Part shown: in pieces, positions 1-64,000 of the stretch | How the letters are laid out: the number at the start of each line of letters is the position of its first letter | Position numbering within the stretch: the first letter of the stretch is position 1 | Origin: Raja brachyura | Taxonomy: Eukaryota | Direction of reading: 5' to 3' | Assembly (NCBI GenBank): GCA_963514005.1 | Contig: OY740788.1 | Coordinates: 87,420,001 to 87,484,000, forward strand | DNA length: 64,000 nucleotides | The notes under the pieces: model-generated | Database searches by the model: none | What the model was told of the DNA's origin: nothing | Seen by the model: only the letters and a program-made list of their open reading frames with translations | Made by a program: the position numbers and the translations under genes

Positions 1-270
1 GTGGGAGTTTCCATCGCCCCGACGCGGGGGCTTCGACCATCGGATGCGAGAGCTTAGATCGCCCTGATGGACGGTTCGACTGCCCGGACCGCGCGCGGGA
101 GAATAAAGAGGAAGATTGGACTCTTTTGTCTTCCATCACAGAGGAATGTGGGGAATCCACTGTGGTGGATGTTTATGTTAATTTTTATGTCGTGTTGCTT
201 TTTTCATATGGCTGTATAGTAATTTGCATATCACTGTACCTTAACTAGGAGTTAAGTTCGAAGGTCGATA

Positions 271-426
271 GTTCGAAGGTCTTTTATTGTCACATGTAAG
301 TTCAAAGTTCAAATGTATTTGTCCCGCATCATAAGGTGCAGTAAATTCATTTCACTGCAGCTTATGGTGCATGCGACAAATACATTTAAACTTTGAACTT
401 ACATGTGACAATAAAAGACCGTTGAA
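271..426. repeat. Inverted repeat (hairpin) formed by tail-to-tail LINE/SINE 3' tails
   Basis: ggtcttttattgtcacatgtaagttcaaagttcaaatgtatttgtc (~278-323) is the near-perfect reverse complement of gacaaatacatttaaactttgaacttacatgtgacaataaaagacc (~375-420). The gtgacaataaa motif also ends the Rex1 copy at ~6025. Confidence 0.6.
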
Positions 427-552
427 AACTTGTACATCATGTAGATTTAGCCGTGAAATTATTCTCCCTCTTCATTCCACTCTCTTAACTGAGATCACCT
501 TTCGTGCAACACTTCCCTGGAGCACATCTTATTTAGTTTTGTTTATTATTGG

Positions 553-980
553 TTGAACAAGATAGGTCTTTATTCTTTGGAGCGCAGAAGGTTAAGGGGG
601 GACTTGATTGAGGTCTTTAAAATGATGAAAGGGATAGACAGAGTTGACGTGGATAAGCTTTTCCCATTGAGGGTAGGGAAGATTCAAACAAGAGGGCATG
701 ACATGAGAATTAAGGGTCAGAAGTTTAGGGGTAACATGAGGGGGAACTTCTTTACTCAGAGAGTGGTGGCTGTGTGGAATGAGCTTCCAGCAGAAGTGGT
801 GGAGGCAGGATCGATTTTAACATTTAAAAGTAAAGTGGATGGGTATATGGACGGGAAGGGAATGGAGGGGTATGGTCTGAGTGCAGGTAGATGGGACTAG
901 GGGAAAATAAATGGTCGGCACGGACTGGAAGGGCCGAGAGGGCCTGTTTCCGTGCTGTAATTGTTATATGGTTATGTGGT
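553..980 (+). mobile_element. CR1/HER1-like LINE 3' fragment, subfamily B
   Basis: ORF 553-900 encodes the CR1 ORF2 C-terminus (LGLYSLERRRLRGDLIEVFK...TRGH...FFTQRVVAVWNELP). It is followed by a 3'UTR and a (ttatatgg)n tail. Confidence 0.9.
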
Positions 981-1680
981 TAATATTGTCACATGTACTG
1001 AGGTGCGATGAAAAGCTTTTGTTTGTGTGCTCTCCGGTCAAGGGAAAGGCTATACATGAATATAATCAGGCTGTCCATAGTGCACAGGTAAGCAGTAAAG
1101 GGTACAACATGTCGTGCAAGATATAACGTTGAGGTCTAATTAAAGATAGTTCAAAGGTCTCCAACGAGGTAGCTGGGAGGTCGGCACTCTAACTGGTGAG
1201 AGGACCTTCCAGGAAAGTGTTCTTGTTCCTGAATCCATGGTTGTTGTGGGATGAACGGCTTGTTTCTGTGTTCTATGCTCCATGTCCACACTCTCACACC
1301 ACCTCAGGGGCTTCTCCTCTTCATTTGAACTCTTCAGCTACAAGAGGTCTGCTTGTTATCTCCTGGGTCCCAGCTGAGAAGGTTGAGTGCCTGTAACTGC
1401 CCCCCCGAGCAAACCTTCACTGCATCTGTGCTCCAACTCAGGACAAGGGTGGGCTGCAGGTGCCTGGGTTAAATATCCCCACATCTGCAATCCACCATCC
1501 CCAAGATGGCTGCCAAATCTCCACAAATGGGGCATGTGATGATGGCAGAAGAACCAGGCGAGCAGCTGCGTCCAGGTCCCCAACCCAAAGAAGGTAAGGC
1601 ATCCAGGACGCTCTTGTCACATTGTCCAATCATCCCTGGGACAACTCTGGGACACAACAGTACAGTACAGTACAGTACAG

Positions 1681-2292
1681 GTGGACATTCATGCCATAGA
1701 GGGGGTACAGAGAAGGTTCACCAGACTGATTCCTGGGATGGCAGGACTTTCATATGAGGAAAGACTGGACAGACTCGGCTTGTACTCGCTGGAATTTAGA
1801 AGACTGAGGGGGGATCTTATAGAAACTTACAAAATTCTTAAGGGGTTGGACAGGCTACATGCAGGAAGTTTGTTCCCGATATTGGGGGAAGTCCAGTACA
1901 AGGGGTCACAGTTTAAGGGTAAGGGGGAAATCTTTTAGGACCGAGATGAGAAAAACATTTTTCACACAGAGAGTGGTGAATCTGTGGAATTCTCTGCCAC
2001 AGAAGGTAATTGAGGCCAGTTTATTGGCTATATTTAAGAGGGAGTTAGATGTGGCCCTTGTGGCTAAAGGGATCAGGGGGTATGGAGAGAAGGCAGGTAT
2101 GGGATACTGAGTTGGATGATCAGCCATGATCATAGAAACATAGAAAAATAGGTGCAGGAGTAGGCCATTCGGCCCTTCGAGCCTGCACCGCCATTCAATA
2201 TGATCATGGCTTATCATCCAACTCAGTATCCTGTACCTGCCTTCTCTCTGTACCCCCTGCCTACTCCTGCACCTGTGTTCTATGTTTCTATG
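1681..2292 (+). mobile_element. CR1/HER1-like LINE 3' fragment, subfamily A, with a short inverted copy of its own 3' end at ~2131-2258
   Basis: Frameshifted CR1 C-terminus (IEGVQRRFTRLIPG...RRLRGDLIETYK...TRGHSL...WNSLP) ending in a (tttctatg)n tail. The reverse-complement 3'UTR begins catagaaacatagaaaaatagg at ~2131. Confidence 0.85.
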
Positions 2293-3379
2293 TTATGCAT
2301 TTATAATGTGCCCTTCAGCACTTATAGAGCACCTTCTGGCAAACTTGCAGTGAATAATTTAGTTGTTCTAATAAACCTAGAGTTGATTTACCAGGTATTT
2401 AGCTGCTTATGGGAAGTACATAGGTTTGAAATGGTGCCGTCCTCCCCCCAGACCCCCATGGTTATTCCAGAGTTGAGGAATCCTCCAGAAACATCTCAGC
2501 AAGCTGCAGCATCTGCAGCCACACGGCACGCCTTCAATCCCCTGCCCCCAACCGGTCGGTCTGCCCTTGGGAGGAAATGTCAATCTGTATGTTGTTCACA
2601 CATTCCTGGAGCAGGGCTCGAACTCACTACCTTCTGACTCAGAGGTGAGGGTGCGACACCCACTGAGCCAAGCATGACAGCTCCTTGTTAAACATCTCCT
2701 GACTCACTCTCACCTACGAGTTAGAAAGTTAATGCTGCGCTCAGAACCTGGTGTCAGCAGAGTGCAAAAATGAGGAGTCAGAAGTGCTGCCTTTGAAATT
2801 AAATGTCAACACACTATAGTCTTGCAGTCAACACTGTCCAAACCCAGCACCGCAGGTAAGCGCCAAATACCCCCAGGGCATCACTTGACGGGTGGTTCCT
2901 GTCAAAATATCCTTCTCAGGACATACATTTCATATCCCCCCCAAAAAACTGGTTATTGGACTATGGTAGACAAAAATGCTGGAGAAACTCAGCGCGTGAG
3001 GCAGCATCTATGGAGCAAAATAAACAGACAACGTTTCAGGTCCCAACCCTTCTTCAAACTATTATCTGACTATTATTGTTTGCTATTCATCAACTCCTGC
3101 CTTGTACAAACAGAATCCACACGTTTTTCTAAATAATTTACTGGTTGTAAAAGTGCTTTCGGAAACGAACGGCATCCCGCATTTATTCACCACCTCCCAG
3201 GAGCCCAGGGGGTGCCAGAAAGAATCATTTCTGATTATATACTTTCCGAAGCGCTGTCACTGTTATAACGCACCAAGCTCTGAGGAAGCAGGACATGATG
3301 TTTGTGACCTCGACACGCCAGGCTGCCAAATCATAGGCTCAATACTCAGCTCCATCACGGAGGAACGAGGTTCAACAAT

Positions 3380-4260
3380 CCTTCCTGCACCGTTGGAATC
3401 TTACAACCAGTGTACGCTGCCCTCGGGATGGCTGCTCCGGGGAGGAGACGGTTGCCCACCTCTTTGTAGAGCGTGGATGTGCGAAGAGAGCCTGGAGAAT
3501 GACACAAGGGTTCTTGTCATGGTTTATCCCAAACAGCTGGGGTGGCAGGGAGGTGCAGCGGTACAGTTGCACCCTTACAGCACGGAGACCCCGGTTCCAT
3601 CCCAACCAAGGGTGCTGTCTGTATGGAGTTTGTACGCTCTCCCCGTGACTGTGTGGGTTTTATCCAAGATCTTCCGTTTCTCCCACACTCCAAAGACGTA
3701 CAGGTTTGTTGGGTAATTGGCTTGGTATAAATATAAATTGGTCCTAGTGTGTGTAGGAATGATAGTGTTAATGTGCGGGGACTGCTGGTCGGTGTGGACT
3801 TGGTCGGCTGAAGGGCCTGTTTCCATGCTGTCTTCTAAAAAGAGCTGGCTTTCCTGGAATGTGCAGACTCGGTGGGCTGAAGGGCCTGTTTCCGTGCTGT
3901 ATCTCTAACCTAAACTATGCTCCGTAACAGAGGACTTTCTGACATAAATGGTTCCCAGGAACATACTCAGAGACGGACAGCAAGTGCTGCCGGATGGTCA
4001 TGAATTTGTTGAGACTCTCTTTGATCTGCCTGAAACTTGATCTCCCAACACAGCGAGATGCCCGTCGGGGAATGTTGCCGACTGGCCCATTCTAGACTGC
4101 AGGAGTACGTGCTGAGGGACGCACTGAAGCTTGGTGCAGCCAATGCCAAGGCTGCTTGGTGGAGGACCACAGTCTAAGGTCCTTCCACCGATGCACATTG
4201 GGGGCAGGGTCTCGGGGTGCAACCCTTCAAATAAGGGAAGGGATATCAAGTCACAGGGGC
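3380..4260 (+). mobile_element. Degenerate Tx1/L1-clade LINE 3' fragment split by a V-SINE
   Basis: The zinc-knuckle-like CPRDGCSGEETVAHLF lies at ~3418-3465. C-terminal CCRLAHSRLQEYVLRDALKLGAANAKA at ~4074-4153 is nearly identical to the copy at 46035-46552. Confidence 0.7.
3548..3917 (+). mobile_element. V-SINE (HE1-like)
   Basis: tRNA-like head (gcagcggtacagttg...ccggttccatccc), V-domain core (ggagtttgtacgctctccccgtgactgtgtgggttt), and CR1-like 3' tail (gaagggcctgtttccgtgctgtatctctaa, duplicated). Confidence 0.8.
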
Positions 4261-4869
4261 ACATCAGTGGCGAGTGCCAGGTAAAATGGTAGTTTTCGCA
4301 ACATTACCAAACATAACCAAATGAACGTATGTTTAGCCGCTGCGAATGTCAGAAGCGTTTTTGCACGGATCTCATTTGGTGTATATTTTTTATTATTCTG
4401 AATACAATTTATTTTTGGAAAATTGCACCAACAAAGATAAGGGGCTTCAAGGCAATTAAGCCTTTTTTGAAAGCTGACTTCATTCTGAATGGCTCTATGA
4501 TGGATGCATTGGTTGGTATCATGGCTCGCACACTCTGTGGTGCAAATGCAAGCTGGAGATGGATTTCCTTGGGAAGCTGGATTTGAGGAGGGTTTTCCCG
4601 ATGGATGGAGTCAAGCCAGTACCAGACACCCGAGGCAGATAAATGCGTCTTCATGGGGAGAGGTTAGGAAGTAGGCAGGAAAAGATTCAAGGATGTGCTC
4701 CATCTCCTTGAAGGCAATAATCTGAGAATCTCTAACCCATGGAATCTCCAAGTGGAGAAGCAGCATTCAAGATGGTATGGAGAACCTCAAGGGCATACAT
4801 TGGGAGCACACAGCATCAGCAGAAGGAGCGCGCCAACCTGACAAACCTCTCACCCACTCCCCATCAGCC

Positions 4870-6058
4870 ACAGTCTGCCGTTCCCTCTCAGGACCCATAG
4901 AGGAAGTAAATCATCCTCGAATAACTGCTCGGCATTTAACACAATCATCCCCTCCAAGCTGGTTACCAAACTGGGTCCCCTCCAAGCTGGTTACCAAACG
5001 CATCCCTCTGCAATTGGATCCTCGACTTTCTCATCCACAGACCATAGTCTGTTCGTATTGGTGGAAATGTGTCAGACTCGATAACAATCAGCACGGGAGC
5101 ACCTCAAGGCTGCGTGCTCAGCCCCCTGCTGTACTCACTCTATACTCATGACTGCGTAGCCGGTCATAGTGTGAACTCCATCATCAAGTTCACTGACGAC
5201 ACCACTGTTGTGGGACGTAACACTGATGGGGATGAGTCAGAGTATATAAGAGAAATCGAGCAACTGTCCATATGGTGCCAGCACAATAACCTGGCCCTCA
5301 ACACCAGCAAAACCAAGGAACTGATTGTGGACTTTGGAAGGAGTAGGATGGGGACCCACAGTCCTGTTTATATAAACGGGTCAATGGTTGAAAGGGTCAA
5401 GAGCTTCAAATTCCTGGGCGTGCTCATCTGTGAAGATCTTTCCTGGTCCGAGAACACAGATGCAATTATTAAGAAAGCTCATCAGCGCCTCTACTTCCTG
5501 AGAAGATTACGGAGAGTTGGTCTGTCAAGGAGGACTCTCTCTAACTTCTACAGGTGCACAGTAGAGAGCTTGCTGACCGGTTGCATCGTGGCTTGGTTCG
5601 GCAATTTGAGTACCCTGGAGAGGAAAAGTCTACAAAAAGTAGTAAACACTGCCCAGTTCATCATCGGCTCTGACCTTCCTTCCATCGAGGGGATTTATCG
5701 CAGTCGCTGCCTCAAAAAGGCTGGCAGCATCATCAAGGACCCACACCACCCTGGCCACACACTCATCTCCCTGCTACCTTCGGGTAGAAGGTACAGGAGC
5801 CTGAAGACTGCAAGAACTCGGTTTAGGAATAGCTACTTCCCCACAGCCATCAGGCTATTAAACCTGGCTCGGAACTCTGAACATTAATATCCCTCCATCT
5901 GTTATTTGCACTTTATTAATTTATTAATTCATGGGTGTATTTATGTATAGAATTGTAGTCAATGCCTCCTATGTTCTGTTGTGCTATGCAAAGAAAGATT
6001 TTCATTGGCCTATCAGGGACACATGACAATAAACTCTTTTGACTCTTTGACTCTTTTG
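4870..6058 (+). mobile_element. Rex1/Babar-clade LINE, 3' part of the RT ORF
   Basis: ORF 5069-5887 contains GAPQGCVLSPLLYSLYTHDC, KFTDDTTVVG, KKAHQRLYFLRRL and FRNSYFPTAIRLLN. The tail is gacaataaa plus (gactcttt)n. Confidence 0.85.
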
Positions 6059-6194
6059 AAGACAGAGATGGAATGACTTCACATATCTAAAAGGTTCCCT
6101 TTCTATTCAAGTCTTTCTGAAGCTGAATCCACCAGTTGGTGATTACTGCACATCCCAGCTGGCCAGCTCTTACTGGAGAACATAGACAATTTTC

Positions 6195-6940
6195 TAAATG
6201 GGGGCAGAATCCAGAAATCGGAGCTGCAAAGGGACTTGGGAATGCTGGTGCAGGATTCCCAATAAGTTAATTTGATAGTCAAATTGGTAATTGGGAAGGC
6301 AAATGCAATGCTAGCATTTATTTCGAGAGGACTAAAATATAAAAACAGGGATGTATTGCTGAGGCTTCAGAAGGCGAGTGAATATTGTGAGCAGATTTGG
6401 GCCCCATATCTGAGGGAAGATGTGCTGACGGTGGAGAGGGTCCAGAAGAGGTTTATAAGAATGATCCCATATGATGAGCATTTGATGGCACTGGGCCTCT
6501 ACTCGCTTGAGTTTGGGATAATAAGAGATAGGAGTAGAATTAGGCCATTCGGCCCATCAAGTCTACTCTGCCATTCAATCATGGCTGATGTATCTCTCCT
6601 TCCTAACCCCATTCTCCTGCCTTCTCCCCATAACCTCTGACACCTGTACTAGTCAAGAAACTATCCATCTTTGCCTTAAACATATCCACTGACTATCCCT
6701 CCACAGCCTTCAGGGTTAGGGGACACATCATTGCAACTTACCGAATAGTGAAAGCCCTGGATAGAGTGGATGTGGAGAGGATGTTTCCACCAGTGGGAAT
6801 GTCTAAGGCCAGAGGCCATTGCCTCAGAATAAAAGGACATACCTTTAGGAAGGAGATGAGGAGGGTGGTGAATCTGTGGAATTAATTGCCACAGATGGCA
6901 GTGGAGGCCAAGTCAATGGATTTTTAAGGCAGAGACCGAT
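6195..6940 (+). mobile_element. Older CR1 fragment interrupted by an opposite-strand CR1 3' end (~6520-6712)
   Basis: KANAMLAFISRGL...EYCEQIWAPYLREDV...ERVQKRF motifs resume after ~6712 (gaatagtgaaagccctggatagagtgg...). Confidence 0.7.
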
Positions 6941-6946
6941 AGAGTC

Positions 6947-7178
6947 CTGGCGAACTTACCTTAAGACTTCGCTCCAAGTTCGCCTCACTTTGCGCCGCGT
7001 TGCGCCACTCACCCGACCTCCGCGCGGCCCTCGCTGCCGGTTTGGTCGCGCTTGCCGCATGCAGGCGCATGCTGGTGGGAACGGCCCTGTACAAGGGGTC
7101 ACCCGACCTCCGCGCGGCCCCCGCTTCTAGTTTGATCGCGCTCATCGCATGGAGTCGGATGCTGGTAGGACAGGCCCT
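6947..7178 (-). mobile_element. Truncated Harbinger-like MITE with a duplicated terminus
   Basis: Reverse complement of the left ~130 bp of the element at 55900-56582. The terminal block (acccgacctccgcgcggccc...gctggtRggaMMggccct) occurs twice; the final copy is followed by taa. Confidence 0.7.
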
Positions 7179-9118
7179 TAAATGCTTTTCTCAGGCAGCG
7201 TGAAGTGTGGATAGAATTAGGGTGAGGCTGGTTGACGTGACGGACTGGGCTGCATCCACAAATCTGCAGTGTCTTGCTATCTTTGACAGAGCAATAACGC
7301 ATCATCATAGGATACGTTCTAAACACACTGAAGAAAGCACCCTCTATCGGAATGCATCACATTCTAGTTTGGCAACTGCGAGTGACTGGCAGAACATGCA
7401 AAACCACACACACAGTGCCAGAAGTCACAGTTGAACCCGAGTCACTGGAATCACAAGACATTTGGACTAGTAGATAGACACAAAATGCTGGTCCCAGTCC
7501 GAAGAAGGTTCTTGACCCGAAACGTCACCCATTCCTTCTCTCCAGAGAAGCTGCCTGTCCCACTGAGTTACTCCAGCTCTTGTGTCTATTTTGGGTTTAA
7601 ACCAGCATCTGCAGTTCCTTCCCACACAGGACAACTAGATGTGCCACTGTGCACAAGTTTCAGCTGGGCCATTCCAATGGGAGGTAGCAGTGACCCTAGC
7701 TGTCTACTCCTCCACTTCTGCTGCCCGGCCATTCCCAACATTGCCAGTCTTTGGCGTAAACAATCCTGTGCACTACCGCCACGGAAGCAACAATGGGATT
7801 ACATTATTTTTGTAAATAACAGAAACAAGTCAAGCTGCCCTACCATGAGATAAAGCTTCTGGTCACCAATTCCCAAAAGAAAGCGAGGCTGTTGGAAATT
7901 ATGCACAATCGCTGGTTTCCAAGGCAACGCTCCTTCGATTCCAGGAACTGAGGGAGTGTGGGAAATGTTGATCTGCTATCTACCTTGCTCAGAAATGAAT
8001 TCAAATACTCCTGCAGCAGATTCGCAGTCTTGCGAACAAGTAAAGGTCAAGATCTCATCAGCTTATGAATTCATAGACATGTTCTTCACTCCAGTATTTA
8101 CAATTTCCACAGTACACGGGGGTTCCGAAGGCAAATCCTTTTGAGATAATTTCCAAGAGATTTGTACTGTAATTGTAATATTCAAGCACTGGAAGTGAAT
8201 GGAAAGTGATATGTGGTTCCTACTGCACACTTTGAACTCGGGAAGACCAAAGGCACTGCAAAACCGGCGCACTATTGCACTAGAATCAATTTGTTGGTTA
8301 AACTGTAAGCAGCAAGCCCCTACAAAATAGATCTATGATAGCAACCATGATCCATAATTATTTTAAATGTTGATGGTATCTCCAGAGAACGTTTGCATGA
8401 TGAAAGATTGGATAAACCGACTTGACCTTGTCTTCACCAATCCACCCTTGGCAAATGCCCCTGTTCATGACAGCAGTTGTAGCATAATCATGTTAGATGC
8501 GCTAGATCTAAACTAGATCACACAGCACAAAACTGGGTATTTAATTGACACTGTGAATCATCAGCAGCAGCAGAAATTATACACACCCCCCCCCCCCCCC
8601 CCCCACCGGTGGCCTGGTGTCTTCCACACTCACCATTACAGTCTGTGCAAGGGATCGACCCTAGGTCAGGATGGGGTGCAGAGGACATGCTGGGAGCAGC
8701 ACCAGGAATACCTGAAGGTGATGAGGTGCCAGGCCAGTGGAGCTGCAACACAGCACGACACGTGTGCTCAACAGCAGAAGCAGCGAGGAGCGGTCCCACA
8801 GCTAGCGGATCAGACTGAAGGAGGAAGGGGGCTGCTAGCACATTGCCATTCCTGCTGCGAGTGGGGTCCTGTGTGTGTGTGCGAATGATAAAGAGAAGCC
8901 TTAAGGACTCACTCCAGCGTTCAGCTCAAAGTGCCAATCCCCACCATCACAAAAGCCAGCTACTTTGTTTCATTCCCTGTGTTCTCAAGAATTGGCTGGG
9001 AGTACTGGAAATAGCAGAGACCTTGGAACTCAGGCAACATGCCAACATGCTCCAATTCTGAAGACCTGCCCTCCAGAACTATCTGTGCCTCTGGTCAAAT
9101 TGTTCCAGTACAGTTATG

Positions 9119-9292
9119 CAGTGCCCTCCATAATGTTTGGGACACAGACCCATCATTTATTCATTCGCCTCTGTACTCCACAAGTTGAGATTTGTAATAG
9201 ATAAAAATCACATGTGGTTAAAGTGCACATTGTCAGATTTTACTAAAGGCCATTTTTATACATTTTGGTTTCACCATGTAGAAATTACAGCT
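9119..9292 (+). mobile_element. Solo, truncated Tc1 terminal inverted repeat
   Basis: cagtgccctccataatgtttgggaca...gtggttaaagtgcacattgtcaga matches the TIR of the Tc1 at 22918-24546. Confidence 0.85.
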
Positions 9293-9320
9293 AGCCCTAG
9301 CCCTAACCCTAATGCAAGGG

Positions 9321-9600
9321 CTATTTGAAGTTAGAGAAGTCAATGTTCATACCGCTGGGGTGTAAACTACCCAAGCGAAATACGAGGTGCTGGGCCTCAC
9401 TCTGACAATGGAGGAGGCCCAGGACAGAGAGGTCAGATTGGGAATGGGAGGGGGAGTTGAAGTGTTGAGCAACCGGGAGTTCAGGTAAATTAAGACGGAC
9501 TGAGCGGAGGTGTTCAGCGAAACAATCGCCGAGCCTCACGGACTGAGGGAGGTGTTCAGCGAAACAATCGCCGAGCCTCACGGACTGAGGGAGGTGTTTC
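9321..9600 (-). mobile_element. Penelope-like element C-terminal (GIY-YIG region) fragment
   Basis: RLGDCFAEHLRSVR...PVAQHFNSPSHS...HLVFRLGSLHPSGMNIDF, with an internal ~43-bp tandem duplication. Confidence 0.75.
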
Positions 9601-10024
9601 TTACACAAAGACTGTCATTGACACCAATTCGTCATAAACGGCTCATCAGAAGTACGGCTCCAGACCTCATCATAACCTTGGACCATGCGTGGGCCGTATA
9701 GGTGACATCAGGAGGCGAGAGTGATTGCCTGACATCAAGGCAACACTCGATTGAGCGTGGCATCAACAGATAAAACAGACGTCACACAACAGATGATGGC
9801 AGCGATTGTTCCTCAGGGCAGTGTCCTAGATGCTTCATCAGTGACCTTCTTTCTTCATAAAGCCAGAAAAGGGGATGTTGACTGATACTCAATGACATTC
9901 ACAACTCAACACATGATGCATCCCATGTTAGACCTGTACAATATTAGGGCATGGGCTGATAAATGTCTACAAGTAACATACGTGAGTGCCAGGCAATGAC
10001 TATCTCCATCGGCAGATGATATAA

Positions 10025-10470
10025 CCACATACCCCATATTCCGCTTGGGTCGCTTACAACCCAAAGGTATGAACATTAAATTCACCAATTTTAGGTAACT
10101 ACCAGATCTCCCCTCCCTGTTCTTCCCCACTCTGGGCTGCACCACCTGCACCCATTTCTCCCCTCCCCCTTCCATCTACATTCCTTCATCTAGCTTCACA
10201 ATCCTATTGCCTCACACCTTCTGCCTTTTCATCTCCTGTCTCTATTCAACCATCTGCCTCCAAACCCCCCTTTACTTGTACCCACCTGTTGCTTGTCAAG
10301 CTTTGGCCTGGCCCTCCCCTCTTCTCGTATTCTACCACCTGCCATCCGCAATGTCTGAAGAAGGGTCCTGACCTGAAACATCACATACCCATGTTATCCA
10401 AAGATGCTGCTTGACTGGCTGAGTTACTCCAGCACTTTGTGTCTTTTTTGTAAACCAGCTTCCGCAGTTG
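10025..10470 (+). mobile_element. Penelope-like element 3' end with pLTR (degenerate hammerhead at ~10355)
   Basis: IFRLGRLQPKGMNIKF, a pyrimidine-rich 3' region, then ctgaagaagggtcctgacctgaaacatc...gatgctgc...ctgagttactccagc. Confidence 0.7.
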
Positions 10471-10675
10471 CTACTAACCACCAATCCTTGACGTTCTATG
10501 ACATTCCGTCCCACTCTCAATATATTGGAGAGACCATTAGTGAGAAGCTCAACCTGGACCAGACAAACATATAGAGACTGGGGATCGTGCAACAACGGGA
10601 ATAATCTGCAGTGGGTTAAGCAGTATCTGGTGAGGGGAAAGGAATGGTTGCCGTTTAGTATTGAAACTGGATTAG

Positions 10676-11736
10676 TAGGTATGTTACAAAACTTACCTTC
10701 AGCGGTGCTGCAGTTCTGCCGCTGGCCGTGTGCGCGACTTTGGTGCCTTTAAGGGGGGGGGGGGGGGGGGGGGCGGGGTTAAAATGCGGTTTTCCCCTTG
10801 CCACCGGAATTGTATTTTCTCGGAGTGCGAGCTATTTCTGGAGATTTGTTCCCACTGCCGGTAAGTTAATTTTTTTTTTAAATCGCCCGACTATTTCAGC
10901 GCTGGAGTAAAATAAAAATTAGCTCCTAATGCCGTGAACGCCGACAACGGGGACGGATTTTACGTAGGGGACAGGTAAGTGAAAGCTGTTTATTTTTACA
11001 TATAAAACTTGCTTGTTTAGATGACCAATCAACATTTCATGTTGCAAAACGGTGATTTAGTCCCCATACGAACCGGCAGTATTTGTCCTGCTGATATTGG
11101 GTTTAAATTCACCGCAACCGCAACGTTCTAATACATCGCATTCCAGAAAATCCCACTCGCAAGCTGTTTAAAATGCCCATTAATTTATGGGAATTAAACA
11201 CTAAATTCCTTCAATTTGGCCCATAAATTAATAACAATGAGATTTAAAAATCATGTTATATTGTTAATTCTTGTGTGAATGTTATTTGGACACTTAGGCT
11301 TTAAAAAAAAAGTTAAGATTTTCTTATAGATGTTTATGGATAGATGTTTATATCTAGTGATTGAATTTTGTAATTAGCTACAATTAGGTAACTAACTAAT
11401 TATATGCTTTAATTTCAGGTCATCCAAGTAAGATTGTTTCATATTAGTTTCAGAATGCTTCAATCTATAATAACTGAAAATAAATTTCAGTTCTCTGAAT
11501 TTTTAAGAAAGTTATGGGCTTTTGACTGTCCTCGATCACAGCTTTTGTGTTAAGTCAATGGAAAAGCAATGGGGGAACAAGATGCTAATTTCCGAGTATG
11601 AAAATGGCCATAACTTTTTTAATACTGAAGATATGAAAGTGAATTAGGTGTCAAATTAAACTTCTTTTTATGCTTTATCTGATGGGATAAATTGCAGACT
11701 TGTGTTTTAAAATCTTAAAATTTTGTAATATTGCTA
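10676..11736 (+). mobile_element. Non-autonomous DNA transposon (~1.06 kb, TAG...CTA ends, 7-bp TSD)
   Basis: Imperfect TIR taggtatgttacaaaa / ttttgtaatattgcta. Direct repeat ggattag at 10669-10675 and 11737-11743. A second copy lies in opposite orientation at 52977-53987. Strand is arbitrary. Confidence 0.85.
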
Positions 11737-11844
11737 GGATTAGGACTGAGAATGGAGGGGGAAAATGGCCTGTATAATGGGGTGAGGAGGGGTGAGATAG
11801 GGGACCAGAAGGTGATAGGTGGAACCAGGTATGGAGGGGTATCA

Positions 11845-12910
11845 CACCACAGATTCAGGGATAGTTTCTTCCCAGCTGTTATCAGGCAACTGAATCATTC
11901 TACCACAAACAGAGAGCGGTGCTGAACTACCATCTACCTCCAATGTCCCTTGGGCTACCCTTGACTGCACTTTGCTGGCTTTACCTTGCACTGAACATTA
12001 TTCCCTCATCATGGAACTATATAGATTGATTGTTATCATGTATTGTCTTTCCGCTGACTGGTTAGCACGCAACGAAAGATTTTCACTGTACCTCGGTACA
12101 CGTGACAATGAACTAAACGGAAACTGATGGGCAGATGGAGTCAGGTGAGTGTGGGGATAGGAGAACGGGAATGAAGGGAGAGGAAACACAGGCCAATGGG
12201 CATATGCAGCCAGGATGGGGATAGTGATGACTCTCGGCAGGAGGTGGGCCGTAACGGCCGCACAACGACAGACCCTGGGTGGACTGAGAGAGGAACACAG
12301 GTGGTGGGGGACATCTGAAATTGGAAAATTCAAATGTTCATGCCCTTGGGCCGTAGAATACAAGGTGTTTTCCATCAGGAAGCCTGGCTCCATCCTGGGG
12401 GTGGAGTTGGATTCACTGGAGATGGTCTTGGAGGGGAGGGTGAGCCTCAAACCTCAGGGCATCCTGGACAATACAGCTCACCCCCTCCACGACACACTGG
12501 TCAACCTGTGGAGCACCTTCAGCAACAGGCTGGTTCCACCAAGATGCAGCAAGGAACACCACAAGACATCAATTTCATTGTGGCTATCAAACTGTACAAC
12601 TCCTGCCCCTTCTGTCATGGGGTAGACTGACCCCCCACCCCCTCCACAATCTTTACACATCCCAAATCCTGGACTTTTCACTCATCACTTCTTCCTGAAC
12701 CACTGCAGTGGTTAAACTCCCACAGCTAGGAGGAACAGGCTCCTTACACTAAACCTGCTGAGCCTAGTCAAAATGTTGTATGTCTCAATGAGATTTCAAA
12801 TATTCAAATACGTGAAATTAAATTAAATTCACGTTTCATGTATCTTGTGTTTTATGACTGTTGGCTGACCCATTTCCCTCCTGGGATAAATACAGTTTTA
12901 TCATATCGTA
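11845..12910 (+). mobile_element. Two degenerate Rex1/Babar 3' fragments (~11845-12125 and ~12360-12910)
   Basis: RFRDSFFPAVIRQLN; ILDNTAHPLHDTL...FIVAIKLYN; gtgacaat-type tail on the first fragment. Confidence 0.6.
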
Positions 12911-14663
12911 TGGTTTTCTGCGACCAAAAATCACTTCCTGCACCTTTAAGGGGCAAGGGAACACCACCACTCGCAGGTTCCCTTTCAGGCTTACAGTATT
13001 CTAACTTAGAAATACATCATTGTTCCTTCATCACCACCAGGAACTCTCTCTCTGCAATAGCACGGTGAGGTCGCCTTCACCAAACCTCACTGCAGTGGTT
13101 CAGGAAGATGGCTCACCACCACCACCTTCTCAGAGCAATTATGGATGGCCAGGAAAAGCTGGATTGGGATGTCCCAATTCAAAAAAATTAGTTTAAATGA
13201 GAAATGAGAAAAATGAGAAATGAAAAAAAGAGAAATATTTGAAATCTTTAAAGGCCAATATTTGAAATCTCATTGACACATACACCATTTTGACTAGGCT
13301 CAGCAGGTTCAGTGTAAGGAGCCTGTTCCTCCTAGCTGGGGGAGTTTAGAATGAAGAGTCAGGGGCTCGGGATATAAGATCAGGAGACATATCTTCACTT
13401 GGGTGGTGGTGAACATGTGGAATTATTCGCCACGAGACAGTAGAGGCCATGTTAATAAATATGGAGTGTGGGAGGCTGAGGGGCGAAGGGCAGCGGTATA
13501 GAAAACCATGATGTTCACAGATAAGGTGGCTGGTTATGGGCTTTGTCCCCCCGGGTAATGGGCTTAAAAACTGGTGGGCATAGATTTAAGGTGAGAGGGG
13601 AAATATTTAAACGAGACCCGAGGGGCAACATTTTTCTACACAGTATCTGGAACGAACTGCCAGAGGAGGTGGTTGAGATGGGTACAGTTTAGACATTTAA
13701 AAGACAATTGGACACGGAACACATGCAAATGGGAGTAGCTCAGGTAGGCAACTTGGCCAGCAATAATGAATAGGGCCGAAGGACCCGTTTCCACAATGAA
13801 CAACTGTACGACTCCATATTTGAGGCAAGGGGGGGCGAGGGAGCGAGATTTCAAGTCGTAAAAGCCATGAAGCACTGTGGAAAGAGTGCATGATTGAGAT
13901 ATTGAGGTAGAGGATAAACCATGGGAGTGTTGAGGGGAATATAGGGAGAACTAGTCATCGGGAACATTAGTGGGGAATGGAATTGTTCTCACAGATGGCG
14001 TAGCCCTGACGGACCAACATGACTTCTCTCTACGTCACAAGGAAATTGAATCATAGTCAGAGTCAAACAGTACAGAAACAGGCCTTTCAGCCCAACACAT
14101 CTTACCAACTAGTCACATTTGCCAGCATTTCGCCCAAATCCCTCCGAACCTTTCCTGTCCACGTACTTAACCAAATAGCTTTTAAACACTGTAACTATAC
14201 CCAGAGTAGGATCAGATCGCCAGAGCGTGCTCAAAGGCTGAACAGCCTGCCTTGAATTGCTGCTCTATTAACTTTTGCATTGGACTGGTAACAATAATAT
14301 CAGTGTAGCTGGAGGAAAATGATGATCTCATCCTATATCCCATGTTACACAAAAGCTCACACTCTCTATCCCAGAATATATAATCCTCTGGGATTCAGCA
14401 ATAACTAGAACCGATAACGGAATCAGGGTCATTAATGATCCATGACTCAATCAATGAAAAACAATCCGGCTCCCCCCCCCCGCCCCAACGTCTTATGCTC
14501 ATAGTGTGTGTGGTTGGTTGACTATCTCAGCTGACGTCTGCACTAGTGAAGCAACCTCCCCTGTCCTGCCAACAGCCCAGGGCTCAGGCCATCACTGGCT
14601 CTCACTGTGTCCGAACATTCATAGACCAAGGCCAGCAGGTGGTCTAAGAGGTAGGTTCACCAT

Positions 14664-15515
14664 GGCAGCCACGGTAGCACAGCGGTAGAGTTGCTGCCTT
14701 ACAGTGCCTGTAGTGCCCGAGACCCGGGTTCAATCCCGACTACGGGTGCTGTCTGTACAGTTCTGGTCTCCAAATCTGAGGAAGGACATTATTGCCATAG
14801 AGGGAGTGCAGAGAAGGTACACCAGACTGATTCCTGGGATGTCTTATGAACAAAGACTGCATAGTTCTAGAGGTTTATACTCTCTAGAATTTAGGAGATT
14901 GAGGGGGGATCTTATAGAAACTTACAAAATTCTTAAGGGGTTGGACAGGCTAGATGCAGGAAGTTTGTTCCCGATGTTGGGGAATTCCAGGACAAGGGGT
15001 CACAGATTAAGGATAAGGGGGAAATCCTTTATGACCGAGATGAGAAGGACTTTTTTCACGCAGAGAGTGGTGGGTCTCTGGAACTCTCTGCCACAGAGGG
15101 TAGTTGAGGCCAGTTCATTGGCTATATTTAAGAGGGAGTTAGATGTGGCCCTTGTGGCTAAAGGGATCAGAGGGTATGGAGAGAAGGCAGGTACGGGATA
15201 CTGAGTTGGATGATCAGCCATGATCATATTGAATGGCGGTGCAGGCTCGAAGGGCCGAATGGCCTACTCCTGCACCTAATTTCTATGTTTCTATGTGCGG
15301 TGTTTGCACGTTCTCCCCGTGACCGCGTGGGCTTTCTCCGCTTTTTTCGGTTTCCTCCCACACTCCAAAGGCAGACAGGTTTGCAGGTTAATTGGCCAGG
15401 TGTATGTGTAAGTTGTGCCTAGTGTGTTTAGGATAGTGTTAATGTGCGGGGAACGCTGGTCGGTGCGGACTTGGTGGGCCGAAGGGCCAGTTTCCGCGCT
15501 GTAACATTAAACTAA
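14664..15515 (+). mobile_element. V-SINE split by a CR1-A insertion (14755-15294)
   Basis: SINE head (ggtagcacagcggtagagttgctgccttacag...ccgggttcaatccc) at 14664-14757, then the CR1 3' ORF with tttctatg tail. The V-core resumes at ~15296 (gtttgcacgttctccccgtgacc) and runs to a ctaaa tail. Confidence 0.85.
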
Positions 15516-16139
15516 AGGCAGGTTCAAAGGGCTGGCCTTCGGTAAGTACAACAATCAGGTCAACAAAACAACAATCACACTCAAAAGGTCAAAAAGATAA
15601 CGATTCGGTAGGCACTATTGATACCACAGAGTATTTGCTAACAAAGCCAGCATCCGTGTAGCAGCCTTAGGTAAACAAGGCATGAGCTTTCGCAGTATTT
15701 GTGCTTAAAGGAATGATAACAAAACACCTATCTGTCCCACTCGCAGTTTCTCACGCCCCAGCACTATCTCAAAGTCTCTGTCGTGGGAAGCAACTGCCCT
15801 CGCTCGCGTTGTACGACCAGCACGAGGTTGACAGTGCAATCCCATGAAGCAGACATAATCACTTGATTAATCACTACCTTGGATTTGGCCGTGGAGGCAA
15901 GGTTTGTGGAAAGATATTGTTGATGGAGAAACAATAACCCGGGGAAGCCTTCCACAACAACCTTGTTACCAAGCCATTATCAACCCATCCCATCGGCCGG
16001 CATTTCTCTTCCCCTCTCCCTCATGTTTATTCAGTTTCTCAAAATTCCCGTTTATTATTCCCACTTCCCCTGCTGGGAACAACCCCCAAAATCCCATCTC
16101 TTGGTCCTTGGTTACTTGGTCCTCCAAAATATTCCAACT

Positions 16140-17080
16140 GGAATTTAAACTGGAGGTGGTGAAGGGAGGGGTTTAGCCAGAGAGGGTTATTGGGAAGAAA
16201 GTGCCACTTTAAATTTAGTTGCATCTGGCTGGGCAACCGTGGCTTGGTGGAGATTATTCCATGCTTTAATAGTGCGTGGAAAGAACGAATTGCTGTGCAC
16301 ATCTGTCTTTGAGGCTGGGACCACAAATTGGATCGAATGCCCTCGTCTGCTCCTAATTGGTTTGGGGTTGGTGTAGGTCTTGTGATCTATGTCTAGCTGA
16401 CCATTTAACATTTTGTAGAAACAGGTCAAACGGTGAGCTTCACGTCTGTCTTGGAGAGGGTTCCACCCCGCCCAGAGAATTCAGAAGTTTGGTGACACTC
16501 GCTTCTCTCTCGTAGGTGTTAGTAACAAATTGAGCGGCCTGTCTTTGGACACATTCGATGGATGAAATGTTTTTATCTGTGTATGGGTCCCAAGCTGCAA
16601 CTGCGTAGTCCAGATGAGGTCTAACGAGGGTGAAATACAGCTTCTCCTTGACAGAAGCTGAACAATGATGGAAGTTGCGCCTCAGGAAGTTTAGGACACC
16701 TGTTGCTTTCACTGTTACATGATGAGTCTGACCATTCCATCGTAGATCATTCTGCAATTCAATGCCAAGATACTTGGTTTGTTTGGATTCTTCAAGGGTG
16801 ACACCAAGTATGTTGTAAGATGTGACGCCTGGATTCCTCTTTCTGGTGACACGCATGGTTTCACATTTGGAAGGGTTGAACTGCATGCCCCATTATTGTG
16901 ACCACTCGACCATAGTATCGAGATCCTTTTCGAGAGCATCTTCATCATCAGCTGACTTAATTGGACGGTACAGCAAACAATAATCAGCAAATACTCTGGT
17001 CGTACTTGCGACTTTTTCATGGATGTCATTGATGTAGAGCAAAAATAGGTGTGGGCCAAGTACTGTGCCCTGGGGTGTAT
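16140..17080 (-). mobile_element. Divergent CR1-group LINE RT 3' fragment (not the local HER1-like type)
   Basis: Broken ORFs: PQGTVLGPHLFLLYIND...FADYCLLY, MQFNPSKC, YLGIELQNDLRW, LYFTLVRPHLDYAVAAWDPY, SFFPRTIKAWNNL. Confidence 0.8.
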
Positions 17081-17567
17081 CTCTTTCCAAAACAGTGTTT
17101 AGTTGGCTCTCAGCCCTTCTTCTAATTGGTGGCCCATCCCGTTATCTTGCTGTACCGCTCATATGTGCCCTCCTTGAAGAACTGACATCAACAATATAGT
17201 TGAAGGAGACTCAAGGCTATGTGGGTCTCTCTCAGCTCTGCCCTGGCAGCCTCATCTGTGACTTGACACCATTCAGAAGGTCAGGGACAGCAATCATTCA
17301 CTCTCCCTCTCCCCCTCCCTCCATCCCTCTCACCCCAGCTGCAGAGCATTCTCTAGTTGTATTGCTGGCATCTCATAAGTCATATGGGCAGAAGGCCATT
17401 CGGCCCATTAAGTCTACTCCTCTGCTGCTTCTTGCCTCAAACCTTGCAAATCTCTGGCACATTATGACCAGTAGCCAATGCAGTGCCACTAAAACAATGA
17501 AACAGCGTCAGGCAAAACTTTAGCAGCATTCCCTCCTCCTCCGCTATCCATCCGCAGCTGGGTAATT

Positions 17568-18868
17568 AAACATAGAAACATAGAAATTAGGTGCAGGAGT
17601 AGGCCATTCGGCCCTTCGAGCCTGCACCGCCATACAATATGATCATGGCTGATCATCCAACTCAGTATCCCGTACCTGCCTTCTCTCCATACCCTCTGAT
17701 CCCCTTAGCCACAAGGGCCACATCGAACTCCCTCTTAAATATAGCCAATGAACTGGCCTCAACTACCTTCTGTGGCAGAGAGTTCCAGAGACCCACCACT
17801 CTCTGTGTGAAAAAAGTCCTTCTCATCTCGGTCCTAAAGGATTTCCCCCTTATCCTTAAGCTGTGACCCCTTGTCCTGGACCTCCCCAACATCGGGAACA
17901 ATCTTCCTGCATCTAGCCTGTCCAACCCCTTAAGAATTTTGTAAGTTTCTATAAGATCCCCTCTCAATCTCCTAAATTCTAGAGAGTATAAACCAAGTCT
18001 ATGCAGTCTTTCTTCATAAGACAGTCCTGACATCCCAGGAATCAGTCTAGTGAACCTTCTCTGCACTCCCTCTATGGCAATAATATCCTTCCTCAGATTT
18101 GGGGACCAGAACTGTACGCAATACTCCAGGTGTGGTCTCACCAAGACCCTATACAACTGAAGTAGAACCTCACTGCTCCTATACTTGGTCGCCCAATTAT
18201 AGGAAGGATGTCAACAAAATAGAGAGGGTACAGAGGAGATTTACTAGAATGTTGCCTGGGTTTCAACAGCTAAGTTACAGAGATAGGTTGAATAAGTTAG
18301 GTCTTTATTCTCTGGAGCGCAGAAGGTTAAGGGGGGACTTGATAGAGGTCTTTAAAATGATGAGAGGGATAGACAGAGTTAATGTGGACAAGCTTTTCCC
18401 TTTGAGAATAGGGAAGATTCAAACAAGAGGACATGACTTTAGAATTAAGGGACAGAGGTTTAGGGGTAACATGAGGGGGAACTTCTTTACTCAGAGAGTG
18501 GTAGCGGTGTGGAATGAGCTTCCAGTGGAAGTGGTGGCGGCAGGTTCGTTGGTATCATTTAAAAATAAATTGGATAGGCATATGGATGAGAAGGGTATGG
18601 AGGGTTATGGTATGAGTGCAGGCAGGTGGGACTAAGGGAAAAAAGTTGTTCGGCATGGACTTGAAGGGCCGAGATGGCCTGTTTCCGTGCTGTAATTGTT
18701 ATATGGTTATATGGTTATATGGTTACTCAAATCCTTTTGCTATGAAAGCTAACATACCATTTGCTTTCTTCACTGCCTGCTGCACCTGCATGCCTACTTT
18801 CAATGACTGGTGTACCATGACACCCAGGTCGCGTTGCATCTCGCCTTTTCCTAATCTGCCACCATTCA
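17568..18868 (-). mobile_element. CR1-A (minus) containing a nested CR1-B (plus, 18185-18723)
   Basis: Minus ORF 17662-18156. The host sequence breaks at ctgctcctatac| and resumes tactcaaatcc after the (ttatatgg)n tail of the insert. Confidence 0.9.
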
Positions 18869-19455
18869 GGAACAACTCAGTGACAACAGCAGCAAAGCTC
18901 CTATTGACTAAGTCTCAGACCTTCCTCCTGTGGAACATTGTATATACTTCTACTGGCTGGTGATAATATCAAAACATCACTAACTTTTAATTAATTTCTT
19001 AAAAATAAACAGAGCCCAGTCTCTTTATGTGGGATTCATTCTATCTTTTTCCGGTGCTGACAGCTCCTGCGTTCCTCTCTGATGCAGATTGTTCTCTGCC
19101 CCTGGAGCCTACTGTGCAAAGGGAGCCTCAAGGCAGCTGCATTCAAGGGAGCCGTTCCTCGTGGGCAAGTTGGTCTGTAAACACGTGGGGGAAAATGACC
19201 CTCGAGTTCCTTCGCGGTTTGCCTCTCAACTCCAGGCCACTGAGCTGGGATTAGTTCCAGTTGTGGTAACCGGGATTCAACAAGAGTGGAAGCTGCCCAG
19301 CAAAGTGGAGTCTGACTGCTTCTGTTTTACCATACTGTGGTTGCAAGTGTCATCTTCTACGCTGTTGTCTGCAGGGGTAACAACATCAGTGCTAAAAAGA
19401 TCAACATCACTGATACAAACACTACTCACTGCATTCCTACAAGCACAGATTTTTA

Positions 19456-19785
19456 CATAGAAACATGGAAACATAGGTGCAGGAGTAGGCCATTCGGCCC
19501 TTCGAGCCTGCACCGCCATTCAATATGATCATGGCTGATCATCCAACTCAGTATCCTGTACCTGCCTTCTCTCCATACCCCCTGATCCCTTTAGCCACAA
19601 GTGCCACATCTAACTCCCTCTTAAATATAGCCACTGAACTGGCCTCAACTACCTTCTGTGGCAGAGAATTCCAGAGACTCACCACTCTCTGTGTAAAGAA
19701 TGTTTTCCTCATCTCGGTCCTAACGGAATTCCCCCTTATCCTTAGACTGTGACCCCTTGTTCTGGACTCCCCCAACATTGGGAAC
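19456..19785 (-). mobile_element. CR1-A 3' fragment
   Basis: PMLGESRTRGHSLRIRG...WNSLPQKVVEA on the minus strand, plus the tail. Confidence 0.85.
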
Positions 19786-20774
19786 ACAACAAACAACAAC
19801 TGGCTAAATGGTCAAAGTCTCATTGCCCAGTACGTCAGTCCAACGTGGAGCCGACCCTTTTCACTTCCTTGCTCCCTCGCTTGTCAATCTGCCCAAATGG
19901 TCACCTTCGCTTCTCTTGGTGGGAGCAAGCTCCCAATCCCATCTCCCTCTCATCCAAAACTGTAGTTGTAGTTGCTCTCCGACCCATTTCCATTCAGCAG
20001 TCCTCTTTGGCATCCTGCTCCATGGTTCAACTTATCTACTTTAGTGAAGAGCTGTTGGTTTCCCACTTAGTTTTTAACCTTTGTAGCTGACCATCCTAAG
20101 GTTTAAGTCCAGTACTGGGACTCCGTATGGAAGGGTATAGGTTCATGGTGAGAGAGGAAAGAACTAAGGAAAATACAATGTTTTCTTCAAGGTCTGAGAC
20201 CTAACTGCAGCAGAGTTTAGTCAAGTCGGACAAGTACACGGATAGGAAGGTTTGGAGATATATTGGCCATGCGCGGGCAAGTGGGACAAGCTCAGTTGGA
20301 CAACGTGGTCAGCATGAACCATTTGGGCCAAAAGGCCTACTTCTGTGCTGTACAGCTCTACGACTATGATTATGACGCCTTAGTCTCCCTGGAGAGCAAC
20401 ATCACAGGGGAATCTCCTCAGAACCCTTTCCAGTGCTCTCACATCCTTCACACAACTTGAAATACACAACATTCCAGGTGTGGCATCACCAACATTTCTA
20501 AAAGTTGTGTCGAGACCGTGTTCTAATATTCGACGCAAATGTCCCAAATGTCTTCTTCACCTCCCTATCTACTTGTACCGCCATCTTTGAGGATCCTTGG
20601 ATATACACGAAGATCCTTTTTTTAACCTCAGTATTCCCTATGTTCCCACCATTCATCCGTGGCATTTGTCATATCCTCAATGGACCCCTAGTATTTGAAA
20701 TGGGAGCTGGGAAGTGGATGGGAACGATACCTGGTGAAGAGGCGACCCCTAATTCCACAATCCATTCTCTGTCA

Positions 20775-21640
20775 TTTCTAATTAATTATAATAATAATAA
20801 TTCTTTATTGTCATTGTACAAGACAACGGAATTTTGTTGGAGCAGTCCTCCAGCTGCACAGGAATATGAGTATAAAAATACGTTAAAAAGACTATAAACA
20901 TATAGGAGTATGGGCGTGTGTGTGAGAGAGAAGGGGGGGAATCAGTGTGGGAGGGGGGTAAAGTTCAGTAGCGTCACAGCGGGCACTCAGTGTCCTGTAT
21001 CGTCTTCCTGAGGGCAGGGGGGTAAAGAGGCAGTGTCCAGGGTGTGTGCTGTCTCTAATGATGCCCTTGACCCTCCAGATGCAGCGGGTCCGGTATATGT
21101 CCTCCAGTCTGGGGAGCTGGGTGCCAGTGATCCTCTCAGCAGTCTTAATGACGTGTTGGAGAGCTTTCCTGTTCGCTGTGGTACAGCCAGAGTACCATAC
21201 TGTGATGCAGTGTGTGAGAACTGACTCGATGGCTGACCTGTAGAAGCTCACTAGCAGTTGTTGTGGGAGACGTTCCCTCTTCAAGCACCTCAGGAAGTGA
21301 AGCCTTTGGAGACCTTTCTTGGCCGTCGCCGTGATATTGACGGTCCAGGTCAGGTCATGACTGATGTTAACCCCGAGGTACCTGATGTTCTGCACAGCCT
21401 CCACTGTCTGGCCGTTAATGGTGATGGGCTGATGGACGAGGGTCCTTGGTCTCCTCCTGAAGTCCAGGATCATCTCCTTCGCTTTTGCTGAGTTGAGGAT
21501 CAGGTTGTTCTCACGGCTCCAGCTCACCAGGTTCTCTACCTCTGTCCTGTAGGCGGCCTCGTTGTTACTCGTGATCCTGCCTACCACGATGGCGTCATCT
21601 GCAAACTTTAGTATGGTGTTGGCCTCGTGGGTGGGCTGGC
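20775..21640 (-). mobile_element. Rex1/Babar-clade LINE RT fragment
   Basis: ORF 20892-21683: NTILKFADDAIVVG, YLGVNISHDLTW, QRLHFLRCLK, HPGHCLFTPLPSGRRYR. Tail gacaataaagaattattatt on the minus strand. Confidence 0.8.
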
Positions 21641-22917
21641 AAATTGTAGTTGGTGGAATTGGTGCATGAAGATTGGCTGCCAATATTCTGATATTGCACA
21701 GGTATTTTATATTTATTCAAGGCTCGAGGGCTTCGCAGCCCGAGCCGACATATAATTGCCCTTGAGAAGGTCGTGGTGAGCTAGGGTTGTGGACGTGGCC
21801 CAGATCATCACGCACACCAACCTCACTTTTATTTACTCCATCCACACTTCACACTACCTCGGCAAGGCCACCAGCATCATCAAGGACCGGTCTCACCCTG
21901 GTTCCCCCTCTTCTCCTCTCTCCCATCAAGTAAGAAGTACATAAGTTCAAAAACATGTGGCACTAGATTCAGGGACAGCTACTTCCCAGCTGTTATCAGG
22001 CAACTGAACCGTTCTCTCACCAGCTAAAGTGCGGTCCTGACCTCCCATCTACCTCATTGATGATCATTGACCTATTTTTCATTGGACTTTATCTTGCACT
22101 ACATGTTGTATGCTCCATCCGTTATCTCTACACTGTAGACGGCTTGATTGTAATCATACTTTGCTTCCACTGGATCGCACGTAACTAAAGGATCTCACTG
22201 TGCCTCGCAACTCATGACAATAAGCTGAACAGATCTTTCTTCAACCTCTGCAGTCCTTGATGTCCTGTTGGAGATGCAATTCCAGGATTTTGACCCAATG
22301 ACACTGAAGGAATAGTGATATAGTTTCAAGTTAGGATGGTGCAATATTTCGAGGGAAATTCCTAGGTGGGGCTGTTCCCATGCTTTTGCAGCCGTTGTCC
22401 TTCCAGCTGGCAGAAGTTGCGGGCTTGAAAGGAGCTGTATCTGGAGTCTAGCTGCAGTGCATCCTGGAGATGGTACAAAACGCTGCTTCTGTGCATGTCC
22501 TGAATGGTACGTGCAACGTGCTTTCGAAACAGTAGCTGCCTAATTTCTAATTTGTTTTTGACTAGTTGATTTAGACTACGCAAGGAAGTTGCTGCCTCAG
22601 CAATAAATGTGTTCATACGACAGAGTCATAGCCCGACCTCATGCAAGCAACAGATGGGATTTTGAAACAGCTGGGCCTCAGCAGAATGCATCCAGAACAG
22701 AGGCATAACGTCACGAGACCATTTCATGTGTCACGTTTCCAATTCATGCCGATACTGATGCAATATCGAAGGGGTGACACATCAGAGTCAAGAGAGTCAT
22801 AAGGCATGGAATCTGGCCCTTCAGCCCATCATGCCCATGCCAACAAAGATGCCCATCTAAACTAGTCCAATTTGTTCCATTTGACCTGTATCCCTCTGAA
22901 CCTTCCCTATCCATATA

Positions 22918-24546
22918 CAGTGTCCGTCATCATTTATTTATTTGCCTCTGTGCTCAACAATTTGAGATTTGCAATAGAAAAAAATCACATGTGGTTAAAG
23001 TGCACATTGTCAGATTTTAATAAAGGCCATTTTGATACATTTTTGTTGCACCATGTTGAAATTACAACTGTGTTTATACATTGTCCCCCCATTTCAGGGC
23101 ACCATAATGTTTGGGACACATGGCTTCACAGGCGATTGTAACTGCTCAGGTGTGTTTAATTGCCTCCTTAATGCAGGTATAAGAGAGCTCTCAGCAACTA
23201 GTCTTTCCTCCAGTCTTTCCATCACCTTTGGAAACTTTTATTGCTGTTTATCAACATGAGGCCCAAAGTTGTGCCAATGATACTCAAAGAAGCCATTATG
23301 AGACTGAGAAACAAGAATAAAACTGTTAGAGACATCAGCCAAACCTCAGGCTTACCAAAACCAACTGTTTGGAACATCATTAAGAAGAAAGAGAGCACTG
23401 GTGAGCTTACTAATCCCAAAGGGACTGGCAGGCCAAGGAAGACCTCCACAGCTGATGACAGAAGAATTCTCTCTATAATAAAGAAAAATCCCCAAACACC
23501 TGTCCAACTGATCAGAAACACTCCTCCAGGAGTCAGGTGTGGATTTGTCAATGACCACTGTCCGCAGAAGACTTCATGAACAGAAATACAGAGGCCACAC
23601 TGCAAGATGCAAACCACTGGTCAGCTGCAAAAATAGGATGGCCAGGTTACAGTTTGCCAAGAACTACTTAAAAGAACAACCACAGTTCTGGAAAAAGGTC
23701 TCGTGGACAGATGAGACCAAGATTAGCATATCAGATTGATGGCAAGAGCAAAGTATGGAGGAGAGAAGGAACTGCCCAAGATCCAAAGCATACCACCGCA
23801 TCTGTGAAACACGGTGGTGGGGGTGTTATGGCCTGGGCATGTATGGCTGCTGAAGGTACTGGCTCACTTATCTTCATTGATGATACAACTGCTGATGGTA
23901 GTAGCATCATGAATTCTGAGGTGCAGAGACACATCCTATCTGCTCAAGTTCAAACAAATGCCTCAAAACTCATTGGCCGGCGGTTCATTCTACAGCAAGA
24001 CAATGATCCCAAACATACTGCTGAAGCAACAAAGGAGTTTTTCAAAGCTAAACAACGGTCAATTCTTGAGTGGCCAAGTCAATCACGCGATCTGAACCCA
24101 ATTGAGCATGCCTTTTATATGCTGAAGAGAAAACTGAAGGGGACTAGCCCCCAAAACAGGCATAGGCTAAAGATGGCTGCAATACAGGCCTGGCAGAGCA
24201 TTACCAGAGAAGACGCCCAGCAACTGGTGATGTCCATGAATCGCAGATTCAAGCAGTCATTGCATGCAAAGGATATGCAACAAAATACTAAACATGACTA
24301 CTTTCATTTACACGACATTGCTGTGTCCCAAACATTATGGTGTCCTGAACTGGGGGGACTATGTATAAACACTGCTGTAATTTCTACACAGTGAAACCAA
24401 AATGTATAAAAATGGCCTTTATTAAAATCTGGCAATGTGCACTTTAACCACATGTGATTTTTTTTCTATTGCAAATCTCAAGTTGTGGATACAGAGGCAA
24501 ATAAATAAATGATGGGTCTTTGTCCCAAACATTATGGAGTGCACTG
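22918..24546 (+). mobile_element. Tc1/mariner (DD34E, IR-DR type) DNA transposon, near full length, transposase frameshifted
   Basis: TA flanks at 22916-22917 and 24547-24548; cagtg...cactg ends; ~200-230 bp TIRs with ccataatgtttgggaca direct repeats. The transposase spans three frames: HTH and GRPRK, WTDE, VKHGGGGVMAW, QQDNDPKHT...DLNPIE (34 residues between D and E). Confidence 0.95.
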
Positions 24547-24749
24547 TATATGGAACCAGTGCTGGAGGAAGTTGAGATAGGTGCTATCACAATGTTCAAA
24601 AAATATTTGGTCAGGAAAATGGATACGATTGGATTAGAAGGAAATGGGCTCAACGCAGGCAGGTGGGACTAGTACGCGAGGGGCCTGTTGGTTGGCGTTG
24701 GTAAATTGAGCCAAAGGGCCTGTTTCCACGCTATACGACTCTATAATAG

Positions 24750-27003
24750 ACAAAGCAGCAGATAGAGCCCTTCTGCCCAACTTGCCCACACCGGCCAAAA
24801 ATGTCCCAGCTACACTAGTCTCACCTGCATGTGCTTGGTCCATATCCCTCCAAACCTGTCCTATTCATGTACCTGTCTAAATGTTTCTTAAATGATGGGA
24901 TAGTCCCAGCCTCAACTACCTCCTATGGCAGCTTGTTCCATACACCCACCAGCCTCTGTGTGAAAAGGTTACCCCTCGGATTCCTAGTAAATCTTTTCCC
25001 CTTCACCTTGAACCTATGTCCTCTGGTCCTTGATTCACCTACACTGGGGAAGAGACTCTGTGCGTCTACCCAATTTATTCCTCTCATGCTTTTGTACACC
25101 TCTATAAGATCACCCCTCATCCTCCTGCGCTCCAAGGAATAGAGACCTAGCCTAAGAATATAACGCAGGATAGTAAAAGCTTCTTTAGGAATGTGAAGAG
25201 GAAAAAAATCGTTAAGACCAAAGTTGGACCCTTGAAGACCGAAAAAGGTGAATTTATTATGGGGTACAAGGAAATGGCAGATGAGTTGAATAGGTACTTT
25301 GGATCTGTCTTCACTAAGGAGGACAAAAACAATCTTCCTAATATAGTAGTGGCCAGAGGATCTGGGGTGACGAAGGAACTGAAGGAAATCCACATTAGGC
25401 AGGAAATGGTGTTGGGTAGACTGATGGGTCTGGAGGCTGATAAATCCCCAGGGCCTGATGGTCTGCATCCCAGGGTACTTAATGAAGTGGCTCTAGAAAT
25501 CGATAATTTTCCAATGTTCTATAGACTCAGGATCAGTTCCTGTGGATTGGAGGGTGGCTAATGTTATCCCACTTTTTAAGAAAGGCGGGAGAGAGAAAAT
25601 GGGGAATTATAGACCAGTTAGCCTGACATCGGTGGTGGGGAAGATGCTGGAGTCAATTATAAAAGATGAGAGAGCCGCGCATTTGGATAGCAGTAACAGG
25701 ATCGGTCTCAGTCAGCATGGATTTACGAAGGGGAAATCATGCTTGACTAATCTTCTGGAATTTTTGGAAGATGTAACTAGGAAAATGGACAAGGGAGAGC
25801 CAGTGGATGTAGTGTACCTGGACTTTCAGAAAGCATTTGAGGTCTCACATAGGAGATTACTGGGCAAAATTAGGGCAGATGAAGTTTAATGCGGATGAAT
25901 GTGAGGTTATCCACTTTAGTAGCAAAAACAGGAAGGCAGATTACTATCTAAATGGTGTCAAGTTGGGAAAAGGGGAAGTACAACGCGATCTGGGGGTCCT
26001 TGTTCATCAGTCTAAGAAAGTAAGTATGCAGGTACGGCAGGCAGTGAAGAAAGTGAATGGCATGTTGGCCTTTATAACAAGAGGAATCGAATATAGGAGC
26101 AAAGAGGTCACTTCTGCAGTTGTACAGAGTCCTAGTGAGACCACACCTGGAGTATTGTGTGCAGTTTTGGTCCTCTAATTTGAGGAAGGACATTCTTGCT
26201 ATTGAGGGAGCCCAGCGTAGGTTTTCAAGGTTAATTCCCGGGATAGCAGGACTGTCATATGCTGAGAGAATGGAGCAGCTGGGCTTGTACACTCTGGAGT
26301 TTAGAAGGATGAGAGGGAATCTCATTGAAACATATAAGATTGTCAAGGGCTTGGACACACTAAAGGCAGGAAACTTGTTCCCGATGTTGGGGGAGTCCAG
26401 AACCAGGGGCCACAGTTTAAGAATAAGGAGTAAGCCATTTAGATCGGAGACGAGGAAACACTTTTTCTCACAGAGAGTGGTGAGTCTGTGGAATTCTCTG
26501 CCTCAGAGGGCGGTGGAGGCAGGTTTTCTGGATGCTTTCAAGAGAGAGAGCTAGATAGGGCTCTTAAAGATAGCGGAGTCAGGGGATATGGGGAGAAGGC
26601 AGGAACGGGGTACTGATTGGGGATGATCAGCCAAATAGCCTACTCCTGTACCTATTGTCTATTGTCTACTCAATCTCACACCCTCTAGTCCTGGCAACAT
26701 CCTCGTAAATCTTTTCTGAACCCTTTCAAGCTTGACAATATCTTTCCTATAACATGGTGCCCAGAACTGAACACAATATTCTAAATGTGGTCTCACCAAC
26801 GTCTTATACAACTGCAATATGACCTCCTAACTTCTATACTCATACTCTGACTGATGAAGGCCAATGTGCCAAAAGGCTTTTTGACCATCTTGTCAACCCG
26901 CGACTCAACCTTCAAGGAACCGTGCACCCGCATTCCTAGATCCCTCTGCTCTACAACACTCCCCAGAGGCCTACCATTTATTATGTAGGTCCTACCCTTG
27001 TTA
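24750..27003 (-). mobile_element. CR1 (minus, third subfamily) interrupted by a plus-strand CR1 (25153-26667)
   Basis: Minus LGLYSLERRRMRGDLIEVYK...WNKLP. The host breaks at gagacctagcct| and resumes ctactcaatctc at ~26666. Confidence 0.8.
25153..26667 (+). mobile_element. CR1 ORF2 fragment with an internal deletion of the RT core
   Basis: KSPGPDGLHPRVL, NYRPVSLTSVVGK, QHGFTKGKSCLTNL, YLDFQKAF, then a jump at ~25875 directly to MKFNADECEVIHF (PQGS and FADD motifs absent). (ctattgt)n tail. Confidence 0.85.
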
Positions 27004-27310
27004 GATGCAGGAGTCAGGGGATATGGGGAGAAAGCAGGAATGGGGTACTGATTGGGTATGATCAGCCATGATCACATTGAATGACTTCAGATGAAACAAC
27101 TACACAGTAGGAGTACTGAAGACTTGTGCTCCACAAGTAACCATCTCAGCCAAACGATACCAATGCAGTTACAACATTCGAGTCACAATCTAAAAAAATT
27201 GTCCAGTTATTTGCTGCCCACAGGAAAAAACCACATATCCAATCTTGCTAATCCTGGTCCAACCAGTCTCCTTCAAACCTCAAAGTGATGGTTGGTGTTG
27301 TCAACACTTA

Positions 27311-27677
27311 AAGGCCTGTCACACTTGGGCGTTATTTGCATGTCATTTACACAACATAATTTATGCTTCACGACGCACGACGGGACATCATTTACCCGTC
27401 ACGCTCACGTTGTGACGCGCGCATGGCGCGTGGTGAGACGTGGTGGCGTAGGCAATGAGACGCGGTGGCGTAGGCAATGAGACGCGGTGGCGTAGGCAGT
27501 GACGCGCGGTGGCGTAGGCAGTGACGTGCGGTGGCGTAGGCAGTGACGTGTGGTGAGACGTGGTGGCATAGGCAGTGACGCGTGGTGGTGCGCGGCACCC
27601 CAGGATTTTGGGATTCACAAAATCTTCGTTCACCACCTGCATGACGCGTAAATGACGGCCAAGGTGGGACAGGCCCT
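27311..27677. mobile_element. Harbinger-like MITE with an internal ~21-bp GC-rich minisatellite
   Basis: TIR aaggcctgtcacacttgg / ccaaggtgggacaggccct; flanks tta / tca; internal tandem gtgacgcgcggtggcgtaggca at ~27430-27590. Confidence 0.75.
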
Positions 27678-28815
27678 TCACTCACCAGTAACCTGCTCAT
27701 TCATGCCCAGTTTGGATTTTACCAGCACCGCTCGATTCCAGACCTTAGCATGGCCTTGGTCTAATCCTGGACTAATACAATGCATTTTGGAGGTGATGAG
27801 GGAGTGACTACCCTCAACATCAAATACATCACTTGACAAGAGCGTGGTATCAGGGAGTCCGAGTAAAACTAAAATGAGTGATCGCAACAAGAACATACGC
27901 CCGGCGGTGGGAGCCACTGCAGAGGGTTGTGCTGGTTGTTGGCCAATCCCAGCTCCAGGAAGTCCTCAGGACAGTGTCCTGGGCCTGGTTACATTTTTGT
28001 AGCGCCTCCCGCAACCTCACTAATTCCAAGGACCTTTATAGCCAGTAGTCATGTTCTGTGTTGGAACGTAGGGAGAAGCAGTGTCCAGTTTGTGATCCCA
28101 CAAACAACAGTAGGATACAAGAGTTTGTGTTTCTTGGGTGATGTTGGGCTGGGAACTGAAGACAACTCAATCTTCACTGCATGAATTCACTGGAGGGTCA
28201 ACTGAAGAACACATAACAAACAGGAGAACAGGGCTACAGGTCTTCTGTCTTCTCCTCCATTCAATCAGATCAGGGCTGACTAAACCTTGTCCTCCAGTTC
28301 CCCTTTCCTTTCACCATAACCCTCCAATGGCTCGACAGACCAGAAATCTGATCATAAATATATTAATACAACTTCTGCGTAAAAAAACTCCAGATTTACA
28401 GACCTCATAGAATAAATTCCTCCGCACTTCAGTATTAAATGACGGGAAACACCCTCACAAGCCACTTAACAAGTTTACATCTTTCAAATAGGATACAATG
28501 CCCTACCTGGTGAACTTTCTCTGAACTCCCCCCCGATGCAAATCCTAAATGAAGAAACCAAAATTGGACAGAGTACTCCAGGCATGGTTTCACCTTCCCT
28601 GCACAGTCAGGAGGAGATGCAGCCCACTCATCCCCTCAAGCCTGCTCTATCTGCTGACCTTGATTGTACCCGGGCTCCGTTATGACAAAACACAGCCAAG
28701 TGCTGTCTTGACGTCTAGAGCAGTCACTCCCAACTTGCTTCTGGAATTCAGCTCATTAGTCCAGGATTGGACCAATGCTGTGATGAGATCCGGAGCTGAA
28801 TGATGCGAGTTAAAT

Positions 28816-29405
28816 CCGTCGGGACATCAACCGCCTCGACTTCTCCACTCCCCTGTCTCACTCCAATCTCCCCCCCCCCCGAACGTACTGGCATCGACTC
28901 ACTCCGTACAACCCAGACTGGGTTATCAAACCCGCCGACAAGGGAGGTGCCGTGGTAGTCTGGCGCGTCGATCTCTACAAAGCGGAGGCCACGCGCCAAC
29001 TCTCGGACACCTCCCCCTACTTACCCCTGGACCATGACCCCACTGACGAGCACCAGGCCACCATCTCGAGCACCATAACTGACTTCATCAACTCCGGCTC
29101 CCTACCCCCCCGAGCCTCCAACCTCATCGTTTCCCAGCCCCGCACAGCCCGATTTTACCTTCTCCCCAAAATCCACAAACCCGACTGCCCCGGCAGACCC
29201 ATTGTCTCTGCCTGTTCGTGCCCCACCGAACACATCTCCACATACCCTGACTCCATCCTATCCCCCTTTGTTAAATCCCTCCCCACCTATGTTAAAATAA
29301 AAAATAAAGAGTCTGAAGAAGGGTTTCGGCCCGAAACGTCGCCTATCTCCTTCGCTCCTTAGATGCTGCTGCACCCGCTGAGTTTCTCCAGCCTTTTGTG
29401 TACCC
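28816..29405 (+). mobile_element. Penelope-like RT fragment joined to a pLTR short repeat
   Basis: KPADKGG, FYLLPKIHKPDCPGRPIVSACSCPTE; near-identical to 31974-32456. Followed by the hammerhead-containing repeat at 29311. Confidence 0.85.
29313..29340 (+). ncRNA. Minimal type-I hammerhead ribozyme motif (Penelope pLTR)
   Basis: CUGAAGA-A-GGGU(UUCG)GCCC-GAAA-CGUC: conserved core, stem II with tetraloop, palindromic ACGU minimal stem III, GUC cleavage triplet. Stem I pairing is weak. Confidence 0.6.
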
Positions 29406-29485
29406 TAGTTAAATCCAAGCTGGGCGTGGATGAGTAGGTTACAGTTAGGTAAGCACAACCTGATAGTATTGTCGACCACACAATC

Positions 29486-29770
29486 AGGGTGGCACAGTGG
29501 CGGAGTTGATGCCTCACAGCACCAGAGACCCGGGTTTGATCCTGACCTCGGGTGCTGTCTGTATGGAGTTTGTATGTTCTCCCTGTGACCACGTGGGTTT
29601 TCTCCGGGTGCTCTGGTTTCCCCTCATATGTCAAAGACGTCCATGTTTCTAGTTTAATTAGCTACTGTCAATTGTCCTTAGTATTTAAGATAAAGCTAAT
29701 GTACAGGTGAGGACTGGGTGGTCGATGGGCTGGCTTCCACGTTGTATCTGTAAACTAAACTAAACTGAAC
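29486..29770 (+). mobile_element. V-SINE
   Basis: ggtggcacagtggcggagttgatgcctcacagc...ccgggtttgatcc head, V-core, and (taaac)n tail. Confidence 0.8.
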
Positions 29771-30550
29771 ACATCACTGCTGGTGCTCTGTCATTTGACA
29801 AGTTGACGGCTAATCTGATTGAACCATATTGTTGCCCTCCATCCCTTTACAATAGCAGCTCAATCTGTGTCAGACATTTGCAGGATGCGAACATTGTTGG
29901 CAATGCCAGCATTCATTGTCCATCTCTAACTATCCACAAAGTGAGGAGAAAGTTCCTGGTCAATGCCAATGGCGGGTTAGAAATCCAAAGGCAGATCTCC
30001 TTCCCTGAACCAGATGGATTTTTAACCAAAAAAAAAAAAAACCCAATAGTTTCATGGTTACCACAACAGAGCTGCTTTTATTTTTAACTCCAGATTTATT
30101 TAATGGAATTTCAATTCCCCAGCTGCCGTGGTGGGATTTGAAGTCCCAGTAAAGATCACAGGTCCAGAAGTCTGAGTGCTGGGCCAGGGACTTAACCACA
30201 CACAGCAGGCACACAGAACATGGACATCAAGGGGGAAACGCCATTCTCTTAACACACAGTGTCCATTCTTGCTTCCCACTTCCCTTCACTCCCAAATCTT
30301 TACTCCTTCGATCAGGCCCTTGAATCCCACGCTGTGCTTGTCTGAAGAACTGCAGCCCTTTCCACACAACACCCTTGCCCTGCTGTTTGTCTCTCCCACT
30401 CCCTCCCTCCCTGACTTGCACACAACTCTTTGGGCTCACTAGAAGTCTTGATCAAAGTTCACCAGATAGAAAGCTGAACTCTGCTGCATGGTTCTGCCAC
30501 AGATCCGCCAGTAATTCCACAAACTCGCAAGTTAGTTTGTCTTTGGGGGG

Positions 30551-30846
30551 NNNNNNNNNNNNNNNNNNNNNNNNNNNNNNNNNNNNNNNNNNNNNNNNNN
30601 NNNNNNNNNNNNNNNNNNNNNNNNNNNNNNNNNNNNNNNNNNNNNNNNNNNNNNNNNNNNNNNNNNNNNNNNNNNNNNNNNNNNNNNNNNNNNNNNNNNN
30701 NNNNNNNNNNNNNNNNNNNNNNNNNNNNNNNNNNNNNNNNNNNNNNNNNNNNNNNNNNNNNNNNNNNNNNNNNNNNNNNNNNNNNNNNNNNNNNNNNNNN
30801 NNNNNNNNNNNNNNNNNNNNNNNNNNNNNNNNNNNNNNNNNNNNNN
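30551..30846. other. Assembly gap (N run); further gaps at 31213-31519 and 50914-51270
   Basis: Runs of n in the sequence. Confidence 1.
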
Positions 30847-30856
30847 GTTCACTCAC

Positions 30857-30899
30857 CGCCCGCAGGCTGCGAGACACCGGAGACAGCGGTCTGGCCCAT
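30857..30899 (-). CDS. PHACTR2: Candidate first coding exon of a PHACTR-family gene (phosphatase and actin regulator), MGQTAVSGVSQPAG + phase 1
   Basis: Minus strand gagagaATGG (strong Kozak)...GGC G|GTGAGT canonical donor, in a CpG-rich non-repeat patch. The peptide resembles the human PHACTR2 N-terminus as I recall it (MGQTSVSTLSPQPGSV), also a phase-1 first exon. Only 14 aa, so paralog identity is tentative. Confidence 0.55.
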
Positions 30900-31750
30900 T
30901 CTCTCCCCGCAGCGACTCCGACTCTCCACCGCTCTCGCATCCAGCCAACTCCTCCCAAAGTGTTCTGGTTCTGGACTCGTCGCTGGCGGCTCCTGCCTCT
31001 GCCCGCTTCTCTCCCTCCCTCTCCCTCCCTCTCCCTCTCTCTCCCTCCCTCTCTTTTCCTCCCTCTTTCTCTTTTTGTATCTTTCTTTTCTTTTCCTTGT
31101 CTTTCTTTTATTTACACTTACTCTCACTCACTCTCTCACTCACTCATTCTCTCTCTCACACTCACACACACACTCTCTCTCTCTCACACACACTCACTCA
31201 CACACTCCCTCTNNNNNNNNNNNNNNNNNNNNNNNNNNNNNNNNNNNNNNNNNNNNNNNNNNNNNNNNNNNNNNNNNNNNNNNNNNNNNNNNNNNNNNNN
31301 NNNNNNNNNNNNNNNNNNNNNNNNNNNNNNNNNNNNNNNNNNNNNNNNNNNNNNNNNNNNNNNNNNNNNNNNNNNNNNNNNNNNNNNNNNNNNNNNNNNN
31401 NNNNNNNNNNNNNNNNNNNNNNNNNNNNNNNNNNNNNNNNNNNNNNNNNNNNNNNNNNNNNNNNNNNNNNNNNNNNNNNNNNNNNNNNNNNNNNNNNNNN
31501 NNNNNNNNNNNNNNNNNNNTCTCGCCCACCCAGCCAGCACCACTAGTTCCTGCTCCGCTAAAATACTTTTTTATGCAGATTAACTGCAAGGGGTCAGAGT
31601 GCGCGGGGAGGGAGTCCCAGGCTAGTGTACAGTGTAGTGACTTTGTCTCCTGCACCCAGCTGCAGCGCCTTTGTTTCGCACTTTCTTTAAGAAATGAAAG
31701 AAAGTTGAATCCGTTTGACTCCATGGGTTTGGCGAGCTGCGAGGAGGTTG
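30900..31750 (-). promoter_or_regulatory. Putative 5'UTR/promoter of the exon at 30857-30899, with (GA)n/(GT)n tracts
   Basis: CpG-rich unique sequence directly upstream of the ATG, followed by CT/CA microsatellites (31005-31212) and unique sequence beyond the gap. Confidence 0.4.
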
Positions 31751-31864
31751 GGAGGGGGTGATCTTCAGATCAGCCAGGAACAGGGGCAGGAACGGGGTTG
31801 TCTCATTATTCAAACTGCCTGTTACAATCAAGTGCCACTTCTCAGCAGAGCCACACTCACAGGC

Positions 31865-33592
31865 TGGAGTCCTCGCCCCCCACGGATGATCCCTTGTTCC
31901 ATCTCCAACGTACCCCCTCCTCGTGGACCCCCCCTCGTGGCCCTCCGGCTTTAGAACTCTTTATACAGAACTGCCGTCGGGACATCAACCGCCTCGACTT
32001 CTCCACTCCCCTGTCTCACTCCAATCTCTCCCCCCCCCCCCCCGAACGTACTGCCATCGACTCACTCCGCAACAACCCAGACTGGGTTACCAAACCCGCC
32101 GACAAGGGAGGTGCCTTGGTAGTCTAGCGCGTCGACCTCTACAAAGCGGAGGCCACGCGCCAACTCTCGGACACCTCCTCCTACTTACCCCTGGACCATG
32201 ACCCCACTGACGAGCACCAGGCCACCATCTCGAGCACCATAACCGGCTTCATCAACTCCGGCTCCCTACCCCCCCGAGCCTCCAACCTCATCGTTCCCCA
32301 GCCCCGCACGGCCCGATTTTACCTTCTCCCCAAAATCCACAAACCCGACTGCCCCGGCAGACCCATTGTCTCTGCCTGTTCGTGCCCCACCGAACACATC
32401 TCCACATACCTTGACTCCATCCTATCCCCATTGGTTAAATCCTTCCCACCTATGTTCAAGACACCTCAGACACTCTCCGTCGGCTCCACGCATTCCATTC
32501 TCCAGGCCCCCACCCTCTCATCTTCACCATGGACGTCCAGTCATTATACACCTGCATCCCCCACCAGGATGGTCTCAAAGCCCTCCGGTTCTTCCTCGAC
32601 CAGAGGAGCAACCCATACCCGTCCACTGACACCCTCCTCCGCCTAGCGGAGTTGGTCCTTACCCTCAATAACTTCTCTTTTGACTCCGCCCATTTCCTCC
32701 AAACACAAGGCGTAACTATGGGCACACGCATGGGCCACGGCTACGCTTGCCTCTTTGTCGGGTACGTTGAATAATTCTTGTTCTCGGCGTACCAGGGCCC
32801 CACCCCCGACCTCTACCTCCGTTACATTGACGACTGCTTTCGTGTCACCTCCTGCACCCACACACAACTGACTGACTTCATCCATTTCACCACCAACTTC
32901 CATCCGGCACTCAAATACACTTGGACCATTTCCGACATTTCCCTACCATTCCTTGACCTCACCATCTCTATTGCAGGTGATACACTCCTGACCGACATCC
33001 ACTAGAAACCAACTGACTCCCACAGCTACCTGGACTACTCTTCCTCCCACCCTGCTTCCTGTAAGGACTCCATCCCCTATTCCCAATTCCTCCGTCTACG
33101 CCGCATCTGGTCCCAGGATGAGGTGTTCCACACCAGGTCATCACAAATGTCCTCGTTCTTCAGAGAACAGGGTTTCCCCTCCCCCACTATAGATGAGGCT
33201 CACACCAGGGTCTCCTCCATACCCCGCAACACTGCCCTCTCTCCCCATTCCCCCACTCACAACAAGGGCTGAGTCCCCCTGGTCCTCACCTTTCACCCCA
33301 CCAGCCGGCACATACAACACATAGTCCTCCGCCAGTTTCGCCACCTCCAACGTGACCCCTCCACTCGCCACATCTTCCCATCTCTCCCCCCGTCTGCCTT
33401 CCGCAAAGACCGCTCCCTCCGCAACTCCCTTGTCAATTCTTCCCTTCCCTCCTGCTCCACCCCTTCCCCGGGCACTTTCCCTTGCAACCGCAAGAGATGC
33501 TACACTTGTCCCTTCACCTCCCCCATCCACTCCTTTCAGGGACCCAAGCAGTCACTCCAAGTCCGATAGAGGTTCACCTGCACCTCCTCCAG
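31865..33592 (+). mobile_element. Penelope-like retroelement RT region (pseudogenised)
   Basis: KPADKGG, PKIHKPDCPGRPIVS, TMDVQSLYTCIPH, QTQGVTMGTRMG, YLRYIDD and LPFLD motifs with stops and frameshifts. Truncated just before the GIY-YIG core. Confidence 0.9.
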
Positions 33593-34379
33593 TTTCCTGT
33601 TGTGATGCTGCAAGTAGGAATGTAATTGTTCTGTTTGGGCCATTGGGCAATAAAACGCTGTGTAGCCAGACACAGTTCCCATGCCTTCTTTAGATTCACA
33701 GATAATACCACCGTTGTTGGACAAATAACAAGCAATGATTGACTCATCAGGAGAGTACAGGAGAGATATTAAAAATTCACTTGACTGGTGCCAGAACAAT
33801 AAAGTTATTTTCAATGTAAGCAAGACCAAGGTGCTGGTTGCAGAAACAAGGAACTCCAGTTGCTTTGTTTTTCAAAAGTTTTTTCGCCCAGAGAGTTGTG
33901 AACCTGTGGAATTCGCAGCCACAGAAGGCAGTGGAGGCCAATTCACTGGATGTTTTCAAGAGTGAGTTAGATATAGCTCTTAGGGCTAACGGAATCAAGG
34001 GATATGGGCAGAAGGCAGGAACGGGGATACTGATTTTGGATGATCAGCCATGATCATATTGAATGACGGTGCTGGCTTGAAGGGCCGAATAGTCTACTCC
34101 TGCGCCTCTTTTTTATGTTTCTGTAAAGTACGGCAGTCACACAGTGTTATTGAAAGCCGGGGATGCACAAAGTTGTCTTCATCAATGGGACAATGGTGGA
34201 AAGAGTCAACAGCTTCAATTTCCTGGCCATGCACATCTCTGGAGATCTTTCCTGGGCCCAGCACATCGATGCAGTCATAAAGACGGCTCATCAACCCACT
34301 TCTTTGGACGTTTGAGGAGATTTGTTAAGTTGCCACTATACTGTTAAACTGCAGCGAGCATACTGACTGTTTGGAGGGA

Positions 34380-35600
34380 TGCTGGGGCCCCTGGATGGGA
34401 ATGAGAGAGGAGGCGTAAGGACAGGATACGTTGCAGGAGGAAGTACCGGGCGTGCGGATAGGTTTGGGGGGAAGGGATGAGCAAACCACAGGTGCGTTTC
34501 TACCGAAGATTGGTATAGGACAATGTTGGAGAATATTGTGTTGAATGAAGAGGCTAGGAGAGTGAAATATGAGGACCAAGAGAACTATCGAAGTTCCATC
34601 TGGGAGGAGGGGAAGTGAGAGCAGAACTGAGGGATATAAGCCTCATCCTGAGAGCACATGCAGCAGAGACAGGTCACCTTGCAAGAGGCAGGGTAGGAGG
34701 AGATGCAGTCAAGCTTGCTCTGAAAGTCAATGGGTTGTAGTGGACATCAGTTAATAGTCCGTCCCCTGGGTTAGATGTAGATTGAGAAAGGGGAGATAAG
34801 TGTCAGAGATTGTCCAATTCCAAGTGAATTTGAGGACGGGGGGGAAGCCAGCAACGTTGATGAAAACAAAAGGTTCTGCACGGGTGCAGGAAGCAACCCC
34901 GATGCAGTCGTTGATGTGGCGGAGAAAGAGTTAGGAAATGATCCAGAAAGCATTTGGAACAAGGAGTGTTCATCGTACCCAACTAATAGACAGTCACAGC
35001 TGGGATCCATGCGAGTGCCCATGGCCACACCTTTGGCTTGAAGAAAACAAGACTAGTTAAGTGTAGAGGGTGAGGACAAGGTCGGCCAAGTGGAGTATAA
35101 GGGTGGCTGAGAGGAACTGGTTGCTTCTCTGTTCAAGGAAGAATTGGGGGCTTCTGAGGTCTCCTGGTAGATGGGAACTCCCATTCTTCCAATCTCGCCT
35201 ACTGTATTTATTGCTCCCGATGTGGCCCCTTCTACTTGGGCAAGGCCAAGTGACAGTAACCATTTCACTGAACACTTGCTCTCTGCCTGCCGATGCCCCT
35301 AGAGCTGCCTGCTAACCATTTTGACTCTCTTTCTCATGTTTCTGTCCTTGGCCTCTGATTACCAGAGTGAGGTCACCGGCAAACTGGTAGAACAGCACTC
35401 CATATTCCGCTTGGTAAGCTTACAACCCAATGGTATGAATAGACACAAAGTGCTGGAGTAACTCATTAAGTGAGGCAACATCTCTGGAGAAAATGGATAG
35501 ATGATGTTTTGAGTTGGAAACCTTCTTGAATTCTCCAATTCCAACTAATTCCCCCCTAGCCCTGTCTTTATCCTTTGCCCCCATCCCACCCCGATGTGCA
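34380..35600 (-). mobile_element. Degenerate Penelope-like fragments (minus ~34380-35195; short plus-strand 3' piece ~35195-35440)
   Basis: MAMGTRMDPSCDCLLVGY (34771-35028) and FFLEQRSNQFLSATLILHLADLVLTL match the copy at 31865-33592. Confidence 0.65.
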
Positions 35601-35828
35601 CAGATTTATCTTACCATGTACCACAACCCGAGTCACTGTTCTCCTTTCCCATTCTTCATATGCTCATCTCACATCACGTACCACATTTAGTTTTATCCTC
35701 TCTCTTTTCCCCATCCCCTCTTCCCCCTCACCTGTATCCACCTCTCACTAGCCATGCTTTGTCCCACCCCTGCCTCTTTTCCAGCTTTCACACCCTGCTT
35801 CAATCAGTCTAAATAAAGAACGTGTCCA

Positions 35829-36772
35829 AACATCCCCAAATTTGCAGATGACACCAAGCGGGGGGGTATAGTTAGCTGTGAGGAGGATGCTTGGAGGCTG
35901 CAGGGTGATTTGGATAGGCTGAGTGAATGGGCAGATGCATGGCAGATGCAGTATAATGTGGATAAATGTGAGGTTATCCACTTTGGTGGCAAAAACATGA
36001 GGGTAGACTATTATCTGAATGGTGGCCGATTAGGAAAAGGGGAGATGCAACGAGACCTGGGTGTCATGGTACACCAGTCATTGAAAGTAGGCATGCAGGT
36101 GCAGCAGGCAGTGAAGAAAGCAAATGGTATGTTAGCATTCATAGCGAAAGGATTTGAGTATAGGAGCAGAGAGGTTCTACTGCAGTTGTACAGGGTTTTG
36201 GTGAGGCCACACCTGGAGTATTGTGTACAGTTTTGGTCTCCAAATCTGAGGAAAGACATCCTTGCCATAGAGGGGGTACAGAGAAGATTCACCGGACTGA
36301 TTCCTGGGATGTCAGGACTTTCATATGAGGAAAGACTGGATAGACTCGGCTTGTACTCACTGGAATTTAGAAGATTGAGGGGGGATCTTATAGAAACTTA
36401 CAAAATTCTTAAGGGGTTGGATAAGCTAGATGCTGGAAGATTGTTCCCGATGTTGGGGGAGTCCAGAACAAGGGGTCACAGTCTAAGGATAAGGGGGAAT
36501 TCCTTTAGGACCGAGATGAGGAAAACATTCTTTACACAGAGAGTGGTGAGTCTCTGGAATTCTCTGCCACAGAAGGTAGTTGAGGCCAGTTCATTGGATA
36601 TATTTAAGAGGGTGTTAGATGTGGCCCTTGTGGCTAAAGGGATCAGGGGGTATGGAGAGAAGGCAGGTACGGGATACTGAGTTGGATGATTAGCCATGAT
36701 CACATTGAATGGCGGTGCAGGCTCGAAGGGCCGAATGGCCTACTCCTGCACCTATTTTTCTATGTTTCTATG
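35829..36772 (+). mobile_element. CR1-A 3' ~940 bp, open frame retained
   Basis: KFADDTK, then ORF 35910-36680 uninterrupted through the C-terminus; tttctatg tail. Confidence 0.92.
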
Positions 36773-38019
36773 TATGGAGGAGCTGCAGATGCTGACCTAA
36801 ACCGAAGACAGGCACAAAAAGCCAGAGTTACTCAGCGGGTCAGGCAGCATCTCTGGAGAAAAGGTGATGTTTTGGGTTGACACCGAAGAAGGGTCTCAAC
36901 CCGAAACGTCACCTATTCCTTTTCTCCAGAAATGCTGCCTGATCGGCTGAGTTACTCCGGCTTTTTGTGTGTCTTCAGTCTAAAGAAGGACCCCGACCTA
37001 AAATGCCATGAAAATATCCTGTACAGTTGCTGCTGACCATTTGATTTCCTGCAACACTTTGCTGTTTGCTCGAGACCTCAGCACAAGATCACCTTTCAAG
37101 CTCAAGTTCAAATGTTCAAGAGAGTTTATTGTCATGTGTCCCTGATAGGACAATGACATTCTTGCTTTGCCTCAGCACACAGAACATAGTAGGCATTTAC
37201 TGCAACCTTTCACGAGAAAATGGGGGTAGAGTACGCGTGGGTCGGCTAGGAGAGGGTCCTTCAATGTTCTCTGTTCTTTCAGCAGGCAATGGTTTTGTTA
37301 ATACTCCCTTTCTTTGCTTCCTCTTTCAGAAAAAAAACCACAGCGTTTCACACTCCTCTGTAACATTTCACCTGCTCCAGGCAAGATCATTCTCAGCTAA
37401 TTTGCAATGAAATCGCGCAAAGGGCTTCCAGTTTAGAGTGGTCGACAGCTGCCAGTGTGGAAGGTAAACAGTGGCAGAGCTGAGTGAGACACGAAAGCTA
37501 TTAGCATATTTAATTAATCCAGATCAACATAGTAATGGAAAACATCTTGTACAATGGAGCAAGCAACCCCGGCAGTCTACTGTAATCCGATGAAGCAGCT
37601 GCTTAGTTTGATACGACGGGAATTAATCCCAACCAGAGACGAGAAAGAGCCCAAAAACAGTGCGATGAGATCCACGATGAAGATAATCCAATACATGCAG
37701 ATGCTGGAAATTTGAAACAATGAACAAATGATGCTGGGAACACTAGGCAGGTCAGGCAGCATTTGTGGAGGGGGAAACAGAATTAAAGGTTCAGGTCCAG
37801 GTGCCTCAGTGGATTCGTAGAGCCCTAGAGCAAGGCAACAAGTCCTTCCTCCCAACTCATCCATGCAGGAGAGTTTCCAGCTGTTCTGACACCTTCCCTA
37901 ATGTAAAGGCACAGAGTATTCACTCCACTATGTGGGTCAATGAAGGGAAAGAGAGTAGGACCTTCAGGCAACTCTTCAAACAAAATGTCTTTAAATACAT
38001 CGCCATTAATCAAATTCTC

Positions 38020-38275
38020 CACTAAGACCCCGGGTTCGATCCTGACGTTGGGTGCGGGCTGTGCTTCCTGTGACTGCGTAGGTTGTCTCCTGAAGCTCCG
38101 GTTCCGTCCACAATTCAAAGACGTGCAGCTTTGTAGGTTAATTGGCTTCTGTAACTTGCCCATAGTGTGAAGGATGCAAAAATGGAGTAACTAATGTATG
38201 GGCGATCGATGGTCAGTGTGGACTCAGTGGGCTGAAGAGCCTGTTTTCACACTGAATCTCTAACTTAAAATTAAA
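38020..38275 (+). mobile_element. V-SINE, partial
   Basis: gacccgggttcgatcctgac B-box region, degenerate core, and gggctgaagagcctgtttt tail. Confidence 0.65.
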
Positions 38276-38518
38276 TAAACAAATGTTTTAGAAAATCATT
38301 TTTAAATAATCCTTTTCACACAGTTGCCCATTTCACCCAACAGCAATGAACAATTAATTGTACTGGATAATAGACTACTCAATTTGTGCTACATGAGGTC
38401 GGTAACCTTCCTTCTGGGTCTATCTTAGCTGCGTCCCTTTTCATCCCTTCTCTCCTCCAAATAAGATACATTTTAGATTGCCCTATGTCTTCTCCATTAC
38501 CTATCTAAACCCGAGTCC

Positions 38519-39136
38519 AAGAGCAGGGAGGTTCTACTGCAGTTGTACAGGGTCTTGGTGAGGCCACACCTGGAGTATTGCGTACAGTTTTGGTCTCCTA
38601 ATCTGAGGAAAGACATTCTTGCCATAGAGGGAGTACAGAGAAGATTCACCAGACTGATTCCTGGGATGGCAGGACTTTCATATGAAGAAAGACCGGATAG
38701 ACTCGGCTTGTACTCGCTGGAATTTAGAAGATTGAGGGGGGATCTCATAGAGACTTACAAAATTCTTAAGGAGTTGGACAGGCTAGATGCTGGAAGATTG
38801 TTCCCGATGTTGGGGAACTCCAGAACAAGGGGTCACAGTTTAAGGATAAGGGGGAAGTGTTTTAGGACCGAGATGAGAAAATCATTTTTCACACAGAGAG
38901 TGGTGAGTCTGTGGAATTCTCTGCCACAGAAGATAGTTGAGGCCAGTTCGTTGGCTATATTTAAGAGGGGGTTAGATGTGGCCCTTGTGGCTAAAGGGAT
39001 CAGGGGGTATGTAGAGAAGGCAGGTACAGGATACTGAGTTGGATGATCAGCCATGATCACATTGAATGGCGGTGCAGGCTCGAAGGGCTGAATGACCTAC
39101 TCCTGCACCTATTTCCTATGATTCTATGTTTCTATG
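38519..39136 (+). mobile_element. CR1-A 3' fragment
   Basis: ORF 38543-39037 plus tail. Confidence 0.9.
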
Positions 39137-39426
39137 GGTCCTCGGTGTGTTTGATTCACTAAGGTTCAGGCTGGGACATGTCTAGTGGTGTCCAGTTTTA
39201 GCCAGTATGCACCTGGACACACTCAATGGAGGATGCCATTTCTCATCCAGGAGGCAGCATTGTGGGTTTGGCTTGGAGAATGAAGTTGGTCAGGGATCAG
39301 TGGTAGAGCACATGGAGAGTAGTGATCACCATATTATAACGTTTAGATTGGTAATAGAGAAGATAAAGGGAATCTAAAATGTATCTTATTTGGAGGAGAG
39401 AAGGGATGAAAAGGGACCCAGCTAAG

Positions 39427-40016
39427 ATAGAAACATAGAGCCCTTCGAGCCAACACCACCATTCAATATGATCACGGCTGATCATCGTAAATCAGTACCC
39501 CGTTTCTGTTAGGCCTAAGAGCTCTATCTAACTCTCTCTTGAAAACATCCTGTGAATTGACCTCCAATGCCTTCTGTGGCAGAGAATTCCACAGATTCAC
39601 AATTCTCTGCATGAAAAAGCTTTTCCTCATCTCAGTCCTAAATGGCCTACTGCGAATCCTTAAACTGTGATTCCTGGTTCTGGATCACAGAACCAACATC
39701 AAGAACATTTTTCCTGCATCTAGCCTGCCCAATCCCTTAATAATTTTATGTTTCTATAAGATCCCCTCTCATCTTTCTAAATTCCAGCCATCCCGGAAAT
39801 TAAACTGGTGAACCTACGCTGCATTACCTCAATAGCAAGAATGACCTTCCTCAATTTAGGAGACCAAAACTGCACACAATACTCTCGGTATGGTCTCATG
39901 AGGGCCCCGTACAACTACAGTAGGACCTCCTTGCTTCTATACTCAAATTCTCCCACTATGAAGGCCAACATGCCATTTGCTTTCTTCACTGTCTGCTGTA
40001 CATGCATGCTTACTTA
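39427..40016 (-). mobile_element. Older CR1 3' fragment
   Basis: Minus-strand match to the CR1 C-terminal region and 3'UTR, with deletions. Confidence 0.75.
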
Positions 40017-40539
40017 AATCTTACTAACCTGTATGCTTAGATAAAGCTGAACCAAGTACGTGTAGGTATAATTGTAATGGAACAGAAGGTAGACACAAAA
40101 TGCTGGAGTAACTCAGCGGGACAGGCAGCATCTCTGGAGAGAAGGAATGGGTGAGGTTCAGGCCGAGACCCTTCTTCAGACTGATGACCATTGGAAACCA
40201 TTAACGACCCGATGTTTCCAACGTAAGTTATGTGTTTTCCCACAAAAGGGGAACATTGGCGGCGCAAGAGTCACCTTAAGGTGGAAATGATGGTGAAAGT
40301 CAATGGGGAGAGGCATGATGCATGTCACGTGGATAATACAAATGATAGCCCGGCTGAATAAACACCATTGAAAAGGGAAGTGAAGAGAGAGAGAGAGTAT
40401 TGGAACAGAGTGACAGTTAGCATAAAAGGGAATCCAAACATTCTCTGTGGGAACATAAATAATGAGAAAGCATTAACAGAAAAGGTGGTGGCAATGAGCA
40501 ATAAAGAAGCACAGAGACAGGAGACTTGTAATGGGGAAT

Positions 40540-40807
40540 GGGCACCTGGGCACCTGGGCACCTGGGCACCTGGGCACCTGGACACCTGGGCACCTGGGCA
40601 CCTGGGCACCTGGAGACCTAGACACCTGGGCACCTGGGCACCTGGGCACCTGGGCACCTGGGCACCTGGAGACCTAGACACCTGGGCACCTGGACACCTG
40701 GGCACCTGGGCACCTGGGCACCTGGGCACCTGGGCACCTGGGCACCTGGGCACCTGGACACCTGGGCACCTGGGCACCTGGACACCTGGGCACCTGGGCA
40801 CCTGGGC
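40540..40807. repeat. 8-bp minisatellite (GGCACCTG)n, ~33 units
   Basis: Tandem ggcacctg with gacacctg and gagaccta variants. Confidence 0.97.
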
Positions 40808-42439
40808 AAGCATTAGAAATACAAGGGATCAGTGGACATGCATGGATCTCCCAAAGTGCATTTGATACAGGCAATATAAACCAAACCATACCATGCTAGA
40901 GAGGTGGGATGAACATAGAAGGAACATTACACATGGCTATGAGCTCCTAAGTGTTTTTTTGACATTAACAATAGGTGCGATAGTCATGACAATGGCAGAA
41001 TGAATATTGATAAGGAGCAGGTATGAAAAAGACTGGGTCTAGTTAGAGTGAATAAGAGGAGGATGTGGATGAGAATATAAATGGATCTCACTTTGGGAAA
41101 GGACATTGAGCTAGAATATTCAGGGAGGGGGACAACACCATTTGGAACAAATGACCATCAATAAGTAACAGTGTTTGGTGTCTTAGTTGCTTTAAAGGTA
41201 GGTCAATCCACAGGCTGTGATAGGATGCATGAGAGGATATTGCTGGAGCCCCGACAGACAGAGACTTTCAAATCCTCTCTGGCCATGGGTGAGGCGCTGG
41301 ATAATTCACGATGATGGCAAGTACATTGGAAAAGGTCAAACAGGGCAAGAAAACGTCTGCTCTACAACACTCCCTGAGGCCTTGCCATTTACTGTGAAGG
41401 ACCTGCCCTGAATTGACTTCCCTAAAATGGACCTTGTACTTCTCTGAATTAAACAGTTTGCCATTGCTCAGCCAACTTGCCCAGCTGATCAAGATCCCAT
41501 TGTAATTCTTAATAACCATCTTCAGGGTCAACAATAGGAAATATTTAGGTATCATCTGCTAACTTACTAATAATGCCTTATACATTCTCATCCAAATTGT
41601 TGATATAGTTGATAAACAGTAATGTACCCAAAACAGTATGTACCCACCACTAGCCACAGGCCTCTAATCCGAAAAACAACATTCCATCACCACCCTCTGC
41701 TTCCGACCACAAAGCCAATTATGTATCCAGTTCTCTAGCTCTCCCTGATCCCATACACTGTGATCTTCTAGAGCAGCTTGCTATGTAGACTCTTATCAAA
41801 GTCCTTGCTGAAGTCCAGATATGCCAGGTCTACCACCCTGCCTTCATTTAGCTTCTTGGTTAGTTCCTCAAAAAACGCAAACTGGTGATAGATGATCTCC
41901 CATGTACAAGACCATGCTGACCATCCTAATCAACAGCTTTCTTTCCAAATGTATGTACATCTTATCCCTCAGTATCCTCCCCATTAACTGTTGCACCACA
42001 GATGTCAGGCTTATTGATCTGTGGTTCCCAGTTTTTGTCTTTGCAGACCTTCTGAAACGGAGGCACGACATTAGTTTTCAGTCTACCATCATCTCATCCG
42101 TGTTTAATGATTCTTATATTTCGGCCAGTATTTCTTTTTCTCTAGCTTCTCACAGTTTACCTATCCCACAGCCAACAATGGACCATTGTGGGCTCCACAT
42201 TTCCTTGATTATCGTTGCTTTCTGCATAATTTCCATTCATTTGCCTTCAGTGGTGTCTATATCTCTCCATTCCACTGTCCCCTTGACTCTCTATCTGAAG
42301 ACGATTCTCAACCCGAAACGTCACCTATTCCTTTTCTCCAGAGATGCTGTCTGATCCGCTGAGTTAATCCATATTTTTGTGTCTGTCTTTGGTTTAAACC
42401 AGCATCTGCAGTTCCTCCCTACATGGGCATCCCTACAGC

Positions 42440-43545
42440 ATGGCCTTCATAGTGAAAGAAATTTGAGTCCTACAAGGAAGTCCTACTGCAGTTGTACAGG
42501 GCCCTGGTGAGAGTATTGTGTGCAGCTTTGGACTCCTAATTTGAGAAGGACATTCTTGCCATTGAGGGAATGCAGCGTAGGTTCACCAGGTTAATTCCTG
42601 GGATGGTGGGACTGACATATGATGAAATAATGGATCGACTGGGCTTATATTCACTGGAGTTTAGAAGGATTTAGAGGGGATCATGTAGAAACATCTAAAG
42701 TTCTTAAGGGATTGTTCAGGCCAGATGGAGCAAAAATGTTCCTGATGTTGGGGGAGTCCAGAGCCAGGGGTTACAGTTTATTTTATAAGGGGTAGGCCAT
42801 TTAGGACTGAGATGAGGAAAAACGTTTTCATGCAGAGAGTTGTGGAATCCTCTGCCACAGAAGGCAGTGGAGGCCAATTCACTGGACGTATTCAAGAGAG
42901 AGTTACTGTTGATATAGCTCTTTGGGCTAAACGGAATCAAGGGATATGGGCAGAAAGCAGGAACGGGGTATTGATTTTGGATGATCAGCCATGATTTACT
43001 AGAATGTTGCCTGGGTTCCAGCAACTAAGTTACAGAGAAAGGTTGAACAAGTTAGGTCTTTATTCTTTGGAGTGCAGAAGGTTAAAGGGGGACTTGATTG
43101 AGGTCTTTAAAATGATGAAAGGGATAGACAGAGTTGACGTGGATAAGCTTTTCCCATTGAGGGTAGGGAAGATTCAAACAAGAGGGCATGACATGAGAAT
43201 TAAGGGACAGAAGTTAAGGGGTAACATGAGGGGGAACTTCTTTACTCAGAGAGTGGTGGCTGTGTGGAATGATCTTCCAGCAGAAGTGGTGGAGGCAGGA
43301 TCGATTTTAACATTTAAAAGTAAAGTGGATAGGTATATGGACGGGAAGGGAATGGAGGGGTATGGTCTGAGTGCAGGTAGATGGGACTAGGGGAAAATAA
43401 ATGGTCGGCACGGACTGGAAGGGCCGAGAAGGCCTGTTTCCGTGCTGTAATTGTTATATGGTTATATGGTTATGATCATATTGAATGGCGGTGCTGGCTC
43501 GGTGCCGAATGCCCTATTCCTGCACCTATTTTCCATGTTTCTATG
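42440..43545 (+). mobile_element. CR1 3' fragment with a nested CR1-B (42994-43471) in its 3'UTR
   Basis: The host 3'UTR breaks at gatcagccatgat| and resumes atgatcatattgaatgg. Insert ORF 43004-43390 is near-identical to 553-900. Confidence 0.88.
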
Positions 43546-44619
43546 TGTCAACATGTTCTTGGATATATCAGCCTAAGCCCAGGAAGATGAAGGATTTATA
43601 TTGGTAAAATATACTATGAGTATCAGGGGGCATCAGTGCTAGGAAGCGTTCAGTACTTTGCCTAAAGGGACCAGAAGTGGTCTACTAGGCTTCTGCTTCT
43701 GGTTCCCACTTGTGAGACTGCCACTGATTGGCAAATAGAAACAAATGTTTATTGGGACATGGGTAGGAAGTGTAAAGAATGATAAAAAGATGTTTTGGAA
43801 GAGCACGCAGTGGTGTTATTGGCAGGTGAGGAAATGCTTGTTTTGCAAACACCGCCTGTGATGCTGCCTAAACAACATTGGCTGAGTTTGAGTGTAGAGT
43901 AACAATAAACCAACATTACATTAGCTCTCAGTTTCTTGATCAATGCTACATTTGCAGGAGAGTCTGCTGCTCAGCAGGGTGGCTGGCTCCTGGTATTCCT
44001 TTGTGTATCTGGCTCTCTCTTGTTCCTTGTTTGCCTAATCCCCACTGGGCCCACAAATGTACCATTCACCATGCTACCTCACCGCTGCTTGGCTCGAGCA
44101 CAGAATCAAGGAATTCCTCAATGAATAAGTTACTCAAAACACAAGTTATGAGAACAAACAGACTCACAAGAACCTTGACGTGAAACAGGAAACTAAATGC
44201 TGACTCTGCAGCCCAAAGTGAGGATTAATGATGTTTCAGTATGAAGGGAAGTCTCAGACCGTACTTCCCTCCCTGGATTTCTGACTCCTATTTAAAACCG
44301 TGCTCCGTCAATTCCTTTGACCAAGTGTTTGGACATCTTCCCCAATACCTTCTTCTCCTTGGGGTAGAGTTGAGGGTCAAAATTTCTGTAAAAATGCTTA
44401 TAAAATATCTTGAGATCAACATTGTGTTTCTGCTGGACACAAAGCCCAGCATCCGGGCAGGCTGAGTAGTTTAGGCCCGGGCGTGCTGGACTTTGCGCTG
44501 GGTGCTGGACTTTGCACGTGTCTGCACTTTGGGGAACAAAGAGGAGGGCTTGCCCTTCTGTGACACCCCAACCGCACGCTCTTGCACCACATAGGCCAAG
44601 GGAGCACGATTGATTGAGG

Positions 44620-44774
44620 AAGTGATCCTCAGACTGGTGTAACCCCGGGAGGAAATGGGGGCAGCAAAGTGCGTTGGAAGTCAATGATCGATGTGCCCTG
44701 CAATTCACATTAACTCTCGCAGCTAGCGGGGCTCTTCATCGGAGCACGAGCCAAGTGATCTGCCGCTAAGAGTT
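44620..44774 (-). pseudogene. 5.8S rRNA pseudogene (dispersed rDNA fragment)
   Basis: Reverse complement reads aactcttagcggcagatcacttggctcgtgctccgatgaagagccccgctagctgcgagagttaatgtgaattgcagggcacatcgatcattgacttccaacgcactttgctgcccccatttcctcccggggttacaccagtctgaggatcactt. This is colinear with vertebrate 5.8S rRNA over ~155 nt, with many substitutions. Confidence 0.92.
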
Positions 44775-45771
44775 GTCGAAGAGGTTTCTTTGGGCTTTTT
44801 GAGTACCGTGTCACCTGCCTCAGGACCTCCATGGTGCTGCTGCTCTTCCTGCCCCTTGTGACCACTTCCAACACCCTCCTCCTCCCCAGAACTGGGGTCA
44901 GGAGCATGAGAGGTAGGTGGGTAGGTAGGGCAAGGTAAGGAGGTTGAGAGAAGGCAAGAGTAAGAGCGAGCGAACGAAAGGGAAGCAAGAGAACCAACTA
45001 GCGGACGGCCCAGGACCAAGGTCTCTCCTTGTCCACCACCGCGGGGAAAGGACCCCCATCCGGGGGTGGCCCTCTTGCACATTTACGCGTACCTCACATT
45101 GATACACACGGAGTGGGAAAAAAACGTCCGAAGAAGGGTCTCGCCCGAAATGTCACCCTTTCCTTCTCTCCAGAGATGCTGCCTGGCCCGCTGAGTTACT
45201 CCAGTTTTTTGTGTCTATCTTGAGATTAACATTAATGGAGCCAGATAAATGCAAACTGTTTTGCTGAGAGGCCGTTACAGGCTGGCACCCAATCCCCTCT
45301 GAGTTTAGAGTTTAGAGATACAGCGCACAAACCAGACTTGCTCCCAGACCAATGGACTTGTAAAGTCATCCTTGCCAATATCTGGGGATGTGTTCAGTTC
45401 AGGAGACCAACAGCCTGATATAGACCTACTCAGTCTGAAAAAGGGTCTCGACCCGAAACGTCACCCACCGAGTCAGCGCCGACCAGCGCTCACCCCGTAC
45501 ACTGACTACGGAGAATTACAGACGTTTGAAGAAGAAATCTGATGTCCTTAACTGGACAGGTAACGCCACACTCACATCATGTAGTCACTCTTCTATATGC
45601 CCTCAAGTGTCCATGTAAGCCACCAGACTTCAACCGAGGAGGAACAAAACTGGATGAATTCGAACATGGCATACTTGCTCCCAGACCAATGGACTTGTAA
45701 AGTCATCCTTGCCAATATCTGGGGATGTGTTCAGTTCAGGAGAGCAACAGCCTGATATAGACCTACTCAGT

Positions 45772-45799
45772 CTGAAGAAGGGTCTTGACCCGAAACGTC
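45772..45799 (+). ncRNA. Minimal hammerhead ribozyme motif (Penelope pLTR)
   Basis: CUGAAGA-A-GGGU(CUUG)ACCC-GAAA-CGUC. Confidence 0.6.
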
Positions 45800-46034
45800 G
45801 CCTATCTCCTTCGCTCCTTAGATGCTGCTGCTGCACCCGCTGAGTTTCTCCAGCCTTTTGTGTACCCTCGACCTACTCAGTCTCTACAGCCTGATGTAGA
45901 TCTACTCAGTCTCTCAAGACTTCCCCCATCGTGTCCCACATGTGGGGCCCACTAGTGAAGGTGGCTCAGTGTGCAAAAGCTGACTGGAGTGACCCTCAGT
46001 GCTGAATGTCAGTGCCGGACCTCATGAAAGGTGA

Positions 46035-46552
46035 GAGGACTCTGTGATTTACGGACTGTTCCCAGGGACACGTTCAGAGACTGACATCAAGTGCTGCTGG
46101 AGGGTTATCAACTCGGTGAAAGACGCTCTCTGGTCTGCCCGAGCGTTGTTCACCACCCAGCAGAGCGAGATGTCCGTCGGGGAATGTTGCCGACTGGCCC
46201 ACTGCAGACTGCAGGAGTACGTACTGAGGGACGCACTGAAGCTCGGTGCAGCCAACGCCAAGGCTCGGTGGGGGAGGGCCACAGTCTAAGGTCCTTCCGC
46301 TGCTGGACATGGGGGGCACGGTATGGTGGAGACGCCCCTCAAAATAAGGGAGGGTTTCCCACGCCAGAGGGCCACATGAGTGGCACGGGTGGGGGATCGA
46401 TTAGTAAAATTTGAAAAATTTGAAAAATGTATATAGACTGCATGGAGACATTTGTATAGCCTCCGAAAATGTCGGATGGATTTTTTTCGCACGGTTGATG
46501 TATTGTAAATATTTATTACTTGAATAAAGTCTATTTTGAAATTTAAAAAAAA
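46035..46552 (+). mobile_element. Tx1/L1-clade LINE 3' fragment with poly(A) and TSD
   Basis: ORF 46044-46289 (YGLFPG...CCWRVINSVKDALWSAR...EYVLRDALKLG), aataaa plus A-tail, and TSD atgaaaggtga at 46024-46034 and 46553-46563. Confidence 0.85.
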
Positions 46553-49106
46553 ATGAAAGGTGAAACACGGCAAGGAAACCTCCTGATATCCACATCCCCT
46601 CCTCCCTCTGCTGACCAATTACTGCTCATCCAGGTTGCACAACACATGGAAGAAGCACTGGGAGAGGACAGACACAGAACGCAGTCCGGCTGGGGACCAG
46701 TGTCCATCATTGAGTGGTTTCATAACATCACCATTCACCGGGCTGGCTGTGTCCTGAAGAACAGAGCTGTCGGACTGCATCTGCGGCAGGCAGCCTGTGA
46801 CCAAGAGCAAGTGTAGACTACTGGCCTCATCCTCACTGGCCTCCCTGTGACAGACGCACCTCGTCAGCTCAGCAGTGGTAGAAGTGACCGCTACACAGCT
46901 CTGGAGGAGACAGTCACAGTGGACCCCCTCCGTTGGGTCATGTGGGACTACAAGTACTCTGAATAGGACAGGTATCGTACAGATCCAACAGCGCAGAACT
47001 AGACCTCTGAGTGTAGACACAAAATGCTGGAGAAACTCAGCGGGACAGGCATCATCTCTGGAGAGAAGGAACGGGTAACGTTTCGGGTCGAGACTCTTCC
47101 TTTACCTAGGACTGCTGAGTGACTGCCCTTGAAATTAAGCCAATGTTTGATCAAGTAAAAGTAAATGTCCATTTACGTGGACTGATGTCCAAGTGAACGA
47201 ACATCAGTAAGAAAGTAGGTGTCCTGGATTGAATCATAGCCCATGCAAAGGAAGATTGTCATGGATGTTGGAGGTCCATCACCTCAGTCCCAGGACATCA
47301 CTGCAGGAGATGCATGGGGAAGAAATCTGCATTTATTAACTGGACGTAACTCCACACTGACAGCACGTAGTGCCTCTTAAATAGTTGCTCAGGGCAGTAT
47401 CCTGGCCCCAACCTTCATCAGCTGACTCATCATTGGCCATCCTTCCATCATAAGGTGGGTGTGTTCACTGATATTCCATTCCATTCACAACTTCTCAGCA
47501 AGTGAAGAAACCCCTGCCTACTGCAAGACCTAGACAACATTAATGGGCTGGTGAATGACAATTAAAGTTTGTGGTATAGAAGAGCTACCTAATGACCATC
47601 TAGAGCGAGATGGTCAGGCAGCACCTGCGGATGGAATGGACAAACACCATTTCAGGTCATGGCCCTTTGTCAGTTTGGTTTAGACCATCCTCCAAATCGT
47701 TGCCTGTCCATTTGCCTCCATAGATGCTGCCTGACCAGCTGAGTCCTACAGAACTTTATTTATTTCTCAAGACTCCAGCATCTGCAGTCTCTTGTATCTC
47801 TTGTGTTATCCAGTTGCTCAGGACAACCCAAAAAACACCCTTGCATTTCATTCGCACCTCCGTGGCAAGGGAATATTCTCTGAGATAGTAATGGTCCCAT
47901 TTCCAAAGCAACGTGACAAGACCCTCCCTGGAAGACCTGAGGAGATTGCCTTATGATAATGAGGCATTCTGCCAAGTAGACTTTACCAGTCACCTTGAGG
48001 ACCACTCTACATTACCCATTGTCTATTGTTCCCACAAGGCTCCTGCCAGCTCAACCCTTTTCCTGAGATCAGTGACCCACCATGATGATGTTTGTCTCCA
48101 TGTTCATCCCTGGGAGCTGGCTGTAGAACTGCCTGGGACGAAGCTTGGTAAGAAACACTGTGTACTTTCTCAGACCAACATGTAAATGGCTTTCCTGGAG
48201 AAAAGTAATAGGTGACGCCTGATGAAGGGTCACAACCCAAAACATCACCTACTCCTTTCCCCAGAGGTGCTGCCTGACCCGTTGAGTTACTCCAGCATTT
48301 TGTGTCAGTCTTCGGTGTGAACCAGCATTTGCAGTTCCTTCTTACACATGCAAATGGTTGCGACTTTTTCCAATGGTTACCCGGTGACACACCGGCCACC
48401 ATCAGAGATCTAAAATCAGTGAAAGGGGCATTGATTGCATCTGCGTATGGCAGTGGATGTGGGTCGATGAGATGGATGGATGGGAAGCTGGCAAGGAGCA
48501 TTCATGTTGAGTAAACAGAACTCACTGGAGCGTGGAGCACTGTGAATGATGTGCTGGTAGAAACATGTAACACTTTTTTAAAAAGTCAATAGTAATTAGG
48601 CAATTAGCGTCAAAATTCCAAGGAGACTGGGCAGGCTTTCAAAGATGTCAATAACATACCCTCCAGTGAGCTAGGATTTCCCATTAAGAAGGAAACTAAA
48701 ACCCCTGGCCCTCAAAACCTGACTCACTGCTTAGTCATCCCAACAACACAGCCCTGTATTCTGACTCCAGACTCTATTGAACGGAACAATGGACAGCATC
48801 GTCACTGCCATCAGCCACGCCGACACATGGCATTCACCTTCACATTGCAATCTCTGTGGTGTTGCAGCATTCAGCTCATCCAACACAAGGAACACTTTTC
48901 CACTTATGGAGATCCGATGTCAGCATCAAAACATTCAAGGGCAAATTAAATGAAGGCTTAAGTAGAACAGACGGTGCCAAACCTTCCCAAGGCAGGCCGA
49001 GCACAGCCTGCACACAGAGTGAGGCCAACCCTACACTGCCCTGGACAATCATCCTGCGGGTTAGACACGGGGAGAAGCTCCCCATACAACATCCTGTCCC
49101 ACACTC

Positions 49107-49314
49107 GCGGTCCCTGGAGAGGAAACACACGGTGTCCATGGGGACTCTGTGAACGCTGGTCACATTCTACGGGAGGTTGAGTGTATTATTGATAAAGTTC
49201 CTGATATTTTAATTTGATAACATTTTCTAAACTGCCATTATAGGCAGTCTCTGATCGTGTCACAACTGTGTGGTTCTGTGTGTTTTGAATAAAAGCATTT
49301 TGTATTAAAAAAAA
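49107..49314 (+). mobile_element. Tx1-clade LINE (second family) 3' fragment
   Basis: tccctggagaggaaacacacggtgtccatggggact matches ~52744-52778; gaataaaa...A8 tail abuts gggcagggat. Confidence 0.7.
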
Positions 49315-49396
49315 GGGCAGGGATAATCAGCCCCTGTTTGTGTACTTGAAGGGGCAACTCCTCACGTGTTGGCTGCATTTCAGCCCCACGTTCCTA

Positions 49397-49883
49397 ATAG
49401 AAACATAGAAACATAGAAAATAGGTGCAGGAGTAGGCCATTCGGCCCTTCGAGCCTGCACCGCCATTCAATGTGATCATGGCTGATCATCCAACTCAGTA
49501 TCCCGTACCTGCCTTCTCTCCATACCCCCTGATCCCTTTAGCCACAAGTGCCACATCTAACGCCCTCTTAAATATAGCCAATGAACTGGCCTCAACTACC
49601 TTCTGTGGCAGAGAATTCCAGAGACTCACCACTCTCTGTGTAAAGAATGTTTTCCTCATTTCGGTCCTAAAGGAATTCCCCCTTATCCTTAGACTGTGAC
49701 CCCTTGTTCTGGACTCCCCCAACATCGGGAACAATCTTCCAGCATCTAGCTTGTCCAACCCCTTAAGAATTTTGTAGGTTTCTATAAGATCCCCCCTCAA
49801 TCTTCTAAATTCCATCGAGTACAAACCGAGTCTATCCAATCTTTCCTCATATGAAAGTCCTGACATCCCAAGAATCAGTCTGG
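49397..49883 (-). mobile_element. CR1-A 3' fragment
   Basis: ORF 49495-49866 plus tail. Confidence 0.9.
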
Positions 49884-50237
49884 TAATCTTTGGTCATTCA
49901 GCACGGATGGGTCAGTGGAGGATTCTCCCTGTTGGTTTGTTCCTGGGCCTGGCCAAGATGGCCATTCACTGGTCTAGGCAGGGGGCAGTCGAGGGTTCTG
50001 CCAAGATTGAATGTCTGCCCCTCCTCTGGGCCTACATTCATGCCTACATTTCATGGATAGGGAAGATGCGGTGTCCATGGGGCCTTCTGTAAAAGGCTCG
50101 AGTGCATCATGGATAAGGATGATAACGCCGTAATTTGTTGATTGATTTATCGATGTTTGCAAATGCTGGGCAGTTTTGATCTTTCCAGTACTTTGTAATT
50201 GTGATCATGTAATAGAAGTTCCTTGTTAAGGAAAAAA
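49884..50237 (+). mobile_element. Tx1-clade LINE (second family) 3' fragment, older
   Basis: VGLFLGLAKMAIHWSR; cctgggcctggccaagatggccattc is shared with ~52634-52659; A-tail abuts gggcagagac. Confidence 0.7.
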
Positions 50238-50300
50238 GGGCAGAGACAATGTGAGTTAAACACTGAATAAGGCAGCACAGTAGCAAGCCAATAGAATTTA

Positions 50301-51352
50301 TGGGCCTGTCCCACGTGGGTGACTGCAGGAGACTATGCAGCCGCCACATTGTCGCCGCTGGTTCGCGGGTGGTTGCCGGGGATTCGCCTTCATAGTCGTG
50401 AATACCGCTCCCCGTGACGGCATTCTAGTCCACGCCAAAATTAGCGGCGGCGAGAATGTAGCCGCCTTGGAGAGGATCGAGAATCCTCGTGCCATAGGTG
50501 GGTCGCCCGGAGGCCCTAGTGGGTTGCCAACTGGTCCAAGGTTCCCGTAGGTTCCCGTGGGTTGTAGCCGGTGCTGACCGGAGAATTTCATCGGCTCATT
50601 GGGAAAAAAAACGTAAGCAGTCGTCTTCAGAACCAAGGATAACCGACCGGTAAAATGTTAAATGTCCGCCGAGCTTCACAGCCGTGTATCTCTGGCTTCT
50701 TAAACGTTGTCTCCACTCCTTCTCCCGCCTTCTCCCCCCTCTGCCCCCCCCTCCCCCTCCCCCCTCTTTTAAAGGACTTTCTGTACACTGTGCTTTCCAC
50801 CTTAATTACAGCGCCAACCTTCCTGTTCATCGCATATCACCTTGGCCTTGCACCGTGTGAATATTACTCGGACAGCGCTCCCCCACTTGCCCTGTCCCCC
50901 GCCGGCATAACGGNNNNNNNNNNNNNNNNNNNNNNNNNNNNNNNNNNNNNNNNNNNNNNNNNNNNNNNNNNNNNNNNNNNNNNNNNNNNNNNNNNNNNNN
51001 NNNNNNNNNNNNNNNNNNNNNNNNNNNNNNNNNNNNNNNNNNNNNNNNNNNNNNNNNNNNNNNNNNNNNNNNNNNNNNNNNNNNNNNNNNNNNNNNNNNN
51101 NNNNNNNNNNNNNNNNNNNNNNNNNNNNNNNNNNNNNNNNNNNNNNNNNNNNNNNNNNNNNNNNNNNNNNNNNNNNNNNNNNNNNNNNNNNNNNNNNNNN
51201 NNNNNNNNNNNNNNNNNNNNNNNNNNNNNNNNNNNNNNNNNNNNNNNNNNNNNNNNNNNNNNNNNNNNNNNACCGTTCCAGTTGTCGGTTTTTTAGGCCA
51301 CTGTCAAGTTGCCCGCAGCCGCCTGAAAAATCGCATAAGTGGGACAGGCCCA
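50301..51352. mobile_element. Harbinger-like MITE (larger variant, spans an N gap), apparently inserted in a V-SINE head
   Basis: TIR tgggcctgtcccac / gtgggacaggccca. A degenerate SINE head at ~50271-50300 continues at ~51360 (cttacagtgcctgagacccggg...) to ~51615. Confidence 0.7.
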
Positions 51353-52410
51353 TTCCAGCGCTTACAGTGCCTGAGACCCGGGTTCTATCCCGTCTACGGG
51401 TACTGTCTGTAAGGTGTTTGTACCTTATCCCCGTGACCTGCGTGGGTTTTCTTGGTTTTGTCACCAAAGACGTGCAGGTTTGTAGGTTAGTTGGCTTGGT
51501 ACAAGTGTAGAATTGTCCCTAGTGGGTGTAGGATAGTGTTGATGTGCGGGATCGCTGGTCGGCGCGGACACGGTGGGTTGTATCTCGAAACTAAACTAAA
51601 CTAAGCTAAATTAAACATGTATCACCAAGCATCTGGGTTCAAACCTGATCTCTGCTGTTGTCTGAGTGGAGTTTGCATGTTCTCCCTGCAACCTTATGGA
51701 TTTCCCCCCCTGGGTGCTTCTGTTTCCTTCAAGATCACAAAGGCATGTGGGTTGGTGGCGAGAATTGGAAACAGGTCGGGGGGGGAATCTGGGTCAGGTC
51801 GGGGGGGGGGGGGGGGGGGTTCCCCCCGCCACGGGAACCATGTAATCCCGTGCTACCTGCTCCATGGTCCGATAGTCGGCGACTAAACCGTCTCCCCCAC
51901 CTGGTTTGCCAGCTGAGGAGGGGGCTGTGGACCCCCAGCAGGACCAAAAACAACACCTGTTGAAGGGCGGATGAGCTCCTAGCGAGCCAACGGCCGTCCA
52001 CACTTCAGTAAAGTTGCGATCACTGTCGAACACGGCATTGTAGGGAATGATGATAAAGCACACACACACACACACACCAAAATTACAGGAACTGGAGGAC
52101 AGAGATATGTGGTGCGTCCGTCACCGCTCCATCGCTAATGCGTGCAACTATGATGAATGAATGAAGGAATAAGAATTGGGAGGGAGGAGGTAATTTATGG
52201 AGATGAGAAAAGAATAAAACAAGCTTAACGTTGGTTTAGTGTAAACGGGTGCTTCATGCAGTGCGGACTTGGTGGGCCGAAGGGCCTGTTTCTGTGCTTT
52301 ACCCATGCTATAAGTCTACACTGTCCCATCACGCTCTCTTGGGTCATGGTCACACAGGTTAGAGACCTGTGAAGCTCCTTCTACACAGTCCCATTACACT
52401 CCCAGGGCAG

Positions 52411-52960
52411 AGTGTCGCACATGGCTGTGGCCTGTAACAGGTATTTGAGCCGGTCCACGGACTCGTCCGCCGCCTGTCACTTCTGCGGTGAGGCAGTGAC
52501 TGTGTTCCATACATACATGCGGTGTGAGAGGTTGCAGCCCCTGTTCGAGTATCTGAAGGGGTTGCTCCACAAGTATTGGCTACATTTTAGCCCTAGGTCG
52601 GGAGGGTTGGGAGGGTCTCCCTGTCGATCTGCTCCTGGGCCTGGCCAAGATGGCCATTCGTGGGTCCAGGCATACGATAGTCGACGGCCACACCGGGGGT
52701 TGGCTGCCTGCCCCTTTTCCGGGCCTACGTCCGTGCCCCCGTGTCCCTGGAACGGGAACACGCGGTGTCCACGGGGACTTTGGAGGCCTCCCGTGAACAC
52801 TGGTCTCCGTGGTAGGACGAGTGTATTATTGATAACGTTGGCGATATATTAATTTGATGACTGTTTGTTTGTAAACTCAATATAGGTAGCCTTTGATCAT
52901 GTTAATTTGATTATGCTTGTTTTTATTTTCTGAATAAAAATATTTGTACATTAAAAAAAA
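52411..52960 (+). mobile_element. Tx1-clade LINE (second family) 3' fragment with CCHC zinc knuckle
   Basis: ACHFCGEAVTVFHTYMRCERLQPLF; aataaa plus A8 tail; agggcag duplicated at 52404-52410 and 52960-52966. Confidence 0.8.
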
Positions 52961-52976
52961 GGGCAGGGACAATATA

Positions 52977-53987
52977 TAGCAATGTTACAACTTGTCAAGT
53001 CTGCAATTTATCCCATCAGATAAAGCATAAAAATAAGTTTAATTTGACACCTAATTCACTTTCATATCTTCAGTATTAAAAAAGTTATGGCCATTTTCAT
53101 ACTCGGAAATTAGCATCTTGTTCCCTATTGCTTTTCCATTGACTTAACACAAAAGCTGTGATCAAGGACAGTCAAAAGCCCATAACTTTCTTAAAAATTA
53201 AGAGAACTGAATGAAAATTTCAGTTATTATAAATTGAAGCATTCTGAAACAAATATGAAACAATCTTACTTGGATGGCCTGAAATTAAAGCATATAATTA
53301 GTTAGTTACCTAATTGTAGCTAATTACAAAATTCAATTACCAGATCTAAACATCTATCCATTTCTTAAGAAAAGATTAACATTTTTAAAAAGCCAAAGTG
53401 CCCAAAGAACATTCACACAAGAATTCACAATATAACATGATTTTTAAATCACATTGTCATGAATTTATAGGCCAAATTGAAGGAATTTAGTTTTTAATTC
53501 CTGTGAGATTTTGTGGAACGCGATCGTTTGGAACGTTGCGGTTGCGGTGAATTTAAACCCCATATCGGCAGGAAAAACACTGCCAGTTCGTATGGGGCCT
53601 AAATCACCTTTTCGCAACATGAAATTTTGATTAAAGGCATCCTAAGAAGCAAGTTTATATGAAAAAATAAACGGTGTACCTTGCCTTGTCCCCTACGTGA
53701 GATCTGTCCCGTTGTCGGTGTTGACGGCATTAGAAGATGATTTTAATTTTACTACTGCATTATCTAAATTATTACTAAATTATCCAGCGCTAATTTTAAT
53801 AAACTTAATATAATGGCAGTCAAAGCGATTTTTCTTCAGCAACTAAACAGCCTGTTCAAAATCGATTTGAATAGTCTGAAGAAAAAACGCATTTTAAACC
53901 CGCCCCCCTCTCAAAGGCACCAAAGTCGCGCACATGGCCAGTGACAGAACTGCAGCGTCGCTGAAGGCAAGTTTTGTAACATACCTA
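52977..53987 (-). mobile_element. Second copy of the TAG...CTA non-autonomous DNA transposon
   Basis: Reverse complement of 10676-11736. Ends tagcaatgttacaa / ttttgtaacataccta; flanks caatata / ccatata (7 bp, 1 mismatch). Confidence 0.85.
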
Positions 53988-54638
53988 CCATATAGGTTAG
54001 TGACAGAGTGAAGCTCCCGCTGCACTGTGCCATCACACACTCCTGGAGCAGGTACAGCACAGGTTAGACACAGGGTGAATCTCAGGCATGACGTTGCCCA
54101 TGTTGCGGTTGGAAGGGGAGCCTGTGTTCCCAATGGCTGTAATTAACATTGTGAGTATTGCCTACCTCAGTCAATGTGGACACGTTGCCCAAGCTTGCAG
54201 TTAAAGGCTGGCTGGCTGCCTCCCCCAGTACCACCTGGTAACAAGAAAGTGGTGGTTCCCCTACCTATATGGGCCAGTTGGGACATTAGTGAATTTGTGA
54301 GGGGAGCAGGTGGGCGGCTACCTTATCAGCTGGGGATTAATGTCTTCAGGTCAATCAACAACAATGGAGTTTCTAATCATCGAGGAAGGGTGTAGGGCGA
54401 GTGGTACATAGCATGAAACACCAACATCACACAGGCAGGGAAACTTGTAAACATAGTGAATGCTTAAAATCTGAAGGCCACTGTCGAGGGTAGCAATGGG
54501 GGCAATTTCTATTGCAGTGTTCAGAAGGATCTGAAGGGATAGAATTTGCAGAGAGGGGCAGGTCCACTGTTTATTTTCCGTATCTGTTTCCACCCCTAGC
54601 CAGTCTCAACTTCCCCCTCTCAAGCTCCCACCGACCCA

Positions 54639-55033
54639 TCATAGAATCATAGAATCATAGAAAATAGGTGTAGGAGTAGGCCATTCGGCCCTTCGAGCCT
54701 GCACCGCCATTCAATATGATCATGGCTGATCATCCAACTCAGTATCCTGTACCTGCCTTCTCTCCATACCCCCTGATCCCTTTAGCCACAAGGGCCACAT
54801 CTAACTCCCTCTTAAATATAGCCAACAAACTGGCCTCAACTACTCTCTATGGCAGAGAATTCCACAGATTCACCACTCTCTGTGTGAAAAAAGTCTTTCT
54901 CATCTCGGTCCTAAAAGACCTTATCCTTAAACTGTGACCCCTTGTTCTGGAGTTCCCCAACATCGGGAACAATCTTCCTGCATCTAGCCTGTCCAACCCC
55001 TTAAGAATTTTGTAAGCCTCTATAAGATCCCCC
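54639..55033 (-). mobile_element. CR1-A 3' fragment
   Basis: Minus-strand CR1 C-terminus, 3'UTR and (ttctatga)n tail. Confidence 0.88.
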
Positions 55034-55899
55034 CCACTCCGCCTGGTTTCACCCTGTCACCCACCAGGAACTACCTTACCTCACCTCCTTATCCTGGTTA
55101 TGCCACCTCTATGTTCCCAGTCTTGATGCAGGGTCACAATCAGAAGCACTAACCACCACTCTGCCTCCAATGATGCTGTTTGACTCACTGAGTTCTTCCA
55201 GGAGCTTGTTTTTTTGTAAATGGAGAAAGGAACTAATTGGATTACACACAACCAGTATAAACACAAGGAGCAAAATGGTTTCCTTCCATCGTGGAAAGGG
55301 CGATTCATGGTGGACGATGGTTTGGTGGAGGGGGGGGGGGAGGCAATGATGTGTTTAGGGGCTCCAGTGTGCTATTGTAGGGAAGGGATGGCAGGGTCAA
55401 AGGAGGGTTCATCTTACTAAAGCCCACCCCTCCATCCCCTCCATCAACAGCTTGGACATGGTTGAAGTGTAAGATTGGGTATCAACGTCCCAGCTAAGGC
55501 AAGGTTTAGACCTGAAATGTCAACCATCCCTGTGCCCCTTCAGATGCTGCCTGTCCTGCTCAGTTCCCCCAGAAGCCTACTTTTGCTCCAGATTCCAGTA
55601 TTTGCACTCTTTTATCTCCGTTATAATGTTACAGGGGACATCATGGCACCACCCTAACCGACCTACCGACTAATGAAAGGTCGAGATAACGTGGATGAGG
55701 AAGGGTGTTTCCAGTTGTGGGAGAGTCTAGGACCAGAGGGCACAGCCTCAGGATAAAAGGACACACCTTTAGAATGACGATGAGGAGGAATTTCTTTAAC
55801 CATAGGGTGGGGAATTGTGAGAATCAAAGCCACAGGTGGCTGTGGCGGCCAAGTCATTGGTATGTTTAAAGCAGAGATTGCTAGATTCTGGATTAGTAA

Positions 55900-56582
55900 A
55901 GGGCCTGTCCCACCAGCATGCGACTCCATGCGGTGAGCGCGACCAAACCGGCAGCGGGGGCTGCGCAGAGGTCGGGTGAGTGGCGCGATGTGGCGCGAAG
56001 TTGGAGCGAAGTCCATGGTAAGTTCGCAAGGACAGAGAGGGTCACACAGAGAGGGTCACGGAGGCACACACACAGAGAGGGTCACGGAGGCACACAGAGA
56101 GGGACACGGAGGCACACAGAGAGGGACACGGAGGCACACAGAGAGGGTCACGGAGGCACACACAGAGAGGGTCACGGAGGCACACAGAGAGGGTCACGGA
56201 GGCACACACACACAGAGGGTCACGGAGGCACACAGAGAGGGTCACGGAGGCTCAGAGAGAGGGTCACGGAGGCACACGTATAGAGGGCCACGGAGGCACA
56301 CAGAGAGGGTCACAGAGGCACATATAGAGAGGGCCACGGAGGCACGACGTGAGGCGGTGCATAATGCATTGAGGCGGCTGCGGGCCGAAAGGCCGTTGCC
56401 GCGCGGAATTTTTGAACACGGGTCAGTTTTTCGGAGCCCCGCGCGATGTTGGGACGAACTCCGCACAACTCCATATGGCTCCGGCGATCGAAGTGGGACC
56501 AGCTCCGCGACGCCGGACGGCTCAAGCGACCACGTTAGGTCGCGCTCACCGCATGGAGTCGCATGCTGGTGGGACAGGCCCT
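55900..56582. mobile_element. PIF/Harbinger-like MITE, perfect 45-bp TIR, TAA TSD, internal 22-24 bp minisatellite
   Basis: agggcctgtcccaccagcatgcgactccatgcggtgagcgcgacc at the left, with its exact reverse complement at the right. taa at 55897-55899 and 56583-56585; removing the element restores the host CR1 text attagtaagggtgtc. (gagagggtcacggaggcacaca)n at 56031-56345. Confidence 0.9.
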
Positions 56583-56850
56583 TAAGGGTGTCAAAGACTT
56601 TGGGGAGGAGGCAGTGTTGGGTCTACCTGGTTGAGAATAGAGTTGAGAGTGAATGATAGTTCAGGCATGATTGAATGCCAGAGTAGATTTGATGGCCGGT
56701 CGGCTTAATTCTCCTCCTGTTATTTACAAAATTCATAAGCAGAATGAGAAAAGATCTGGACATCGATGTGTACTTGATTAGTTAGGGGGAACAAAAGTTA
56801 TATAAGGAAACGCAAATGGGGTTGAGAGGGAAAAATAGATCAGCCATCAG

Positions 56851-57091
56851 CCACAGAGTGGTGAATCTGTGGAATTCTCTGCCACAGAAGGTAGTTGAGG
56901 CCAGTTCATTGGCTATATTTAAGAGGGAGTTAGATGTGGCCCTTGTGGCTAAAGTGATCAGGGGGTACGGAGAGAAGGCAGGTACAGGATACTGAGTTGG
57001 ATGATCAGCCATGATCATATTGAATGGCGGTGCAGGCTCGAAGGGCCGAATGGCCTACTCCTGCACCTATTTTTCTATGTTTCTTTTCTAT
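56851..57091 (+). mobile_element. CR1-A 3' end
   Basis: cagagtggtgaatctgtggaattctctgccacag...ctattttctatg. Confidence 0.85.
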
Positions 57092-59857
57092 GATCGGATG
57101 GCGGAGCAGACTTGATAGGCTGAATAGTCCCGATCTGCTCCCGTGGTCTTACAACTCTCCATCCTGCCTCCATCTTTGACCGACGGAGATTTGACATTTT
57201 TGAACTAACCCCTCAGAAGCCCAGTGTTAAACCTCTGAAACAGAAATGTCCCTTCATCAGCTCGTACACAGAAAACCAGCCTCACTTAGACTGCTTCTCC
57301 GGAATTGGAAAATCTATCTCAGCTGTTTCGCAAGAGAATCTTGCACACCAGCCAAGAGATCGGTTAAAAATAGCCAGCTCTTAAGTTTATTAATATCAAC
57401 CAAGTGATTTTGAGCTTCGTCGCAATAGCCTGCTTTCAAAGGGACAGAGGGTGGTGGGCGTATGGAACAAGTTTACAAGAACAAATTCCATCGTTTAAGA
57501 AACAGTTGAACAAGTACATGGATAGGACAGGTTTGGAGGGATATGTGCTAAGCGCAGGCAAGTGGGACTAGGGTAGCTGGGACATTGTTGGCCGATGTGG
57601 GCTAGTTGGGCCCAAAGGCCTGTTTCCACACTGTATCACTCTATGACTCTATGTCTAGGACAGGAATCCTTCAAGTCACAGAGTTATAGAGAAATACAAC
57701 GTGGGTTCTACAGCAGGTCTTGCACCTGAAATGCCAACACTTCATTGTCTCTGTTGACTACTAGGTGTCCTCATCAATGGTGTGATTTGTTCTTAAGCAG
57801 AGCAGCAATGCCCTGTGTATTTAGGTGACCAGAGATGAGAGAGAGATGAGTGAGAATGGTCAGAAATCAAGGGGATATGAGGGAGAGATTGAAGCCAAGA
57901 GGAGTCGGGAGGTTGGTTTGGCGGGAGACAGATGTCTGCTTGCGAGACACACATAGAGTGAAGCATTTGTTTTCTCTCCACCGAAGGCCACATCTAGCTG
58001 AAGGTCTACTACTATCAAGGCAATGTCTATCACAGTAACTAACCTCCCTCCCATCAACTTCAACTCCATTTCACATTGCTTCAGGAAAGCATCCAATAGG
58101 ATCATGGACCATTTATAGCCCCATCATTCCCTCTTCTTCCCTCTCCCGTCAGGCAGGGATGCAAAAGCACTTCCCACCAGATTAGGAATTACATTTTACC
58201 CCCTGTTGTCAGACTTTTGAATGGTCCTCTCATAAACTAAGGGTGTAGTCCCAATCTCCCAGCCTACCTCGTTGTGCCCCCTGCACTTTTCTATTTGCAC
58301 CTTGTCTGTAACTGTGACACTATAACACTACATTTTTCATCTTTTCATTACCTGTTGTACTTGTTCTTGGTTTGATTGTACTCACGATTGGATGTTTTTC
58401 ACCGTATCTCGATATACGTGACAATCATAAACCAACCACCCAACTTGACACAGTAAGTAGAGCTGATGCCTCAATAGCACCAGTGCCCCATGTACAATTC
58501 ACCAATTTCCGGTAGCCTTTGCTGTCTCCTCCCCTTCACAGCTCTCCCTCAGCCCTCAGGCTCCTCCTCTTCATATTTCCTTTCTTCTCCCCATCCCCCC
58601 CACCCTACATCAGTCTGAAGAAGGGTCTCGGCCTATTTCCTTCGCTCCATAGATGCTGCTGCACCTGCTGAGTTTCTCCAGCAATTTTGTCGACCCAAGT
58701 GCAATCCTGACCTCCGATAATGTCTGTGTGGACGTTCTCCCTGTGTCCGTGTGGATTTCCTCCGAGTGCTCCAGTTTCTCCCCTCATCCCAAAGATGACC
58801 TCTGTTGTAGGTTCACTTCTCTTGTGGAAATTGTAGTCCTCAGACAAGTATCTTAAAAAAGAATTGAACTGTCTGCACTGTGCATCTACTATCATGACTT
58901 TAAATCAAATGAGCCCAGGCTTGTCATCTAATGGTTAGTTCCTCATTTCAAGTCTACGTTCTGCTTCTGTGAGGAGATTACACAATCCATTACAGATCTC
59001 TGTCTATAATTCACATCAGTATGTTGTAGATGACAGGAATACAAAAACACAGCCAGCAGCTCTTAAATCTATACCTCAACCAACATTAAATACTACCATT
59101 AAATGTTATGGTTATTGGAAGTATAGTTCTCTAATTTAACAGTTCATTGTTGAAACGTAGTGTGCTAATCCCACTTAGTCCACTGTTGAATTTGGGTTTT
59201 TTGTAGTTTGTCTGTAAGGTGACACATTCCAGATATAACTGTTTCACAGAGCACATGCACACACACACACACACATCCTACCAACTATCCACTCCCCAGA
59301 TGTTGAGGCAGATGTTGAGGCAGATGTCTTTACGATACCTGCCCACCAAAACTTTGGATATTCCCAGTAATCCTTCGCAAATGTTCTCCCAGGTTCCCTG
59401 TGACACAACCACTATCACAGTGCTGCCCATTATTGTTCATGTCTGAATCAGGCTTCTGTGAGCTCTCAGGGTGGGAACTTGTGATGGAAGACTGAAGGGG
59501 AAGGATGGTCAGATATCTGCTGGTGGGAGACCCTTCTTATGATCATTGCCAGTGTCTCTCTGGCTCAGAGCCCTGCTTCACCAGGCAAGCACTGCACTAG
59601 TTTGGTTAATTCCATCCCAGTGCTGAAGCAGGTAGGATTTCAGTCTCACAAAAGGACACACCATCCACCTGTGTTGACCACCAAGAGAGCATTTCAGATA
59701 TGCCCTGCATAGTGTGGGCGTCATTGATATCTGAGAAGCGCACACACATGAGCTAAAAGGCCATTAAATCCATCCGCACCACTTTGAGACGGATACTTAG
59801 GCAGTTCCATTTTCTCTTGTTGCACTCGGGGAAGGAATCCGACAACATTAAACTCAC

Positions 59858-59921
59858 CATCAGAGCCGCTCTCGTCTGTTGAACTCAGGAAATTGCAGGA
59901 GTTCCTCGTAGAACAGTACAT
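59858..59921 (-). CDS. Candidate alternative first coding exon (MYCSTRNSCNFLSSTDESGSD + phase 1)
   Basis: Minus strand gctgaaATG...GAT G|GTGAGT canonical donor in non-repeat sequence. Upstream are a (GA)n tract and possible acceptors (ccaccttag at ~60046; ttttatttcag at ~60292). Same strand and phase as the exon at 30857. No protein homology recognised. Confidence 0.35.
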
Positions 59922-60082
59922 TTCAGCGTCTGATTCAAAAAAGCCTTCCTGTCCTCCCTGCTGTCCGTCCACACTCTGCCAGTCTGCGGTGCAACGCGAT
60001 TCGTCAGGATACAAGAGGTCTCCAAGGATTTAAGTCTATTATAGCCTAAGGTGGACTGGACAAAGAATGAAAGGATGTTTCC

Positions 60083-60130
60083 TCTCTCTCTCTCTCTCCC
60101 TCTCTCTCCCTCTATCTCTCTCGCTCTCTC
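60083..60130. repeat. (CT)n microsatellite
   Basis: Seen directly in the sequence. Confidence 0.9.
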
Positions 60131-61590
60131 TGCATTTGACTCTGTTGCAACTGTTGTATCTCAACTGGTGTTTCGAAATGAAAGATAGCTGCAGACTAAT
60201 TTCATCATCAACAGACCACAAGCACCACCCCCCTCCCCCCTCGTCTCCACGTTTAGAGGAAGAAAGCAAAATACTGCACTTGCCAGATATCTGAAATAAA
60301 AGTGGACAAGATTAGAAAACACATCAGGCAGCCTCAACTGAGGGAGAGCAACAGTTAATGCTTCAAATCGATCATCTTCCATTAAATCTCATAGGGATGT
60401 TTAAGGAATCAAACTCTGGGATATATAAAGCTCTCTAAAACCTAATTATTCTTTATTCAGTCTTATTTTGGTAAATGGAAGTGGAATTCAGAGAACACCA
60501 TTAAATATTAATGATGTTTCTGAGGCCGAAGGAGGGGGCGTGATTTTCATCTCCCAATGGCCCCATTAAAAGACTACTGCAGTGCAGTCCCTCTGTCCCT
60601 GGTCAAACACAAGGCCGCTGGGAAAAGCCGACGTGTGCTGAGGTTGGCCAGAGGATGAGATGACAGTGTCAAACCTCCCCAAAGTCACAGAGGTCACAGA
60701 GAGAGAAAAAGCTCAGAAACAGGCCCTTCAGCCCACTGAGGGCCTGTCCACCAACAACAACCCGTTCAGTCTAATCCTGCATTCAGCCCATATTACTCTC
60801 CCCACATTCCCATCAATTCCCCCCAGATTCCACCACTCACCTCCGCACTAGGAGCAATTTAAAGCAACCCCTTATGCGGGAGAAACTAACGGCATCAATG
60901 TCTTGTCCACATGGGTGATGATGCACAATCCCTTGGAGGTATATCTCAGCCCTGTCACCTCCCAGGATGGAGACGATTCACATAGACAACCGCACCCACT
61001 CTCACACTGACCACATATGCAGATGAAAAATACAAGGTTTCACATGTTAGCGTTGAACATTGATCAATCCTATCTTTTCTGCTCTTGAAAAGCATCAACA
61101 TTCCACCCAAATATGTCCAAAGCTCCACACTGTCAACTAGCAGACCATCCCAGGTTTCCTCGCCCCTAAAATTCCAGGTCCCAGGTGTTGGCTGGGTGGA
61201 GTTTGCACGTTCTCCCTGTGACCGGCTGGATTCCCCCCACATTGTAGTATAATCAGCTGAAGTGAATTGCCCCTGGTGTGTGGGCGAGTGCTACATTCTG
61301 GGGGGGGGGGGGGGGGGGGGGGGGAGTCGGAGGGGCTGTGGGGAGAATCAAAAATGGGATTCATGCAAAATTAGTATTTGATGGTCAGTATGGACACCGT
61401 GGGCTGAAGGGTCTCTTTCAACGCTGTATCTCTCTTTGATTCTATGAGAACCTCACTCAGCATTTATTGTACTTCTCGTTGACTGAAGCCTATTTGTAGT
61501 GTGTAGATTTCAATGTAACGTGTCCCCATCCGAAACGTCCTCCATCCTGTTTCTCCACAGATGCTGCCTGAACCACTGAGTTACTCCAGT

Positions 61591-61618
61591 CTGAAGAAGG
61601 GTCTCGACCTGAAACGTC
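61591..61618 (+). ncRNA. Minimal hammerhead ribozyme motif (Penelope pLTR)
   Basis: CUGAAGA-AGGGUCUCGACCU-GAAA-CGUC, inside a nested pair of pLTR repeats. Confidence 0.55.
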
Positions 61619-62033
61619 GCCTATCTCCTTCGCTCCTTAGATGCTGCTGCACCCGCTGAGTTTCTCCAGCTTTTTGTGTAACCCACTGAGTTACTCCAAC
61701 ACTTTGTGTCTATCTTCTGTATGTATAGACCAGCTTGTTTGTTTGCGCTGTGCATGTGCATGTGCATGTGCATGCGCATGCATACGTATGTGCATGTGTG
61801 TAACTCCCACTGTGTCAAGAACTCGTGAGCATCATTCGGTCAGCACTCTGTGGGTTGTACAAAGACCTCTTGTGATTATACACATCATGGCAGATTCAAC
61901 CTGCAACAGAGCACGTGTTTCTGGCATCTTACCAACTTCCTGAACGTCACACCTGTAAATGATAATACATATTTACCTTTGGAATAGATTTGTTATCTCA
62001 TGTTATTTTATTATCAGCAGCGATTGGTAGTAA

Positions 62034-64000
62034 GATTAAATGAGAACTTACCAGTTTGAAGTTTGATCCTTATTTTATGAGGAGTTACGATGAGGGATTT
62101 CGTGAAGACCCTGCCAGCACGCATGCGTGACATTCTTCAAAGCAGCGGTGTGGAATCACAGATAACAACAATGACTGAAGATAGTAAGATTAAGAGACTC
62201 TAATATACCTGTTGACCTTATGATAGAGGGTTGGGAGCGGAGGGCACGAAATCCCTCATCGTAACTCCTCATAAAATAAGGATCAAACTTCAAACCGGTA
62301 AGTTCTCGTTTAATCTTACTATTTTACTTCGGAGTCTCGTGAGTGACTTTGTGAAGATTTCAAAGCTCTGTGATTCCATGCCCTGGACCATGTCCATGCT
62401 CCCACACTGCCGTAATTACTGATGGAGGAAGTATGTTAACATATTTCAGACTTGAACAAGCTGAAAAATAATAACGTATTTATTAATACAAAACAAAAAC
62501 CCTTGAATTCCGGGACAAACGTTTAGGGAACAGCATTTAAAACTGACTCCGCAAATGTTGCGGGAGCAGCCACAGGTTTGGTATAAAAACGCTGAAATGT
62601 AGTTTCACTGGCCCAGCCCGCTGTTGTGAGGACATGATCCATGGGTACCTCCACGGTCCTCGCCGCTGATGCAGATGCAGCCCTGGTAGAATGAGATTTT
62701 AAAATGTTAGTGTCTATACCTGCTGCACCCAATACCACCCTGAGCCACCTGGAGATAGTCTGCACCGTCACCCTGTGATGTGGGTTTCCATGGCTGATAA
62801 ACAGTCCCGTCCATATTCCTGATGGTGTGTGTGACATTGATATAATGTCGGATATGGGTGGCTATACAGAATCGTATGTCAACGGGGTATGCTAGGAATT
62901 CCAATTTCAGTCCTGTAGTTCCAGGCCTGTGTTGTTTAAGTAACTCATCTATAAAGAAAGTCACTTTATTGGGGGTCAAGACCATTCTATCCAGTTTTAG
63001 TTTCTGTAGTGTCTGGACCCGTTGTGCTGTGGTTAGTGCCATTAACATCACCACTTTGAAGGTGAGTTTGTCCAGTGGTAAATCCGTCATAGGCGACCAG
63101 CACCTGAGTAGGGTCAACACCACCCCGATATCCCAGGTAATATTATATCGTGGTCGGGGAGGGATGGAATTGAATAGACCCCTCATGAGTTTGGATACCA
63201 GCTGGTGAGATCCCACTCCAATGTTGAGATAGGATGACAGTGCTCTCCTGGCACTCTTTATGGCACTGTAACTGAGGGCCTCATCAAAATGAAGGCCCGC
63301 GAGGAATTCCAGCACATTGGTGATCGTAGCAGAGTTGTAGGTGGTCTTGGTCCATTACAGAAGGCCTCCCACTTCCTTATGTGGGTGAGGTACTGCTTCC
63401 TTGTGGACTCTCTGCATGATGCTATAATGATGTCCATGGTTCTTGTAGACAGCCCGAATTCCAGCAATGGCCTCTTCAGAACCTGCAAGCCACCAGGTTC
63501 AGATTACCATGGCACGGATGGTTTTCCCCTGTTATGGGATTGGTCACCAAATTCGGGCATTTGGTAACCTGTACCCATGGTTCTTTCATCAAGTTGAGGG
63601 CCACCGGGTACCATGGTTGTGTGGGCCAGTCGGGTATTATCAGTAAACCTGATGCAGAATCTGGTTGTATTTTCTGCAATACCCGACTGATGAGGCAGAA
63701 TGGGGGAAATGCATAGAAAAACCATTTCCCCCAATGTAGCGAGAACGCGTCCATCGCCACTGCCCCAGGATCTGGTTCTCAAGAGACATATGTTGGTATC
63801 AACCTCGACGCAAAGAGGTCGATATCTGGTGTTCCATTTTTGGCTATAATTTTAGCAAATATTTGGGGGTTCAACATCCACTCGATGTTGTCATTAAATA
63901 CTCGTGACCTGGTGTCCACCACTGTATTGAGCTTACCCGGAAGGTATGTAGCTGATATCCAAATATTTCTTTCAATACACCAGAGCCAAATTAAATTTGC
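62034..64000 (-). mobile_element. DIRS1-like tyrosine-recombinase retrotransposon, 3' part (runs off the window edge)
   Basis: RNase H end (IWISATYLPGKLNTVVDTRSR) at ~63900-64000; methyltransferase-like domain (DIDLFASR...DAFSLHW...YAFPPF...PDWPTQPWYP); SAM-like N-domain (STRKQYLTHIRKW); YR domain (TAQRVQ...HSTRAASASAA...AGW..TFQRFY), frameshifted; terminal inverted/complementary repeats. Confidence 0.93.
62523..63488 (-). pseudogene. DIRS tyrosine recombinase, split across three frames
   Basis: ORFs 63258-63488, 62707-63315 and 62523-62837 together carry the catalytic R, HxxR, W and Y residues. Confidence 0.88.

Follow-up and report, generated by a model that had tools for sequence, protein, structure and literature searches.

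A Tx1L-branch retrotransposon with a dispersed ~67-bp tandem repeat as its likely insertion target in Raja brachyura

Introduction

Among retrotransposons of the Tx1 clade, Keno targets U2, Kibi and Koshi target (TC)n and (TTC)n, and the RNA-gene targets of Keno, Mutsu and Dewa are U2, 5S or tRNA-gene arrays. Targeting of transposons, microsatellites and satellites by Tx1 elements has already been published, satellites being entered among the known targets in the Fig. 3 legend of that account (PMC4494074, cited here from excerpts). For Tx1L of Xenopus laevis (YTX2_XENLA, P0167 in our protein set), excerpts give the piggyBac-type transposon Tx1D as the target (PMC4494074) and about 10 bp as the length read by the endonuclease (PMC1919474).

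Here we analyze a window of 64,000 nucleotides of Raja brachyura (GCA_963514005.1, contig OY740788.1, positions 87,420,001 to 87,484,000), for which a preliminary description had proposed that a Tx1-clade family inserts into a short repeat. We consider it likely that the locus reflects a high-copy non-LTR retrotransposon of the Tx1L branch, inserted by target-primed reverse transcription (TPRT) into a dispersed tandem repeat with a unit of ~67 bp, always at one position of the unit and facing one way.

Results

The locus is an old array into which other elements were inserted later. Once the nested insertions were removed, what look like two loci proved to be one: positions 48985-54085 form a single array with a unit of ~61-67 bp, in which an anchor motif recurs at spacings of 64, 61, 65 and 67. 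Autocorrelation of the rebuilt array reached 0.35 at best with no clear peak, which we attribute to indels in the units. Unit sequence amounts to 380 bp, 0.6% of the window. All surviving pieces lie on the forward strand. The left part of the array holds degenerate repeat units 1-2 (48985-49106, empty site at 48990) and stops 3 nt before the insertion base; 1.4 units follow at 52314-52410, with a degenerate empty site at 52341 and a 3' end (52405-52410) that is the 5' duplication GGGCAG of the third LINE copy; and the remainder of the interrupted unit with the array end occupies 53988-54085 (empty site at 54046). These three empty sites differ from the 13-mer of the filled sites at 4, 6 and 8 positions, a degeneracy that may be later than the insertions. 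At position 54053, most of the read depth carried G and not T in all four public runs, which implies that most units carry GCAGGGACA, the form found after the poly(A) tails.

The unit was compared with known repeats and RNA genes. When the unit pieces were combined into a profile, it gave no match in the window outside 48991-54085 below an E-value of 1.8, its seven good matches being its own training pieces. There was no Rfam match for the unit, and a cmscan of 48500-54600 returned one chance match (E 0.77), so that the target is not a U2, 5S or tRNA-gene array; nor is it a (TC)n or (TTC)n microsatellite, the LINE flanks being the ~67-bp unit. No unusual fold of the unit was found (z -0.08 to 0.29), and TRF reported no array at the LINE-unit junctions. 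Terminal repeats, inverted or direct, were not detected at the array ends; as a test for a target inside a DNA transposon, as in the Tx1L/Tx1D pair, the inverted-repeat score between the 300-bp flanks was equalled by 248 of 300 shuffles, though in an array of this age the original ends may no longer be present. The unit is apparently an uncatalogued dispersed repeat.

Three LINE copies, all on the forward strand, interrupt this array. Copy A (49107-49314) comprises the end of ORF2, a 3' UTR, AATAAA and A8; its 5' side has no duplication, and about 3 bp of target are missing. Copy B had been placed at 49884-50237, of which the 3' end stands and the extent does not: the copy consists of a 5' part at 49328-49398 and a 3' part with an A6 tail at 49888-50237, and its reading frame runs on across the split. 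The interruption (49399-49883, minus strand, TAAT duplicated) is the 3' end of an abundant retroelement, presumably of CR1/L2 type, for whose paralogous ORF no Pfam family was found. Copy C (52409-52960) contains the CCHC zinc-knuckle end of ORF2, a 3' UTR, AATAAA and A8, and its ORF2 end carries a deletion, frameshifts and a stop. The duplication agggcag described for copy C is present, with a length of 6 bp, or 7 bp if an ambiguous A is counted; the AG at 52409-52410 belongs both to the last two bases of the duplication and to the element. The three copies are dead. All are 5'-truncated, shorter than 600 bp and 67-80% identical to one another, with A and B at 67% even though they are neighbours.

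The proposal that one motif follows all three poly(A) tails held at every junction: A8 at 49307-49314 adjoins GGGCAGGGATAAT in copy A, A6 at 50232-50237 adjoins GGGCAGAGACAAT in copy B, and A8 at 52953-52960 adjoins GGGCAGGGACAAT in copy C. Each tail ends on the identical unit base and in one orientation, CCCA|GGGCAG. Searched on both strands with at most one mismatch, the 13-mer of the copy C flank occurs at three positions in the window, which are the three junctions. Six tracts in the window combine a poly(A) signal with poly(A), and the motif comes next in three of them and unrelated sequence in the other three. No copy of this family was found elsewhere in the window. All three window copies lie on the unit, at just two target sites. 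The Kojima 2015 criterion for a target-specific family is >20% of the family's flanks in one sequence type, against which the window copies and the contig joints described below are a sample biased towards the unit.

The flanks extend the match beyond the motif. Between A and B lies a 13-bp target piece (49315-49327, forward strand) that is both the right flank of A and the 5' duplication of B, and it matches 50238-50250 at 11 of 13 positions; because this duplication is present on both sides of B, A and B constitute a tandem pair. The 3' duplication of B and its unit continuation (50238-50271, forward strand) share 11 of 21 positions with the unit past nucleotide 13, a level that is weak alone and is reached by ~1% of window positions. 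Within the same unit then follow unrelated inserts (50272-52313), namely SINE-like pieces and, at about 50301-51353, a MITE that has terminal inverted repeats and spans an assembly gap. Copy C is followed by its 3' duplication and the unit continuation (52961-52976, forward strand), in a unit interrupted by a non-autonomous DNA transposon of 1,011 bp (52977-53987) with TAG...CTA ends and a 7-bp duplication; a paralogue of this transposon lies at 10676-11736. With the transposon removed, the unit resumes in register at 26 of 34 positions identical to the intact unit, and past nucleotide 13 at 17 of 21, a level reached at 3 of 125,812 window positions.

Public contigs added at least two more unit-to-element 5' junctions (run X23), where the unit passes into the element near 52529 and near 52616; the listing behind them covered 12 of the 111 between-letter rows and 24 of the 3,316 loose ends. 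Together with the window copies they give five distinct 5' ends, each with its own junction. Left junctions relative to the site fall at about -3, +2, +6, +7/8 and +13, and three of the 5' junctions show 2-3 bp of microhomology.

Comparison of coding sequence supports assignment of the family to the Tx1 clade and, more narrowly than first described, to the Tx1L branch. On its own, the peptide encoded in the window had no relevant match in Pfam. Copy C is 63% identical to a related protein (P0003) whose zf-RVT match (E 1.5e-5) narrowly misses the curated threshold, and 41% identical over 144 columns to the ORF2 C-terminus of Xenopus Tx1L. The window holds the ORF2 C-terminus only, and the nearest relatives found start inside the reverse transcriptase (RT), so that the RT was placed by way of a proxy, P0048, from an ENA contig of equal size to that of proteins 61% identical to copy C. 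This RT, which represents the nearest family, shares 53% identity with that of Xenopus Tx1L, and together with the RT of P0165 it formed a clade with Tx1L and five turtle rows (SH-aLRT 100) in a quick, midpoint-rooted tree of 34 chosen rows that had no L1 outgroup. A preliminary C-terminal tree, which took in copy C and those 65 of 160 proteins that overlapped it sufficiently but held no Tx1L row, set copy C beside sturgeon and sea-turtle elements. No full-length family member was present among the relatives found; Exo_endo_phos is present in more distant ones. Protein fragments carrying the names of horn shark, whale shark and sawfish point to an elasmobranch host. Poly(A) tails, 5' truncation and target duplication or truncation are all present, as in Tx1 clade elements.

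Copies were also sought in other collections. A metagenome scan yielded one chance match, to a bacterial gene at 71% GC; viral scans yielded no matches (0 of 120 candidates confirmed), as did prokaryote genomes (0 of 76 confirmed). The search for the translated unit directly upstream of the Tx1 match gave nothing above noise in 120 of 159 related proteins.

Discussion

The proposal that the repeat is targeted is supported by all three local copies and by at least two further 5' junctions in public contigs. By analogy with Tx1L, an APE-type endonuclease would nick the bottom strand opposite CCCA|GGGCAG, with the ambiguous A leaving the nick position at ±1 nt. The poly(A) RNA would prime at this nick, and the second-strand cut would be loose or variable where the first nick is fixed. 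Insertion of A then B, or of B then A, would produce an identical final structure, from which the endonuclease would require either the upstream unit with no more than 13 bases downstream, or nothing beyond the downstream half. The recognition site would therefore be short.

This pattern could instead arise from a weak preference or a local hot spot, in a family that inserts mostly elsewhere, with the array and the two contig joints representing a minority picked out by selection of the data. The window was picked for showing the pattern, and contig joints reveal solely flanks inside the compared stretch, which leaves off-target copies invisible. The family appears very abundant, with up to 111 contigs at one position, and the crocodilian SINEU-1 and SINEU-2 are on target in just 23% and 13% of copies according to excerpts of PMC4494074. 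Against this, three of three copies in 63 kb share one base and none was found elsewhere in the window, and we regard a mere preference as unlikely. That the insertions multiplied by hitchhiking, from a single ancestral insertion through array amplification or local duplication with deletions trimming the copies later, would fit their confinement to one 5-kb tandem array. It is scarcely credible given five different 5' ends with their own junctions, a duplication that meets the truncated end of B exactly and the 67% identity of A and B despite their adjacency; the distinct duplication lengths largely refute it. The preliminary description had itself named local duplication as an alternative, and the differing truncation points and duplication lengths, with identities of 67-80%, make it unlikely.

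It had also allowed that the motif might be borne by the element. In one such account, read-through extends the element RNA past the poly(A) to include the GGGCAGGGACAAT motif, and this extension anneals to the target and overwrites it; the 13-mer indeed ends in AAT at both filled sites and, of the three empty sites, in AGC at 48990 and 54046. The independent filled sites number only two, however, and GCAGGGACA is also read in other unit copies. The 5' side of B has the identical 13-mer as an ordinary duplication, and the flanks continue as unit, in register, well past 13 nt. We consider an RNA-borne motif very improbable. A more speculative reading, which we think has little chance of being correct, is that in sharks and rays generally the 67-bp repeat and the Tx1L-branch family renew each other as a pair. 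Transcripts reading through the poly(A) would include units downstream of it, and the element would both need and spread the repeat; if true, this would explain the dispersal of a minisatellite without visible transposon ends.

Targeting of this unit would leave the known mechanism unchanged, while giving the sequence-specific APE-type retrotransposons, in Tx1L's own branch, one more target and probably a host group not previously on their list. Frog and turtle relatives would provide a natural series for change in endonuclease specificity, and a GC-rich, short recognition site holds some interest for site-specific gene insertion.

Among described systems, Tx1L resembles the present family in belonging to the same branch, by the RT tree of the nearest family, and in inserting at a single site of a repeated sequence. 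It is directed to the transposon Tx1D, whereas the present family enters a tandem unit of ~67 bp, in an array at whose ends neither inverted nor direct repeats were detected. The crocodilian Tx1-Mar and SINEU-3, as described in excerpts of PMC4494074, likewise favour one site of a repeat that is old and abundant, form tandem insertions around a duplication, and show both duplications and target truncations; they differ in their Mariner-N4_AMi target, in an unrelated duplication sequence and in clustering with Keno. Two alligator proteins fell outside the Tx1L clade in our RT tree. Keno, Kibi/Koshi and the satellite-targeting Tx1 families share the sequence specificity of the clade, and Keno and Kibi/Koshi differ in that the unit here has no Rfam match and is not a microsatellite. 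A search confined to the literature found no published account of the ~67-bp unit as a Tx1 target. Precise targeting of repeats is a known habit of the clade, and it is the target alone that looks new.

Structure of the repeat array and its insertions

The repeat had been described preliminarily as two loci, but once the inserts were removed, the recurrence of an anchor motif at spacings of 64, 61, 65 and 67 bp revealed a single array at 48985-54085, in which the unit totals 380 bp (0.6% of the window). We take repeats of this kind to be common in shark assemblies. At the left edge of copy A of the Tx1 element (49107-49314), ~3 bp of the target are missing. Copy B starts at 49328 and not at 49884 as in the earlier account, and is split by an abundant type of retroelement, represented by its 3' end (49399-49883, minus strand, TAAT duplicated), across which the reading frame of B is continuous. 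A 13-bp duplication flanks copy B on both sides (11 of 13 positions identical), so that A-duplication-B-duplication forms a tandem pair. Copy C (52409-52960) carries a duplication of 6-7 bp; as the coding sequence of other family copies continues upstream of 52409, the truncation point of C is fixed and a 2-bp microhomology becomes visible. Copy C is followed after 16 bp by a DNA transposon of 1,011 bp, which has a 7-bp duplication, and one unit is interrupted at 50272-52313 by SINE-like pieces and a MITE.

Several other elements were found. The retroelement within copy B has about eight close paralogues (e.g. 36292-36773, 38649-39135 and 17568-18048); these 3' ends are young and abundant, share 89-97% identity and carry a tail of 8-bp repeats; an ORF remnant lies at 35817-36680. 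The ~1-kb DNA transposon, a non-autonomous type with TAG...CTA ends, is present at 52977-53987 and 10676-11736 (minus strand), both copies having a target duplication of the uncommon length of 7 bp (6/7 and 7/7), and is very abundant in the four public runs. The MITE family has GGGCCTGTCCCAC-type inverted ends (50301-51353, 55899-56583 and 7009-7178); one copy splits a SINE-like element and another encloses a 22/24-bp tandem array. The window also holds a Tc1-type transposase remnant at 23672-24394 (DDE_3, E 9e-9), an 8-bp tandem array, TGGGCACC, of about 34 copies at 40539-40808, and a 215-aa open frame at 62707-63354 (minus strand) that matched nothing in Pfam and presumably resembles the tyrosine-recombinase region of a DIRS-type element. 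Two related RT-like remnants at 28814-29362 (no Pfam match) and 32128-32646 look Penelope-like.

Relationship of the element to Tx1L

The Tx1-clade identity proposed earlier is supported and can be narrowed to the Tx1L branch through the RT of the nearest family. Translation of copy C gave a CCHC-type C-terminus 63% identical to P0003, one of the proteins related to the element's ORF2; named protein fragments of this group come from horn shark, whale shark, sawfish, sturgeon, sea turtles and alligator. Four such proteins (P0004, P0005, P0048 and P0156), for each of which the longest contig measures 18,092 bp, together tile Tx1L ORF2 residues 624-1285 and were taken as pieces of one element. 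With 88% of its length aligned, the RT piece, P0048, was 53% identical to the ORF2 of Xenopus Tx1L and to turtle proteins, compared to at most 46% for teleost elements at similar coverage. In a quick midpoint-rooted tree of 34 chosen rows with no L1 outgroup, in which P0048 served as a proxy from the nearest family, P0048 and P0165 clustered with Tx1L and five turtle rows (SH-aLRT 100). Pieces of the Tx1 group occur in gene models for a horn shark zinc-finger protein and a sawfish dynein, and two alligator models with host-gene names also match (P0072, P0094, P0016, P0162); these pieces are probably annotation artefacts.

Copies in public sequencing runs

Contigs of four public runs, representing four organisms and four studies, were compared with 52270-54130 at 80% likeness. 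The Tx1 family was found in all four, in many paralogous contigs, and one run (X23) contained contigs almost identical to the locus and is thus from the same or a close species. At 54053, G was dominant in every run (762/800, 53/79, 299/470 and 63/92 of depth), showing that the unit most often has the form that follows the poly(A). Four element-related joints were among the 12 listed of 111, two internal and two unit-to-element, in a comparison that reveals only flanks contained in 52270-54130 and to which off-target copies are invisible. Both unit-to-element joints run through CCAGG(G) and enter the element at about 52616 in one case and at 52529 in the other, truncation points absent from the window copies, with depths (132 and 223) like those of single-locus contigs. 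No loose end lay at the 3' junction among the 24 listed of 3,316, and scans of metagenome, viral and prokaryote collections for further copies gave nothing usable.

Insertion mechanism and alternative explanations

Re-reading of the window bore out the poly(A)-motif junctions of the preliminary description: in all three copies the tail of 6-8 A follows a poly(A) signal, AATAAA for A and C and AATAGA for B, and is itself followed by GGGCAG(G/A)GA(C/T)AAT. Searched on both strands of the 64-kb window, the 13-mer of the flank of copy C has three matches with up to one mismatch, each at one of the junctions, and no fragments of the element besides A, B and C are present. The combination of an invariant 3' junction, differing 5' ends and duplications, and short microhomologies is the known outcome of target-primed reverse transcription in which the first nick is specific. 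Here the predicted endonuclease would first nick the bottom strand opposite CCCA|GGGCAG, give or take one base. Sequence-specific targeting of the unit by this Tx1 family is, in our judgment, very probable. By hand arithmetic, the chance that two further independent insertions fall on that same base, in the same orientation, within one of ~six units is near (6/126,000)^2; this figure makes the case look stronger than it is, since the window was chosen because it shows the pattern. A weak preference for the unit in place of strict targeting is unlikely, though it is the most credible of the alternatives. The three empty sites have 4, 6 and 8 mismatches to the filled 13-mer, which fits specificity but may reflect later decay.

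We give little credence to the motif being an RNA-borne extension of the element. With the transposon removed, the right flank of C matches the intact unit at 26/34 positions, and at 17/21 beyond the motif, a level equalled by 3 of 125,812 window positions; beyond the motif, the flank of B matches less well (11/21, the level of about 1% of positions). Least probable of all is the hitchhiking of an ancestral insertion with the array. The pairwise identities of the three copies are 80% (C-A), 72% (C-B) and 67% (B-A); the divergence of B suggests that it is older than A.

Discussion

This is a real, clean case of targeting by the Tx1 clade, within its Tx1L branch. Such targeting is already known: the available text of Kojima 2015 (PMC4494074) lists Tx1D, U2, (TC)n, (TTC)n, Mariner, LTR and Harbinger elements, satellites, U5 and 5S as targets, and describes tandem insertions sandwiching a duplication. 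What may be new is the target: in the open literature we found neither the ~67-bp repeat nor a Tx1 element aimed at it; an entry in Repbase, Dfam or a subscription journal is quite possible. The accessible portions of PMC3747384, PMC5381603, PMC13100897 and bioRxiv 10.1101/2025.03.13.642935 do not mention the unit as a target, the last reporting bamboo-shark Y satellites of 43-108 bp with no sequences given in that portion. Tx1 repeats are present in whale shark and Callorhinchus, with no target named in the available part of PMC8455134.

The natural comparison for targeting would be the sea-turtle cluster of P0170 (Caretta caretta), whose 403 members represent a full-length ORF2 of the Tx1L branch. 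The tandem pair A-B could have arisen in either order of insertion, and in both cases the recognition site would be short, in line with the ~10-bp site reported for the Tx1L endonuclease in the accessible part of PMC1919474.
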